Origin: an uncultured archaeon
GTDB taxonomy: Archaea > Altiarchaeota > Altiarchaeia > IMC4 > SCGC-AAA252-I15
DNA length: 47,687 bases
Direction: 5' to 3'
NCBI GenBank assembly: GCA_902384455.1
Contig: CABMCB010000025.1
Coordinates: forward strand, 1-47,687
In this document: one piece after another, positions 1 to 47,687 of the stretch
How the letters are laid out: the number at the start of each line of letters is the position of its first letter
Numbering within the stretch: position 1 is the first letter of the stretch
Translations under genes and position numbers: made by a program
The notes under the pieces: model-generated
Seen by the model: only the letters and a program-made list of their open reading frames with translations
Database searches by the model: none
What the model was told of the DNA's origin: nothing

Positions 1-499
1 AGTACTTCTGCGCGAGGTTCTCGAGTTTGTAATTGAATGCCATCTCATCCAGGATGGCCTCGGCCCATTGGATGTCCCGCCACTTGGCGAACACAGGTGT
101 GATGCCGTGCGACTGACCCCAATCGCCTTCATACATGAGGTTAGCGCCGGTCAGCTCCCCTTCAAAGAAATTCAATTGGTCGGCAAAGTATTTTAGGACA
201 TTGTCCACCGGCAGGTTCGGGCCGTTGCGGTGGCGCATGGGGTAGTACTCGGCATGGATGAGTTTGTTTTCTTTGTCCCATGCCGCAATCGAGCCGCCAA
301 CGATGAAGCCATCTTTGCGGTAAACACCGTTGCCGTGAGAAGGAAGTTTGGGGTCCTTCGTCTCCCAGTCCCATGCAATGCGCGCAGCGCCGGCCAAGGA
401 AGGGAACCGGCACGGAAGAATATAGTCATGGGGAGCTGGCGGACATAGCCCGGCAGACATCTGCGCAAGTTCATCAGTTGAAAAGAACCCGTTCTGCAT
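1..499 (-). CDS. polA: DNA polymerase family A, N-terminal 3'-5' exonuclease domain (runs off the left edge)
   Basis: Not in the ORF track. Manual translation from ATG at 499 (GGAG upstream) is open to the edge: MQNGFFSTDE...IAWDWETKDP (ExoI DxE)...GANLMYEGDW (ExoII-like)...DIQWAEAILDEMAFNYKLENLAQKY, typical of phage PolA N-termini. Confidence 0.8.
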   Translation of the reverse strand, partial: MQNGFFSTDELAQMSAGLCPPAPHDYILPCRFPSLAGAARIAWDWETKDPKLPSHGNGVYRKDGFIVGGSIAAWDKENKLIHAEYYPMRHRNGPNLPVDNVLKYFADQLNFFEGELTGANLMYEGDWGQSHGITPVFAKWRDIQWAEAILDEMAFNYKLENLAQKY

Positions 500-519
500 A
501 ACACTCCGGAGGTGAGGGT

Positions 520-548
520 TCCCGGGGACTCAGGGCAAGTCCCCGGGA
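520..548. repeat. Perfect 11-bp inverted repeat between queC and polA
   Basis: TCCCGGGGACT-cagggca-AGTCCCCGGGA; no U-tract, so an RNA stability or processing hairpin is as likely as a terminator. Confidence 0.6.
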
Positions 549-553
549 CGGTG

Positions 554-1348
554 TTACGAAAGCAGCCCGGCTAGTTGTAAATACTGCTGCACCAGCTCGG
601 GTGCGTAGTTCGGGGAGTTCGGGAGGTCCATCAGCCCTTCGTGGTAGGCGCGCAGGACCAGCGGGTCGGGCACTCCTGCCACAAGAAAACCTTGGGCACG
701 CAGGACGTTGGAATGGTTGTTGTCCACGGGCGGATAGGCTCCGTCATAGCTTGTGTGGCTGTATCCCAGGGCCTTATAAGCGCCCGGCAAGTCTAGAGAG
801 AACAACACGGTGCCGGCTTTCGACATATTCATCAACGGGGTCACGATTTTGAAATCCTTGATGCCCAGTGCTAGGTTAATCGTGCGCACCTGGGAGTTGA
901 TGAACGACTGACGGCAGTCCGGATAGTTTGCGTTGTCTTCCTGACAAACACCCGTGACCAAGGTCCGAATGCCTTTACTCAGTGCGTAGTTCGCGGCTAG
1001 TGTGAGGAAGAATGCGTTGCGCATGGGGACGAACGTCAGCTCCACACGGTTGCCGATGACTTTTTCCATCTGCTCGAAATTCTCGTACTTCTCGAGTTGG
1101 GCAGTGGGGTCCGTCAGCGGTGAACTGCTTCGGAGGATGCCAGGCACGTCAACAACTTCGTGCTGCACACCGGCCAGTTCAGCGACGTAGATTGCTGAAC
1201 CAATTTCCCGGGAGTGCTTCTGGCCGTAGTTAAACGTCACGGCTTCCACCCATTCGTACTTCAGCAGTGCCCAGTACAAACAGGTCACCGAATCCTGGCC
1301 TCCTGAAAGCACCACCAGCGCTGAACCCTTTTTCTTGCTTGCCATCAT
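554..1348 (-). CDS. queC: 7-cyano-7-deazaguanine (preQ0) synthase
   Basis: SGGQDS PP-loop, FNYGQKH, TFVPMRN, YPDCR motifs; GGAGG RBS. Confidence 0.93.
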   Translation of the reverse strand: MMASKKKGSALVVLSGGQDSVTCLYWALLKYEWVEAVTFNYGQKHSREIGSAIYVAELAGVQHEVVDVPGILRSSSPLTDPTAQLEKYENFEQMEKVIGNRVELTFVPMRNAFFLTLAANYALSKGIRTLVTGVCQEDNANYPDCRQSFINSQVRTINLALGIKDFKIVTPLMNMSKAGTVLFSLDLPGAYKALGYSHTSYDGAYPPVDNNHSNVLRAQGFLVAGVPDPLVLRAYHEGLMDLPNSPNYAPELVQQYLQLAGLLS

Positions 1349-1428
1349 TTTACCTCCACCGGGCGGGCAGAGCCTGTATGCCAGACGTGTCGCTGCCTAT
1401 TGCCCTGATAAAAGAGAAGCACCAGTAA

Positions 1429-1457
1429 AGTATACCTCACTGGTGGTGCCGGTACAA
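1429..1457 (-). promoter_or_regulatory. Sigma70-like promoter for queC-polA
   Basis: TTGTAC-17 nt-TATACT on the minus strand in the intergenic gap. Confidence 0.7.
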
Positions 1458-1476
1458 TAGGCGATGTTGTGCTGCC

Positions 1477-1644
1477 TTACGGACGAATGATGCGCTGGCG
1501 GATGAGGTTGTTGCGAACCCCGGCATACGAGGCGCCGAGTTTCTCCGCAACCAACGTGATGCTGCCCTTCGTCTTGCCAGTTTTGAACAATGATTTGGCC
1601 TGCGCCGAGTTGATGCGCGGGCGCCGAATGGTCTTGCTTCCCAT
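1477..1644 (-). CDS. Small basic HTH-like protein (55 aa)
   Basis: GGAGGAGG RBS before ATG 1644; SITLVAEKLGASYAGVRNNL resembles a helix-turn-helix. Confidence 0.6.
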   Translation of the reverse strand: MGSKTIRRPRINSAQAKSLFKTGKTKGSITLVAEKLGASYAGVRNNLIRQRIIRP

Positions 1645-1714
1645 GACTTCCTCCTCCATGGATTCCCGGCTGCCGGCGGGTCGTGCTTGCCGGTTCAGCT
1701 CGGCACTACGAACT

Positions 1715-2623
1715 TTACGAGCCCTTCTTCTTGTGCGACCGCTTTGCCTTCGGGGTGGCCGCCTCTGGTGCCGGTGTGGGTTCCGTCGCTGCGGGTGCTG
1801 GCGATGGTTCGGACACAGGTACAGTGGTGGGCTCTGGCGCAGGCGCAGTGGGCTCCGTGGCCGGCTGGACCTTCACCGGCTTCTGGTAGACACCGAGCTT
1901 GGTCAGGGCGCGGATGATGTAGACTTTGGAGGCGCCCGTGGTCAACATGATTTGATTCACGTCGCCGCCAGTGGCCTCGTAGATTTCCCGGAACTGCTGA
2001 ACACTGTACTTGAAGACCCGTTCCTTCTTCGGTTCGTTGGCCCTCTTGGCTTCACGTTCGGCGGTGCGCTGTTCCTTGCGGAGCTGCTTGATTGCGGCCT
2101 TGCGGTTGGCAACACCACCGTCGGCGGAGAGTTGCACTTGGATGATTTCCTGCACCCGCGCCTCGTCGGCTTCGGACAGGACCACCGGAGCAACTACCTT
2201 GGCGGCCGGCTTCTCGTACAAACCCAACTTCACAAGGGCGCGGTGGGCATACGCACGGCTGGCGCCGGTCGCCTTGACCACATCGTCCAGGGATTTGGTG
2301 TTTTGGTAAATTTGGGCGAACTGCTGAACGTCGTACTTGGGCGGCTTCTTTTCCTTCGGGGCCTTGGGAGCTTTGGGCTCTTTTGGCGCCTTCGGGGTCT
2401 TGGCCTTGGACAACTTCTCGGGCACCGGCAAGATTCGATACAGGTCTTTCTTGACCTGATTCTTCTTGATGGCATCCTCAATGATTTGCGTTGCCTGGGC
2501 CAACGTGTAGTTGCCGCTGAACGGCTTGCTGTCACCGATTTGGATGAGGACTTCCGCGGGCACGGCGGCAAATTCGCCTTGTTTGAGGAAGGTCCCGTCA
2601 TCTTGTCTGGTATAAGATATCAC
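1715..2623 (-). CDS. Lys/Pro/Ala-rich DNA-binding protein with two internal HTH-like repeats
   Basis: Repeats KYDVQQF...TGASRAYAHRALVKLGLYEKP and KYSVQQF...TGASKVYIIRALTKLGVYQKP; PKAPKE repeats; GGAG RBS. Confidence 0.7.
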   Translation of the reverse strand: MISYTRQDDGTFLKQGEFAAVPAEVLIQIGDSKPFSGNYTLAQATQIIEDAIKKNQVKKDLYRILPVPEKLSKAKTPKAPKEPKAPKAPKEKKPPKYDVQQFAQIYQNTKSLDDVVKATGASRAYAHRALVKLGLYEKPAAKVVAPVVLSEADEARVQEIIQVQLSADGGVANRKAAIKQLRKEQRTAEREAKRANEPKKERVFKYSVQQFREIYEATGGDVNQIMLTTGASKVYIIRALTKLGVYQKPVKVQPATEPTAPAPEPTTVPVSEPSPAPAATEPTPAPEAATPKAKRSHKKKGS

Positions 2624-2676
2624 CTAGTTTCTCCCTTTTGCCTTGCGGCACGATTTAATCTTACCGTGAAGACCGC

Positions 2677-3273
2677 TCACGGGTCAAGCCTGAAACCCTC
2701 CCGAGCAATCAGCTCCCAGATGAAGCGGGTGTTGCGAATGGCAAACTCCCCGTCCGGTTCGCGGTGGATTTCGACTGGACAGCCCGCGGGGAGCTGACCT
2801 TTGAATGTCAGGAACAGAGTGTTGGCATACTTGTTTGCGCCCTCGCGGTGGACGTGGACACCGGGACGGCGATACACGTTGATTTCCTCACCTGTAGCCG
2901 CCTGATATTGTTCCTGGAACTTCTCAACGTGCCTGTAAAGGACCTCGGCACGGAGGATGCCGTTGGCACGAAGGTGGGCCATCCACTCGCTATCGGTTTC
3001 GTCTGCGGGGCGCGGGCGCTTCTTGGCCTGGGCGACTACCTCAAGGACTTCGTGGAGGTAGGGTTTGTTCTCTGGGTGGATGGACAACCACTCTTGATGT
3101 TGAACCTTGGTGAGGAGTTGGCTGGCCGGGACGCGGTGTTTGACGGTGGTGTCGCTGAACCGGATACTAGACAGTCCCGCCTCGGTGAAAATGATTGCGC
3201 ACTCACGGTGTAGTGGTGCGTAGATGAGTGTTTCCATGTCCCGAGTGTACCGGAGGACGTGCGGATTGTCCAA
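2677..3273 (-). CDS. Hypothetical protein (start uncertain)
   Basis: 198 aa ORF co-oriented with its neighbours. Confidence 0.55.
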   Translation of the reverse strand: MDNPHVLRYTRDMETLIYAPLHRECAIIFTEAGLSSIRFSDTTVKHRVPASQLLTKVQHQEWLSIHPENKPYLHEVLEVVAQAKKRPRPADETDSEWMAHLRANGILRAEVLYRHVEKFQEQYQAATGEEINVYRRPGVHVHREGANKYANTLFLTFKGQLPAGCPVEIHREPDGEFAIRNTRFIWELIAREGFRLDP

Positions 3274-3401
3274 TAGGACGAGAGTTACAATTTAACAATT
3301 ACCGAAGTACTAGGCCATCTCACGGGTAGCCATAATGTATAGCCACCCAATAGGCTAGAGCAAACACCACGGCCGCGATAACCTCCCGCTTGTGGCCGGT
3401 T

Positions 3402-3623
3402 TCAATTCACCACCTCCTCAACATCAAAATATACCATCACACCCTCACCCCAATGGCCTTCATACACCACCACTTCAACAGCCTTGGTCATGGCTTTGAA
3501 TACCGCAATCTTCTTCGGGTCAACTTCTTGGTGGGCGATTCGCTCTGCAGCCAGAAGTTCTTCCTCTGTGACCTCAACTGTGAAGGTGGTCACTACTTTG
3601 AATCTTCGTGTTGGTGCTGCCAT
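3402..3623 (-). CDS. Hypothetical protein
   Basis: GAGGAGG RBS; packed gene run. Confidence 0.65.
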   Translation of the reverse strand: MAAPTRRFKVVTTFTVEVTEEELLAAERIAHQEVDPKKIAVFKAMTKAVEVVVYEGHWGEGVMVYFDVEEVVN

Positions 3624-3633
3624 AATTCCTCCT

Positions 3634-3834
3634 CTACAGCTTCCCCATCAACTTCTTCAAAGCATCCACGACACCCTTCGGCACAACAATGTAGCCGGCC
3701 TCGTCCAATGCCTTGAGTACTTCCCGCACATCCCGTTCATCGTAGGCAAGTTCCTCATGACTTGGCCTTATCAGTCCCCTGCGTTTGCGGCGCATGGCAC
3801 TTAGTATTTCTGCAACCAAATCGTGCATTATCAT
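3634..3834 (-). CDS. Hypothetical protein
   Basis: ATGA overlap with the upstream gene; GGAGG RBS. Confidence 0.6.
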   Translation of the reverse strand: MIMHDLVAEILSAMRRKRRGLIRPSHEELAYDERDVREVLKALDEAGYIVVPKGVVDALKKLMGKL

Positions 3835-4076
3835 GGCGCCCTCCTAGGCGGTTTCTGTGGCACCCCAGTCCCGCGGAGTTCCCGCAGGGCGTGGTGCGCC
3901 AGTTCTGGATTCTTGCGGTGTAGGTCCCAGATTATATGAGCAACACTTTTCCGCTGAATCTTGGCTAGTAAGATTTCGTCCGGTAGCTGAGCGCACTCGC
4001 GGCAAAGATTGACATCAGGGAAGGCCCTCTGCCATACTGTCACCGTGGTTTCGCGCCCGCAATTAAGGCATTTCAT
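3831..4076 (-). CDS. Small zinc-finger protein
   Basis: CLNC...CREC. Confidence 0.55.
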   Translation of the reverse strand: MKCLNCGRETTVTVWQRAFPDVNLCRECAQLPDEILLAKIQRKSVAHIIWDLHRKNPELAHHALRELRGTGVPQKPPRRAP

Positions 4077-4129
4077 TTTGCACCCGTGAGGGGGTGGGGC
4101 GGACGTATGGAGCGACCGCCCCTCCCAGG

Positions 4130-4600
4130 TTAGGCGTGAAACCCGATACTGAGTTTCTTCACGCCAGCACTAACGCCCTTGGAAATGTTTTTGAACATCT
4201 CCTGGCGCGTTGCCGGCTTCGGGACGTATTCCGCGTCACCGAACGCCGACTGTGCCACCGACCGCGCGATGACTTCGATGGCCTGCGCGGCCGTCAGCAT
4301 CTCACGGGCGATAGCGCCACCGTTCGTTTTGGGTCCGGCAGCAACGACAACGGCACCACTGGGGGCTGCCGCGGTGAGGCGGTGGCTCCCGATGTACGCC
4401 CGATACTGTTTGGGTGCTTTGGTTGAAAGCACACGACGGGCATAAACGTCTGAACAACCAACGGCGGAAGCGATGTCCGTGATAGACTTGCCCTCCGCCA
4501 TGAGGTTAATCATTCGTTGCTGGTCGTAATGACCGGGTTTGCTGGCCACCGCAACGGCTGCAACCGGCGCGGGTGCCTGCTTCTTTGACTTGCGTGGCAT
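4130..4600 (-). CDS. HTH DNA-binding protein, possible regulator
   Basis: AEGKSITDIASAVGCSDVYARRVL HTH; AGGAGG RBS; first gene of the leftward arm at the divergent junction. Confidence 0.7.
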   Translation of the reverse strand: MPRKSKKQAPAPVAAVAVASKPGHYDQQRMINLMAEGKSITDIASAVGCSDVYARRVLSTKAPKQYRAYIGSHRLTAAAPSGAVVVAAGPKTNGGAIAREMLTAAQAIEVIARSVAQSAFGDAEYVPKPATRQEMFKNISKGVSAGVKKLSIGFHA

Positions 4601-4845
4601 GGTCTTACCCTCCTGTTTGAACTGTTTTTAGATTCCCGGGGTTCGGCCCCGCTGCCCGGTGATTGAGGTAGGTTTTAACTGCCTGCTGCTCACCGGGCTG
4701 GGGAAACTGAACCGGGTGATGCCAAACATAAGAACAAACCAATGACCAAGCATAATCTTATTGGAAACAAAAGATTTAGCTAATCGCGAGATGGGACTAG
4801 TCCTAGTAAGAATTACCTAGCCTCGGCAAGAATTATATGACGACC

Positions 4846-4895
4846 GTACTAGTACTGAGGGACCATTGAATCGGGACCGCGCTGTGGTTTACACT
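4846..4895 (+). promoter_or_regulatory. Rightward promoter with GTAC-N4-GGAC box
   Basis: GTAC-TA-GTAC-TGAG-GGAC-CA, then TTGAAT-18-TACACT; AGGAGG RBS and ATG 4916 downstream. Confidence 0.65.
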
Positions 4896-4915
4896 GGTCG
4901 TGGATAGGAGGCAAC

Positions 4916-5143
4916 ATGCTACGGGCATTGTTTAGCTTACTTAACCCGCCGGAGGTAATAGGTTCCCGGCTGGACAGGACGAGCTGGAATTACTACCAGC
5001 GATTGGAGCGCGCTAATCTCCCCTATCGCACGTTCAACGAGACGGTAGGTCGTACAGTACCGGGCTCGATAAAAGAGGGCCAGGCGGCCCCGCCAGCGCC
5101 ACCAAAGGGCACCAGGGCAAGCCGTGAGGCACAGCTTGCCTAA
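4916..5143 (+). CDS. Hypothetical protein
   Basis: AGGAGG RBS; first gene after the promoter. Confidence 0.6.
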   Translation: MLRALFSLLNPPEVIGSRLDRTSWNYYQRLERANLPYRTFNETVGRTVPGSIKEGQAAPPAPPKGTRASREAQLA

Positions 5144-5360
5144 ACCAGCCAACCCAGAGCACGTTCGCATCGTAACCGAAGGCGGTGGACAGTACATCGG
5201 GGTGTGGGAAGGCACCTTGGAAGGTCAGCGCATTGCCGACGACCTTATTCTTTTCAACAGCCAGGCAACTGGCAGCACCCTCGCAATCAAAGAAAAGGAT
5301 TTGACTCCGGAACGTGTTTCACGTAAAATTGCCGACAGTGACCGAACTTTCGGCAAGTAA
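5124..5360 (+). CDS. Hypothetical protein
   Basis: Packed ORF; start uncertain. Confidence 0.55.
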   Translation: MRHSLPKPANPEHVRIVTEGGGQYIGVWEGTLEGQRIADDLILFNSQATGSTLAIKEKDLTPERVSRKIADSDRTFGK

Positions 5361-5374
5361 CCGTGGAGGCACGT

Positions 5375-6445
5375 GTGTCCAAAGAAGTCAAGGACTTTAC
5401 TAATCTTCTCCCTGTTCCACAAGACATCCAACAAAGCCAGTTCCTCCAAATCGCCGATGGCATGGAGATTGACCCCACAGCCCTACTTCGCCGGCTACAC
5501 GACATCAATATCACGGACCTGGACGTAACGATTGATGAATCAAAGGTTGTCATTATTGCGTTCGGCTCTATGGGCTCACGCAACGAAACTGGTGCCGCCG
5601 CAGAAATGTTGACCGGGCTCGTTGGCTATGACTGGGCTAATGCAATCAAGCGGTGTGAAACGGTCGCCAAACGGCGCCTTACTACCAACCTGCTCGGCTA
5701 CGGTTATAAGCACACTCTGGAAGAAACGGTCAATTCGGCTGCCGCTTTTGCGGCTACGGAACCCGCGGTTCCGGAAACACCCGGTCCGGTGAATAATGCG
5801 CCGGCGACGGTGCTAGTTGCAAACCATCCGATTATTGAACTCAAAGATATCGTCATGACGATGCCCAACGGGAGCTCGGTGCCGGTAGTCACAGAGGCCG
5901 TTTTGACCGCAATACACAAGGAAGGGCAGCAGTTGGACGTTCAAGCCATTCCACAAACCGAGGCACCAATCACTACCCTCCCGCCTGCACCACCGAAATC
6001 CCAGGGAGGTTTCTTCGACGAGGAACCACTGCCAACCCCGCCAGGTCAGGCCGTACAACCGGAACAAGTGAAGGCCGCCGAAGTTATACCGCCACAGCCG
6101 GCGACGTTGGGGACACCAGCCGCTCCTGCTGTTGGTGTGGCGCCAGAACCCGTGCCCGTCCAAGACATTAAGATTGAACCCCAGACCGGGAACATTCCCA
6201 CGCAAGTCCAGTACCGCGGGTATACGACACGATGCACCAAGTTAGTGCGCGATGTACTGCCCAAGGCCGGTAAAGGCGCCGATGCGCTGCTGCAGCCATA
6301 TCTGCGCCGTGTGTTTGGTACTACCGAGTTTCAAAAGGTCAACGTCTTGGCATGGGAAGAGGCACTGGCGGCTCTCGAGGCAGCCCCAACGGCGAAAGAC
6401 TTGGCAATAATTTTGAACGGAGGAAAGCCCTTCACAGGCAAATAA
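5375..6445 (+). CDS. Putative single-strand annealing recombinase (Rad52/Erf-like) with Pro-rich linker
   Basis: [15 protein letters not shown] resembles the SSAP helix motif; directly upstream of ssb; GGAGG before GTG 5375. Confidence 0.45.
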
Positions 6446-6446
6446 T

Positions 6447-6893
6447 ATGGTGAACAAAGTCATACTGGTCGGCCGGCTCGGCAAAGACCCAGAAGTCCGC
6501 TATACCAACGGCGGCAAAGCTGTTGCCAATTTCTCGATGGCCACGGACGAGACGTGGAAAGACCGCAACGGCGAGAAGCAACAAAAGACAGAATGGCACA
6601 AGGTTGTGGCTTGGGAGAAGCTGGCAGAAATCATTCAGAAGTACGTGGTCAAGGGCCAGCTCGTTTACATCGAAGGTAAGCTGCAGACCCGTAAGTGGCA
6701 GGACAAAGATGGCAAGGACCGCTACTCAACCGAAATCGTCGCTGATACCTTGCGCATGTTGGGCAAGGGTAGCGGTGGGAACTCGAACAACGGGGACAAT
6801 GGCCACGAATCCTCTGCCGGCCGCAGTTCTGGCCAACAACATGATGTACCGGCAACCGGACCGGAAATCAGTGATGAGGACATTCCCTTCTGA
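6447..6893 (+). CDS. ssb: Single-stranded DNA-binding protein
   Basis: [18 protein letters not shown], acidic DEDIPF tail. Confidence 0.97.
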
Positions 6894-6911
6894 CCTGCAC
6901 AAGAACGGAGA

Positions 6912-7065
6912 TGATAGCCGCTGGGTGCCTTGTCTTGTGTAAACCAGCGGAGCCTCCGACGCACTTAGAAGGGCTACCGCAAACACAGTAGGAGCTGCGG
7001 CAATCAGGTAAAAGTTGGGAGATACCCCGACCGGGCCTGACTGGAGGTTCCTACCACTTCTATCA
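6912..7065 (+). ncRNA. Candidate structured non-coding RNA
   Basis: Six nested stems plus possible pseudoknots in the ssb-uvrD gap; G-U wobbles favour the + strand. Confidence 0.45.
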
Positions 7066-7128
7066 AAATGAGCCGAGACAACCCATTTTATTTGCCTCAA
7101 TTCTTGATAGATTATTTGGAGAAATTTC

Positions 7129-8985
7129 GTGTCCGGACTTAATGAACATCAAATTAAGGCTGTTATGGCGCGAGATGGGTTCTTCAATGTTATTAGTGTC
7201 CCTGGGAGCGGAAAAACTGAATGTTTCTGTAAGAGAGCCCGTTCTATACTGGATGAAGGCTGCGCCCCGCGGCATTTCCTTGGCTTGACGTTTACCAAGT
7301 CGGCGGCTGAAGAGATGGAGAAGCGCGCCGGCTATAAGAGCGGTAATGGCAAGCCACGCATCTTCAGGACATTTCACGGATGGGCACTGGACTTTGCCCA
7401 ACACCACCACAATGAGCTCGGGATTGACCGCTTCCCACTTCTATTGCCACATGAGAAATACAAAATCCTTGGACCAATCTTCAAAGAAATGCCGCGCCGG
7501 TCGCTGAAGTATCGTGAGGTCGAAGAATATATTTCTCAGATGAAACGGCGCGTTAAGTCTCCCGCCGATGCAGAGAACGAGGCGGACACAGAGGCCCTAG
7601 TGAACTTGGCTGAGGCATACTACAAATACGAACGGCGCTGTAAGGTGGCCGGCAAGCTGGATTTCGACTCCCTTATCGTTGAGTCTGTGAAGATGCTGGA
7701 ACAGGACGAAGACATCAAGTTGAGGGTGGCACCACGCTATCTACAGTGCGACGAGGCGCAGGACAACGATACCCTCCAGTGGAAAATGATTCAGCTGATT
7801 ACCGGCCAAAGCCTCTTCGTTGTTGGCGACCCAGAACAGAATATGTATTCATGGCGCGGTGCGGAGCCAGATGGGTTGACGACGAAATTCGTTGAACGGT
7901 TCCCTGGTGCGCAGCAACTTGTACTGCCCGTGAACTACCGTAGCACTGGCGCCATCATCGAATACTGCCGAGAGATTTCGCCAGCCTGGAACGAGCAGGG
8001 CATGCGAGGTGTGAAGTGGTATGGTGAGCTGCCTGACTTCAAAAGGTATGCCAACGAGGACACAGAAGCGGAAACGATTCTCATGGGGTTGACGGAGCCA
8101 GATGAAACTGCTGTCCTAGCCCGCACGAATCGGCAGTTGTGCGCTTTCGAGAAGGCTGCTGGCAAGATGGATTTCAAGTACAAGCTATTGGGCAAGTCTG
8201 GATTTTTTAGTCAGCACGAAGTAGAGAGCACGATTGCCTTCGCCCAATACTGTGCAGGCGCGGCCACCGACGACACGGTCAAGAAAATTATCCGTAGCCC
8301 GTTCGATGCTGTGCGGTTCGTCAAGAAGAATGATGCTATTAAGGCGCTGGAAGTTACCAAGAGCCGCCAGGTTGGGAACGTACACTATGCCCGGCTCTTG
8401 GGGATGAATCCGACTGGGGATGTGGAACAGGACCGTTACCTGCGGGACTTGGCTTTCAACCTGAATGACTGCCGCCAGCAAATTCAGGGCAAGCCATCAC
8501 AGGATGCCTTGCGCAACGTCATCACACGGTTTGGGATTCTCAACCACTATCAGGACGACCCGGACCAGATAGACAACAATCCCGCCGACAACGTGATGGC
8601 CCTCTTGCGCATGGCGGAAAAGCGTGGCACACTCTTGGAATTTATCCAGATGTGTCACAAGGCAAAACAGGCTTCTCGCTCCACTGCCAAGCGACTAACT
8701 TTCAGTACCATCCACCAAGCAAAAGGATTAGAATGGAAGCATGTATTCGTCGTGGGTGTAAACGAGGGCACTTTGCCTCACAAGAACGGCGACCCGGATG
8801 AAGAGTTCCGCATCTACCGCGTGGCCTGCTCCCGAGCGGCGCTCAAACTCCACATCAGCTGCAATGATAAACCCTCGGGATACATAGCGCAAAAACTCGT
8901 TGGGACGGTTGTCGAGACTGGCCAGAAGGAACTTGATGCTTTGGAAATCATGTATCGGAATGCGGCAACTGGAACGTCGCAATGA
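7129..8985 (+). CDS. UvrD/PcrA SF1 helicase
   Basis: PGSGKT, LTFT, TFH, DEAQD, VGDPEQNMYSWRGA, NYRS, TIHQAKGLE motifs. Confidence 0.93.
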   Translation: MSGLNEHQIKAVMARDGFFNVISVPGSGKTECFCKRARSILDEGCAPRHFLGLTFTKSAAEEMEKRAGYKSGNGKPRIFRTFHGWALDFAQHHHNELGIDRFPLLLPHEKYKILGPIFKEMPRRSLKYREVEEYISQMKRRVKSPADAENEADTEALVNLAEAYYKYERRCKVAGKLDFDSLIVESVKMLEQDEDIKLRVAPRYLQCDEAQDNDTLQWKMIQLITGQSLFVVGDPEQNMYSWRGAEPDGLTTKFVERFPGAQQLVLPVNYRSTGAIIEYCREISPAWNEQGMRGVKWYGELPDFKRYANEDTEAETILMGLTEPDETAVLARTNRQLCAFEKAAGKMDFKYKLLGKSGFFSQHEVESTIAFAQYCAGAATDDTVKKIIRSPFDAVRFVKKNDAIKALEVTKSRQVGNVHYARLLGMNPTGDVEQDRYLRDLAFNLNDCRQQIQGKPSQDALRNVITRFGILNHYQDDPDQIDNNPADNVMALLRMAEKRGTLLEFIQMCHKAKQASRSTAKRLTFSTIHQAKGLEWKHVFVVGVNEGTLPHKNGDPDEEFRIYRVACSRAALKLHISCNDKPSGYIAQKLVGTVVETGQKELDALEIMYRNAATGTSQ

Positions 8986-10154
8986 CCGTCCATAATGTGC
9001 TTTATGTTTTGCCCAACGGCGACCCGAAACGGTCGGCCTCTTACTCTGCTAGAAGTGCCTTCCGGTTTTGCCGTCGCTACTTCTACCTAACCCGTGTGCG
9101 TGGCTGGCGGGTAAAGCACGAAGGTGTTGCCCTTGAGTTTGGGAAGGTTGTTGAGGCCGCGGTGGTCCACCAGATTAAGTACCATACTGGCGGTGTTGCG
9201 GAGTTTGAGCGGCTCTGGAAAAAAGTAAGGGAACAGAAAGACTTTGACAAGCGCGAGTATACCAAGGTTGAACAATCTTGGGAGAATATGCTCCGCATTG
9301 GCCGCGAGTGGCTGATTATCTTCTCCGCCCGCCAGGACATCTATCCATTCCGCCAGGCACAGTTCCAGGTGCCTCTCTCGAAGAAAATTTTCCCCGGTAC
9401 AACGTATGACGAACTCACAAACGTCGCCTATCTTGATATTTTCAGCGAGCCGGAGTCACAACACCCGGCCCTAGTGCGTGTTCCAACAACTACACCGTAT
9501 CGCCGGCTCATCACGGATGTCAAAACTTCCAGCAAGGAACTCGACGAGTCTCTAGTCGCCCTGGACCCGCAGCTGATAGAGTATGCCTGGACTTACGACA
9601 GCGAGGACGTCGGGTTCCTGTGGTTCGTTAAAAAGTCGCATGGTTTCAAGCACGGCAGCCGTGTTACATTACTAACCGAGTCCGGAGGTTGGCCGGCTGG
9701 CACGGAGTTATTTGTGCTGGACCCCGACGGCAAGGAAAACGTGTGGGTTGGTTCCAAAGCAGAGGTGGAATCCTATGCCAGGGCATGTACGGCACCAGAC
9801 GGCACGTCATTCCGTGGTAAGGCCCTAGACAAGGCTGCGGGCGAGTTTTTAGTACAAACGTCGGCGGCCAGTGTCCCCATCTCCAAGGTCAGTAAACAAC
9901 TTGTGCAGTTTGCCACGGCCAGGTTGAACCGGGAGATGATAGAGGACATGGGTAAGGTTGTTGGGCAAACGACGGTTGAGATGGTTGTTGCCCATGAGCA
10001 GGACTTTTATCCGATGGAACCTGGCATTCGCTACCCGACAGACAAGTGCTCTGGCTGTGACATGAGATACATTTGTACCGGCGATACTGAAGGTAGAGAT
10101 GCGGTCCTCACACGTATTGGTGAGGAGTGGTTGGACTCGAACATTGAGGAGTAG
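8982..10154 (+). CDS. PD-(D/E)XK exonuclease (RecB/Cas4/AddB-like)
   Basis: SYS...FC N-terminus, D...DVKT, QLxEY, C-terminal CxxC-x5-C; ATGA-coupled to the helicase. Confidence 0.75.
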   Translation: MTVHNVLYVLPNGDPKRSASYSARSAFRFCRRYFYLTRVRGWRVKHEGVALEFGKVVEAAVVHQIKYHTGGVAEFERLWKKVREQKDFDKREYTKVEQSWENMLRIGREWLIIFSARQDIYPFRQAQFQVPLSKKIFPGTTYDELTNVAYLDIFSEPESQHPALVRVPTTTPYRRLITDVKTSSKELDESLVALDPQLIEYAWTYDSEDVGFLWFVKKSHGFKHGSRVTLLTESGGWPAGTELFVLDPDGKENVWVGSKAEVESYARACTAPDGTSFRGKALDKAAGEFLVQTSAASVPISKVSKQLVQFATARLNREMIEDMGKVVGQTTVEMVVAHEQDFYPMEPGIRYPTDKCSGCDMRYICTGDTEGRDAVLTRIGEEWLDSNIEE

Positions 10155-10158
10155 ACCG

Positions 10159-10461
10159 TTGGCAAACGCTTTTGAGGAAAGGGTTCGTAATTTTCTTGTT
10201 GGGGAAGGATGGCAAGTCCGTAGCAATGGCTGGCCAGACTTCCTCTGTATGCGTCGTGACAAGGATGGAAAACTTTGCCTGTTATTCGTTGAAGCGAAGA
10301 GCAAAGGCGACGAAATCCGGGCGAACCAGGAAATTGTGCTAGATGCTTTGGCTGAAGCAGGAATTCGTGTCTACCTTGTGCGGGAAGGCAGTCAGTATGC
10401 AAACGAACACGGTGGATTTCTGACAGTTGACTGGGCCGAGAGGATGAACTATGGCGGGTGA
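10159..10461 (+). CDS. VRR-NUC domain nuclease
   Basis: GWPDFL...LFVEAKS...Q; GAGGAG before TTG 10159. Confidence 0.75.
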   Translation: MANAFEERVRNFLVGEGWQVRSNGWPDFLCMRRDKDGKLCLLFVEAKSKGDEIRANQEIVLDALAEAGIRVYLVREGSQYANEHGGFLTVDWAERMNYGG

Positions 10462-11458
10462 CATTACACGAATCACGCTCAACGTCCATAATTTCTACAA
10501 CTCGGAAACGATTGAGGCGTTCTCGAATGAAGAGCTCGGCCAGTATGTTCGGTTGATGTGTAAGGCTATTCTCATCGGTAAGGAAGCCTCTCTTCCTGAC
10601 GACCGTAAACTGCTCGCCAAGTATGCAGGGGCCACTGAGCGTAAACTTTCTGATGCGGTCCTCTCACAGTATCCTGTAGTACTCACCGAGTATGGTCCTA
10701 GGAGACGTAACAGTGTTCTGTATGAGGAATGGTGCAAAGTTTGTGAAAAGACGGAGAAGGCTCGTGAGTCTGGTGAGGCAGGGAACAAGAAGAAATCTGA
10801 ACTAAAGCGTTTACAATCAACAAATGAGTTACGCGAACGCGACGCGGACGCTTCGCAAACGGCTCTCGAACGTGACGCGGACGTCACGCTAACAGAACAT
10901 AACAAAACAAAACAAAACATAACAAAACAACACGACCAGGGCGGGTCGCCTAGTGTTGGTGATGTACTGGACGAAACGGCGGCAGGCATGGCCGACGGTA
11001 AACCTGCCGGGCCGATGCGGAAGCCAACCGAGCTAGGATTTTTCAAGCGTGGGCAGTACCCTGGGACAGATGTCAAAGCGATATGGCGACACTGTGCGAC
11101 GGTCTACCGTGAAATTGTTGGTGAAGGTGCTTATCTGCGATTTCCGAACAAGCACCCGGATTACCCCGACCGTTGGGCTGAGTTGTGTGCTGCGGTTTCC
11201 TCCGATATCATTGTACCGGCTTTCCAGTTGTGGGTTGCCAAAGAAGGGAAATACATCAAGACCCAATGGGCGCTGAGCGAGTTCCTGAAAAGCGATACAG
11301 CAGCGCGATATTGTGAGATGGTAAAGCCGAACAACGAACTGAAGCCGAAGATTACTGAAAATGTAATCAAGGCAAGCGCTGAGTATGCAATCAAGAAAGA
11401 TGCCGCGCTTTGGGATGCCAACACCAAAAGCAGTGAGCCCGGGCCGGAGGAGTTCTAG
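10451..11458 (+). CDS. Replication initiator (YdaU/DUF1376-like N-terminus)
   Basis: SNEELGQYVRLM...SLPDDRKLLAK pattern; upstream of primase-helicase; internal repeats. Confidence 0.65.
   Translation: MAGDITRITLNVHNFYNSETIEAFSNEELGQYVRLMCKAILIGKEASLPDDRKLLAKYAGATERKLSDAVLSQYPVVLTEYGPRRRNSVLYEEWCKVCEKTEKARESGEAGNKKKSELKRLQSTNELRERDADASQTALERDADVTLTEHNKTKQNITKQHDQGGSPSVGDVLDETAAGMADGKPAGPMRKPTELGFFKRGQYPGTDVKAIWRHCATVYREIVGEGAYLRFPNKHPDYPDRWAELCAAVSSDIIVPAFQLWVAKEGKYIKTQWALSEFLKSDTAARYCEMVKPNNELKPKITENVIKASAEYAIKKDAALWDANTKSSEPGPEEF
10834..10933. repeat. Probable replication origin inside the initiator gene
   Basis: Two 17-bp direct repeats CGAACGYGACGCGGACG (10834, 10867), palindrome CGTGACG-cgga-CGTCACG, then eight AACAN pentamers (10891-10930). 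Confidence 0.55.
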
Positions 11459-13440
11459 TGGCAGACCTAAAGAAACTCAAGAAGCAGATTGACGTTGTTG
11501 CTGTAATTGGCGCCCGTGTGGAACTCCACCAACAGGGGAGTCATTACATGGCCTGCTGCCCGTTCCACGGCGATAAAACCCCATCCCTCAAGTTGGATGA
11601 CCGGCAAGGGGAATGGTTGTGGAAATGCTTTGGCTGCGGAGAAGGTGGTGACGTTATTGAGTTTGTGGAGAAGTTTGACCACTGCGATACTAAGACAGCA
11701 ATCGAGAAGCTGGAAGCGTTGGTGGGCAATACAGAGTGGAAGGAAGAAGCCGAAAAGGTCCGCAAGAACTTTTCTGAACTCGGGAGCCTTACCGGCAAAA
11801 AGAAAACTGTCATCCCGCTGGAAAAGTGGCAAGCGAAGGTTGACGCACTGTGGAAGAACGACGCCGGTTTGAAATGGCTTCGTGAAGTGCGCGGGCTTGA
11901 CGATGAGACAATCAAAAGACTGCGGTTCGGCTATGTTCAAACGCACGTCTATAACATTGGGGAAGACAACGAGGAAATCCGGGACAAGGGATGGATTGCT
12001 ATCCCAAGGGTTGACGGGGATAAAGTTGTTGCGGTGAAGTTGCGCTCTATCGTGTCCAAGTGCTTTTCCCAGGTCAACGGTATGGACTCTCGTGCTTTGT
12101 TCAACATCGAAACAATCAGCCCATTGGACCCGGTTTACCTGACCGAAGGCGAATTCGATGCGGCCATCCTAGAGATGCTTGGCTACCGGGCTGTGAGCCT
12201 GACATCGGCCAGCAGCACGGTGGCGACGGATGACCGCATCAAACTGAAGACGGCGGAGCGGATATATCTTGCCGGCGACAACGACAATCCAGGGCTGGAA
12301 TCAATGGCGAAACTCGCCAGGGAGCTCTGTGAAAATACGCATATCCTGCTGTGGCCAGATGGCGCTAAAGATGCAAACGATTACTTCCGTGACGTTTGCA
12401 AGCGGGACATGACAGCGGCGAGCAAAGGGATTGAGACACTTTCCAAAGAGGCCAAACGGCGGGCGCCTGAAGGCTTCATCTCGTTGATTGAGGCATTGCG
12501 CAAACAGGAAGATTCGGACTTGGCAAATGACCCGGACCGGCTTTATCTACCTGAGCGACTGCATTATGCCGACAATATGTCGTATACCACCCGCGGTGGC
12601 ATCATGTTGCTTTACTCGACATATTCCGGCACAGGTAAGTCTATGCTCAAGACCGACATCCTACTCCAAGAAGCAAAGCGGGGACAGGTGGTTGTTGACC
12701 TCTCACCGGAAATCCGGGACACAGAATATCTTGCTTTGGTGACCTCACAGCTTATCGGGCCGCGCATTGGTGGGCTCAAGCGCACTGGTAAGATGGACAA
12801 GAAATACTTCATCCAGGCAGCCGACCTGCTTGACCAACCAACCCTCAAAGGCACGGATTTCCGGTACTACGTTGGGCATAATGTGATTGGGCAGACTGAA
12901 GACGAAATCATTCAGTTCCTCGAGAGTACGATTCGCACACTAGGTGCCACCCGCTTTGCGATTGACACGTTTCACCGGCTTGTGTTTGCTGAAGGTAAGT
13001 CGCAGGCACAGGCAGAAGGAACTTTGGCGAAACGCATTGAGGCGCTCGGCCGCACTTACGGTACGATTTTCATTTTCATCTGTCAGTCCAATGCCGAGGC
13101 AGAGGGGCTGGATAACCTCAAGAAGAACGAGCATGGTGTGCTGCGCGGTAGCCGGGAACTACGAGATGTCGCCGATACGATTTACCTACTGCACAGGAAT
13201 CGCCGGCCACAGAAGGACGGCGAGAACCCAGAAGATATCCTGGACAAGGAAGCCGGCTTGTTCCTCAAGAAAACCCGCTACAAAGGCACGTCGTTCCCAC
13301 AGACCAGGATGCTCCTGCAAGAAGAGAATTCCCTTTTCGTGGAGGCTAAGGACGGTGACCCCGGTCCGCAGTCCGCACCTCCGCCACGGCAGTCGTCTGA
13401 GGAAGCAAATTTCATGTCCGGCAGTGAAAACGTCTATTGA
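11458..13440 (+). CDS. DNA primase-helicase (CHC2 Zn finger, TOPRIM, SF4 helicase)
   Basis: CPFHGDKTPS...CFGC; EGEFD, GDND, KDAND; SGTGKS Walker A; LRGS motif. Confidence 0.9.
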   Translation: MADLKKLKKQIDVVAVIGARVELHQQGSHYMACCPFHGDKTPSLKLDDRQGEWLWKCFGCGEGGDVIEFVEKFDHCDTKTAIEKLEALVGNTEWKEEAEKVRKNFSELGSLTGKKKTVIPLEKWQAKVDALWKNDAGLKWLREVRGLDDETIKRLRFGYVQTHVYNIGEDNEEIRDKGWIAIPRVDGDKVVAVKLRSIVSKCFSQVNGMDSRALFNIETISPLDPVYLTEGEFDAAILEMLGYRAVSLTSASSTVATDDRIKLKTAERIYLAGDNDNPGLESMAKLARELCENTHILLWPDGAKDANDYFRDVCKRDMTAASKGIETLSKEAKRRAPEGFISLIEALRKQEDSDLANDPDRLYLPERLHYADNMSYTTRGGIMLLYSTYSGTGKSMLKTDILLQEAKRGQVVVDLSPEIRDTEYLALVTSQLIGPRIGGLKRTGKMDKKYFIQAADLLDQPTLKGTDFRYYVGHNVIGQTEDEIIQFLESTIRTLGATRFAIDTFHRLVFAEGKSQAQAEGTLAKRIEALGRTYGTIFIFICQSNAEAEGLDNLKKNEHGVLRGSRELRDVADTIYLLHRNRRPQKDGENPEDILDKEAGLFLKKTRYKGTSFPQTRMLLQEENSLFVEAKDGDPGPQSAPPPRQSSEEANFMSGSENVY

Positions 13441-13465
13441 TGGACGGTGTTAGTGCCGGTATAAT
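13437..13465 (+). promoter_or_regulatory. Sigma70-like promoter for dnaN
   Basis: TTGATG-17-TATAAT; AGGAG RBS downstream. Confidence 0.7.
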
Positions 13466-13491
13466 TACCAAATCAGGAGAGGTAACAACGT

Positions 13492-14622
13492 ATGAAAATC
13501 CAAGTCAAGGCCAATGAGCTTGCCAAGAAGTTGCAGCGGGCTCTTGGAGTAATCCCGGCCAAGCCGACGATTCCCGTGCTCGCTTACGTCAAACTGGAAA
13601 CTACCAGCGCGACGACGGCAACTCTGTCTGCACTGGACCTCGGCATGGCAATCATCCAGACCATCAGCGTTGCCCTGGTTTCCACGGAACTCGGGACGAT
13701 ACTGTTGCCCGCGCGAGTTTTGTCCCAGTTGCTCGCCCCGCTGCCTTCCGATGCGGTGGTGACGATTGAAAACCAGGACAAGACCATCGTGGTCAAGTCT
13801 GGCAAGCTGTTGAAGGAAGCAAAGTTGCCCGGTATGGACGTTGCACTGTTCCCTGCCATTGACCCGCGGCCGGCGACTACTGCAAACTTCAACTCGGCCG
13901 CTTTCAAGAAGGTCATCGGGCGCGCTGAATTTGCCGCGCCAACCAAGCAAGGACGGTCTACAGTGCCTTCCGTGCTGCTTGAAAGCACCGCGGCATACTT
14001 GCGCGGTGTGGCGACAGATGGCGCTCGTGTGGCCGTTGCTGATGTGAAAGGCGCCGGCGCCGGAGAGCTGTCAATCCAGTTGCCCAAGAGTTTTCTTGCT
14101 GTGCTGAAAGAAATTACTGGTGAGGTCATCCAGTTCAGCCAGTCGGAAAATAACTTGTTCTTCGCCACGGAGAGCGAGACGATGTTCGTCCGTGTTCCGA
14201 CCACCAAGTTCCCGCCTTATCAGAAGGTGCTTGCGTTCGCTGATTACGTGTCGGAGTTTGACATCGCCGTGCCGAGCTTCAAGACCTCCCTGGACATCAT
14301 CGCGGTTACTGCGGACAGCAAGGCACCCGCGGTTGTCGTTACCGCAACGGCGGAAGAACTCAACCTCGCTAGCAGTAGCGCAGCGGATGGCATGACGGAC
14401 TCCGCGGTTGATATTAAACTGCAAGGTCCGGCAAACAAGGCTCGTGTGAACCTATCCTTCGTTAACGAATTCCTCGGCCAGTGCGAGGGTTCGGTGAAGG
14501 TCCAGATGTCCAATCCCACGTCCCCGGTGCGTATCACCTCTGGCGACGACTACCAATACTTCATCATGCCCATGCTGGAACAAGCACCGGCAACTGAAGA
14601 GAAGAAAAAGTCCAAGGGGTAA
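13492..14622 (+). CDS. dnaN: DNA polymerase III beta sliding clamp
   Basis: 376 aa; PTIPVL, VATDGARV, FPPYQKV, C-terminal YFIMPM. Confidence 0.9.
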   Translation: MKIQVKANELAKKLQRALGVIPAKPTIPVLAYVKLETTSATTATLSALDLGMAIIQTISVALVSTELGTILLPARVLSQLLAPLPSDAVVTIENQDKTIVVKSGKLLKEAKLPGMDVALFPAIDPRPATTANFNSAAFKKVIGRAEFAAPTKQGRSTVPSVLLESTAAYLRGVATDGARVAVADVKGAGAGELSIQLPKSFLAVLKEITGEVIQFSQSENNLFFATESETMFVRVPTTKFPPYQKVLAFADYVSEFDIAVPSFKTSLDIIAVTADSKAPAVVVTATAEELNLASSSAADGMTDSAVDIKLQGPANKARVNLSFVNEFLGQCEGSVKVQMSNPTSPVRITSGDDYQYFIMPMLEQAPATEEKKKSKG

Positions 14623-14625
14623 TCA

Positions 14626-15288
14626 ATGGGCTTGTCCCTGCCGCGACCCTCAGAAGGTGGCCTCTTAGCTCTTGTCGAGCAGGAGGCCGCCCTCCTCAAG
14701 AGTGGTGAAATCAATCTGCTCAAGGGCTATGCTAAGTTCGCCCGCCTGCTAGTGATGGTGAAGTTCAATGAATCCTGGCGGGAGGCTGGCCATTCCAGTC
14801 TCAATGCCTACATCCTTGGCCTGTCTGAAAAGTATGGCCGTAAACCGCAGACGATATATGCCTACATGGCAGCGGCGGAGAAACTCCTACCGATTGCAGG
14901 GGAAGATGGGCTAGACCGGATGGGCATTACCAAGGCGATGGAAATTGTTCGGGGAGCGAACAAGTCGAAGAAGGACATCAGCCGGGAACTCGTCCTAGAA
15001 GCAATGAAAGATGAAGTGACGGTGGACGAGGTGCGTGCCTTGGTCCACAAGTTTTTCGAGCTCAACGGCGAAATGCCGAAGGGCAAGTATGTTGACGTTG
15101 GCGGATTCTATGCCGACGAAGAGCAATACAAGATTTTTGTGGAAGCTGTGAAGATTTCGATGCGTGTTTTGAATCTTCCGGCGGAGATGCCGGACCATAT
15201 CAAACGGATGCGTATTATTCTGTTCTGGGCGGCTGAGATTACCGGCACATATGCCGCGGAGGTCTACGGTGAGCAGGGAGTTGGTTGA
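14626..15288 (+). CDS. Hypothetical protein, possibly DNA-binding
   Basis: 220 aa packed ORF with an HTH-like segment GRKPQTIYAYM. Confidence 0.6.
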   Translation: MGLSLPRPSEGGLLALVEQEAALLKSGEINLLKGYAKFARLLVMVKFNESWREAGHSSLNAYILGLSEKYGRKPQTIYAYMAAAEKLLPIAGEDGLDRMGITKAMEIVRGANKSKKDISRELVLEAMKDEVTVDEVRALVHKFFELNGEMPKGKYVDVGGFYADEEQYKIFVEAVKISMRVLNLPAEMPDHIKRMRIILFWAAEITGTYAAEVYGEQGVG

Positions 15289-15712
15289 GGTTGGTCCGAC
15301 AGGGTTGGCAATCCGTATCTTCCGCACCAAGAAGGCCGCGGTGCTTTACCAGCTCCGTCCGTCTCACGGTATGAACGAGCCTATCATCCGGCAGATGGAG
15401 AAGTTCCAGGCTGTAGGAGAAATTCGCCGACAGGTTTTCAAGAGAGATGAATACGCGTGCGTCAAGTGTGGCAAAGAAGTTATATGGGAAGCGGGGTTCC
15501 CAAACTCCGGTGAAATGGATGAGCGTCAAGCGCGTGGGAACTGTGTTCAGTCACCGGATGGGACTTACCAGAGTGGAGAGGTTTCGGTTGCTAATTGTCA
15601 GACCCTTTGTAGAAACTGCCATACGGGAGCGGGTGGCAAGCAGGACCGTTCACCAAGTTTTACGAAGAGCGTTGCCAAAGTGATTGATTCCATACCGGAA
15701 TGGGGAAAATGA
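15281..15712 (+). CDS. HNH endonuclease-like protein
   Basis: VFKRDEYACVKCG...NCQTLCRNCH; start uncertain (15251 or 15281). Confidence 0.7.
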   Translation: MVEVGPTGLAIRIFRTKKAAVLYQLRPSHGMNEPIIRQMEKFQAVGEIRRQVFKRDEYACVKCGKEVIWEAGFPNSGEMDERQARGNCVQSPDGTYQSGEVSVANCQTLCRNCHTGAGGKQDRSPSFTKSVAKVIDSIPEWGK

Positions 15713-16104
15713 GGAAATGCCCACATGGAGTATTTTGGCCAGATGGCCAGGAGAAGGCACTATACTGCACCTTCTGCAACCCTAGTGGGAACCCCGACGC
15801 CAAAGTCATCCCAGAGTTCAACCGTCGCGGGGCACTACATCTCACCGAAACAGGGCGCCTCCCAAAATGCCCTACTTGCCATACGGCACTCTTGGCGGTG
15901 TCCAACGGCGGGCGGTGTGTGGTTTGTAAGACTGAGCACGAAATTGTGGCACCACACAAGTTACGCGCGAACAATAAGCAACCCGGTTTGTGCCCATCGT
16001 GCGGCAGTGGGGTCCACATAGAGATTGACGGCCGCACTTGGAAGTGCGCCGACTGTGCTACACCGTTCAAGGCGTCGAAAGAATTGATGAAAAGGTTGGG
16101 ATGA
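15709..16104 (+). CDS. Multi zinc-ribbon protein with CxHGV...YCxFC motif
   Basis: KCPHGVF...LYCTFCNP plus four further CxxC pairs. Confidence 0.65.
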   Translation: MRKCPHGVFWPDGQEKALYCTFCNPSGNPDAKVIPEFNRRGALHLTETGRLPKCPTCHTALLAVSNGGRCVVCKTEHEIVAPHKLRANNKQPGLCPSCGSGVHIEIDGRTWKCADCATPFKASKELMKRLG

Positions 16105-16658
16105 ACGCACTGACTGCAAAAGCGGAACTGTCGGCATACTGGCGGTTTGTCCGTCAGATGCCTGTGGTGGCGGTCGAAGCGCTAGACGAGGACCTCCTCA
16201 TCCTGAATAGGCGACGGCGACTGATTATTTGCGAAGTGAAAGTCAGCATCGCGGACATGCGGCACGACATCGAGAAGCAGAAGCACGACTACATTTACCG
16301 GGAACTCGGGTTGGACAAGCTCCCTGGACAGAAACCAATCAAGGATTGGGTACCCTGGGAAATACCGAGCATGTTCTACTTTGGTGTGCCACGCGAAATT
16401 GAGGTGAAGGCAAGGGAAGTGCGCGATGAGCTTTACCCGTATGCGGGTTTGCTGTCCATCCGAGGTGAGGGTACCCCACACTTTCGCGGCCACCGGATTG
16501 CCGTCATATATGGCGCGAAGATTATCCACAAGAAGCCACTCACCGAAGCACAGATTGAACGTGTAGTGAAGGCACAGTCAGCGTCCATTGCAAACGCATA
16601 TTCTAAGATTGCGTCCTGGTCCCCGCTTGTCGAGGCTTACACGAAGGTGCGCGAATGA
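16101..16658 (+). CDS. MmcB-like PD-(D/E)XK protein
   Basis: D...EVKVSIADM..D..K, FYFGVP, YAGLL. Confidence 0.6.
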   Translation: MNALTAKAELSAYWRFVRQMPVVAVEALDEDLLILNRRRRLIICEVKVSIADMRHDIEKQKHDYIYRELGLDKLPGQKPIKDWVPWEIPSMFYFGVPREIEVKAREVRDELYPYAGLLSIRGEGTPHFRGHRIAVIYGAKIIHKKPLTEAQIERVVKAQSASIANAYSKIASWSPLVEAYTKVRE

Positions 16659-17479
16659 CCTGGCACCCGCCGAAGTTTGATAAACATGCCTTCGCTGGCA
16701 AGCGCTCGAAAGCCGTGTCCGCCACCAAGACCCGGTCCGGGTGGGATTCTACCGGCATCTCGTTTGGCGACCTCGGTAGTATGCACATCGCCCGTCGGGA
16801 ACGCAGGCAAGAGCGCCGGCTTCCAACACCGAAATGGGCTGTGCGCAATGATTGGTTGCAGGAACTCATCGTCGCCTATCTTGAAGAACGGTTCTACGTC
16901 AAACCGAATTATCTGCTGACCCTGATTGAACGGCTGAAGGTGGCGCGGGCCGCGGCAGAATACTACTGCCCGCAGAAGCGAGTGCTGCTGGAAGAATGGC
17001 TGGAAGATTATCATAGCCTCTGTGTTTATGGACGGCGGGATTTGACAGATGAAGAAGCCATTAAAGCCTTTGCCACCTTGCGTTGTAACAAAGGGCAACT
17101 GCCGTTGAACGCAGACATTGCCAGGGAGTATCTGGCACAGAAGAAAATCCACGACCTTGAAATCCAGATTCAAAACATTGACACCGATATCGTCTTGACT
17201 GAACGTGGTCATGCAGAGGTTATTGCCGCCATCGTGTATTTGTATTATCGGCTTGGGTGGGACTCCGTTGCTGTTGCCGAACAGTTGGCGCTGAAGAGCC
17301 CACACGTCCGCCAGGTGCTCGCCCGCTTGCATGCTACCTGGAATCAAACCCTGTCACATCTCTGGCCTCAAATTGATGAGGCCGGTGAAGACCAAGGGAA
17401 CCGTACCAGCGGAGTTCACGGTGCTGGCCCGGCCGAGTCGCTGCCCGAGGAACCACTAGAAAGGTTCTTCAATGCATAA
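16655..17479 (+). CDS. Protein with C-terminal sigma-region-4-like HTH (possible transcription regulator)
   Basis: IVYLYYRLGWDSVAVAEQLALKSPHVRQVLARL. Confidence 0.5.
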   Translation: MTWHPPKFDKHAFAGKRSKAVSATKTRSGWDSTGISFGDLGSMHIARRERRQERRLPTPKWAVRNDWLQELIVAYLEERFYVKPNYLLTLIERLKVARAAAEYYCPQKRVLLEEWLEDYHSLCVYGRRDLTDEEAIKAFATLRCNKGQLPLNADIAREYLAQKKIHDLEIQIQNIDTDIVLTERGHAEVIAAIVYLYYRLGWDSVAVAEQLALKSPHVRQVLARLHATWNQTLSHLWPQIDEAGEDQGNRTSGVHGAGPAESLPEEPLERFFNA

Positions 17480-18131
17480 AATCCTTGTTGGTATCAAGTC
17501 CTGCTGGAAATATGCTGACCGGCGTCAAGCATGCCGAGAGACTTGGTTGCGGGACTGCGCATGGCCCTATAGGTTCTACGTCGGTCAGCACAAACCTTTG
17601 AAGCCGTTCGGTTCTTTGACTTCCAATCTAACGGGTGAACAGGACATTGAGTGTGTTGCTGTTCCCGATGACTTCAAGAACATTGGGCCGAAGATTCAGC
17701 GCATGGCGCAGTGGGCTGTAGAGGAAAAGGCAAGCCACCTAATCGTTGCTGATGATGACACCTACTGGCGGCCGGAGCGAGTGAAGGCTTTGCTTCGTCG
17801 CACGGAAAAGATTGGCGCGGACGTCTGCGCTCACATGCGTGTTGACCCCATCTATCCGCAAGGTTCCTTCTATGTTTTGCGGCCGAAGGCATATACCGCT
17901 CTTGCCGGAAGCCTATTGATGGACGTTGCCACGGTACCAGATGATGTACTCGTTGGCAGGGTGCTTTTGAATCATGTTGTCTGGCACCATACCAACGACA
18001 TCCATGTCGGCCCGAGGTGGTCCGAACAGCAGCCACGGCCATGTAATGACATAGTGTCAACCCACAAGTGTTTGCCAGCAGACATGCTGCATGCACATGA
18101 ACTTTGGAAGTCAGCATATGGGATTAGTTAG
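17472..18131 (+). CDS. GT31/Fringe-like glycosyltransferase
   Basis: RRQACRETW, ADDDTY (DxD), DDVLVG, STH. Confidence 0.75.
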   Translation: MHKILVGIKSCWKYADRRQACRETWLRDCAWPYRFYVGQHKPLKPFGSLTSNLTGEQDIECVAVPDDFKNIGPKIQRMAQWAVEEKASHLIVADDDTYWRPERVKALLRRTEKIGADVCAHMRVDPIYPQGSFYVLRPKAYTALAGSLLMDVATVPDDVLVGRVLLNHVVWHHTNDIHVGPRWSEQQPRPCNDIVSTHKCLPADMLHAHELWKSAYGIS

Positions 18132-19017
18132 GGTAAAGCTCAAAAGCAACGGCAGTACCCCGGTGCTCGATGCCGGCGCCGCCTATACCCTCATCAAACT
18201 AGGTGCGGCGACGTACATTGAGGGCACTCTACCGACCGAAGTGCCCGTTGAAACGACCGGGTTCGGGCAGGCCAAGCGGCTAATTGCTATCATCACGTGC
18301 CACGGTAGGAAGTTCTTAGAGCAGGCCGAATCACAGCGACTGACATGGGTTCCGGAATGTGCGAAGTACGGATTTGACGTCCGGTTCTTCCTTGGGAAGT
18401 CAGAACGGCCAGCACGTGAAGATGAGATTTACCTTGACGTTGACGACGGGTATGCCGGGCTTCCTGCAAAGGTCCGGGCGATGTTCGCTTGGTCGGTTGA
18501 GCACGGTTACGACTACACCCTCAAGACGGACGATGACGTTTACATCATTCCATACCGGCTCGATAAGGCCCCAGTTGCACCGCACGACTTCGTCGGCCGA
18601 TTTCGTGTGCCGAGCGGTGGCTACCCTGCGGAATATGCAAGTGGCTTCGCCTATTGGTTGAGTAAGAAGGCCGCTGGCCATGTTGCCAACGCCCCGTTGA
18701 ATCCAGATTGGGCAGAGGATAGATATGTTGCCAATGCTCTAGCCATAGAGGGTATCTTCGGGATGTCTGACTGGATTAGCTATGTCGCGCCAGCCCCGCC
18801 TCTAGCGCCAGATGTCATCATCCGTTGTGGTATTAGTGCTGCCACCGTATTTTGCCAGTTCAACGCAAAAGAAATGGGCCGTATGCACCTCCTGTTCAAG
18901 AGCCGGCCAGCGATGTTCTCGCCGCCAACGTTGAGAGAAGCTCCGCGGCGTCCTTGCACACTTGAACAATTGATGAAGCCATGCCAAGATAAAATCCCGA
19001 ATAGGCTAGGAGGCTAA
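18118..19017 (+). CDS. GT31/Fringe-like glycosyltransferase with N-terminal extension
   Basis: QRLTW, RFFLG, DGYAGLPAK, KTDDDVY, YASGFAYWLS, AEDRYV. Confidence 0.8.
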   Translation: MGLVRVKLKSNGSTPVLDAGAAYTLIKLGAATYIEGTLPTEVPVETTGFGQAKRLIAIITCHGRKFLEQAESQRLTWVPECAKYGFDVRFFLGKSERPAREDEIYLDVDDGYAGLPAKVRAMFAWSVEHGYDYTLKTDDDVYIIPYRLDKAPVAPHDFVGRFRVPSGGYPAEYASGFAYWLSKKAAGHVANAPLNPDWAEDRYVANALAIEGIFGMSDWISYVAPAPPLAPDVIIRCGISAATVFCQFNAKEMGRMHLLFKSRPAMFSPPTLREAPRRPCTLEQLMKPCQDKIPNRLGG

Positions 19018-19018
19018 A

Positions 19019-19807
19019 GTGGTGCTGGACAAGGTCGCCATCCTAATCAAGACGTTCCTGCGCGACGAGTATCTATATGAGACGGTCCGAACCATCCTCA
19101 AAGAGATGCCGGAAGCGCAACTCATTGTTGTGGATGATGGACACATTCCCGTCATGAAGACCTACCTCTATCACGGGCTTATCAACGAAGGGCACGTAGT
19201 TGAACTATGCCCATTCGATAGCGGTTTCGGTTATAAGAGCAACCGTGGTGCTGCACTTTGTACCCGACCATATTTGCTGATAGGCTCTGATGATTTTGAC
19301 TTCCACGGCGCCCGCCCCGGCATCGAGAAGCTGGTGGCTGTGTTAGAAGCTGGCGCGGCAGACATTGCAAGTGGTCGTGTGCATAACAATCGGTACGAAG
19401 GCCGGCTCACTGAGGTGGATGGTACTGTCCATGAGACTTACATTGACTTGAGTCATCCTTGCGAAGAAATCCCTGGCATCAAATACTACCCGTGCGACCT
19501 CACGGTGAACTACTCCCTCATCTGTGCCTCTATTCTTGGTCCGGGTAAGATTCACTGGGACGATGACGTGAAGATTGGCGGCGGAGAACATGGTGCGTTC
19601 TTTGTGGATGTTAAGCGTGCGGGGCACCGTGTGGTGTACGTTGAAGGGGTCAACATCAACGAGCAACGTTCAAAGCCTATGGACCCTCATTATGGTGCCT
19701 TCCGCGGGCGGGCCAGGCAGCCAGAGCGCCCGTGTTTCGACCGTCGCGGTGTGAAACAGTACTACTGCTTCGGCGGTAACCCAGACATCAGCTACGGGCC
19801 TAAATGA
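19019..19807 (+). CDS. GT2 glycosyltransferase
   Basis: IKTFLR, IVVDDG, NRG, SDDFDF, EHGAFF. Confidence 0.8.
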   Translation: MVLDKVAILIKTFLRDEYLYETVRTILKEMPEAQLIVVDDGHIPVMKTYLYHGLINEGHVVELCPFDSGFGYKSNRGAALCTRPYLLIGSDDFDFHGARPGIEKLVAVLEAGAADIASGRVHNNRYEGRLTEVDGTVHETYIDLSHPCEEIPGIKYYPCDLTVNYSLICASILGPGKIHWDDDVKIGGGEHGAFFVDVKRAGHRVVYVEGVNINEQRSKPMDPHYGAFRGRARQPERPCFDRRGVKQYYCFGGNPDISYGPK

Positions 19808-20442
19808 AAACCCTCATTGCAATCCTGAGCTGCCACGCTCACAAAGAGCAAGACCACGTCTGCCGGCAGACATGGGTGCCCGCGGGTGGCTATCGGTTCT
19901 TTCTTGGTCGTGACCCTAATTTTGGCGCAAGCGGTGCGGCCCCGCTGCAAGATGAAGAGTTCCTGGACGTGCCAGACGATTATCTAGGACTACCGTTTAA
20001 GACGCAGGCGGCTTGTCGTTGGGCACTCACACACGGCTACGACTTCTTGTTCAAATGCGATAACGATACTTATGTCCATGTACCGCGTTTGCTGGCCAGT
20101 GGGTTTGAGGACCGCGATTATACCGGGTGGGACTGGGAAGGACATGGAGGCTATTGTAGCGGCGGTGCGGGTTACTGGCTGTCGCGGGTAGCAATGCAGC
20201 ACATCGCAAACGCAACCCTTATTATGGATTATGCGGACACAACTCGCGGGAGCCTCAAGGGGGAAGACCTACAAATCGGTGAAGTGTTGCGGAATCAAGG
20301 CATAACACCCAACGGTGATGAACGGTATAGGCTTCACCTCCCTGGCCCAGAACCTGGCAATGACATTATCACTCTACATGATGTGCGCAACCCGTGCAAG
20401 GGTCAACGCATGTTTGACGTCCACCGGAGTGCCAATGAATAG
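19804..20442 (+). CDS. GT31/Fringe-like glycosyltransferase
   Basis: RQTW, DDYLGLPFK, KCDNDTY, SGGAGYWLS, GEDLQIG, TLH. Confidence 0.8.
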   Translation: MKTLIAILSCHAHKEQDHVCRQTWVPAGGYRFFLGRDPNFGASGAAPLQDEEFLDVPDDYLGLPFKTQAACRWALTHGYDFLFKCDNDTYVHVPRLLASGFEDRDYTGWDWEGHGGYCSGGAGYWLSRVAMQHIANATLIMDYADTTRGSLKGEDLQIGEVLRNQGITPNGDERYRLHLPGPEPGNDIITLHDVRNPCKGQRMFDVHRSANE

Positions 20443-21646
20443 CTTCGACGTTTGGGACACACTTATTGGCCGACGTTTCTTTGACGATGCTCGTCGGCGC
20501 CACGGCCTGCCGGTGCCTGGCAACGAGCCACAACGAGTCCTCCAACTTGAATTGGACCAGTGCTTCCCTATACTTGAAAATGTTAAGAAGGTTGCTCCCA
20601 GCGACCTGTTGCTGAGCGACTACGACCTGCCGATTCTTGAACCCATTGTCCGCCAAATCACAGGCTTGCAGAACGAATTGAAGGTCACAAACGACGGCAA
20701 ATATAATGACTGGGTCTGGCAGGGACTGCCTATCGCCGAGCACACTGGTGACAGTGCCAGGAGCGATGGCACGTGTGAACGTCACGGCATAAAATTCAAT
20801 CACACGGTGCTGACACGGTTCACGCAGGCGGAGGAAGAGGTAAACAAACACCTCCCCGCTCTTGCCTTACTTATGCGAGAGGCACGATTGACAACTTGGG
20901 CGCCGGACCCCATCGAGCGCGACTTCCAGTTGCTACAGGTTCAGGCTAACCTGCCATTCCTATTCGCTGCCTCTGTGCTAGTTCACAGACGGGTGCTGGC
21001 TGGTGGATTCAAACGATTGTTGTTGGCGAGCCGTGACTGCTGGCTGTGGCACCAGTTATTCACTGCCCTGAACCTTGGCGGCGAATACGACGTGGTGTAC
21101 TGGCTTACGAGCAGGTTGGTGCGGTATTTCCCATCCGAAACATATAAACGGTATCTTGCCGGCCTCCTGTCTGTGCCAGCATTGGCGGTTGACCTGTGCG
21201 GGTTCGGTACCTCCCTGCGGCACGCAGTTGGAGCCAATAGCCTAGAACTGGTTGGGTACGGTGATTGTAAGGTGGAGTGCGTCCTCCGTGGATGGATGGA
21301 TGAACTCTCAAATTTTGCCAGACATCCGATGGTTGCAGATGTCAATGCTGAAGGTCGGGCGGTGTACGCAAACCCATTGAACATTACCTGGGAGGCCGTG
21401 CGACCGCTCGCGGTTATGCACGAAGCGTTCATGCGCGGCGTGCGTCTGGTCTCACACTATGATTTCACCAAAGACATCAACGCAAGTTCGGATGCCCTGT
21501 ACGCGGTATTGGAAGGCGGGCTTCGGCGCTTGTGCGACTATCATGTAGCACTTGGTACGATGAAAGATTTCCGGGTTAGCGAAGCACAGGCTACGGCAGA
21601 CCTCATTAAGGCTGCCGGGCCGCTCCCAGAAGGGTTGATTGTATGA
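20435..21646 (+). CDS. HAD-superfamily-like protein of the type found in glycan clusters
   Basis: N-terminal SFDVWDTLI (HAD motif I), LSD, HTGD, ASRD. Confidence 0.6.
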   Translation: MNSFDVWDTLIGRRFFDDARRRHGLPVPGNEPQRVLQLELDQCFPILENVKKVAPSDLLLSDYDLPILEPIVRQITGLQNELKVTNDGKYNDWVWQGLPIAEHTGDSARSDGTCERHGIKFNHTVLTRFTQAEEEVNKHLPALALLMREARLTTWAPDPIERDFQLLQVQANLPFLFAASVLVHRRVLAGGFKRLLLASRDCWLWHQLFTALNLGGEYDVVYWLTSRLVRYFPSETYKRYLAGLLSVPALAVDLCGFGTSLRHAVGANSLELVGYGDCKVECVLRGWMDELSNFARHPMVADVNAEGRAVYANPLNITWEAVRPLAVMHEAFMRGVRLVSHYDFTKDINASSDALYAVLEGGLRRLCDYHVALGTMKDFRVSEAQATADLIKAAGPLPEGLIV

Positions 21647-22245
21647 ATCCACAACAAGTGTACGACCTCTACCGCAAGGACCCGCTGCAAGATATGTGGG
21701 ACTACTCGCCGATGCTGCGCGACGTCGCCAAGGGCAACATTCTTGAAATTGGCGCCCGTGGTGGTGTAAGTACAGCCGCTTTTCTGCTTGGTGTTGAGGC
21801 TAACGGCGGCCACGTCTACAGCATGGACATCAATCCGGATTGCGCCACTTTGTACGAAGGCCATCCGCAATGGACGTTCATCCACGCAAATAGCGGCAAC
21901 GTGGAGGATATGCGGAAGGCAGTGAGACAGTTCAAATTCGATGGCTGGCTTGATATTCTGCTTATTGACGGTGACCACAGTTACGATGCCGTTTGCCGGG
22001 ACATCGGTAATTGGGTCCAATGGGTTTGCAAGGGCGGGCTCATTTTCATGCACGACGTTGACCCACAGGTTTCAGCCGAGCAGATTGCCGCGTGGGGTTG
22101 GGTTAAGGATGAGCCTCGCCGAGCGTACGATGAGTTCGTTGCCGCGACAGGTTGGGAGGCTAGTATCCTTCCTGGCCGGTTCGGCATGGGCCGGATTGTT
22201 AAAGGGCAATTGAGCGGGATTGATTCTCACTCCAAATCCCTGTAA
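21643..22245 (+). CDS. Class I SAM-dependent methyltransferase (Methyltransf_24-like)
   Basis: ILEIGARGGVS, DILLIDGDHSY, GGLIFMHD. Confidence 0.85.
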   Translation: MNPQQVYDLYRKDPLQDMWDYSPMLRDVAKGNILEIGARGGVSTAAFLLGVEANGGHVYSMDINPDCATLYEGHPQWTFIHANSGNVEDMRKAVRQFKFDGWLDILLIDGDHSYDAVCRDIGNWVQWVCKGGLIFMHDVDPQVSAEQIAAWGWVKDEPRRAYDEFVAATGWEASILPGRFGMGRIVKGQLSGIDSHSKSL

Positions 22246-22248
22246 CAT
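22220..22248 (+). promoter_or_regulatory. Sigma70-like promoter
   Basis: TTGATT-17-TAACAT upstream of the protease gene. Confidence 0.5.
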
Positions 22249-22335
22249 CTTCAAATTGTCTTGAACCAGCAGCGCCGAACAGGGGACCGTAAGCCGGGCG
22301 GCGTTAATGAATGCCCTGTTAGAGAAGGAACCGCT

Positions 22336-23211
22336 ATGCGCATCTCTAACCCACTCCGTATTGTATCTTCGCTGGCCTTTGGCCTTGTGGTGGTCTTGGC
22401 CGGCCTAACTTTTGGGTCCCACTTTAACCCTGCGCCGCCAGAAGTTCCATACCAAGCTCCTCGCCCGCCACTCCCTATTGAACTCCCACCGATAACACCT
22501 CCCGCGCCGACACATGCCTCTGAATTCCTTCAAAAACTCGAGAAGGCCACAAATCCTCTCTATGCAGACGTAGATGGCAACGTCCGTTTCATCTGCACCG
22601 CCACTGCCATCCAAAAGATTCCGACGGGATATATTTTCCTCACTGCCCGCCATTGTGTTGCCGACCCAAGGCTGCAGGGTTGGTTCGTTGTGATTGATAA
22701 GAAATCAGACACTCCCTACATCAAGGCTACAGTGCTGCTAGCAGGTGACCTCTACACCGATGCTGCGCTTTTGCAGGTGAACACACTACTGGACATCCCG
22801 ACGGTGCCACTTGGCGACGAGAGGCTCCTCAGCATTAGTAGCCGTGTAGAGTATTTCGGCTTCCCACAAAACTTAGGCAAGTTCTATTTTGAAGGATACG
22901 TGACTTCCCTCAAGATTGGCCCGCCGGCTTACAGTGACCCGCAATGGAACGGCGACCTAGGACTTACCATCCAAATCGGGCCAGGGAGTTCGGGTTCCGC
23001 CCTAGTGGACCCACAGCAGGAAGCCATTGTTGGCGTTGTCACTGGCGTTACCTATAGCCGTTTAGGTGGGCCGATTCTAAGCATGGCCACACCCGTCTCC
23101 AAGGTGCGCGTGCTGGTAAGCGACTACAAGGCCGGCCGCACAAAGTCGGCGGTGGACGTGGGACTCTTCGACAGGATTTTCGGTATTGGACCGTTCGGCC
23201 GCCATAACTAA
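22336..23211 (+). CDS. Membrane-anchored or secreted trypsin-like serine protease
   Basis: N-terminal hydrophobic helix, Pro-rich linker, LTARHC, DAALL, GPGSSGS. Confidence 0.85.
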   Translation: MRISNPLRIVSSLAFGLVVVLAGLTFGSHFNPAPPEVPYQAPRPPLPIELPPITPPAPTHASEFLQKLEKATNPLYADVDGNVRFICTATAIQKIPTGYIFLTARHCVADPRLQGWFVVIDKKSDTPYIKATVLLAGDLYTDAALLQVNTLLDIPTVPLGDERLLSISSRVEYFGFPQNLGKFYFEGYVTSLKIGPPAYSDPQWNGDLGLTIQIGPGSSGSALVDPQQEAIVGVVTGVTYSRLGGPILSMATPVSKVRVLVSDYKAGRTKSAVDVGLFDRIFGIGPFGRHN

Positions 23212-23232
23212 ACTCCCGGAGGTGTTTATGCC

Positions 23233-23439
23233 ATGCTGCCATACACGGGCAAGTGTTGGGGTGTTGCTGATGCCAGGGAAGAAGGCGAACTAGAACGGTT
23301 GACCAACAATCTCCGGCCACAGGAGAAAGAAGCCCACAGCCTGCTGATTGGTGCTATGAACCAATACATACGGACCACTGGCACCCAGTACACCCGTACC
23401 ATTGACGAGGTCGTGGAAGAAGGCGAGTCTTCTGGATGA
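23233..23439 (+). CDS. Hypothetical protein
   Basis: GGAGGTG RBS. Confidence 0.5.
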   Translation: MLPYTGKCWGVADAREEGELERLTNNLRPQEKEAHSLLIGAMNQYIRTTGTQYTRTIDEVVEEGESSG

Positions 23440-23466
23440 GGTCTGTTGTGTGCTCCGCCAGTTTTG

Positions 23467-23539
23467 GTACTAGTACGGGAGTACCAAGTCAAAATGGGAG
23501 GAAAGTACTATTGTCGTTTGCTCGCGCCTACTCCATAAT
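23467..23539 (+). promoter_or_regulatory. Promoter with tandem GTAC boxes
   Basis: GTAC-TA-GTAC-GGGA-GTAC; 24 bp later GGAG-GAAA-GTAC-TA; then TTGTCG-17-CATAAT. Confidence 0.65.
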
Positions 23540-23545
23540 GTAGAC

Positions 23546-23647
23546 ATGAAAGAGCAAATACAAACCAGCAAGTTCACCCTAGCCATATACGTTCTGGCCG
23601 CGGTTGGCAGCTTCCTGGCTTCCTTTGCTTATGTGTGGAGCCGGTAA
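23546..23647 (+). CDS. 33 aa single-pass membrane peptide, probably leaderless
   Basis: MKEQIQTSKFTLAIYVLAAVGSFLASFAYVWSR; ATG 6 nt after the -10 box; its TAA abuts the GTG of the next gene. Confidence 0.55.
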   Translation: MKEQIQTSKFTLAIYVLAAVGSFLASFAYVWSR

Positions 23648-25729
23648 GTGCTGGTAACCTTCAGCCACATCCGGAGCCGTTGGGAGGTCCTCAGCACCTA
23701 TGAGGAGCGCCACACGGTCAACCCACTGGTCAAACAGGTCGGGTTTGCCTTCGATGGTATGGCAAAGTGCTGGCACTCAGCTGGCTACCGTGACCCGAAG
23801 CCTATGGCTGAACAGGCCAAAATCGCTTCTCGCCTGTGGGACTATTGTGACCCGGTCGCCAAAGAGGCCCTCAAGTCTTACCCCACAGAAACCAAGTCCG
23901 GCCAGAGCTATGAAAATGAACAAGTCAAGGTTGCCAAGCAAAACAAGGTTTCCTTAGAGGCCAGCCGGGCCACTGATGCCGACGTTGAAATTCCGGTTCC
24001 CAATCGCCTCGGGCGCAACGGCAAACCCCTAGCATACCTCCCCTACCAGAAGGCCGGCATTGCCTACGCAATGAACCGCCCGCACTGCCTGATTGGCGAC
24101 GAGATGGGCTTGGGCAAGACTATCCAGGGCATCGGCATTTCAAACTGCGATTCAAAGGTTCGCAAGGTTCTGGTGGTTGCTCCGGCCACCCCGAAGATTA
24201 ACTGGCGCAACGAGTGGTGCCTGTGGGACGTTAAGAACCTCTCGGTCGGTATTGCGGATGCCAAGACTGGTATCCCGGACACTGACGTCGTGGTCATCAA
24301 TTTCGACATCGTGATGAAGTTCCACAAAGAGCTCACGTCGGTAACCTGGGATTTGATGATTGTGGACGAGTGCCACAAAGTAAAGAATCCCGATGCCCTG
24401 CGTACCAAGCACATCTTGGGGCACCCGGCCAGCAAGAAAAAGGACAAGAAGACCGGGCAGATGGTTGCCGTGCCGCCAATCCCGGCCATCAATGCTCGCC
24501 GCCGTGTGTTCCTCACTGGCACACCGATTTTGAATCGCCCTGTGGAGTTGTGGACCCTCATTCATAACCTAGACCCTGAAGGGTTGGGCAAGAACTTCTT
24601 CAAATATGCCCTGCGGTATTGTGGTGCCACCCGGACAAAGTATGGGTGGGATTTTTCCGGCAACTCCAACCTGGACGAACTTCAAGATTATCTGCGCAGC
24701 AAGTTTATGGTGCGTCGCCTCAAGGCCGACGTGTTGAAAGACCTGCCGCCAAAGACCCGGCAGGTTATCCTAATCGAGCCTAGCCCGCGTGGCCGTGCCC
24801 TTATCGAGAAGGAAAAGGTAGCCTACGAGAAGCTATCCCTGGAAAAGAAACAGGGGTTGCAGCTTGGCGAAATTAGCGCACTACGTAAGGCTGTCGCCGT
24901 GGAAAAGGTTCCCTTCGTCATTGACCACCTGCGCGACCTGCTGGAAACCAAAGATAAGGTCATCGTGTTCGCTCACCATCACGAGGTTGTTGATGCCCTC
25001 ATGGCGGAGTTCGGCAACGAAGCTGTGAAAGTTGATGGCCGAATCACCAAGCCGGAAGTTCGGCAGGCAGCCGTGGACCGCTTCCAAACCGACCCCACCT
25101 GCAAGATTTTTGTCGGCAGCATTATGGCGGCTGGTGTGGCAATCACACTTACCGCGGCCGACACCGTGGTCTTTGCCGAGCTCGACTGGGTGCCCGGTAA
25201 CGTCTCCCAGGCTGAGGACCGTGCCCACCGCATCGGTCAGCTCAACGCAGTCCTAGTGCAACACATCATTTTTGAGGACAGCCTTGATGCGAACATGATT
25301 ACCGCCATTATCGAGAAGCAGGAAGTGATTGACAAGGCACTCGACACCAAACACGAGGCCAAGCCGGCACCCGTGGTTGCCAAGCCGGAAGTTGGGGTAA
25401 AGGAACCACCGAAACCAAAGGTTACCGCCTCCGGCGCAACTGAGGTTCAAATCCGCAGCAAGGAGGGGCTGGTCACCGTCGCCCTTACTCTGGCAAACAT
25501 CGAAGCCATCCACAAGGGCTTGCGGCAGCTTCGTGCCCACTGTGACGGTGCAATTACCCTGGACGGGCAAGGATTCAGCGGTGCGGACAAAGATTTCGGT
25601 TGGTCGTTGGCGGACAGCCAGAAACTGAGTCTCAAACAAGCCGCCTACGGCCAGAGATTCATTCGCAAGTACCAAGGACAGCTGCCAGAGGAACTGGTGG
25701 TTGCCGCAGGTGTGGAACCGAAGCAATAA
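23648..25729 (+). CDS. SNF2-family (HARP/SMARCAL1-like) helicase
   Basis: LPYQ, DEMGLGKT, DECH, LTGTP, MVRRLK, QAEDRAHRIGQ. Confidence 0.92.
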   Translation: MLVTFSHIRSRWEVLSTYEERHTVNPLVKQVGFAFDGMAKCWHSAGYRDPKPMAEQAKIASRLWDYCDPVAKEALKSYPTETKSGQSYENEQVKVAKQNKVSLEASRATDADVEIPVPNRLGRNGKPLAYLPYQKAGIAYAMNRPHCLIGDEMGLGKTIQGIGISNCDSKVRKVLVVAPATPKINWRNEWCLWDVKNLSVGIADAKTGIPDTDVVVINFDIVMKFHKELTSVTWDLMIVDECHKVKNPDALRTKHILGHPASKKKDKKTGQMVAVPPIPAINARRRVFLTGTPILNRPVELWTLIHNLDPEGLGKNFFKYALRYCGATRTKYGWDFSGNSNLDELQDYLRSKFMVRRLKADVLKDLPPKTRQVILIEPSPRGRALIEKEKVAYEKLSLEKKQGLQLGEISALRKAVAVEKVPFVIDHLRDLLETKDKVIVFAHHHEVVDALMAEFGNEAVKVDGRITKPEVRQAAVDRFQTDPTCKIFVGSIMAAGVAITLTAADTVVFAELDWVPGNVSQAEDRAHRIGQLNAVLVQHIIFEDSLDANMITAIIEKQEVIDKALDTKHEAKPAPVVAKPEVGVKEPPKPKVTASGATEVQIRSKEGLVTVALTLANIEAIHKGLRQLRAHCDGAITLDGQGFSGADKDFGWSLADSQKLSLKQAAYGQRFIRKYQGQLPEELVVAAGVEPKQ

Positions 25730-25730
25730 A

Positions 25731-25774
25731 GTACTTTAGTACTATGGACACAAAGATAGCGCTCAGGGTAAGAT
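25731..25774 (+). promoter_or_regulatory. Promoter with GTAC-N4-GTAC box
   Basis: GTAC-TTTA-GTAC-TA, then TGGACA-18-TAAGAT; AGGAGG RBS downstream. Confidence 0.65.
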
Positions 25775-25791
25775 GATTTAGGAGGCAGAAA

Positions 25792-26004
25792 ATGGTTTCA
25801 GTACTGCGACTTACACAACTAGCCGTGGAATCAGTGGCGGGTACCAGCGAAGCAAAACTGAGCCAAACACAGCGGGCGATGGTTGATGTGCTTGTTGAAT
25901 TTGGCAAGAGGATTCTGGCCGAACAGCCAGTGGGGCCACACCTCTCGACAATGGATGAGGAAATTGCGCTTGCGAAACGGCTTTGTAACGGGCTGGTGCG
26001 CTAA
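25792..26004 (+). CDS. Hypothetical protein
   Basis: AGGAGG RBS. Confidence 0.6.
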   Translation: MVSVLRLTQLAVESVAGTSEAKLSQTQRAMVDVLVEFGKRILAEQPVGPHLSTMDEEIALAKRLCNGLVR

Positions 26005-26019
26005 GATGAGGGGTGTATA

Positions 26020-26934
26020 GTGGCGACGTTCAAAGAACCGATGTTGGCCGGCAAGGTCAAGGATATGGATATCAACAAGATTACGTACCCTTGCTATGCC
26101 TCCGCCAAGTTGGATGGTGTTCGGGCCATCGTGCTCAACGGTATCTTAGTCAGCCGCAACCTCAAGCCAATCCCGAACGCATGGGTGCAGAAACAGTTTG
26201 CCGGGCTCCCGGAAGGTACCGACGGCGAATTGATTTTTGGAGAAGCAACAATCGGCACTGCCTACCGCGACACCATGTCCGCGGTGATGAGCGAGGATGG
26301 GGAGCCAAAACAAGTTTGTTTCCACATCTTCGACAACGCATTCTTCTCCGGCGGGTTTGCAGCAAGGTTCAAACGGCTGGAACAGTTGAACGATTACATC
26401 CGCGGGGTGCTGGTCGTGCCCCACACCATTATTAGCGACGTAAGCGAAATGGAAACTGTCGAACGTGCCGCTCTGGAAGCCGGGTACGAAGGAATTATGG
26501 TCCGTAGCCTGCAAGGGCCATACAAGCAGGGCCGCAGCACAACGAACGAGGGCTACCTGCTGAAACTCAAGCGCTTTGAAGATGCCGAGGCCGTGGTGCT
26601 GGATACGTTTGAATGGGAGTCCAATACCAACACCGCCACAACGTCCGCCACCGGCCACACGGAACGCAGTTCACACAAGGCGGGCATGGTTGGCGCTGGT
26701 GTGTTGGGTGGATTGGATGTCCGCGGGCTCAACGGTACGTATGAAGGTGTAGAGTTTAGTATCGGTTCCGGATTCCAGGGTGCCGACAGCAAGACCGGCG
26801 AACGCGGCAAGCTCTGGGCCGTCCGCAAGTCCTTGGTTGGCAGGATTGTCCGCTATAAGTACTTCCCTACGGGGTCAAAGGAACGTCCTCGCTTCCCAAT
26901 CTTCTTGGGGTGGAGGGACCCCATCGACTTATGA
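26020..26934 (+). CDS. ATP-dependent DNA ligase
   Basis: KLDGVR (motif I), DGEL, EGIMVR, LLKLK, RFPIF. Confidence 0.92.
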   Translation: MATFKEPMLAGKVKDMDINKITYPCYASAKLDGVRAIVLNGILVSRNLKPIPNAWVQKQFAGLPEGTDGELIFGEATIGTAYRDTMSAVMSEDGEPKQVCFHIFDNAFFSGGFAARFKRLEQLNDYIRGVLVVPHTIISDVSEMETVERAALEAGYEGIMVRSLQGPYKQGRSTTNEGYLLKLKRFEDAEAVVLDTFEWESNTNTATTSATGHTERSSHKAGMVGAGVLGGLDVRGLNGTYEGVEFSIGSGFQGADSKTGERGKLWAVRKSLVGRIVRYKYFPTGSKERPRFPIFLGWRDPIDL

Positions 26935-27392
26935 TGAAAGACCTCACTGGAAAAAGATTTGGGAGGCTCATTGCCTTAGCGCCACACTCGCAAACGGATA
27001 AGCGGTGGAATTGGCTGTGTCTTTGTGATTGTGGTAATCACAAGGTCGTTGCTTCTGCTTATTTGGTGCGTTCTGGCGCTAGGAGTTGCGGATGTTTACT
27101 CCGTGACCATGTTAAAGCAGGTCAAACACACCCGGCAACGACGCACGGGATGTCTAAATCTCCTGAATGCAAAGCGTTTCGGAATGCTAAAAACCGCTGT
27201 CAAACTCCTCACTATAAAGTGCGAGGAATCCAGTTCCTATTCGCCAGCTTCGAGCAGTGGTTCGCTGAATTAGGTTATCGGCCATCCCCACAACATTCCG
27301 TAGACCGCAAGAATAATGCCGGGCACTACGAGCCGGGCAACGTGCGTTGGGCAACCCAAGACGAACAACATTCCAATAGGAATCTAAAATGA
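26931..27392 (+). CDS. Free-standing HNH homing endonuclease
   Basis: DLTGKRFGRL, WLCLCDCG, SCGC, SVDRKNNAGHYEPGNVRWAT. Confidence 0.85.
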   Translation: MMKDLTGKRFGRLIALAPHSQTDKRWNWLCLCDCGNHKVVASAYLVRSGARSCGCLLRDHVKAGQTHPATTHGMSKSPECKAFRNAKNRCQTPHYKVRGIQFLFASFEQWFAELGYRPSPQHSVDRKNNAGHYEPGNVRWATQDEQHSNRNLK

Positions 27393-27964
27393 GCGAACAC
27401 ACAGAAGTTGCTGTCCCCAAACCAGGCAAGTGCGCACGGTGCGGCCGCGCACTCAAACATGCCTATGAAGTCAACGGGGTGCCCTACGGCCCTGTGTGCG
27501 TGCGTAAACTAGGGTTTGCCATAGCCTCCGACGGGGTGGCCAGCCGCAAACGCAAAGCATACCAGGAACCGCCGATGAATGAAACGCAGCTGTCCTTCTT
27601 CGAGGCGGATGCGCCGGGTTTGGATGTTGTCTATACTGGCACTATCCTCGGCAATGATGAGGACCGCATTGTGGCCGCGCACCGTCCAGGGCAGTCAGCA
27701 AGACCCCTTCCGTTGCACCTCCAAATCGTGAACCACTCCCCGACCGGATTCTGTTGGGGTTATGGCGGCAGCGGCCCGGCGCAGCTAGCCTTCGCCATCC
27801 TGTACGATTACCTGCGGGACAAGGAACGTGCCCTGTCGCTATACCAGGATTTCAAGTTCAAAATCATCGGTGGCCTGCCGATGGATAAGAATTTTCAACT
27901 AACCGGCCAACAGGTTGAGGCCGCCATCACTGAGATAACGATTGGGAGGTTGCAGCATGAATAG
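27389..27964 (+). CDS. Phage protein with CxxC...GPVC Zn finger and DUF6166-like domain
   Basis: CARCGRAL...YGPVC; NHSPTGFCWGYGGSGPAQLA. Confidence 0.65.
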   Translation: MSEHTEVAVPKPGKCARCGRALKHAYEVNGVPYGPVCVRKLGFAIASDGVASRKRKAYQEPPMNETQLSFFEADAPGLDVVYTGTILGNDEDRIVAAHRPGQSARPLPLHLQIVNHSPTGFCWGYGGSGPAQLAFAILYDYLRDKERALSLYQDFKFKIIGGLPMDKNFQLTGQQVEAAITEITIGRLQHE

Positions 27965-28079
27965 GGCACAACGCAGAGCGGCTGAACGTATTGCGGCAGA
28001 GAAACGGGCAGAATGGGAACCCAAACCCATACGCATCCCAGAAGGTCCGCCGCAGCATGTGGCACGTTCTCAAGGGTAA
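27957..28079 (+). CDS. 40 aa basic peptide (MNRAQRRAAE...)
   Basis: Manual translation; GGAGG RBS; NRxxRR start common in phage peptides. Confidence 0.45.
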   Translation: MNRAQRRAAERIAAEKRAEWEPKPIRIPEGPPQHVARSQG

Positions 28080-28185
28080 GACTCTCCTAGCAGTTGCCAC
28101 CAGTCTAGGAGAGGCTATCCAACAGCGCCGGCATTTTCGTGGGCTTCCTGTTTCCAAAATCCCGTACTGCCAGGAGAACAAATGA
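28057..28185 (+). CDS. Small hypothetical protein
   Basis: ATGA-coupled to the HD gene; start uncertain. Confidence 0.35.
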   Translation: MWHVLKGKTLLAVATSLGEAIQQRRHFRGLPVSKIPYCQENK

Positions 28186-28646
28186 TAAACAAGGCCATCA
28201 CCCTTGCGGTGCGCGCACACGACGGGCAAGTTGACCTCGCCGGCCACTCATATATCCTTCACGTCTTGCGTGTTGGTGCCGCGGGGCAAACGGAGATTGA
28301 ACAGGCTGTGGGGTTCCTACACGATACCGTAGAGGACACCACTGTTGGCCCGGAAGAATTGGTCCGGGTGTTCGGCATCGAAGTGACACAGGCTGTTCTC
28401 TCCCTCACCCGCGGGTGGAAGAACGGGCAGTTCCTATATTACAAGAAACCGGAATATACTGTGCCAACTGAGCGGGAATCGTACCACGAGTTCATTGCTC
28501 GGTGCGGAGAGAACCAAGTTGCCCGCCATGTTAAGATTTATGACATCGCGGATAATCTTTCACGGATGGGAAACATCAAAGACCATGCAAAGCGGGAGCT
28601 GTTGGAAGCACGGTACTTCAAGGCTTTACAAATCCTAGGGAGGTGA
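28182..28646 (+). CDS. HD-domain hydrolase, RelA/SpoT small alarmone hydrolase-like
   Basis: AHDGQVD..GHSYILH, LHDTVEDT, VKIYDIADN. Confidence 0.8.
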   Translation: MINKAITLAVRAHDGQVDLAGHSYILHVLRVGAAGQTEIEQAVGFLHDTVEDTTVGPEELVRVFGIEVTQAVLSLTRGWKNGQFLYYKKPEYTVPTERESYHEFIARCGENQVARHVKIYDIADNLSRMGNIKDHAKRELLEARYFKALQILGR

Positions 28647-28647
28647 C

Positions 28648-28902
28648 ATGGTAATCGGTGTTCCAAATACGAAGTGCCCGCACGGAGTCTTCCTAGCGGG
28701 CGAACCAGTGGCACGGTATTGCTCTTTCTGCAACCCTGCATCCGCCTATGGCTATGGCATAAGTGGTGGTCAGGGCGAGCCAATCCCGGTTGAACCCTTG
28801 CCGGACACAACGGAATGGGATGAAATCGAGAACGCACCTGACCCGGAGCTAACTCTTGAAGAAGAGCTGGCGCAATTAGATAAGGTGAAACTGGACGACT
28901 AA
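28648..28902 (+). CDS. Small protein with CxHGV...YCxFC motif and acidic tail
   Basis: KCPHGVFLAGEPVARYCSFCNP; GGAGG RBS. Confidence 0.65.
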   Translation: MVIGVPNTKCPHGVFLAGEPVARYCSFCNPASAYGYGISGGQGEPIPVEPLPDTTEWDEIENAPDPELTLEEELAQLDKVKLDD

Positions 28903-29029
28903 ATGCAATTCAAATCCCAAAGCGCACAACGTACTGCGGCACGGAAACAGGGACACCGTGACCGCATAGAGCGCCGTTGGGCTGGCCACGTCCCGCCGAT
29001 TCAAATTTGGAACGAACAGGAGAGCACCG

Positions 29030-29239
29030 ATGGCAATGGAAGTCATAACGACACCCGACCGAGACAAGCGCGACCAGATGTTCCAGGAACTTCGCAACAG
29101 TGACCAAGCAAACGAACGGGAAGTGGTGAAGTTTTCGGGTGTCGAACAGCTGACCCCGATGAGCCGCGATGCCAAGACCGGGCGGATTATCCGGGCGACG
29201 TATCGAAGCACCTATTCGGTGGCCTACCCGACGTCCTAG
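29030..29239 (+). CDS. Hypothetical protein
   Basis: AGGAG RBS. Confidence 0.55.
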   Translation: MAMEVITTPDRDKRDQMFQELRNSDQANEREVVKFSGVEQLTPMSRDAKTGRIIRATYRSTYSVAYPTS

Positions 29240-29305
29240 TACTTTGGGACTGCTCTAATTGGGTACTGCTGTACCATTGCGGCTCTTATAGGCCAATGTT
29301 ACATT
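29233..29305 (+). promoter_or_regulatory. Promoter with tandem GTAC boxes
   Basis: GTCC-TA-GTAC-TTTG-GGAC; 24 bp later GTAC-TGCT-GTAC-CA; then TTGCGG-17-TACATT with TGn extension. Confidence 0.65.
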
Positions 29306-29324
29306 GGAAGTGTAAGAAGGACAT

Positions 29325-29531
29325 ATGAGCGCAACCAACTACAGCGGTGAACAACAATACGTCCTCCGGGTAGCCGAGCACGTGGTACAAGTGCTGCCGG
29401 CAGGACACAAAGTTCGCCTCCGGGAATTGACCTTTCATGGCTGCGAGCCGGTTTACATCTTCAACGGTCTCGGGTATGCTGTACGGCGCACTGAAGGCGG
29501 GTGGTGGGAAACCACGGGAGGTTTGAAGTGA
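29325..29531 (+). CDS. Hypothetical protein
   Basis: AAGGA RBS; follows the promoter. Confidence 0.6.
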   Translation: MSATNYSGEQQYVLRVAEHVVQVLPAGHKVRLRELTFHGCEPVYIFNGLGYAVRRTEGGWWETTGGLK

Positions 29532-29611
29532 GCCCGTGGTTTATCATAGGTGTTCTCAGCATGCTCACCTGGCTGATGGTGTTCAACCCTAAACATTGGA
29601 GGAAACGGTGA
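29528..29611 (+). CDS. 27 aa membrane peptide
   Basis: MSPWFIIGVLSMLTWLMVFNPKHWRKR; GGAGG RBS; GTGA overlaps at both ends. Confidence 0.5.
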   Translation: MSPWFIIGVLSMLTWLMVFNPKHWRKR

Positions 29612-30180
29612 CTATTTATTTGGCGGTCGTGACGAGGTACCTGCTCCGGTTCGGAATGGGGACCGCGTTTGCCCTGCTGCTTTGGGCGTATAACCCTGGC
29701 CCGACCCCCGCGCCAATTAAGTGCGCCTCACCAACCGAAGCCAGCATCAAGGCACAGGTTGAGGCAGAACGGTATGCCAAGAGGATTGAACAAGCGACAC
29801 GAGTTGCCGCACGTCTTTACAAGCACTATGGGGTTTGCAGCCAGTATGCCGAGCTCACCGGCCGGTATGCTATCGAAACTGGCATCCCAGTCAAGGTGCT
29901 GGCTGCCCTGGTGTACGTTGAAAGCAGCTGCAACCCGAACGCAGTAAGCGAATGCCACGCAATAGGGCTCATGCAGATTAACCCGCGTGTGTGGCACTAC
30001 AGCCATGCGGAGCTGACGGACCCCGAGCGCAATATGGCGGCCGGCACCAGGATTCTCGCTGGCTACATTCACAAGCACGGGCTCGTCAGTGGGTTGCATC
30101 ATTACAACGGATTGGGCAATCCCACTAACGAGTATGCGAACAAGGTGTTGCTAGTGGCCGGTTACGCACCGGTAGTATGA
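29608..30180 (+). CDS. Lytic transglycosylase (SLT) with N-terminal hydrophobic segment
   Basis: ALVYVESS (catalytic Glu), AIGLMQI, HYNG; GGAGG before GTG 29608. Confidence 0.85.
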   Translation: MTIYLAVVTRYLLRFGMGTAFALLLWAYNPGPTPAPIKCASPTEASIKAQVEAERYAKRIEQATRVAARLYKHYGVCSQYAELTGRYAIETGIPVKVLAALVYVESSCNPNAVSECHAIGLMQINPRVWHYSHAELTDPERNMAAGTRILAGYIHKHGLVSGLHHYNGLGNPTNEYANKVLLVAGYAPVV

Positions 30181-30251
30181 TTTTCTAGGTAGCGACCGTA
30201 GCGCCGACGGAGAACGGCGGTATCCGGCAGTTGGCCGGGAGTTGGCGCAAT

Positions 30252-30545
30252 ATGATTACCCGACTGAACAAGATTCTCAGCAGCGCACGGAAACGGCTCA
30301 AGATTACCAAGACCGACGTGCTGGCGGTTCACCTAGAAGAAGCGGCAGGGTGCGACCAGTGCGTCAAACTGTTGAGCCTACGGTTCAGTTTGAGGTTCAT
30401 TGTCCATGCGGTCGATGCGCACAACATGGACCACCAAAAGGCTATCCAGATTCTCGAACGGTGCGACGTCGCAAGACGGGCGTGGCGGACAGGAGAGAAA
30501 TGTGAAGAAGACCGACTGGAAGCACATCTCCAACGAAATTACTAG
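30252..30545 (+). CDS. Hypothetical protein
   Basis: Packed ORF with a CxxC. Confidence 0.5.
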   Translation: MITRLNKILSSARKRLKITKTDVLAVHLEEAAGCDQCVKLLSLRFSLRFIVHAVDAHNMDHQKAIQILERCDVARRAWRTGEKCEEDRLEAHLQRNY

Positions 30546-30780
30546 GGCGCTTGAGCAATATGCCAGGCGCTCAGTAAAGAACAAAAGAGCGGACGTGGTA
30601 GACCTTCAACGGCAACTTGCCCTTGCTAACTCCATCATCGAAACCAAGAACAAGGCCCTGAACGATATGCTAGCCGTCCCACATGGGGCGGGTGCTGGCG
30701 CACACAGCGGGAATGGTGGTGTCCCAAACCACGGTGAACCGGGTTTGAGCACGCAGGGCAAAGATTCCATCGGAGGATAA
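30502..30780 (+). CDS. Hypothetical coiled-coil protein
   Basis: AGGAG before GTG 30502. Confidence 0.5.
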   Translation: MKKTDWKHISNEITRALEQYARRSVKNKRADVVDLQRQLALANSIIETKNKALNDMLAVPHGAGAGAHSGNGGVPNHGEPGLSTQGKDSIGG

Positions 30781-30782
30781 CC

Positions 30783-31379
30783 TTGAACCCAGAAAACGAA
30801 CTCACTCGAGAGACTGTTGGACAGCCTGCGGCACCGCCGCCAGTTATTGATATGAGCGGTGGTGGGCATAAACCGAGCGAAGTCGAACAGGCTTGGGATA
30901 AGATGGTGACTTCTCTTATCCGCAAGTCCAAGGGGCTGAGCGAAGGCGAATCAGTGACACTCCCGACCGGGGAGACTGGGCACTACGTCAAGTATGCGTA
31001 CGATGCCTATGGCCGGCTCTCGATGGGCAAGGGTCGCGGCCGCAAGCGGGTCCGGTTTACCGCTCACAAGGCCAATGAGGCGCGAGCTTTCGGCGCCATC
31101 TTCAACACTCTGCTGTCAGGCGCCCTGGTTGCCTCCTGGAAACGTGCTCAGGCAGAAGCTGTGGCTGCAAGCACTGAGGAGAACAAGGTAGAGCCAAAGC
31201 CAATCACTCCGGAGAAGTTCCAGGAGTTGCAGAAGTGGGTTGCCAAGAAAGCGGAGGTGATTCACAATGAGCCAAAGAAAGCAACAGCCAAAGCCACCCG
31301 CAAACGGCAGCAGCTCGCCCGCCGACAGAATTTTGGCTTGCTGCCTGGGAATCAAGCGCGGGCTTGCTTCTCCAAATAG
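30783..31379 (+). CDS. Hypothetical basic protein
   Basis: GGAGG RBS; 198 aa. Confidence 0.6.
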   Translation: MNPENELTRETVGQPAAPPPVIDMSGGGHKPSEVEQAWDKMVTSLIRKSKGLSEGESVTLPTGETGHYVKYAYDAYGRLSMGKGRGRKRVRFTAHKANEARAFGAIFNTLLSGALVASWKRAQAEAVAASTEENKVEPKPITPEKFQELQKWVAKKAEVIHNEPKKATAKATRKRQQLARRQNFGLLPGNQARACFSK

Positions 31380-31454
31380 CAGTTCACTCTTGGATGACCT
31401 CACGATTTATATCGTCATCCTCATCCTGGCACTAATCACCGTTGGAGGAGGGGC

Positions 31455-31676
31455 ATGGGTGTGGTAAACTCAGTCAAAGAATGGTTGAAACACTGGCGGT
31501 GTGTTATTCGCCACCGGCCACACCACTTCACTGTTCAGGGTACGTTGCTCTGCCGCATTTGCGACGCGCACCTCTTGGAATACATCATCAATGTCACACG
31601 AAACAAATTCGAGCAACCCAACGACCTTACCGACTTCGTTGCCGGAGCCGCGAGTGGCCTGGCGGGTCGGGAGTGA
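31455..31676 (+). CDS. Hypothetical protein
   Basis: GGAGGAGG RBS. Confidence 0.55.
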   Translation: MGVVNSVKEWLKHWRCVIRHRPHHFTVQGTLLCRICDAHLLEYIINVTRNKFEQPNDLTDFVAGAASGLAGRE

Positions 31677-31715
31677 ATGTCCCAAGTGTGGATGTTTCAC
31701 AGTAGTTGACGGCGA

Positions 31716-31937
31716 ATGTACGTGGTGCCACCACAAATCGGAGCCGACGTGAAGAAACACTTCGCTTTCATCGCGATGTACTTTGGAATGTCCTGGTGGT
31801 TTCTCTGGACCGCCATCTTCTTCTTGATAGCCGGCCCGGCGCAAATGCTTGTCAGGAAGATGAACCAAATTGTCGGCACCGACCAGGCACGCAAAGACGG
31901 CTTTATCGTCGACGGCAACCAGTTCAACATCAACTAG
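31716..31937 (+). CDS. Small membrane protein (start may be GTG 31748)
   Basis: Hydrophobic FAFIAMYFGMSWWFLWTAIFFLIAG. Confidence 0.5.
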   Translation: MYVVPPQIGADVKKHFAFIAMYFGMSWWFLWTAIFFLIAGPAQMLVRKMNQIVGTDQARKDGFIVDGNQFNIN

Positions 31938-31963
31938 ACGTCGTCACTCCAACCCTGTATAAT
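31935..31963 (+). promoter_or_regulatory. Sigma70-like promoter of the que/dpd operon
   Basis: TAGACG-17-TATAAT, 9 nt before queD ATG 31973. Confidence 0.7.
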
Positions 31964-31972
31964 AGGTGGCGT

Positions 31973-32443
31973 ATGATTACTGCAAAACGGTACCACGATA
32001 TTTGCGCGGGACATAGGGTTGTCGGCCACGAAGGAAAATGCCGAAATCTTCACGGCCATAATTACCGCATCACGTTCACTTGTCAGGCCGACGAGTTGGA
32101 CAATGTCGGGCGCGTGGTGGACTTCTCCGTTATCAATTCAACACTGTGCCAGCATCTTGAAACTGAGTGGGACCACCGCATGCTGATTTGGAATGAAGAC
32201 CCGCTGCTAGACCGCGATGAAGGCGCCTGCCTTCAACATCTGGACCCGACCGTCGTCATCGTACCATTCAACCCGACCGCCGAGAACATCGCCAAGCACC
32301 TCGTTGAAGTAGTTGGCCCGATGGTGCTGCCGCCAGGGGTGCGACTCATCCGGTGCGAAGTGGAGGAAACCCGCAAGTGCGCCGCTGTTTATGAGCTTTC
32401 ATGTTGCCACGGGAACTGCTATGTGGAAGGCGGAGGACTTTAA
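31973..32443 (+). CDS. queD: 6-carboxytetrahydropterin synthase
   Basis: AGHR, CRNLHGHNY, DH, PTAENIA, EET. Confidence 0.92.
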   Translation: MITAKRYHDICAGHRVVGHEGKCRNLHGHNYRITFTCQADELDNVGRVVDFSVINSTLCQHLETEWDHRMLIWNEDPLLDRDEGACLQHLDPTVVIVPFNPTAENIAKHLVEVVGPMVLPPGVRLIRCEVEETRKCAAVYELSCCHGNCYVEGGGL

Positions 32444-33210
32444 TGCCGACATACACTCAGCCATTGAAACCACTAGGCGGCCACCTGAAGATTGTGGAGA
32501 TTTTCGAGACGGTACAGGGTGAAGGTAAGTATGCTGGTGTGCCGAGTATGTTCCTCAGGACCGGCGCCTGCAATCTGGAATGTGCGGGATGCGATACTAA
32601 GTGGGACCGTTGGTCGGAGATGCCGTATGCTGAAGCCGCGGCTATAGTGCTTGACCACAAATCCAGCCACCTCGTCCTAACTGGCGGCGAACCGACTCTG
32701 TGGCAGCCGCAACTCGGTGAGTTCCTGGAAGTACTCGATACTGCGTCCGAATCCCAGCCTGCTAACTTTCATACCGTCACCGTGGAATCAAATGGTGCCG
32801 TGCCAATTCGTGCGGGCGCGTTTTTGAATCGTGTTGACCTGTGGAGCTTCTCGCCAAAGGTCGGCACACTCGGCCGAGAAGAATACTTCCATTGGGAAGT
32901 CGTGCTGGAAAATCTCCGGTTGACAGAAGGACAGAACCAGTTGAAGTATGTTCTGGACCCGAACGTGCCGGAGGATGTGGACCGTGTATTTAAGTTCCAC
33001 GAGCAGGCACAGATATTTGTGCCGGACGAGTTCGTTTACTTCCAGCCGTACGACACGGAAACCCTAGTCAACATTCTTCATGCGCCAGGGCTGGACGATA
33101 TCACGTCGTACCTTCGCCGGCTAACGGCACTGACCAAGTTGGTCGCAGAACGGTCTGAACAGCGGTTCCGTGTGTTGCCACAACTTCATAAATTGTTGTC
33201 GTACCGCTAG
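32443..33210 (+). CDS. queE: 7-carboxy-7-deazaguanine synthase (radical SAM)
   Basis: EIFETVQGEG, CNLECAGCDT, LTGGEP, ESNG, SPK, PQLHK; TAATG-coupled to queD. Confidence 0.92.
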   Translation: MPTYTQPLKPLGGHLKIVEIFETVQGEGKYAGVPSMFLRTGACNLECAGCDTKWDRWSEMPYAEAAAIVLDHKSSHLVLTGGEPTLWQPQLGEFLEVLDTASESQPANFHTVTVESNGAVPIRAGAFLNRVDLWSFSPKVGTLGREEYFHWEVVLENLRLTEGQNQLKYVLDPNVPEDVDRVFKFHEQAQIFVPDEFVYFQPYDTETLVNILHAPGLDDITSYLRRLTALTKLVAERSEQRFRVLPQLHKLLSYR

Positions 33211-33228
33211 TTCTACCTTGGAGATAGA

Positions 33229-34305
33229 ATGAGCAGACATAATCCTTTGGACTTATCAAATCAAGTTTTCGGTTCATGGACTGTGTTGGAACTTTGCCAT
33301 GATGCGGATAAACACGGGCGACGCTGGGTTTGCCGCTGTGCTTGTGGTACCATTGCCAACATTAGCCAACAGAGCTTGACAGACAGTAGGTCCACTTCTT
33401 GCGGTTGTGTCGGCAATTTGAAGAAAGGGCACAGGGTACATGGCGACGGTAGCTCGCACAATGGTAAAAAGAAGGCACCAGAATACTCCGCCTGGGAGTC
33501 CATGATTGCGCGGTGTACTAGAGAAAATCACCCGTCTTACCAAGACTACGGGGGACGAGGTATCAAGGTCTGCGACCGTTGGGTTGTGGCGGCTGGCGGC
33601 TCCTATGAAAATTTTCTTGCTGATATCGGCCGACGGCCGACGGAGAATCACAGCCTGGACCGCAAGGATAACGATAAGGGCTACTCCCCCGATAATTGCC
33701 GGTGGGCAACGAAGGAAGAACAGTGGCAGAACACCAGGAGAATCCTTAACCCCGCGGAGTACCACGTCCGCTTAATTTTGAGAGATATCGGCGAAGACCC
33801 CAACCGGCCAGGGCTACTTGACACGCCATCCCGTGTGGTGAAGAGTTGGAAAGAACTCTTTGCTGGCTATGGACAAAATCCGTCTGATATCCTCCGTCGC
33901 CAATTTATCCAAGAAGGATATAAGACGGACGAAATGGTTGTGCTCAAAGATATTGAACTCTATAGTTTCTGCGAACATCACATGCTACCTTTCACTGGAC
34001 GGGCTCATGTGGCCTACATTCCAAATGCGAACCGCGTGGTTGGCCTGTCGAAGCTGGCGCGGCTTGTGGATTGCTTCGCCCGCCGGCTCCAAATCCAAGA
34101 GAAGCTGACCAACCAGATTGCCGATGCCCTTGTCGAGAATCTACAGCCACAAGGCGCCGCGGTGGTGATTGAGGCAAAACACCATTGCATGTGCGCGAGA
34201 GGAATCGGGAAGCAACACAGCTCCATGACCACCAGCGCACTCCGTGGTGTGTTCAAAGAGAAGAACGAGGTCCGTCAAGAGTTCCTTCGGTTGATACACG
34301 ACTAA
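33229..34305 (+). CDS. folE: HNH endonuclease fused in frame to GTP cyclohydrolase I
   Basis: N-terminal ~170 aa HNH ([34 protein letters not shown]); C-terminal FolE ([32 protein letters not shown]). Confidence 0.9.
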
Positions 34306-34310
34306 ACCTT

Positions 34311-34676
34311 ATGACCCCGGAACAAATCATTGCGGCAATGCTGCCGCATCTAACACTTGACCTTGCGCCGCCGAAATGGCAACGGCTAGCACGAAAGCAC
34401 AACGTCAAGACATTGGGCTTTGGAACTTGTTACCCGGCCGCTGAGGTGCTGTATTATCTGTGGGGCAAGGCCAATGGGTTCAAACCGTGCTATAAGAAAG
34501 ATGGCACGTTGCAGCACTGGTTCCTGCGACATCCAGACGGGAGAGTGCTGGACCCATCCGCCAACCAGTTTGAAGGACGGCTGCCAGATTACGCAGGCGG
34601 ACGGTGCTGTGGGTTTCTGACCAAAGGTTTATCGAAACGGGCGGCAGTATTGCTTGGCCGGATGGGCATGCAATGA
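34311..34676 (+). CDS. Small protein with putative papain/transglutaminase-like Cys-His-Asp triad
   Basis: GTCYPAAE...QHWFL...VLDPS; ATGA-coupled to the dpdA-like gene. Confidence 0.55.
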   Translation: MTPEQIIAAMLPHLTLDLAPPKWQRLARKHNVKTLGFGTCYPAAEVLYYLWGKANGFKPCYKKDGTLQHWFLRHPDGRVLDPSANQFEGRLPDYAGGRCCGFLTKGLSKRAAVLLGRMGMQ

Positions 34677-35662
34677 TACTTTATACAGCAGGAAACATGA
34701 ACCCGCAAGTCCTCGCGGGCATGTCAGAACGCACTAATGCCAAGAACTGGCTTGAAACCAACGCACACAAGGGCTCCCGTGACTGTGCGGACTGGTTTGC
34801 GAGTCCGTTCTGCGCCGACACGGAAGGCAACGGCGTTACCGGCTTCCGGCTATTCATTGACTCCGGCGCCTTCACAGCATGGGTGAAGGGCAAACCAATT
34901 GACCATGATGCGTACATCCAATACTGCAAAGGGCTGCTGGAAACCGCGGTGTGCCCTGTGGTGTTCGCTAGCCTAGACGTTATCCCAGGCAGTTTGACTG
35001 GGCCACCGCTCGAAGAAAACGACCCAGAGTTTGCTCGTGCGGCTGCGGCGGGTTGGCAGAACTACCTGAAGGAAAAAGCGGCTGGCCTCAAGACTATCCC
35101 GACGTTCCACCAGGGCGACCCGTGGGAGTTCCTTGACTTGATGATGGCGGACACTGACTACATCGGCATCAGTCCGCGCAAGGTCGCCAAGACTACGGCG
35201 CAGAAGGGTGACTGGCTCAATCAAGTGTTTCAACGCATTGATGCTGCCGGCAAACTACCGAAGCCAGGGAACATGCACAATGCCATCAAGACACATGGGC
35301 TCGGTGTGTCCTCGCCTGTGTTCATGGAGACGTTTCCCTTCTACTCCGTAGACTCGACACGTTGGCTCCAAGGTGGCAATGGCTACTTCTTCTTCTTCGA
35401 TGGCCACCGCATCCAACTTATCTTCTCTACAGACTGGGGCGGGCTGCATTGGTCGGTCAAGGACAAGATGCACTTTCGCGGGCGCTGCACTGGGGAAATC
35501 TATGCCCCAACGTCTTGGACACTGAGCGCAATACATCATTACCGTGCGCCCTATCAGGCAAAACTGGTATACTACTTTCACGAACGGGGCATCCGTGCGG
35601 ATGCTGAGATGAATGCCCACATCATTGAGCATTGGGAAGCACGGGGAGTGACATGGAACTGA
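34673..35662 (+). CDS. dpdA: DpdA-like DNA deazaguanine transglycosylase (TGT-like fold)
   Basis: FIDSGAF, LDVIPG, IPTFHQG, HGLG, SVDSTRW motifs; inside the queD-queE-folE operon. Confidence 0.75.
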   Translation: MILYTAGNMNPQVLAGMSERTNAKNWLETNAHKGSRDCADWFASPFCADTEGNGVTGFRLFIDSGAFTAWVKGKPIDHDAYIQYCKGLLETAVCPVVFASLDVIPGSLTGPPLEENDPEFARAAAAGWQNYLKEKAAGLKTIPTFHQGDPWEFLDLMMADTDYIGISPRKVAKTTAQKGDWLNQVFQRIDAAGKLPKPGNMHNAIKTHGLGVSSPVFMETFPFYSVDSTRWLQGGNGYFFFFDGHRIQLIFSTDWGGLHWSVKDKMHFRGRCTGEIYAPTSWTLSAIHHYRAPYQAKLVYYFHERGIRADAEMNAHIIEHWEARGVTWN

Positions 35663-36222
35663 AGACAATCGAGCTCAAACATCTCGCGGCCGCCTCGTGG
35701 CGGTTTAGTGAAGACCTGTCGCTCAATCACAGTGAACTGCGGTTCTACTCTCCCATTCAGCACAACATTGAAGTTTCTCTCAAGCGGGACGGACAAATTG
35801 CCCCAATCCACGTCCGGTTAGTTGCGGACCTCATGTACGAAGTTGTGGATGGCCACATCGTGCTAGATGCGGCAAAGAAGTTGGGGTTGACCTCCCTGTT
35901 GGTGATTGACCACGGCACTCTCGATGACACAGAGGCCCTGCTTCGATACATCACATTGAACTTGAATCGCTGCGGGCAATACGGCCACTATCACGTTAAG
36001 ATTCATCGCACTCTTGGCCTGCTATGGCCAGACGTTGATACTGCCACCCGCGCTGCCCGGCTTGGTGAGTATATGTCTTGGCCGGCAGAGCGCATTCAAG
36101 ACTATGTGGAGTTGGCAGAACGGGACGACAACTGGCAAAAGTTTATGTTTGTGCCCAAAGACGACGGAGAGCAGTCCGGCTTCTTTGCTGGTGAAGAGCA
36201 CCCTGTGGAGGATTGGCAATGA
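35653..36222 (+). CDS. ParB/Srx N-terminal domain protein
   Basis: SLKRDGQIAPIHVR...YEVVDGH...AAKKLG. Confidence 0.7.
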   Translation: MELKTIELKHLAAASWRFSEDLSLNHSELRFYSPIQHNIEVSLKRDGQIAPIHVRLVADLMYEVVDGHIVLDAAKKLGLTSLLVIDHGTLDDTEALLRYITLNLNRCGQYGHYHVKIHRTLGLLWPDVDTATRAARLGEYMSWPAERIQDYVELAERDDNWQKFMFVPKDDGEQSGFFAGEEHPVEDWQ

Positions 36223-36977
36223 CGCAATTGCTTTTGCCTGATACACGTATCTTCACATTGGCAGATGATACGCCCGGTGTTGTCGTTGAAAGTGGGCATG
36301 TTTACATTGTCAAATTGGTTGGACAAAAGTCACCTGTGCGGCTTTCTAGGCATGAGTTTCTAGTGATTGAAGACCGCGCAGACGTGGCGAGCCAACAAGC
36401 GCGCATCGAGATTTATCGGCGAGCCGCAGCCCTCGATGCTGCGTTCCCGGATACTTCAGGACTTGAGTTTGGCAGCGACAAGGAAGCGAAACAGATTAAG
36501 AGAGCACGGCTGAATTTTCTGCTATCAGTGAAGACTATTTTCAAGCCACAGGATATTGGCGACCTCGCTCCGTATCTTATGGACCAACACCAGCACGGTG
36601 CTGTCCGAATCAAATTTTCATTTCCTGATGCTATCCTTGAGGAAGTAACAACAGGATTGGCTGACATGGGAGTCAAAACTTTGGCCGGACACTTCCGCCC
36701 CATTGTGTATGGTGCGAGGAAAGAAAATGCGGAGCGCCGGTGGGCACCGAGCGGACTTATTACTTTCCCAAAGCCAGCCGATGTTGGAATTATTCCAGAT
36801 GAATTCCGCGCACGACGTGGTAAATTTAACGGCAGCTTCACCGAAGAAACTCCTGGCACTATTGAGTTGGCTAACTGGCGCCTAGCCGTTGGTGTTGCCA
36901 AGATGCTGGACGTTCCACTCCGCACCCACGATGGAACGGAAGACCGTCAGACAAGCATCTACGATTTGGAGGATTAA
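36219..36977 (+). CDS. Hypothetical protein closing the dpd operon
   Basis: ATGA-coupled; no recognised motif. Confidence 0.6.
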   Translation: MTQLLLPDTRIFTLADDTPGVVVESGHVYIVKLVGQKSPVRLSRHEFLVIEDRADVASQQARIEIYRRAAALDAAFPDTSGLEFGSDKEAKQIKRARLNFLLSVKTIFKPQDIGDLAPYLMDQHQHGAVRIKFSFPDAILEEVTTGLADMGVKTLAGHFRPIVYGARKENAERRWAPSGLITFPKPADVGIIPDEFRARRGKFNGSFTEETPGTIELANWRLAVGVAKMLDVPLRTHDGTEDRQTSIYDLED

Positions 36978-38078
36978 ATGGCAGATACGCAACTCGGCAT
37001 TGTTCTACGGCCGACAAACTTCAACGAGGTAATCGGCCAGGACGACACTGTCCAGGCAATGCGCGGCTGGATTGATAAGGGCCAGATTCCCCGTGCGGTC
37101 ATGTTGGTCGGGCCTCCGGGCACCGGCAAGACTACATTGGCGAAAATCTTGGCCCGAGGTGCGCAGGGATGGGAGTTCCCGACAGACATTGAGCCCGAAA
37201 TCATCGAGATGAATGCCGCAGACTCCACCGGCATCGATGACATGCGCGACCTCATCCAGGATACCCAGTCCTTCCCGATGGTTGGGAAACTGCGTGTTAT
37301 CATCCTGGACGAAGCGCACATGCTCTCGAAAGCAGCGCAGAACTGCCTGTTGAAGCCGTTCGAGGAGGCGAACTCGGCAACCCTGTGGGTCATCTGCACC
37401 ACGGAAACCTCCAAGATTATTCCAGCCCTGGTGACTCGCTGCCAGCGATTTGACCTAAAGCGGCTGACCAAGAAGAACATCCACGAACTGCTTGTGCGCG
37501 CTGCGACTTATACCGGAACTGCCGACTTTGCGCAGTTCGAGGAAATTGCAATCAGGGAGAACCTGAACCAACCGCGCCCGCTGTTGAATGCTTTTGGTAA
37601 CTTCGCCAACGGTGTGCCCGCGGCGGAGGCCATCAACGCACAGCTGAACACATTCGGTGTTGATGCCTTCGAGATTGCCAAGAACACCGTTTATGGTTCC
37701 TGGGACAAGGACGGACAGGTGTGGGGCAAGCCAGCCAAGTCCGTGCAATCATTGCTCAAAGAAATGGAAGACATCTTCAAGAGGAAAAAGAAGGCTTCCC
37801 AGGCGGACGACGTCACTGAAGCGGAAACTGAAGAGGAGCTAGCCAACCCGAAGGATGATGCCGTCAGCCGGCCAGAGTTTGCGCGCACAGTGCGCGCCAT
37901 CCTCGGTGGGTTGTTGAAGGCAGAAATCCTCAAAGGCAACACCAAAGCCGTGCGCAGTATTAACCTGCTGGTCCATTCGGTTCCCACCAACCCATTCGAT
38001 GCCCCGTTGGAGTATCCTGCCTTGACAGGCGTTCTTTTTCGTATTAACATGACTATGCGTGGTCAGGAGTACAAATGA
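36978..38078 (+). CDS. dnaX: Clamp loader, DNA polymerase III gamma/tau-like AAA+ ATPase
   Basis: RPTNFNEVIGQ, GPPGTGKTT, EMNAAD, LDEAHML, NCLLK..EE, TRC. Confidence 0.88.
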   Translation: MADTQLGIVLRPTNFNEVIGQDDTVQAMRGWIDKGQIPRAVMLVGPPGTGKTTLAKILARGAQGWEFPTDIEPEIIEMNAADSTGIDDMRDLIQDTQSFPMVGKLRVIILDEAHMLSKAAQNCLLKPFEEANSATLWVICTTETSKIIPALVTRCQRFDLKRLTKKNIHELLVRAATYTGTADFAQFEEIAIRENLNQPRPLLNAFGNFANGVPAAEAINAQLNTFGVDAFEIAKNTVYGSWDKDGQVWGKPAKSVQSLLKEMEDIFKRKKKASQADDVTEAETEEELANPKDDAVSRPEFARTVRAILGGLLKAEILKGNTKAVRSINLLVHSVPTNPFDAPLEYPALTGVLFRINMTMRGQEYK

Positions 38079-38602
38079 CGTACACAGGCTCCAAAGCATT
38101 TGCTGGCTTCACCCCCGGTGGAACCCGCACCCGTATTAACGGTACCACAATCGGTGAGGTTTGCAAAATCGTTCACACCCCCGGCAAGCAAGTCAAGTTC
38201 GCTGCAAACTTCGTCATCGGCGACCCCGGCCAGGAGCTCTTGATAGCTCTGTTCCTCTCACAGGAACCTTCCGTGTTCGCTATGGAGCTGCCCGAATCCG
38301 TTGGGGTGAAATACACGTTTGACGGCACGGTGTCCGATATCAATATCGTCTACATCCCCGCGAAGGAAGTGAAGTTCTTTGCAACGTTTAGCATCAAAGA
38401 CCCGGCCGATGACGGGCCCGAGGTTGAGGCCATCGAATGGGAGCAGGACATTGCCTGGGACGAGAGCGAAATCGGCAAGCTCATCAAACAGTATTTTGCC
38501 GAAGAGCGAGCGAAGTACGAGCCGCTTTATACCGAAACACGTCCCGCGGGCGGTGGATTTGTCGAAGTGGTGGACGGGCACTCTTATCACTATATACCGT
38601 GA
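38075..38602 (+). CDS. Hypothetical protein resembling a shortened tail tube protein
   Basis: YTGSKA...IGEV...N.V.GDPGQ...F..ELP...G..YTF.GTV pattern recalled from siphovirus tail tubes. Confidence 0.4.
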   Translation: MTYTGSKAFAGFTPGGTRTRINGTTIGEVCKIVHTPGKQVKFAANFVIGDPGQELLIALFLSQEPSVFAMELPESVGVKYTFDGTVSDINIVYIPAKEVKFFATFSIKDPADDGPEVEAIEWEQDIAWDESEIGKLIKQYFAEERAKYEPLYTETRPAGGGFVEVVDGHSYHYIP

Positions 38603-38850
38603 TTTTCTACTTCCAACTCGGTAAGTTTGAATTTCGTCTTCGCCTGAATGCCCGGGATATGAACCGGCTAGGACGAGTTTGGGAATGGCGGCTTACCCTC
38701 CCGTGGCGCGGGCGCGTTGTTGAACGCGGGGAAGGTGTAAGTTATTCGTCATACGGTGACGAAGGAAGCCTGACATATTGGGAGCGCAAGGACGGCCATC
38801 AAGTCAATTGGGAGTTGCAATCGCCGCTCCGTAAGTGGGAGCAGGGATGA
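38599..38850 (+). CDS. Hypothetical protein
   Basis: GTGA and ATGA coupling on both sides. Confidence 0.5.
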   Translation: MIFYFQLGKFEFRLRLNARDMNRLGRVWEWRLTLPWRGRVVERGEGVSYSSYGDEGSLTYWERKDGHQVNWELQSPLRKWEQG

Positions 38851-39248
38851 AACTTGCTGGCGAGCATGCAGCCCTGATTTTCACACGGTCTTACGGGCCT
38901 TATGTCCGTTTGTACCTGACGTTGCACTTCGCTAAGAAGAAGGAACGGCCCTGGCGGTTTGCGGGTGGTAAGCTGGAACCCGGTGAAACACCTGAGCAGG
39001 CGGCTATCCGGGAAGCTAAGGAAGAACTCAACGTCACGGTGACCAAGTTGCGCAAGGTGAAGGAAATTACCACAGTGGCCGACGGCGGCAAGTGGAATGG
39101 CCATTGGTTCCTTGTGGAAGATTTCACCGGGACCATCAAGATTCTTGAACCCGAGAAACACGATGCTGCAAAGTACATGACTCGGTCGGAAGTGGAGTAC
39201 TATTGTGGCAGCAGCTCACCGGAATGGGAGGCTGTCAATGCAATATAG
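38847..39248 (+). CDS. Nudix hydrolase (MutT-like)
   Basis: Nudix box GGKLEPGETPEQAAIREAKEELNV. Confidence 0.9.
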   Translation: MKLAGEHAALIFTRSYGPYVRLYLTLHFAKKKERPWRFAGGKLEPGETPEQAAIREAKEELNVTVTKLRKVKEITTVADGGKWNGHWFLVEDFTGTIKILEPEKHDAAKYMTRSEVEYYCGSSSPEWEAVNAI

Positions 39249-39663
39249 CAAATCTGGGCTACAGCTCACTGAGTCGTTTGAGGGCTGCAAGCTGGTTGCT
39301 TATCAAGATTCCGTCGGCCGCTGGACCATCGGTTTCGGACATACCGCGGGTGTGCAACCCGGCGACACCTGTACGTTGGAGCAAGCAGAGGCCATGCTGG
39401 CTGCTGATACCGCTTGGGCACAGGCTTTCGTCAATCACATCGTGAAGATGCAGCTGACACAAGGCGAGTTTGATGCGCTAGTGGACTTCACGTTCAACTT
39501 GGGCTCCGGCAACTTCTCTCATTCGACATTGTTGACCCTAGTAAACCAGGGTAACTTCAGCGCCGCAGCCAATGAGTTCCAGAAGTGGGACAAGGCTGGC
39601 GGAGTAGTTGTCGCGGGTTTGCTTCGCCGTCGTGTGGCAGAACAGAACGAATTCAATAGCTAG
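39238..39663 (+). CDS. Endolysin, GH24 lysozyme
   Basis: FEGC...AYQD...WTIGFGHT catalytic triad, ALVDFTFNLG, GLLRRR. Confidence 0.93.
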   Translation: MQYSKSGLQLTESFEGCKLVAYQDSVGRWTIGFGHTAGVQPGDTCTLEQAEAMLAADTAWAQAFVNHIVKMQLTQGEFDALVDFTFNLGSGNFSHSTLLTLVNQGNFSAAANEFQKWDKAGGVVVAGLLRRRVAEQNEFNS

Positions 39664-39773
39664 GCCGGAACACGGATGGCAGGTAAGCCAGAGGCAAATT
39701 GTGGTAACCTCTCTGCCGCAAAGGCAGGCCACCACTAACACGGGAGGGTGGCTGCGGCGCGCAGTTGCCCTCC
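39663..39773 (+). ncRNA. Candidate structured RNA between endolysin and putative holin
   Basis: Four consecutive short hairpins, a possible pseudoknot, then a 14-bp stem. Confidence 0.4.
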
Positions 39774-39789
39774 TACCCTTTGAGGTTTT

Positions 39790-40089
39790 ATGAGTGAAGT
39801 AGACGCAATCAAGAAAATCATGGCGCTGCCACAAGCGGAATATGAGGTCGCTAGGCAGAAGTTCCAGCAGGCGCGCCCACTGTTTTGCCGGGTGACCGAT
39901 ATGTTCAACGGTACGTGTCGGTTCTTCGCTGTGGTGTTCTCCACTGTTGGCATCATCCTCGCCTTCATGGGTAAGTTGGAGGCCAATTACGTCGCCCTAG
40001 TTGGCGCCATTCAAGCGCTGTTGGTGACACACTCTATCGGCCAGGACTACCACGAGAGGAATGAAAACAATGCTCCACCTGCTGCCTGA
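39790..40089 (+). CDS. Putative holin
   Basis: Two hydrophobic helices; next to the endolysin; GAGG RBS. Confidence 0.5.
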   Translation: MSEVDAIKKIMALPQAEYEVARQKFQQARPLFCRVTDMFNGTCRFFAVVFSTVGIILAFMGKLEANYVALVGAIQALLVTHSIGQDYHERNENNAPPAA

Positions 40090-40195
40090 TTGGCTGGCTA
40101 TTGTTGGAATCTGGATTGGCGCCGTTGCCTTAGCTCTTACCGCGGTGAAGTTTTTGCCAAAGCGGGACAATCCGTTCCGCAAATGGGGATTGTGA
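40061..40195 (+). CDS. Single-pass membrane peptide (start 40061 or 40070)
   Basis: MKTMLHLLPDWLAIVGIWIGAVALALTAVKFLPKR...; TGATG-coupled to the next gene. Confidence 0.5.
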   Translation: MKTMLHLLPDWLAIVGIWIGAVALALTAVKFLPKRDNPFRKWGL

Positions 40196-40404
40196 TGCCT
40201 ATTTACGTCTACCAGTGCCGCAAGAACCTGGCGCATAAGTTTGAGCGAGTTGTCCAAGTCAGCAAAGACGAGCCGCAGGCAACGGTACCCTGCGAAATTG
40301 GTAAATGCCGCTCTCAGTTCATCATCGCCGACTTGATTCCAAGTCGCACAGGCACACCAATCTTCAAGAAGGGTGTTGGTGGGTTCTACCGTCCAAATGC
40401 CTAA
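40195..40404 (+). CDS. FmdB-like zinc-ribbon protein
   Basis: MPIYVYQC...HKFE...C...C...FKKG.GGFY. Confidence 0.75.
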   Translation: MPIYVYQCRKNLAHKFERVVQVSKDEPQATVPCEIGKCRSQFIIADLIPSRTGTPIFKKGVGGFYRPNA

Positions 40405-40864
40405 CGTACCCACAGCCTGCCGGACCAAAGGCTGCGGCGGATATGCAGCGGACCGCGGGCTCTGCCAGGAGTGCCTCAAGAATGAGAAACCGCCAGAACG
40501 TGTCAGCAAATTCGACCGGCGCAAAGAGTGGAAGCACCTATATCGCAAGAGCCGTTGGCGGAACCATGTCCAACCCGCTGTCCTCCGAAGAGACCCTATA
40601 TGCCGTATTTGCTCGCATAATCCCTCTACCGTCGCTGACCATATCCGTGACCACCGCGGGGATGAAACGTTATTCTTCGACTTCAAGAATCTTCAGGGTG
40701 TTTGCGAGCCCTGTCACGACAATAAAACCGGCACCGAGCACGGAATCGGCCGCGAGAAGAATTTACCTCCCAAGCCGACGGCTGTCCCGGAGCCTGGCAG
40801 TATCCCGCCAGATGTAGACTTCACAAAGCTGCTCAACCTTGACCCCAAGAAGAAGAAAGAGTAG
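40397..40864 (+). CDS. HNH endonuclease, HK97 gp74-like (packaging associated)
   Basis: Y..SRW, RDPICRIC, TVADHIRDHRGD, NLQGVCEPCHDNKT. Confidence 0.85.
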   Translation: MPNVPTACRTKGCGGYAADRGLCQECLKNEKPPERVSKFDRRKEWKHLYRKSRWRNHVQPAVLRRDPICRICSHNPSTVADHIRDHRGDETLFFDFKNLQGVCEPCHDNKTGTEHGIGREKNLPPKPTAVPEPGSIPPDVDFTKLLNLDPKKKKE

Positions 40865-40872
40865 ACTTTCTT

Positions 40873-41040
40873 ATGGTTCGTTGGAGAATTTATCGTTCGG
40901 CACCGTCTGTTTGGTCTGTTGCTATTTTCAATGGTGACGGTGTCCTCTCGGGATTTGTTGGCACGTTCAAGACTTGGGAAGATGCTCTGGCAGCCTTCGT
41001 TCGAGATGCAACGCATCAAGCGATTGTGGAGGCACTTTGA
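40873..41040 (+). CDS. 55 aa hypothetical protein
   Basis: Manual translation MVRWRIYRSAPS...; fills the gap, TGATG-coupled. Confidence 0.45.
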   Translation: MVRWRIYRSAPSVWSVAIFNGDGVLSGFVGTFKTWEDALAAFVRDATHQAIVEAL

Positions 41041-41315
41041 TGGCTGCCAAGAAGAAACCGTCTCTCAAGCAGCTGCCGACACCGCAGCAGGTTCAAGACG
41101 TCAAAGAGGCGATTGACATCCTCATCCGGGTCTGCAATAAGCACAAGTTCGCCGTGGGAGGATTCGTGTTCGGTGTGAAACCAATCATGCTGAACAATTT
41201 CGGCAACACCAAAGAGGCCAAGACTGCGGAGTTTTACGAGAAACTTGTTGAGCTGGCTGATGCTCGCCGGACAGCCGGCGATGTTCAGCATCAAACTGTT
41301 GGACGTGTGCAATGA
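41040..41315 (+). CDS. Hypothetical protein
   Basis: GGAGG before ATG 41040. Confidence 0.6.
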   Translation: MAAKKKPSLKQLPTPQQVQDVKEAIDILIRVCNKHKFAVGGFVFGVKPIMLNNFGNTKEAKTAEFYEKLVELADARRTAGDVQHQTVGRVQ

Positions 41316-41749
41316 TTGTCACCCTCATTGTTATTATCTTTGTCATCCTTATCCTCTTTTCCGGACTTATCACCGATGTGCTTGCCGCCTATGTGTGGAA
41401 GCGATGGCCGGTCGCGCTACCATTGAAACTTGTCAGGGATAACGTGCTCAAGCAAATTGAGGAGCGCGGCGCCCGCACTTGGACCAAGCAGTTAGAAGGC
41501 CAAGCATACCGCAAGGCACTCGCGGATAAGTTGATTGAAGAAGCGGAGGAAATTGGCGCGGCCGAGGACCGCTATGCTTTGACGGATGAGCTGGCAGACC
41601 TGTGGGAAGTGATGGATGCGTACCGTGTCGCTAATGGGATTCCGAAGCAAGAAATTGAAGCCGCTAGGATGCGGAAGTTTGCTGTTGCCGGCGGGTTTGC
41701 GAAGGGGTATTTTCTGTATGCAGTTTACGGAACTAAAGCACGTCGCTGA
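41312..41749 (+). CDS. MazG/HisE-like NTP pyrophosphohydrolase with N-terminal TM helix
   Basis: KLVRDN, KLIEEAEE, DELADLWEV, GGFAKG. Confidence 0.75.
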   Translation: MIVTLIVIIFVILILFSGLITDVLAAYVWKRWPVALPLKLVRDNVLKQIEERGARTWTKQLEGQAYRKALADKLIEEAEEIGAAEDRYALTDELADLWEVMDAYRVANGIPKQEIEAARMRKFAVAGGFAKGYFLYAVYGTKARR

Positions 41750-41848
41750 GGGTTTGGCTTTCTGCTGTCTGGCGACACTACTGCTACCGTTTACCCTAGC
41801 CGTCTGCATTATCTGGGCCGTGGGCTATCTGTATTTGAGGAGGGACGT

Positions 41849-42289
41849 GTGAGCCGCAAGACAAAGAAACAAACTGCGCCCGCTGACACTGGTGGGCTTG
41901 ACCTCAACTTGTCGGTTACCGAAGAACTGGCCATTGACGTCACTGCGGCGCCATCGAATGCGCATAAGGCTGTCGAAGAACTGGAAAGCCTGCCGGCGAC
42001 AAATCGATTCCAAGAGCATACAGACGTTCCCGGTAGTGGTGAACCCGCTGGCCTCAAATATCCTCTAATCCTGATTGAAGCACTGAACCAGAGTTACCTC
42101 CACATTGCCGCTCGTAAGACAAACCATCCTGAGGCCCTAGTGCTATCCAACGGCTTCCGCTACTGGACTGTTTCGCCGGAGACGATGGAACCATTCCTGT
42201 ACGAAGGTGTTCAGCTCGTTGACGGATTCCGCGACTCGAAAGTCTGGCGCCCGGTCGCCGGCAATGAAAGAGGGTGGTATGTCGGATAG
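41849..42289 (+). CDS. Hypothetical protein
   Basis: GGAGG RBS. Confidence 0.6.
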   Translation: MSRKTKKQTAPADTGGLDLNLSVTEELAIDVTAAPSNAHKAVEELESLPATNRFQEHTDVPGSGEPAGLKYPLILIEALNQSYLHIAARKTNHPEALVLSNGFRYWTVSPETMEPFLYEGVQLVDGFRDSKVWRPVAGNERGWYVG

Positions 42290-42310
42290 CGGTATGTCGG
42301 ATAGCGGTAT
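42276..42310 (+). repeat. 15-bp tandem repeat (2.3 copies) duplicating the start of the HNH-MazG gene
   Basis: GGTATGTCGGATAGC x2 + GGTAT. Confidence 0.85.
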
Positions 42311-42962
42311 CCAGGTCCAGGATGCCCCACGGAAAGCCAGAGGCAAGGGCCACGGGCTCTCCAAACTACCTGAACATTTAATTTGGTGTGGCATCAAGCG
42401 GCGCTGTTACAACCCGAAGAGTCATAGCTTTCCGTGGTATGGTGGCCGCGGTATCGGAATGTCTCCCGTCTGGAGAGAAGATTTTGCTGCTTTCTTCAGA
42501 GATGTTGGCCCTCGGCCGTCGAAACAACACAGTCTTGACCGCATCAATACGAACGGAAATTATGAACTAGGCAACGTACGCTGGGCGACTGCCGTTGAGC
42601 AAGCAAATAACAAAGGCCCTCGCCTGCCTGGTTTCATTAGTTACCAGAGAGCGGCTTCAAAAACTGCTATCTATCCTGGTAAAGGCTCTTTTACCGGAGC
42701 AATCTACTGTGCGCTCGGTCTTGCTGGTGAGGCCGGAGAATTTGCTGATAAGATTAAGAAAGTGATGAGGGATGGCAACTGTGACCTCACAGCCGACCAA
42801 CGCAAGAAACTCATTGATGAATTGGGAGACGTCTGCTGGTACGTTGCGCAACTGGCGACTGAACTTGGTGTTCAGCTACACTACGTTGCCACAAGGAACA
42901 TAGAGAAACTTGCAAGCCGACAAGAGCGCGGCACTCTCCATGGAGACGGCGACAACAGATGA
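42279..42962 (+). CDS. HNH endonuclease fused in frame to MazG-like pyrophosphohydrolase
   Basis: HNH: YGGRGI, SLDRINTNGNYELGNVRWAT; MazG: LGLAGEAGE..DKIKK, DELGDVCWY, NIEKL.SR...GDGDNR. Confidence 0.85.
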   Translation: MSDSGMSDSGIQVQDAPRKARGKGHGLSKLPEHLIWCGIKRRCYNPKSHSFPWYGGRGIGMSPVWREDFAAFFRDVGPRPSKQHSLDRINTNGNYELGNVRWATAVEQANNKGPRLPGFISYQRAASKTAIYPGKGSFTGAIYCALGLAGEAGEFADKIKKVMRDGNCDLTADQRKKLIDELGDVCWYVAQLATELGVQLHYVATRNIEKLASRQERGTLHGDGDNR

Positions 42963-43201
42963 AACTCTCACCCGAGAAATTGAACGAGTTCATTGAGCGG
43001 GTCAAAGGGACCACACTCAATATGAGTACCGTGCTCGAAGAGGAATTCGATGTGCCTGGCGGTATTGATGGCCTAGACCCATCTCAGCTGCTAGACATCG
43101 ATAGCGAAATCTTCGAGTGTGAGCGGTGTAACTGGATTTGCGCCGATGACGAACGGGTGAATGAGGATGATGTTTGTCGAGATTGTTTGGAGAGTGAGTG
43201 A
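42959..43201 (+). CDS. Small acidic zinc-finger protein
   Basis: CERC...CRDC. Confidence 0.6.
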   Translation: MKLSPEKLNEFIERVKGTTLNMSTVLEEEFDVPGGIDGLDPSQLLDIDSEIFECERCNWICADDERVNEDDVCRDCLESE

Positions 43202-43713
43202 TGGGACATCGTGTGCTCATACCGGCCAGGGAGATTGAAGTTCGCACTCAGTCTCTCGGGCAGGAGATTTCCAGTTATTTTGCCGGCTGCGGCGGGCTAG
43301 ACCGTGTGGTGGTGACGTTGAAGGGCGCTGCCATGTTTGCGCAATCGCTACTGCGCTGGTTGCCGTATGATGTGGAAGTGAGCTATATCACTGCCAAGTC
43401 CTACCATGGCGACGCACAGCGGAGTTCCGGCAAAGTGGAAATCTATCCGCAATTCTTCACCAAGCCAAGCGAGAACATCCTAGTCATTGAAGATATCGTG
43501 GACACTGGGTATACACTCAAAGCAATTTGCGACCACATTGTCCAACCGCAGAGGATTGTCATTGTCTCTCTCCTCAACAAACCGAGCCGGCGCCAAATAG
43601 ACATCGGTCCTCACTGGTACGGATTTGAAATCCCTGACCTGTTCGTGTATGGCCATGGACTTGACCTAGACGAGAAGCAGCGCGGGCTCCCGGACGTGAT
43701 GGTCGTCGAGTAA
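43198..43713 (+). CDS. hpt: Hypoxanthine/guanine phosphoribosyltransferase
   Basis: LKGA, KSY, ILVIEDIVDTGYTL PRPP loop, FVYGHGLD. Confidence 0.88.
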   Translation: MMGHRVLIPAREIEVRTQSLGQEISSYFAGCGGLDRVVVTLKGAAMFAQSLLRWLPYDVEVSYITAKSYHGDAQRSSGKVEIYPQFFTKPSENILVIEDIVDTGYTLKAICDHIVQPQRIVIVSLLNKPSRRQIDIGPHWYGFEIPDLFVYGHGLDLDEKQRGLPDVMVVE

Positions 43714-43985
43714 TGCTCATTATCACTGCACAACAGGTCCAGAACACCGACGGCATTTGCGCCTACGTCGTCAAAGCCTTCATCAACACACGACCAATCT
43801 GGGAGGGCACTGTTGGCGGCCACATACGTTCTAATGGTTGGCCAGTTCTCGCCGGCCATATCGCCCGCAAAGCAGGCTTGCAATCTCCTGAAGAACTCCG
43901 TACAATTGAACAGTCATTGAAGGTCGCCGTGGACGGCCTAAAGCACTGTCCAGTGTGCGACAGAATCTTGGGATATGCGGAATGA
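43713..43985 (+). CDS. Hypothetical protein
   Basis: TAATG-coupled; C-terminal CPVC. Confidence 0.55.
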   Translation: MLIITAQQVQNTDGICAYVVKAFINTRPIWEGTVGGHIRSNGWPVLAGHIARKAGLQSPEELRTIEQSLKVAVDGLKHCPVCDRILGYAE

Positions 43986-44373
43986 AATCAGTAGAATCCT
44001 ACTTACAGCACCGCCGCACTGTCAAATCTTCGGTAGCACTATCTCGAAGTGCTGGCACGGTGTTTACCTGGCCTCTCCCTGGGAGGTGAGAAGTGGTGAA
44101 GCGCGCTATTGCCAGTTCTGTACGCCTTCTTGCAATGATGACTTTGGTGTTGGTGGGCTCTTGTACGCTATGCGCGAACGGGCAGAACGAGCCCGACGGC
44201 AAGCGCAAGGCCGAAATCATAAGCGCGCTGGCGGCGCATGGTTGTCCAGTCTCAAACTGGCAGGAAGCAACAAGCCAAATGCGCAAGATGGCGGCGGACC
44301 GCGGGTGGCAAACACACCGCGTCCCCGACGCACGAGTGCTGCTGCTCCTCGAACTCGGAAGCGCACACAGTAA
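43975..44373 (+). CDS. Third CxHGV...YCxFC motif protein (overlaps the next gene)
   Basis: KCWHGVYLAS...ARYCQFCTP. Confidence 0.45.
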   Translation: MRNEISRILLTAPPHCQIFGSTISKCWHGVYLASPWEVRSGEARYCQFCTPSCNDDFGVGGLLYAMRERAERARRQAQGRNHKRAGGAWLSSLKLAGSNKPNAQDGGGPRVANTPRPRRTSAAAPRTRKRTQ

Positions 44374-44449
44374 CCGTTGGATGGCCTTTCTGCCCGCCAA
44401 CAAACACTTGGACCCGCCATACGGAGGGAAAGATGCTGACGAAAATTAA
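44096..44449 (+). CDS. Secreted peptidoglycan-binding-domain-like protein
   Basis: Signal-peptide-like N-terminus; EIISAL...W...M...DRGWQT..VPDARVL...LG; GGAGGTG RBS. Confidence 0.55.
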   Translation: MKRAIASSVRLLAMMTLVLVGSCTLCANGQNEPDGKRKAEIISALAAHGCPVSNWQEATSQMRKMAADRGWQTHRVPDARVLLLLELGSAHSNRWMAFLPANKHLDPPYGGKDADEN

Positions 44450-44645
44450 GGGAACACTGGACTACGCAATTGTGTGGTCCCTGCGCGCCTCCTCTTCGCT
44501 GTTGTTCGCTATCGGCGCAGTTCTCACTGTGTCTACCCTCATTGCTGCGCTAAACGTCGTGCCCGAACTGCTGGTTGTTGCAGCTATCGGTGGCAGCGCG
44601 CTGACGGCCGCAACGTGGATGTGGCAAAAGGCCGGCAAGTTGTGA
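44433..44645 (+). CDS. Two-TM membrane protein
   Basis: GGAGG RBS; two hydrophobic helices. Confidence 0.55.
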   Translation: MLTKIKGTLDYAIVWSLRASSSLLFAIGAVLTVSTLIAALNVVPELLVVAAIGGSALTAATWMWQKAGKL

Positions 44646-45079
44646 AGGAAATCGTTGGCAATCTATGGCGCTATTACGGGCGGCCAAACATCGTCATCTG
44701 TATCACCACGAATTGTTTCGTGAAGAGAGATGGTTCCGCTGTGATGGGGCGAGGAGGCGCCGCAGAGGCGCGTAGTTACGTGCCAGGCATCGCCAAGATG
44801 CTAGGCGACCATATCCGAACGAATGGCGAGCTGGCAGGTTTCCTTACTCCGCAGGTGATTGCTTTCCCTGTTAAGCACGTTTGGTATGAGAAGGCAGACC
44901 TGGAACTTATTCGTAGTTCCGCGCACTGGCTTGGACAAATTGCCGCCAAGCGCAGCCAAAGTAATCTTTTCATTCTTCCTCGCCCTGGTTGTGGGAACGG
45001 CCACCTCTCCTATAGCGACGTGCGCCCGATTTTGGTAGACTTATTGCCGGACAATGTCTACGTGATTGACTTCGCATAA
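44642..45079 (+). CDS. Macrodomain (ADP-ribose binding or hydrolase) protein
   Basis: ITTN...VMGRG.A, FPVK..W...ADLELI, LPRPGCGNG.L. Confidence 0.8.
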   Translation: MKEIVGNLWRYYGRPNIVICITTNCFVKRDGSAVMGRGGAAEARSYVPGIAKMLGDHIRTNGELAGFLTPQVIAFPVKHVWYEKADLELIRSSAHWLGQIAAKRSQSNLFILPRPGCGNGHLSYSDVRPILVDLLPDNVYVIDFA

Positions 45080-45089
45080 AGGCTGGTAA

Positions 45090-45308
45090 ATGGCTTCTAT
45101 CAGAACGAAATGGGTGAAGCTGCAACTGAAAGCTGTTCGTGAACAGGCTAGCAGGCTCCGTGAAGAGCGCGAATCTCTTGTAAAGACTTACGAGCAGCAA
45201 CTCACATTGCTTGAAGAACGACGCAAACAACTTGCGCAGGAATGCCCACACGATAACATGCTATACGGCCTCTACAACCAGTGTGCCGATTGTGGGGAGT
45301 GGTTTTGA
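45090..45308 (+). CDS. Coiled-coil protein with C-terminal Zn motif
   Basis: CPH...CADC. Confidence 0.55.
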   Translation: MASIRTKWVKLQLKAVREQASRLREERESLVKTYEQQLTLLEERRKQLAQECPHDNMLYGLYNQCADCGEWF

Positions 45309-45418
45309 TGGCGCCCGAACTTAATCCATACGAGGAATTGGACAACGGCATTCGCTTTATCGTGATGTTTTGTATCATCGTCTTCGCCGTGGTCATGGCC
45401 TTGACTGGTGGAAAATAA
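45308..45418 (+). CDS. 36 aa membrane peptide
   Basis: Manual translation MAPELNPYEELDNGIRFIVMFCIIVFAVVMALTGGK; coupled at both ends. Confidence 0.5.
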   Translation: MAPELNPYEELDNGIRFIVMFCIIVFAVVMALTGGK

Positions 45419-45570
45419 TGGAATGGAATGAGTTCTTCCGGATGGTTGCCTCCTGCAACGATTGCAGCGAGAAGCTGGGATTCTGCGGACACCACCAGGA
45501 ACAGTACGATAAGAAGAAAACGGCCGAGGAGTGGGGACGGTCGCGGTTCCCTGAAGGTGCTGAAGTATGA
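45418..45570 (+). CDS. Small Zn-binding hypothetical protein
   Basis: CNDC...CGHH; TAATG-coupled. Confidence 0.5.
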   Translation: MEWNEFFRMVASCNDCSEKLGFCGHHQEQYDKKKTAEEWGRSRFPEGAEV

Positions 45571-45839
45571 CGTATCACCACAGCCTTTCACTTGGTGACG
45601 ACCGTGAGCCGCAGGTTTTCCGCACTGGCGCGCCAGTTTACAACGGCATCACTGGCGCTCAGATAGAGCACGTTGCTCAACAGATGCATAAGGATTACCG
45701 CGCAGCGTTCAAGGCGCTACACCGCGGCGGACTTGTCCACACATCAACAGCGCAGAGTCACGACCACGGATGGTCAAACTGCCATCGTAAGCAATACTTC
45801 CTGCGGCGAGCCCGAAAGCGCCTGGAAGGCGAGCTGTGA
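45567..45839 (+). CDS. Hypothetical protein
   Basis: ATGA and GTGA coupling. Confidence 0.55.
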   Translation: MTYHHSLSLGDDREPQVFRTGAPVYNGITGAQIEHVAQQMHKDYRAAFKALHRGGLVHTSTAQSHDHGWSNCHRKQYFLRRARKRLEGEL

Positions 45840-46315
45840 AGCACTACTCCTCAAAATCTTTCCTCCGCACATTTGTGACCTACTGGCACAGCGATACGCC
45901 AGGCGTTTGGAATACCTCAATCACTTTCGGCTCGCTGATTTCCCTACACTTCTCCCACAGTGACACAAATCGACATGGCACGGAGAAGTGGAACATGGAA
46001 ACCGTCAAAGGCTGGTTAGCGAAATGGCTTGCATTGGAACGCAAAAGTCCTGGCATTAGCCGACGGCTCATCGTGTACGAACCTTCCGGCGCGTGGTATT
46101 ACTTCGACATCTACACTGGACACTTCTGGACTGGCTTTATCAATTTCGTCAATCGCGTCATTGGCGGGCCGATATTGGTCGCCTGCCCGCGGTGTCAGAG
46201 CACTCAAACATGGGAACCGAATCCGCTTCTTCGCCGCAATCGCAGAGTATGCTGCCGCGGTTGCGGATTGGAAGTTGTTCGGTTTGCTGACTACGATTTG
46301 GAGCAGAAAGCGTGA
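45836..46315 (+). CDS. Hypothetical protein with C-terminal Zn ribbon
   Basis: CPRC...CRGC. Confidence 0.55.
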   Translation: MKHYSSKSFLRTFVTYWHSDTPGVWNTSITFGSLISLHFSHSDTNRHGTEKWNMETVKGWLAKWLALERKSPGISRRLIVYEPSGAWYYFDIYTGHFWTGFINFVNRVIGGPILVACPRCQSTQTWEPNPLLRRNRRVCCRGCGLEVVRFADYDLEQKA

Positions 46316-47028
46316 AACTCCTCGGCATAGACGTTGGCTTCGCAAAAGAACGAGACACGACTGGCATCGCGTTTTATGAGGACAGTCCGGCGCTTGGATG
46401 TATCTTCGGTGTTGGGCGCGCAACAACCGACTGGGCCACGCGCAGTCTGCTTATCAAAACGAAGCCAGATGTCGTTGCTGTGGATGCGCCGCTCGTTGGA
46501 CAAGATATCGGCGTCCAAAGATTTGTAGAGCTTGAGTTTAGCCGCCACCCATTTCAGCGCAGGTGCAAAGCCGGCCTCAGTCACTCCGGAATGGGCTTGG
46601 AGTTGCGTAAGGCTGGCAACACAACACGGGAGCAGCTCATTGCCAACGATGTTGCAAGACATGACCAGATATTTGAGTCGTTCCCGAACGCTTTCCTCGG
46701 CGTGATGGTGCCAGATGTTTTCTATCGCAACATGCCGGAGCTGAAACGCGGACGCAAGTTTGACTGGCTCTACGACACCGCGGTTGACAATCGGCTGTTT
46801 GACGATTTGTATACCATGCTCGGTGTTCCTTTGGCATTGAGAGCCACAATTCGAGAAGAACGCGACCACGAACACCGCGCCGCCTGGATTTGTTTGCTTA
46901 CTGCCTGGTGTGTTGCGCTTGGATGCGCGAAACCTGTTGGCGATGTGGATGGCGGATTTTTCTGGCTACCTCCTGCTGGACTGTGGCAACCGTGGACGGA
47001 GCAGGAAAACCAGCCGACGTTTTTCTAG
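46312..47028 (+). CDS. DUF429-like RNase H-fold protein
   Basis: LGIDVGF...TG, VAVDAPL, FESFPNA. Confidence 0.7.
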   Translation: MKLLGIDVGFAKERDTTGIAFYEDSPALGCIFGVGRATTDWATRSLLIKTKPDVVAVDAPLVGQDIGVQRFVELEFSRHPFQRRCKAGLSHSGMGLELRKAGNTTREQLIANDVARHDQIFESFPNAFLGVMVPDVFYRNMPELKRGRKFDWLYDTAVDNRLFDDLYTMLGVPLALRATIREERDHEHRAAWICLLTAWCVALGCAKPVGDVDGGFFWLPPAGLWQPWTEQENQPTFF

Positions 47029-47044
47029 GGAGAAGGACGACGAG

Positions 47045-47503
47045 ATGCCGGCAACTTACATCCCACGCAAGGAAATCGGTTGGGCTGAAATCGGCGAACA
47101 GTTTACGCGCTACCAGCTCCTCAAGACCAAATGGCTAAACGTGTACTTACATCGCCTCAATGCGCCAAAGGCACATGCAGAGTGTCACAATCACCCATGG
47201 AGTTTTATAACGCTCATCCTTTGGGGTGGCTACAAAGAGTTCCTAGGCGACAGGTGGCACCGCAGGCGTCCGGGAACTATTCTATATCGCCGGGCTGAAA
47301 CCGCGCATAACGTCGTTACCAACGGGACTTCCTGGTCGCTTGTCGTTACAGGACCCAACCGTCGCGACTGGGGTTTCCAGGACTGTAGGTTGCCAGCGGG
47401 CCAAGGGCAAATACCGTGGGACGTGTACCGGGCGCGCCACAGGGAAGCGGCCCAAATACACCTCACCACAAGAGCCCAACCCCTACCAGGACAGCCCGGC
47501 TAA
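47045..47503 (+). CDS. Cupin-fold phage protein
   Basis: YLHR...HNHPWSFITLILWGGY.E...HNV. Confidence 0.65.
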   Translation: MPATYIPRKEIGWAEIGEQFTRYQLLKTKWLNVYLHRLNAPKAHAECHNHPWSFITLILWGGYKEFLGDRWHRRRPGTILYRRAETAHNVVTNGTSWSLVVTGPNRRDWGFQDCRLPAGQGQIPWDVYRARHREAAQIHLTTRAQPLPGQPG

Positions 47504-47687
47504 TAGCCTGTGGGTACCAGGAACCCATGTTATAGCGGGTTCCACCACCCATACCAAGGTAACCCAGAGCCTACGGTGGCAGGATACAGGGGTTGGAAGC
47601 TAGATGGCAGGGAACTCTATGGTAGGTAAGGACTTAGCAGGACCCCCGTGGGGGTGATGATTTCCCTTTTGCTCGCCCCTTGACGAC

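Follow-up and report, generated by a model that had tools for sequence, protein, structure and literature searches.

We propose that the window, a phage contig of 47,687 nucleotides, probably carries a phage replication and nucleotide-metabolism module with a complete conventional preQ0 pathway and a DpdA1 transglycosylase, whose product is dPreQ0. As part of this reading, the ParB-like protein encoded beside dpdA is a plausible partner of DpdA, the 121-residue protein acts independently, and the 252-residue protein is more likely tied to the clamp loader and sliding clamp. The reading builds on observed gene identities, motif conservation and distributions. FolE, QueD and QueE from the cluster, together with the distant QueC, would make preQ0. 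Once the phage DNA has been replicated, DpdA1 would replace guanine in it with preQ0, and the resulting dPreQ0 would protect the DNA against restriction. The most likely product, dPreQ0, is assigned by analogy with Pseudomonas phage Iggy, whose host also has que genes of its own.

Layout of the gene cluster

The gene order of the preliminary description (queD, queE, a fused HNH and folE gene, the 121-residue gene, a dpdA-like gene, a ParB-like gene and the 252-residue gene) was confirmed, with all seven genes in place on the + strand (Table 1). The queC gene sits 31 kb away from the other que genes on the opposite strand. From queD through the clamp loader the junction gaps are, in order, –1, 18, 5, –4, –10, –4 and 0 nt. 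These gaps bear out the tight packing described earlier, but the packing is not distinctive, as 24 of the 50 junctions on the contig overlap or abut and the median gap is 1 nt. The clamp-loader gene is the next member of the overlapping chain, with a gap of 0 nt before it and one of –4 nt after it. Because tight packing is the norm on this contig and the chain runs on into the clamp loader, the packing sets no boundary to a dpd operon. Promoter-like sites of the type listed in Table 1 are not more numerous than in shuffled sequences (7 compared to 4.9 ± 2.7).

Table 1 Features of the gene cluster, with the neighboring clamp-loader gene and the distant queC
Feature	Position	Strand	Evidence and remarks
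queC, 264 aa	554-1348	–	Pfam QueC 1.7e-49; adjoins DNA polymerase fragment (2-499)
Promoter-like site TAGACG-17-TATAAT	31935-31963	+	Just 5' of queD; 10/12 matches; weak evidence
queD, 156 aa, 6-carboxytetrahydropterin synthase	31973-32443	+	PTPS 5e-27; phrog QueD 6.5e-49
queE, 255 aa, radical-SAM 7-carboxy-7-deazaguanine synthase	32443-33210	+	phrog_2076 (QueE) 2.1e-37
HNH+FolE, single 358-aa ORF	33229-34305	+	HNH phrog_374 5e-55; FolE 9e-73
YunG-like Cys-His-Asp protein, 121 aa	34311-34676	+	C40, H69, D81
DNA guanine transglycosylase, predicted DpdA1-type, 329 aa	34673-35662	+	phrog_887 1.2e-32
ParB N-terminal-domain protein, 189 aa	35653-36222	+	ParB_N 1.2e-3 (below cut-off); DGHIV for DGxxR
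Near-orphan protein, 252 aa	36219-36977	+	Acidic C-terminal tail with QTSIY; abuts clamp-loader start codon
DnaX/RFC-like clamp-loader ATPase	36978-38078	+	phrog_5846 1e-57; NCBIfam dnaX_nterm 7e-46

The cluster resembles those of the DpdA1-type dPreQ0 phages (Escherichia phage CAjan and Pseudomonas phage Iggy; Queuovirinae and relatives) in that FolE, QueD, QueE, QueC and DpdA are all phage-encoded. It also lies, like theirs, within a replication module near clamp or clamp-loader genes; in 13 of 17 reference loci dnaN or a processivity factor is found within a few genes of dpdA. It differs from these reference phages in the order queD-queE-folE-x-dpdA with queC far off on the other strand, in the in-frame HNH endonuclease carried by FolE, and in the addition of the YunG-like, ParB-like and orphan genes.

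The transglycosylase and the preQ0 pathway

The preliminary description had suggested placing the TGT-like protein among the DpdA subfamilies, and its sequence predicts a DpdA1-type transglycosylase. The 9g and phiSM enzymes, both named DpdA1 (PMC10516641), are matched by tblastn with E-values of 2e-16 and 9e-19, respectively, and at 28–36% identity every invariant core column is kept. In all, 189 phage records matched the protein, and among the matches listed all are DpdA1-type phages. The conserved core residues include D63, H146, K206, H208 and D227. H208 corresponds to H196 in the 9g enzyme, in a column that is invariant in all nine sequences and that the DpdA1-type phages share. DpdA2, on the other hand, lacks the equivalent of His196 and is not detectable using 9g DpdA (PMC6884629). 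Neither the single protein nor the family profile matches a PDB sequence, and there is no Pfam TGT match. Compared to the references the protein is divergent (24–37% identity), with a unique N-terminal insertion and a C-terminus that differs over about 85 residues. Like the DpdA from Cellulophaga phage phiSM, it ends in W-E-x-RG-x-TWN, and the two share an IPG insertion. A sister grouping of the two has a support of 0.97 with 9 sequences but is unstable with 19.

QueD carries the sequence CRNLHGH. The motif CxxxHGH is typical of QueD, whereas the CDG decarboxylase paralog DpdL has LxxxHRHxF (PMC10516641), and the protein is thus not a DpdL paralog. QueE is also hit by the NCBIfam QueE models at about 1e-18, which is under their cut-offs. 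In the fused protein, the HNH domain spans residues 3–172 and FolE residues 177–356, and around the junction only one internal start, a TTG at 33778, is in frame. An HNH domain of the same type also stands alone at 26910-27392 and is joined to MazG at 42207-42962.

QueC consists of a PP-loop domain over residues 9–221, with no second domain and no fused amidotransferase. Its identity is 58% with Iggy QueC and 62% with MMDA13 QueC. The absence of cysteines noted in the preliminary description is real: the four Zn cysteines of E. coli QueC are missing from all five aligned phage QueCs (window, Iggy, MMDA13, ZHS and ART), a comparison confined to these five and E. coli QueC. The DNA of Iggy, whose QueC is of the same Cys-free lineage, has dPreQ0 only (PMC10484667), so within this phage lineage activity is not defined by the absence of the Zn site. 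The Cys-less QueC is an established phage lineage and a normal phage form. No second QueC above weak PP-loop matches was found in the binned host genome (G000), which would be why the phage brings the whole pathway.

In agreement with the preliminary description, which saw no QueF, ArcS or Gat-QueC, Pfam and PHROG scans of the 51 ORFs in the window, at least 20 of which have no family match, revealed none of these and no DpdM or formyltransferase domain either. With that many ORFs lacking a family match, and the phage genome being incomplete, a tailoring enzyme could be hidden among the unannotated ORFs or be encoded on a different contig. The undescribed deazaguanine base that had been proposed nevertheless finds no support, given a QueC from the lineage of Iggy, whose DNA has dPreQ0 only, a canonical QueD, a DpdA1 core and no recognizable tailoring domain.

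The 121-residue YunG-like protein

The Cys-His-Asp triad reported earlier for the 121-residue protein holds at the family level, C40, H69 and D81 being invariant in 8 of 8 family sequences. In the predicted model (pLDDT 91), C40 starts a helix comprising residues 40–55, H69 lies in the strand 67–73 and D81 follows it. The fold neighbors are mostly Cys-His-Asp amidases, acyltransferases (including N-acyltransferases) and transglutaminases, all of them weak. In a VIA structure search most of the 50 matches belong to this superfamily, with a best Z of 4.8 and all below the reliable Z of 8, and Foldseek returned nothing at E ≤ 0.001. The ten best named matches in the ESM Atlas all share one family or clan; against the YunG clusters the feature score is 0.97 and the TM scores are 0.80–0.86, and the aligned part of the TM 0.80 cluster is good enough for the YunG name. 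The likeness to YunG and Phage_YunG-like (PF24585 and PF24591) does not extend to the Pfam models. The window protein matches neither, and the matches in 4 of 8 family members (best E 0.0095) are weak and all under the gathering score. Matches of homologs are 1.7e-4 for phiCbK (22.1 bits compared to a cut-off of 27) and 0.0067 for Mx1. Our literature search found no paper on YunG function. The protein is YunG-like, with a predicted transglutaminase/NAT-like minimal fold, and is not dpd-specific.

The model and its fold neighbors agree with the earlier suggestion of an amidase or an acyl/amine transferase, but action on the C7 substituent is another matter. A tailoring role would have this enzyme, with or without the 252-residue protein, attack the nitrile of preQ0 or dPreQ0 via a thioimidate to give an amide, a new amidine or an acyl derivative, so that the DNA would carry dADG or an undescribed base. 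The gene is flanked by folE and dpdA, the latter overlapping it by 4 nt, and the invariant triad, the confident model placing Cys40 at the N-terminus of a helix and the amidase, N-acyltransferase and transglutaminase neighbors would all fit such a role. In bacteria, YunG domains occur as fusions with UDG, Ada and GNAT domains, which suggests nucleic acid-related substrates. However, overlap of genes is the norm on this contig, no fold Z-score exceeds 4.8, and the distribution of the family speaks against a link to deazaguanine. It occurs in phiCbK, RBC57 and Mx1, all of which lack DpdA in searches of which the last included a positive control. Neither in a relative of this phage (L009, after a lysozyme gene) nor in L010 (beside thymidylate synthase) does it lie near a dpdA, and it is found at 0 of 17 reference dpdA loci. 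In Mx1 the homolog belongs to a polyvalent-type protein that also has GNAT, ART and NUDIX domains, and the phiCbK homolog is fused to an HTH. We therefore regard tailoring by this protein as very improbable, and take it instead to be a widespread phage YunG-like Cys-His-Asp enzyme that would work independently of deazaguanine.

The ParB-like protein beside dpdA

The motif DGHIV in place of GxxR/DGxxR, pointed out earlier for the ParB-like protein, is found in all 19 family members, none of which has the arginine. Precomputed PF02195 matches exist for 13 of 19 relatives, and the homologs at L019 and L020 have ParB_N scores of 3e-6 and 5e-5. A ParB_N protein adjoins dpdA in 4 of the 18 loci examined (window, phiSM, Arthrobacter phage Mufasa8 and Mycobacterium phage Cracklewink), a frequency that is overstated because three of the 18 loci were picked after a lead. 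In three cases the two genes overlap or are separated by one 40-residue ORF. The closest parallel is the preQ1/mdPreQ1 cluster of phiSM, where the gene after dpdA (gp52), overlapping it, is a small ParB_N gene (gp51) whose motif, DGKVV, also lacks the DGxxR arginine. Its product is specifically related to the window family (hhalign 95.8%, E 7e-9), and the window family profile misses Mufasa8 gp91. Unlike the window, in which neither gene was found, phiSM encodes QueF and DpdM (DUF3109) and carries mdPreQ1.

A transglycosylase of the TGT family beside a ParB-superfamily protein is also the arrangement of the bacterial Dpd systems (DpdA-DpdB(-DpdC)). Bacterial DpdA requires the ParB-fold ATPase DpdB, in Salmonella for the insertion of preQ0, and DpdB is a homodimeric ATPase of ~40–47 kDa with a DGQQR motif and an SspE-like C-terminal domain (PMC10164549). 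The ParB-like protein differs from DpdB in its length of 189 residues and the missing arginine. The PADLOC DpdA and DpdB models give no match at E up to 1, and DpdC and the restriction genes dpdD-K of bacterial systems are absent. "ParB" has 0 occurrences in the main text of each of two surveys of phage deazaguanine systems.

The ParB-like protein may, by analogy with these systems, be the sole plausible dpd accessory among the three extra genes and a candidate DpdB-like partner. We infer that the link concerns a partner of the transglycosylase and not a tailoring enzyme. This small protein of the ParB fold would bind DNA and help DpdA to engage it, and would be an analog of DpdB minus the NTPase arginine. 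More tentatively, it is possible that a subset of phage DpdA1 enzymes (window, phiSM-like, Mufasa8-like and Cracklewink-like) forms two-component systems with small ParB-fold partners, a counterpart of DpdA-DpdB. The NTPase arginine is lost in three of the four lineages, so the partner would not hydrolyze ATP in doing its work; it could, for example, serve as a DNA clamp or loader. In the phage studied here the partner might be held at the replisome by tails of the Q..FF type, present in both the ParB-like and the 252-residue protein. A two-component DpdA1 would explain why phiSM DpdA1 expressed alone was reported inactive (PMC10516641), although that inactivity has other possible causes.

Alternatively, all three extra genes could be unrelated passengers of a dense replication module, the ParB-like protein being one of the generic ParB/Srx-type proteins of phages, DNA-binding or a nuclease, and functionally unconnected with DpdA. 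The adjacency in four lineages would then reflect both types of gene living in early or replication modules. Consistent with this, 14 of the 18 dpdA loci have no ParB_N neighbor, and the four dpdA-adjacent proteins are diverse and not one orthologous family. ParB-like proteins are described widely in phages (PMC5512222), and nine PHROG ParB-like families were matched. The window ParB family itself occurs in two Acidobacteriota genomes, once next to a prophage integrase and once within a small island, with no DpdA at either locus or in either genome. The earlier proposal that the accessory genes are tied to dpd fails to this extent, since the 121-residue and ParB-like families, two of the three, also occur without phage-type DpdA. 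On the other hand, immediate adjacency recurs across distant hosts (Bacteroidota, Actinomycetota and this contig), the ParB-like gene lies inside the cluster between dpdA and the que genes in phiSM and Mufasa8, and the bacterial DpdA-DpdB precedent argues against pure coincidence. We consider it rather unlikely that all three genes are passengers.

The 252-residue protein

The 252-residue protein has only three relatives anywhere. Of 273 ORFs, one matches Q.[SD][ILMF][FY] within its last 20 residues, and three of the four members of this family do so. The short QTSIY tail is presumably a clamp-binding-like motif. Position and C-terminal motif together make a role at the replisome more likely, and the orphan would be tied to the adjacent clamp loader and the sliding clamp, the phage beta clamp being encoded at 13492-14622.

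Significance

7-Deazaguanine modifications shield phage DNA from restriction and Cas9 and are mined for new chemistries. The locus is probably no source of a new base, which spares a costly LC-MS campaign on the wrong genes, and the Zn-cysteine-free QueC is revealed as a normal form in phages. The recurrence of ParB-fold proteins beside phage dpdA is a useful lead. If these proteins are DpdB-like partners, this would explain failed heterologous reconstitutions such as that of phiSM DpdA1, and DpdA enzymes would have to be expressed differently in biotechnology.

Transglycosylase and preQ0 pathway

This locus adds a new and divergent member to the DpdA1/preQ0 class, which is already known. Its DpdA-like protein matches phrog_887 at 1.2e-32 and recovered 189 phage records by tblastn; the matches listed were all phages of these types: 9g, CAjan/Seurat, Iggy, Dp-1, phiSM or actinophage. 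Every column invariant across nine phage DpdAs is kept (DSGA, LD.I, P..H.G, K.HG and S.DS), and a histidine aligns with His196 of 9g, a residue that has no equivalent in DpdA2 (PMC6884629). The TGT-like protein, whose subfamily the preliminary description had left to be placed, is judged from these features to be of the DpdA1 type, with DpdA2, DpdA3 and DpdA4 set aside on the His196 criterion and the match lists. At the N-terminus it carries an insertion of its own, and the last ~85 residues are divergent. The protein matched neither Pfam TGT nor the PADLOC DpdA models, and neither its own sequence nor a profile of the DpdA alignment matched a PDB sequence. Its tie to the TGT fold comes through the related phage proteins. 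The sister grouping of the window and phiSM DpdAs (0.97 with nine sequences) is lost in a tree of 19 sequences. Elsewhere among the reference loci, Microbacterium phage Megan (L026, 670-2543) has a pair of divergent DpdA paralogs in tandem, genes 2 and 3, upstream of queC, an arrangement reminiscent of the heterodimeric eukaryotic TGT.

The pathway genes are those of preQ0 synthesis. The CRNLHGH motif of QueD fits CxxxHGH, which according to section 16 of PMC10516641 separates QueD from its decarboxylase paralog DpdL; DpdL in place of QueD is thereby ruled out. Gat-QueC is likewise ruled out because the window QueC has a single domain. DpdM (DUF3109) and DpdN (formyltransferase) were rejected as no such Pfam domain matched among the ORFs scanned. 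Domain scans of 51 window ORFs, many of them unannotated and from an incomplete phage genome, found no QueF, ArcS, Gat, DUF3109 or formyltransferase domain, in line with the earlier remark that no QueF, ArcS or Gat-QueC is visible in the window. A second QueC was not found in the host bin either, which fits a phage obliged to carry the full pathway.

The QueC alignment covered E. coli and the phages Iggy, MMDA13, ZHS and ART. The window protein lacks the four zinc cysteines of the E. coli enzyme; the same cysteines are missing from all four phage QueCs, which also share with it the segment SHTSYDG...NNH--SNVLRAQGF. Identity is 58% to Iggy QueC and 62% to MMDA13 QueC. As the same form occurs in Iggy, a phage with plain dPreQ0, the Cys-less QueC is, by this comparison, a normal phage form and no sign of new chemistry, contrary to the earlier suggestion that it could contribute to a new base. 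The product of the locus is most probably dPreQ0. A less probable alternative is dADG: a figure legend of PMC10516641 proposes the Campylobacter "QueC*" as an ADG synthase, and the comparison made here was with E. coli and phage QueCs. New deazaguanine chemistry from this operon appears very improbable. The proposal of an undescribed base, made by the triad protein together with a QueC that lacks the cysteines, finds no support, as the QueC form is shared with Iggy and the 121-aa family is found without DpdA.

Contig and gene layout

The window is the entire contig C25 of a 103-contig, 2.41-Mb assembly. It is phage-like along its full length (SSB, UvrD-like helicase, primase, beta clamp, SNF2 helicase, ligase, lysozyme, NUDIX and MazG). 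The left end carries a fragment of a DNA polymerase, and no tRNA genes were found. Gene content and order had been described correctly, because start-codon inspection and family scans, by which we fixed the gene boundaries, yield the same genes.

Coordinates of the dpd locus and of other features on the contig
Feature	Coordinates	Strand	Boundaries fixed by
queC	554-1348	-	
Glycosyltransferase-like run	17472-22245		
HNH copy	26910-27392		
Promoter-like site	31935-31963		
queD	31973-32443	+	start-codon inspection, family scans
queE	32443-33210	+	start-codon inspection, family scans
HNH + folE, single ORF	33229-34305	+	start-codon inspection, family scans
HNH copy, in folE ORF	33229-33750		
121-aa gene	34311-34676	+	start-codon inspection, family scans
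DpdA-like gene	34673-35662	+	start-codon inspection, family scans
ParB-like gene	35653-36222	+	start-codon inspection, family scans
252-aa gene	36219-36977	+	start-codon inspection, family scans
DnaX-like clamp loader	36978-38078	+	start-codon inspection, family scans
PRA-PH-like gene	41312-41749		
Second nucleotide-metabolism cluster	42207-45079		
HNH copy, fused to mazG	42207-42660		
Phosphoribosyltransferase	43198-43713		
Phosphatase-like gene	44474-45079		
Cupin	46910-47503		

Genes that overlap or abut are the norm here, at 24 of the contig's 50 junctions, with a median gap of 1 nt. The overlapping chain does not stop at the 252-aa gene but also takes in the clamp loader and the gene after it. 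Tight packing therefore does not delimit a dpd-specific operon. The promoter-like site upstream of queD is a good match, yet such sites are no more frequent than in shuffled sequence.

One type of HNH endonuclease (phrog_374/3377) occurs three times, with mutual identities of 33-38%: one copy stands alone, and the other two form in-frame fusions with the 5' ends of folE and mazG. Close to the HNH/FolE junction, a TTG at 33778 is the only start codon in frame. The fusions look like homing endonucleases turned into N-terminal extensions. Within the replication module, a run made up of four glycosyltransferase-like genes (Galactosyl_T, GT2), a 443-aa protein without assigned function and a Methyltransf_24/CmcI-like methyltransferase is followed by a trypsin-like protease; possible targets of this run include DNA and host surface sugars. 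A second nucleotide-metabolism cluster holds MazG, a phosphoribosyltransferase (Pribosyltran, 5e-14) and a phosphatase-like gene, and the nearby PRA-PH-like gene is counted with it. A purine/base phosphoribosyltransferase in a deazaguanine phage could be relevant to base salvage.

A "cysteine dioxygenase"-like cupin of the window (phrog_4786, 9e-27; HNHPW motif) has a homolog (E 4e-7; L015:5918-6418) directly downstream of dpdA in Achromobacter phage vB_Ade_ART, and might be another recurrent dpd-associated gene, although seen in only one of the 17 reference dpdA loci. Of these 17 loci (L013-L017 and L022-L033), 13, spread over very different hosts, have a beta-clamp or processivity-factor gene within a few genes on the downstream side of the dpdA/que cluster; in the window this place is occupied by the clamp loader.

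The bin containing the contig belongs to a small-genome lineage (61 genomes in the phylum, 0.8-2.5 Mb each). Its organism may not be the phage host, because the nearest relatives of the ParB-like gene sit in 7-Mb Acidobacteriota genomes (L019, L020). Close relatives of the operon were found neither in IMG/VR (queries DpdA, the 252-aa protein and profiles of the three accessory families), nor in 401 sampled Acidobacteriota genomes (query DpdA), nor in the remaining 60 of the 61 genomes of the window's own phylum (query the 252-aa family profile); a metagenome scan returned short contigs only. Longer contigs, of 85.6 kb and 98 kb, do contain homologs.

The 121-aa and 252-aa proteins

Seven relatives of the 121-aa protein are known here, 44-66% identical to it; C40, H69, D81, H74 and D76 are invariant across the family. 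In the ESM Atlas it groups with YunG and Phage_YunG-like clusters (feature score 0.97, TM 0.80-0.86), where bacterial YunG domains occur in fusions with UDG, Ada Zn-binding, GNAT and FRG/DUF1016 domains. Pfam YunG matches four of the eight family members and the phiCbK and Mx1 homologs weakly, every score falling under the gathering cut-off. A literature search found no paper on YunG function, and a PDB sequence search with the family gave nothing meaningful. In the AlphaFold model (pLDDT 91.2, pTM 0.86), Cys40 is predicted to begin helix 40-55 and His69 to lie in the next hairpin. Foldseek gave no significant match to this model. The VIA-align list (Z at most 4.8) consists mostly of Cys-His-Asp enzymes: the SseI deamidase domain, arylamine N-acetyltransferases, protein glutaminases, LapG, PeiW/PeiP, transglutaminases, vasohibin and NlpC/P60.

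The preliminary description had suggested that this protein could be an amidase or acyl/amine transferase acting on the C7 substituent. The fold list makes the guess at its chemistry reasonable, but the distribution of the family argues against a deazaguanine substrate. Caulobacter phages of the phiCbK type carry a YunG-like domain fused to an HTH beside DNA polymerase I, and Myxococcus phage Mx1 has it at the head of a 1479-aa protein that also contains GNAT, ART-PolyVal and NUDIX domains. Neither the window DpdA nor phrog_887 detected a DpdA in the phiCbK, RBC57 or Mx1 records, while the phrog_887 search recovered the window's own dpdA at 6.8e-33 as a positive control. A metagenomic relative of the window phage (L009), matching its order of clamp loader, 175-aa gene and NUDIX, has the 121-aa homolog after a lysozyme gene, and a second locus (L010) has it near thymidylate synthase. 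None of the 17 reference dpdA loci contains a homolog. The family thus also occurs apart from dpd loci.

The 252-aa protein had no match in GenBank phages (tblastn) or IMG/VR, only itself in a word-indexed protein search, and nothing in the ESM Atlas, in a profile search of the PDB, or in Pfam and PHROGs at E up to 10. A full HMMER search of 1.84 billion representatives gave three credible relatives (43%, 33% and 32% identity); a fourth match, the repetitive protein P0013, was spurious and was left out of the alignment. In three of the four family members the C-terminus is an acidic tail bearing Q[TS]S[IF][FY]; of 273 contig ORFs, one has the strict form of this type of motif among its last 20 residues. 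The motif resembles QL[SD]LF, the bacterial beta-clamp-binding motif. As the stop codon of the gene also abuts the start codon of the clamp loader, we lean towards a replisome-associated role.

The ParB-like protein

The ParB-like protein belongs to a well-conserved family (n = 19) with the invariant motifs WRFS, GQ..PI, DGH and NLNR.....H.H, in which the arginine of the DGxxR position is absent throughout. Its acidic C-terminal tail carries a semi-conserved Q..F[FL] (QSGFF in the window), in a style like that of the 252-aa protein's tail. A role tied to dpd is not what the window's own family suggests. The two genomic loci fetched for it, both from Acidobacteriota, are a small prophage, where an integrase, a 275-aa gene and the ParB-like gene precede a capsid gene, and a small island; no DpdA was found in these loci or anywhere in their genomes, which runs against co-occurrence with dpdA. 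The PADLOC DpdB model does not match the window protein.

The neighbours of other phage dpdA genes point the other way. In Cellulophaga phage phiSM, the 3' end of dpdA1 overlaps with the gene for a ParB_N protein, gp51, within the que cluster. This protein shows a specific relationship to the window's family (hhalign 95.8%, E 7e-9; hmmsearch 1e-12), and it too has no arginine in the motif (DGKVV). Arthrobacter phage Mufasa8 has dpdA, then an overlapping ParB_N gene, then folE-queC-queD-queE, and Mycobacterium phage Cracklewink has a ParB_N gene upstream of dpdA with one 40-aa ORF between. Four of 18 dpdA loci (the window included) thus have such a neighbour and the other 14 do not, in a sample biased by the choice of Cracklewink, Megan and Mufasa8 after a gene list in PMC10893344 had hinted at the pairing. 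In the 19-sequence DpdA tree, ParB-linked members make up 3/7 of the window's clade, 1/3 of an actinophage clade and 0/9 of the 9g/Iggy clade. The partners are diverse, and that of Mufasa8 keeps DGEHR.

Bacterial DpdA needs the ParB-fold ATPase DpdB, according to PMC10164549, and phiSM DpdA1 cloned alone was inactive, as stated in section 12 of PMC10516641. The word "ParB" does not occur in the main texts of PMC10516641 and PMC6884629, and a literature search found no paper on a phage ParB-like partner of DpdA. That the ParB-like protein partners phage DpdA is a tentative proposal, somewhat doubtful on present evidence. The recurrent ParB-fold neighbour of phage DpdA nevertheless offers a modest, testable lead.
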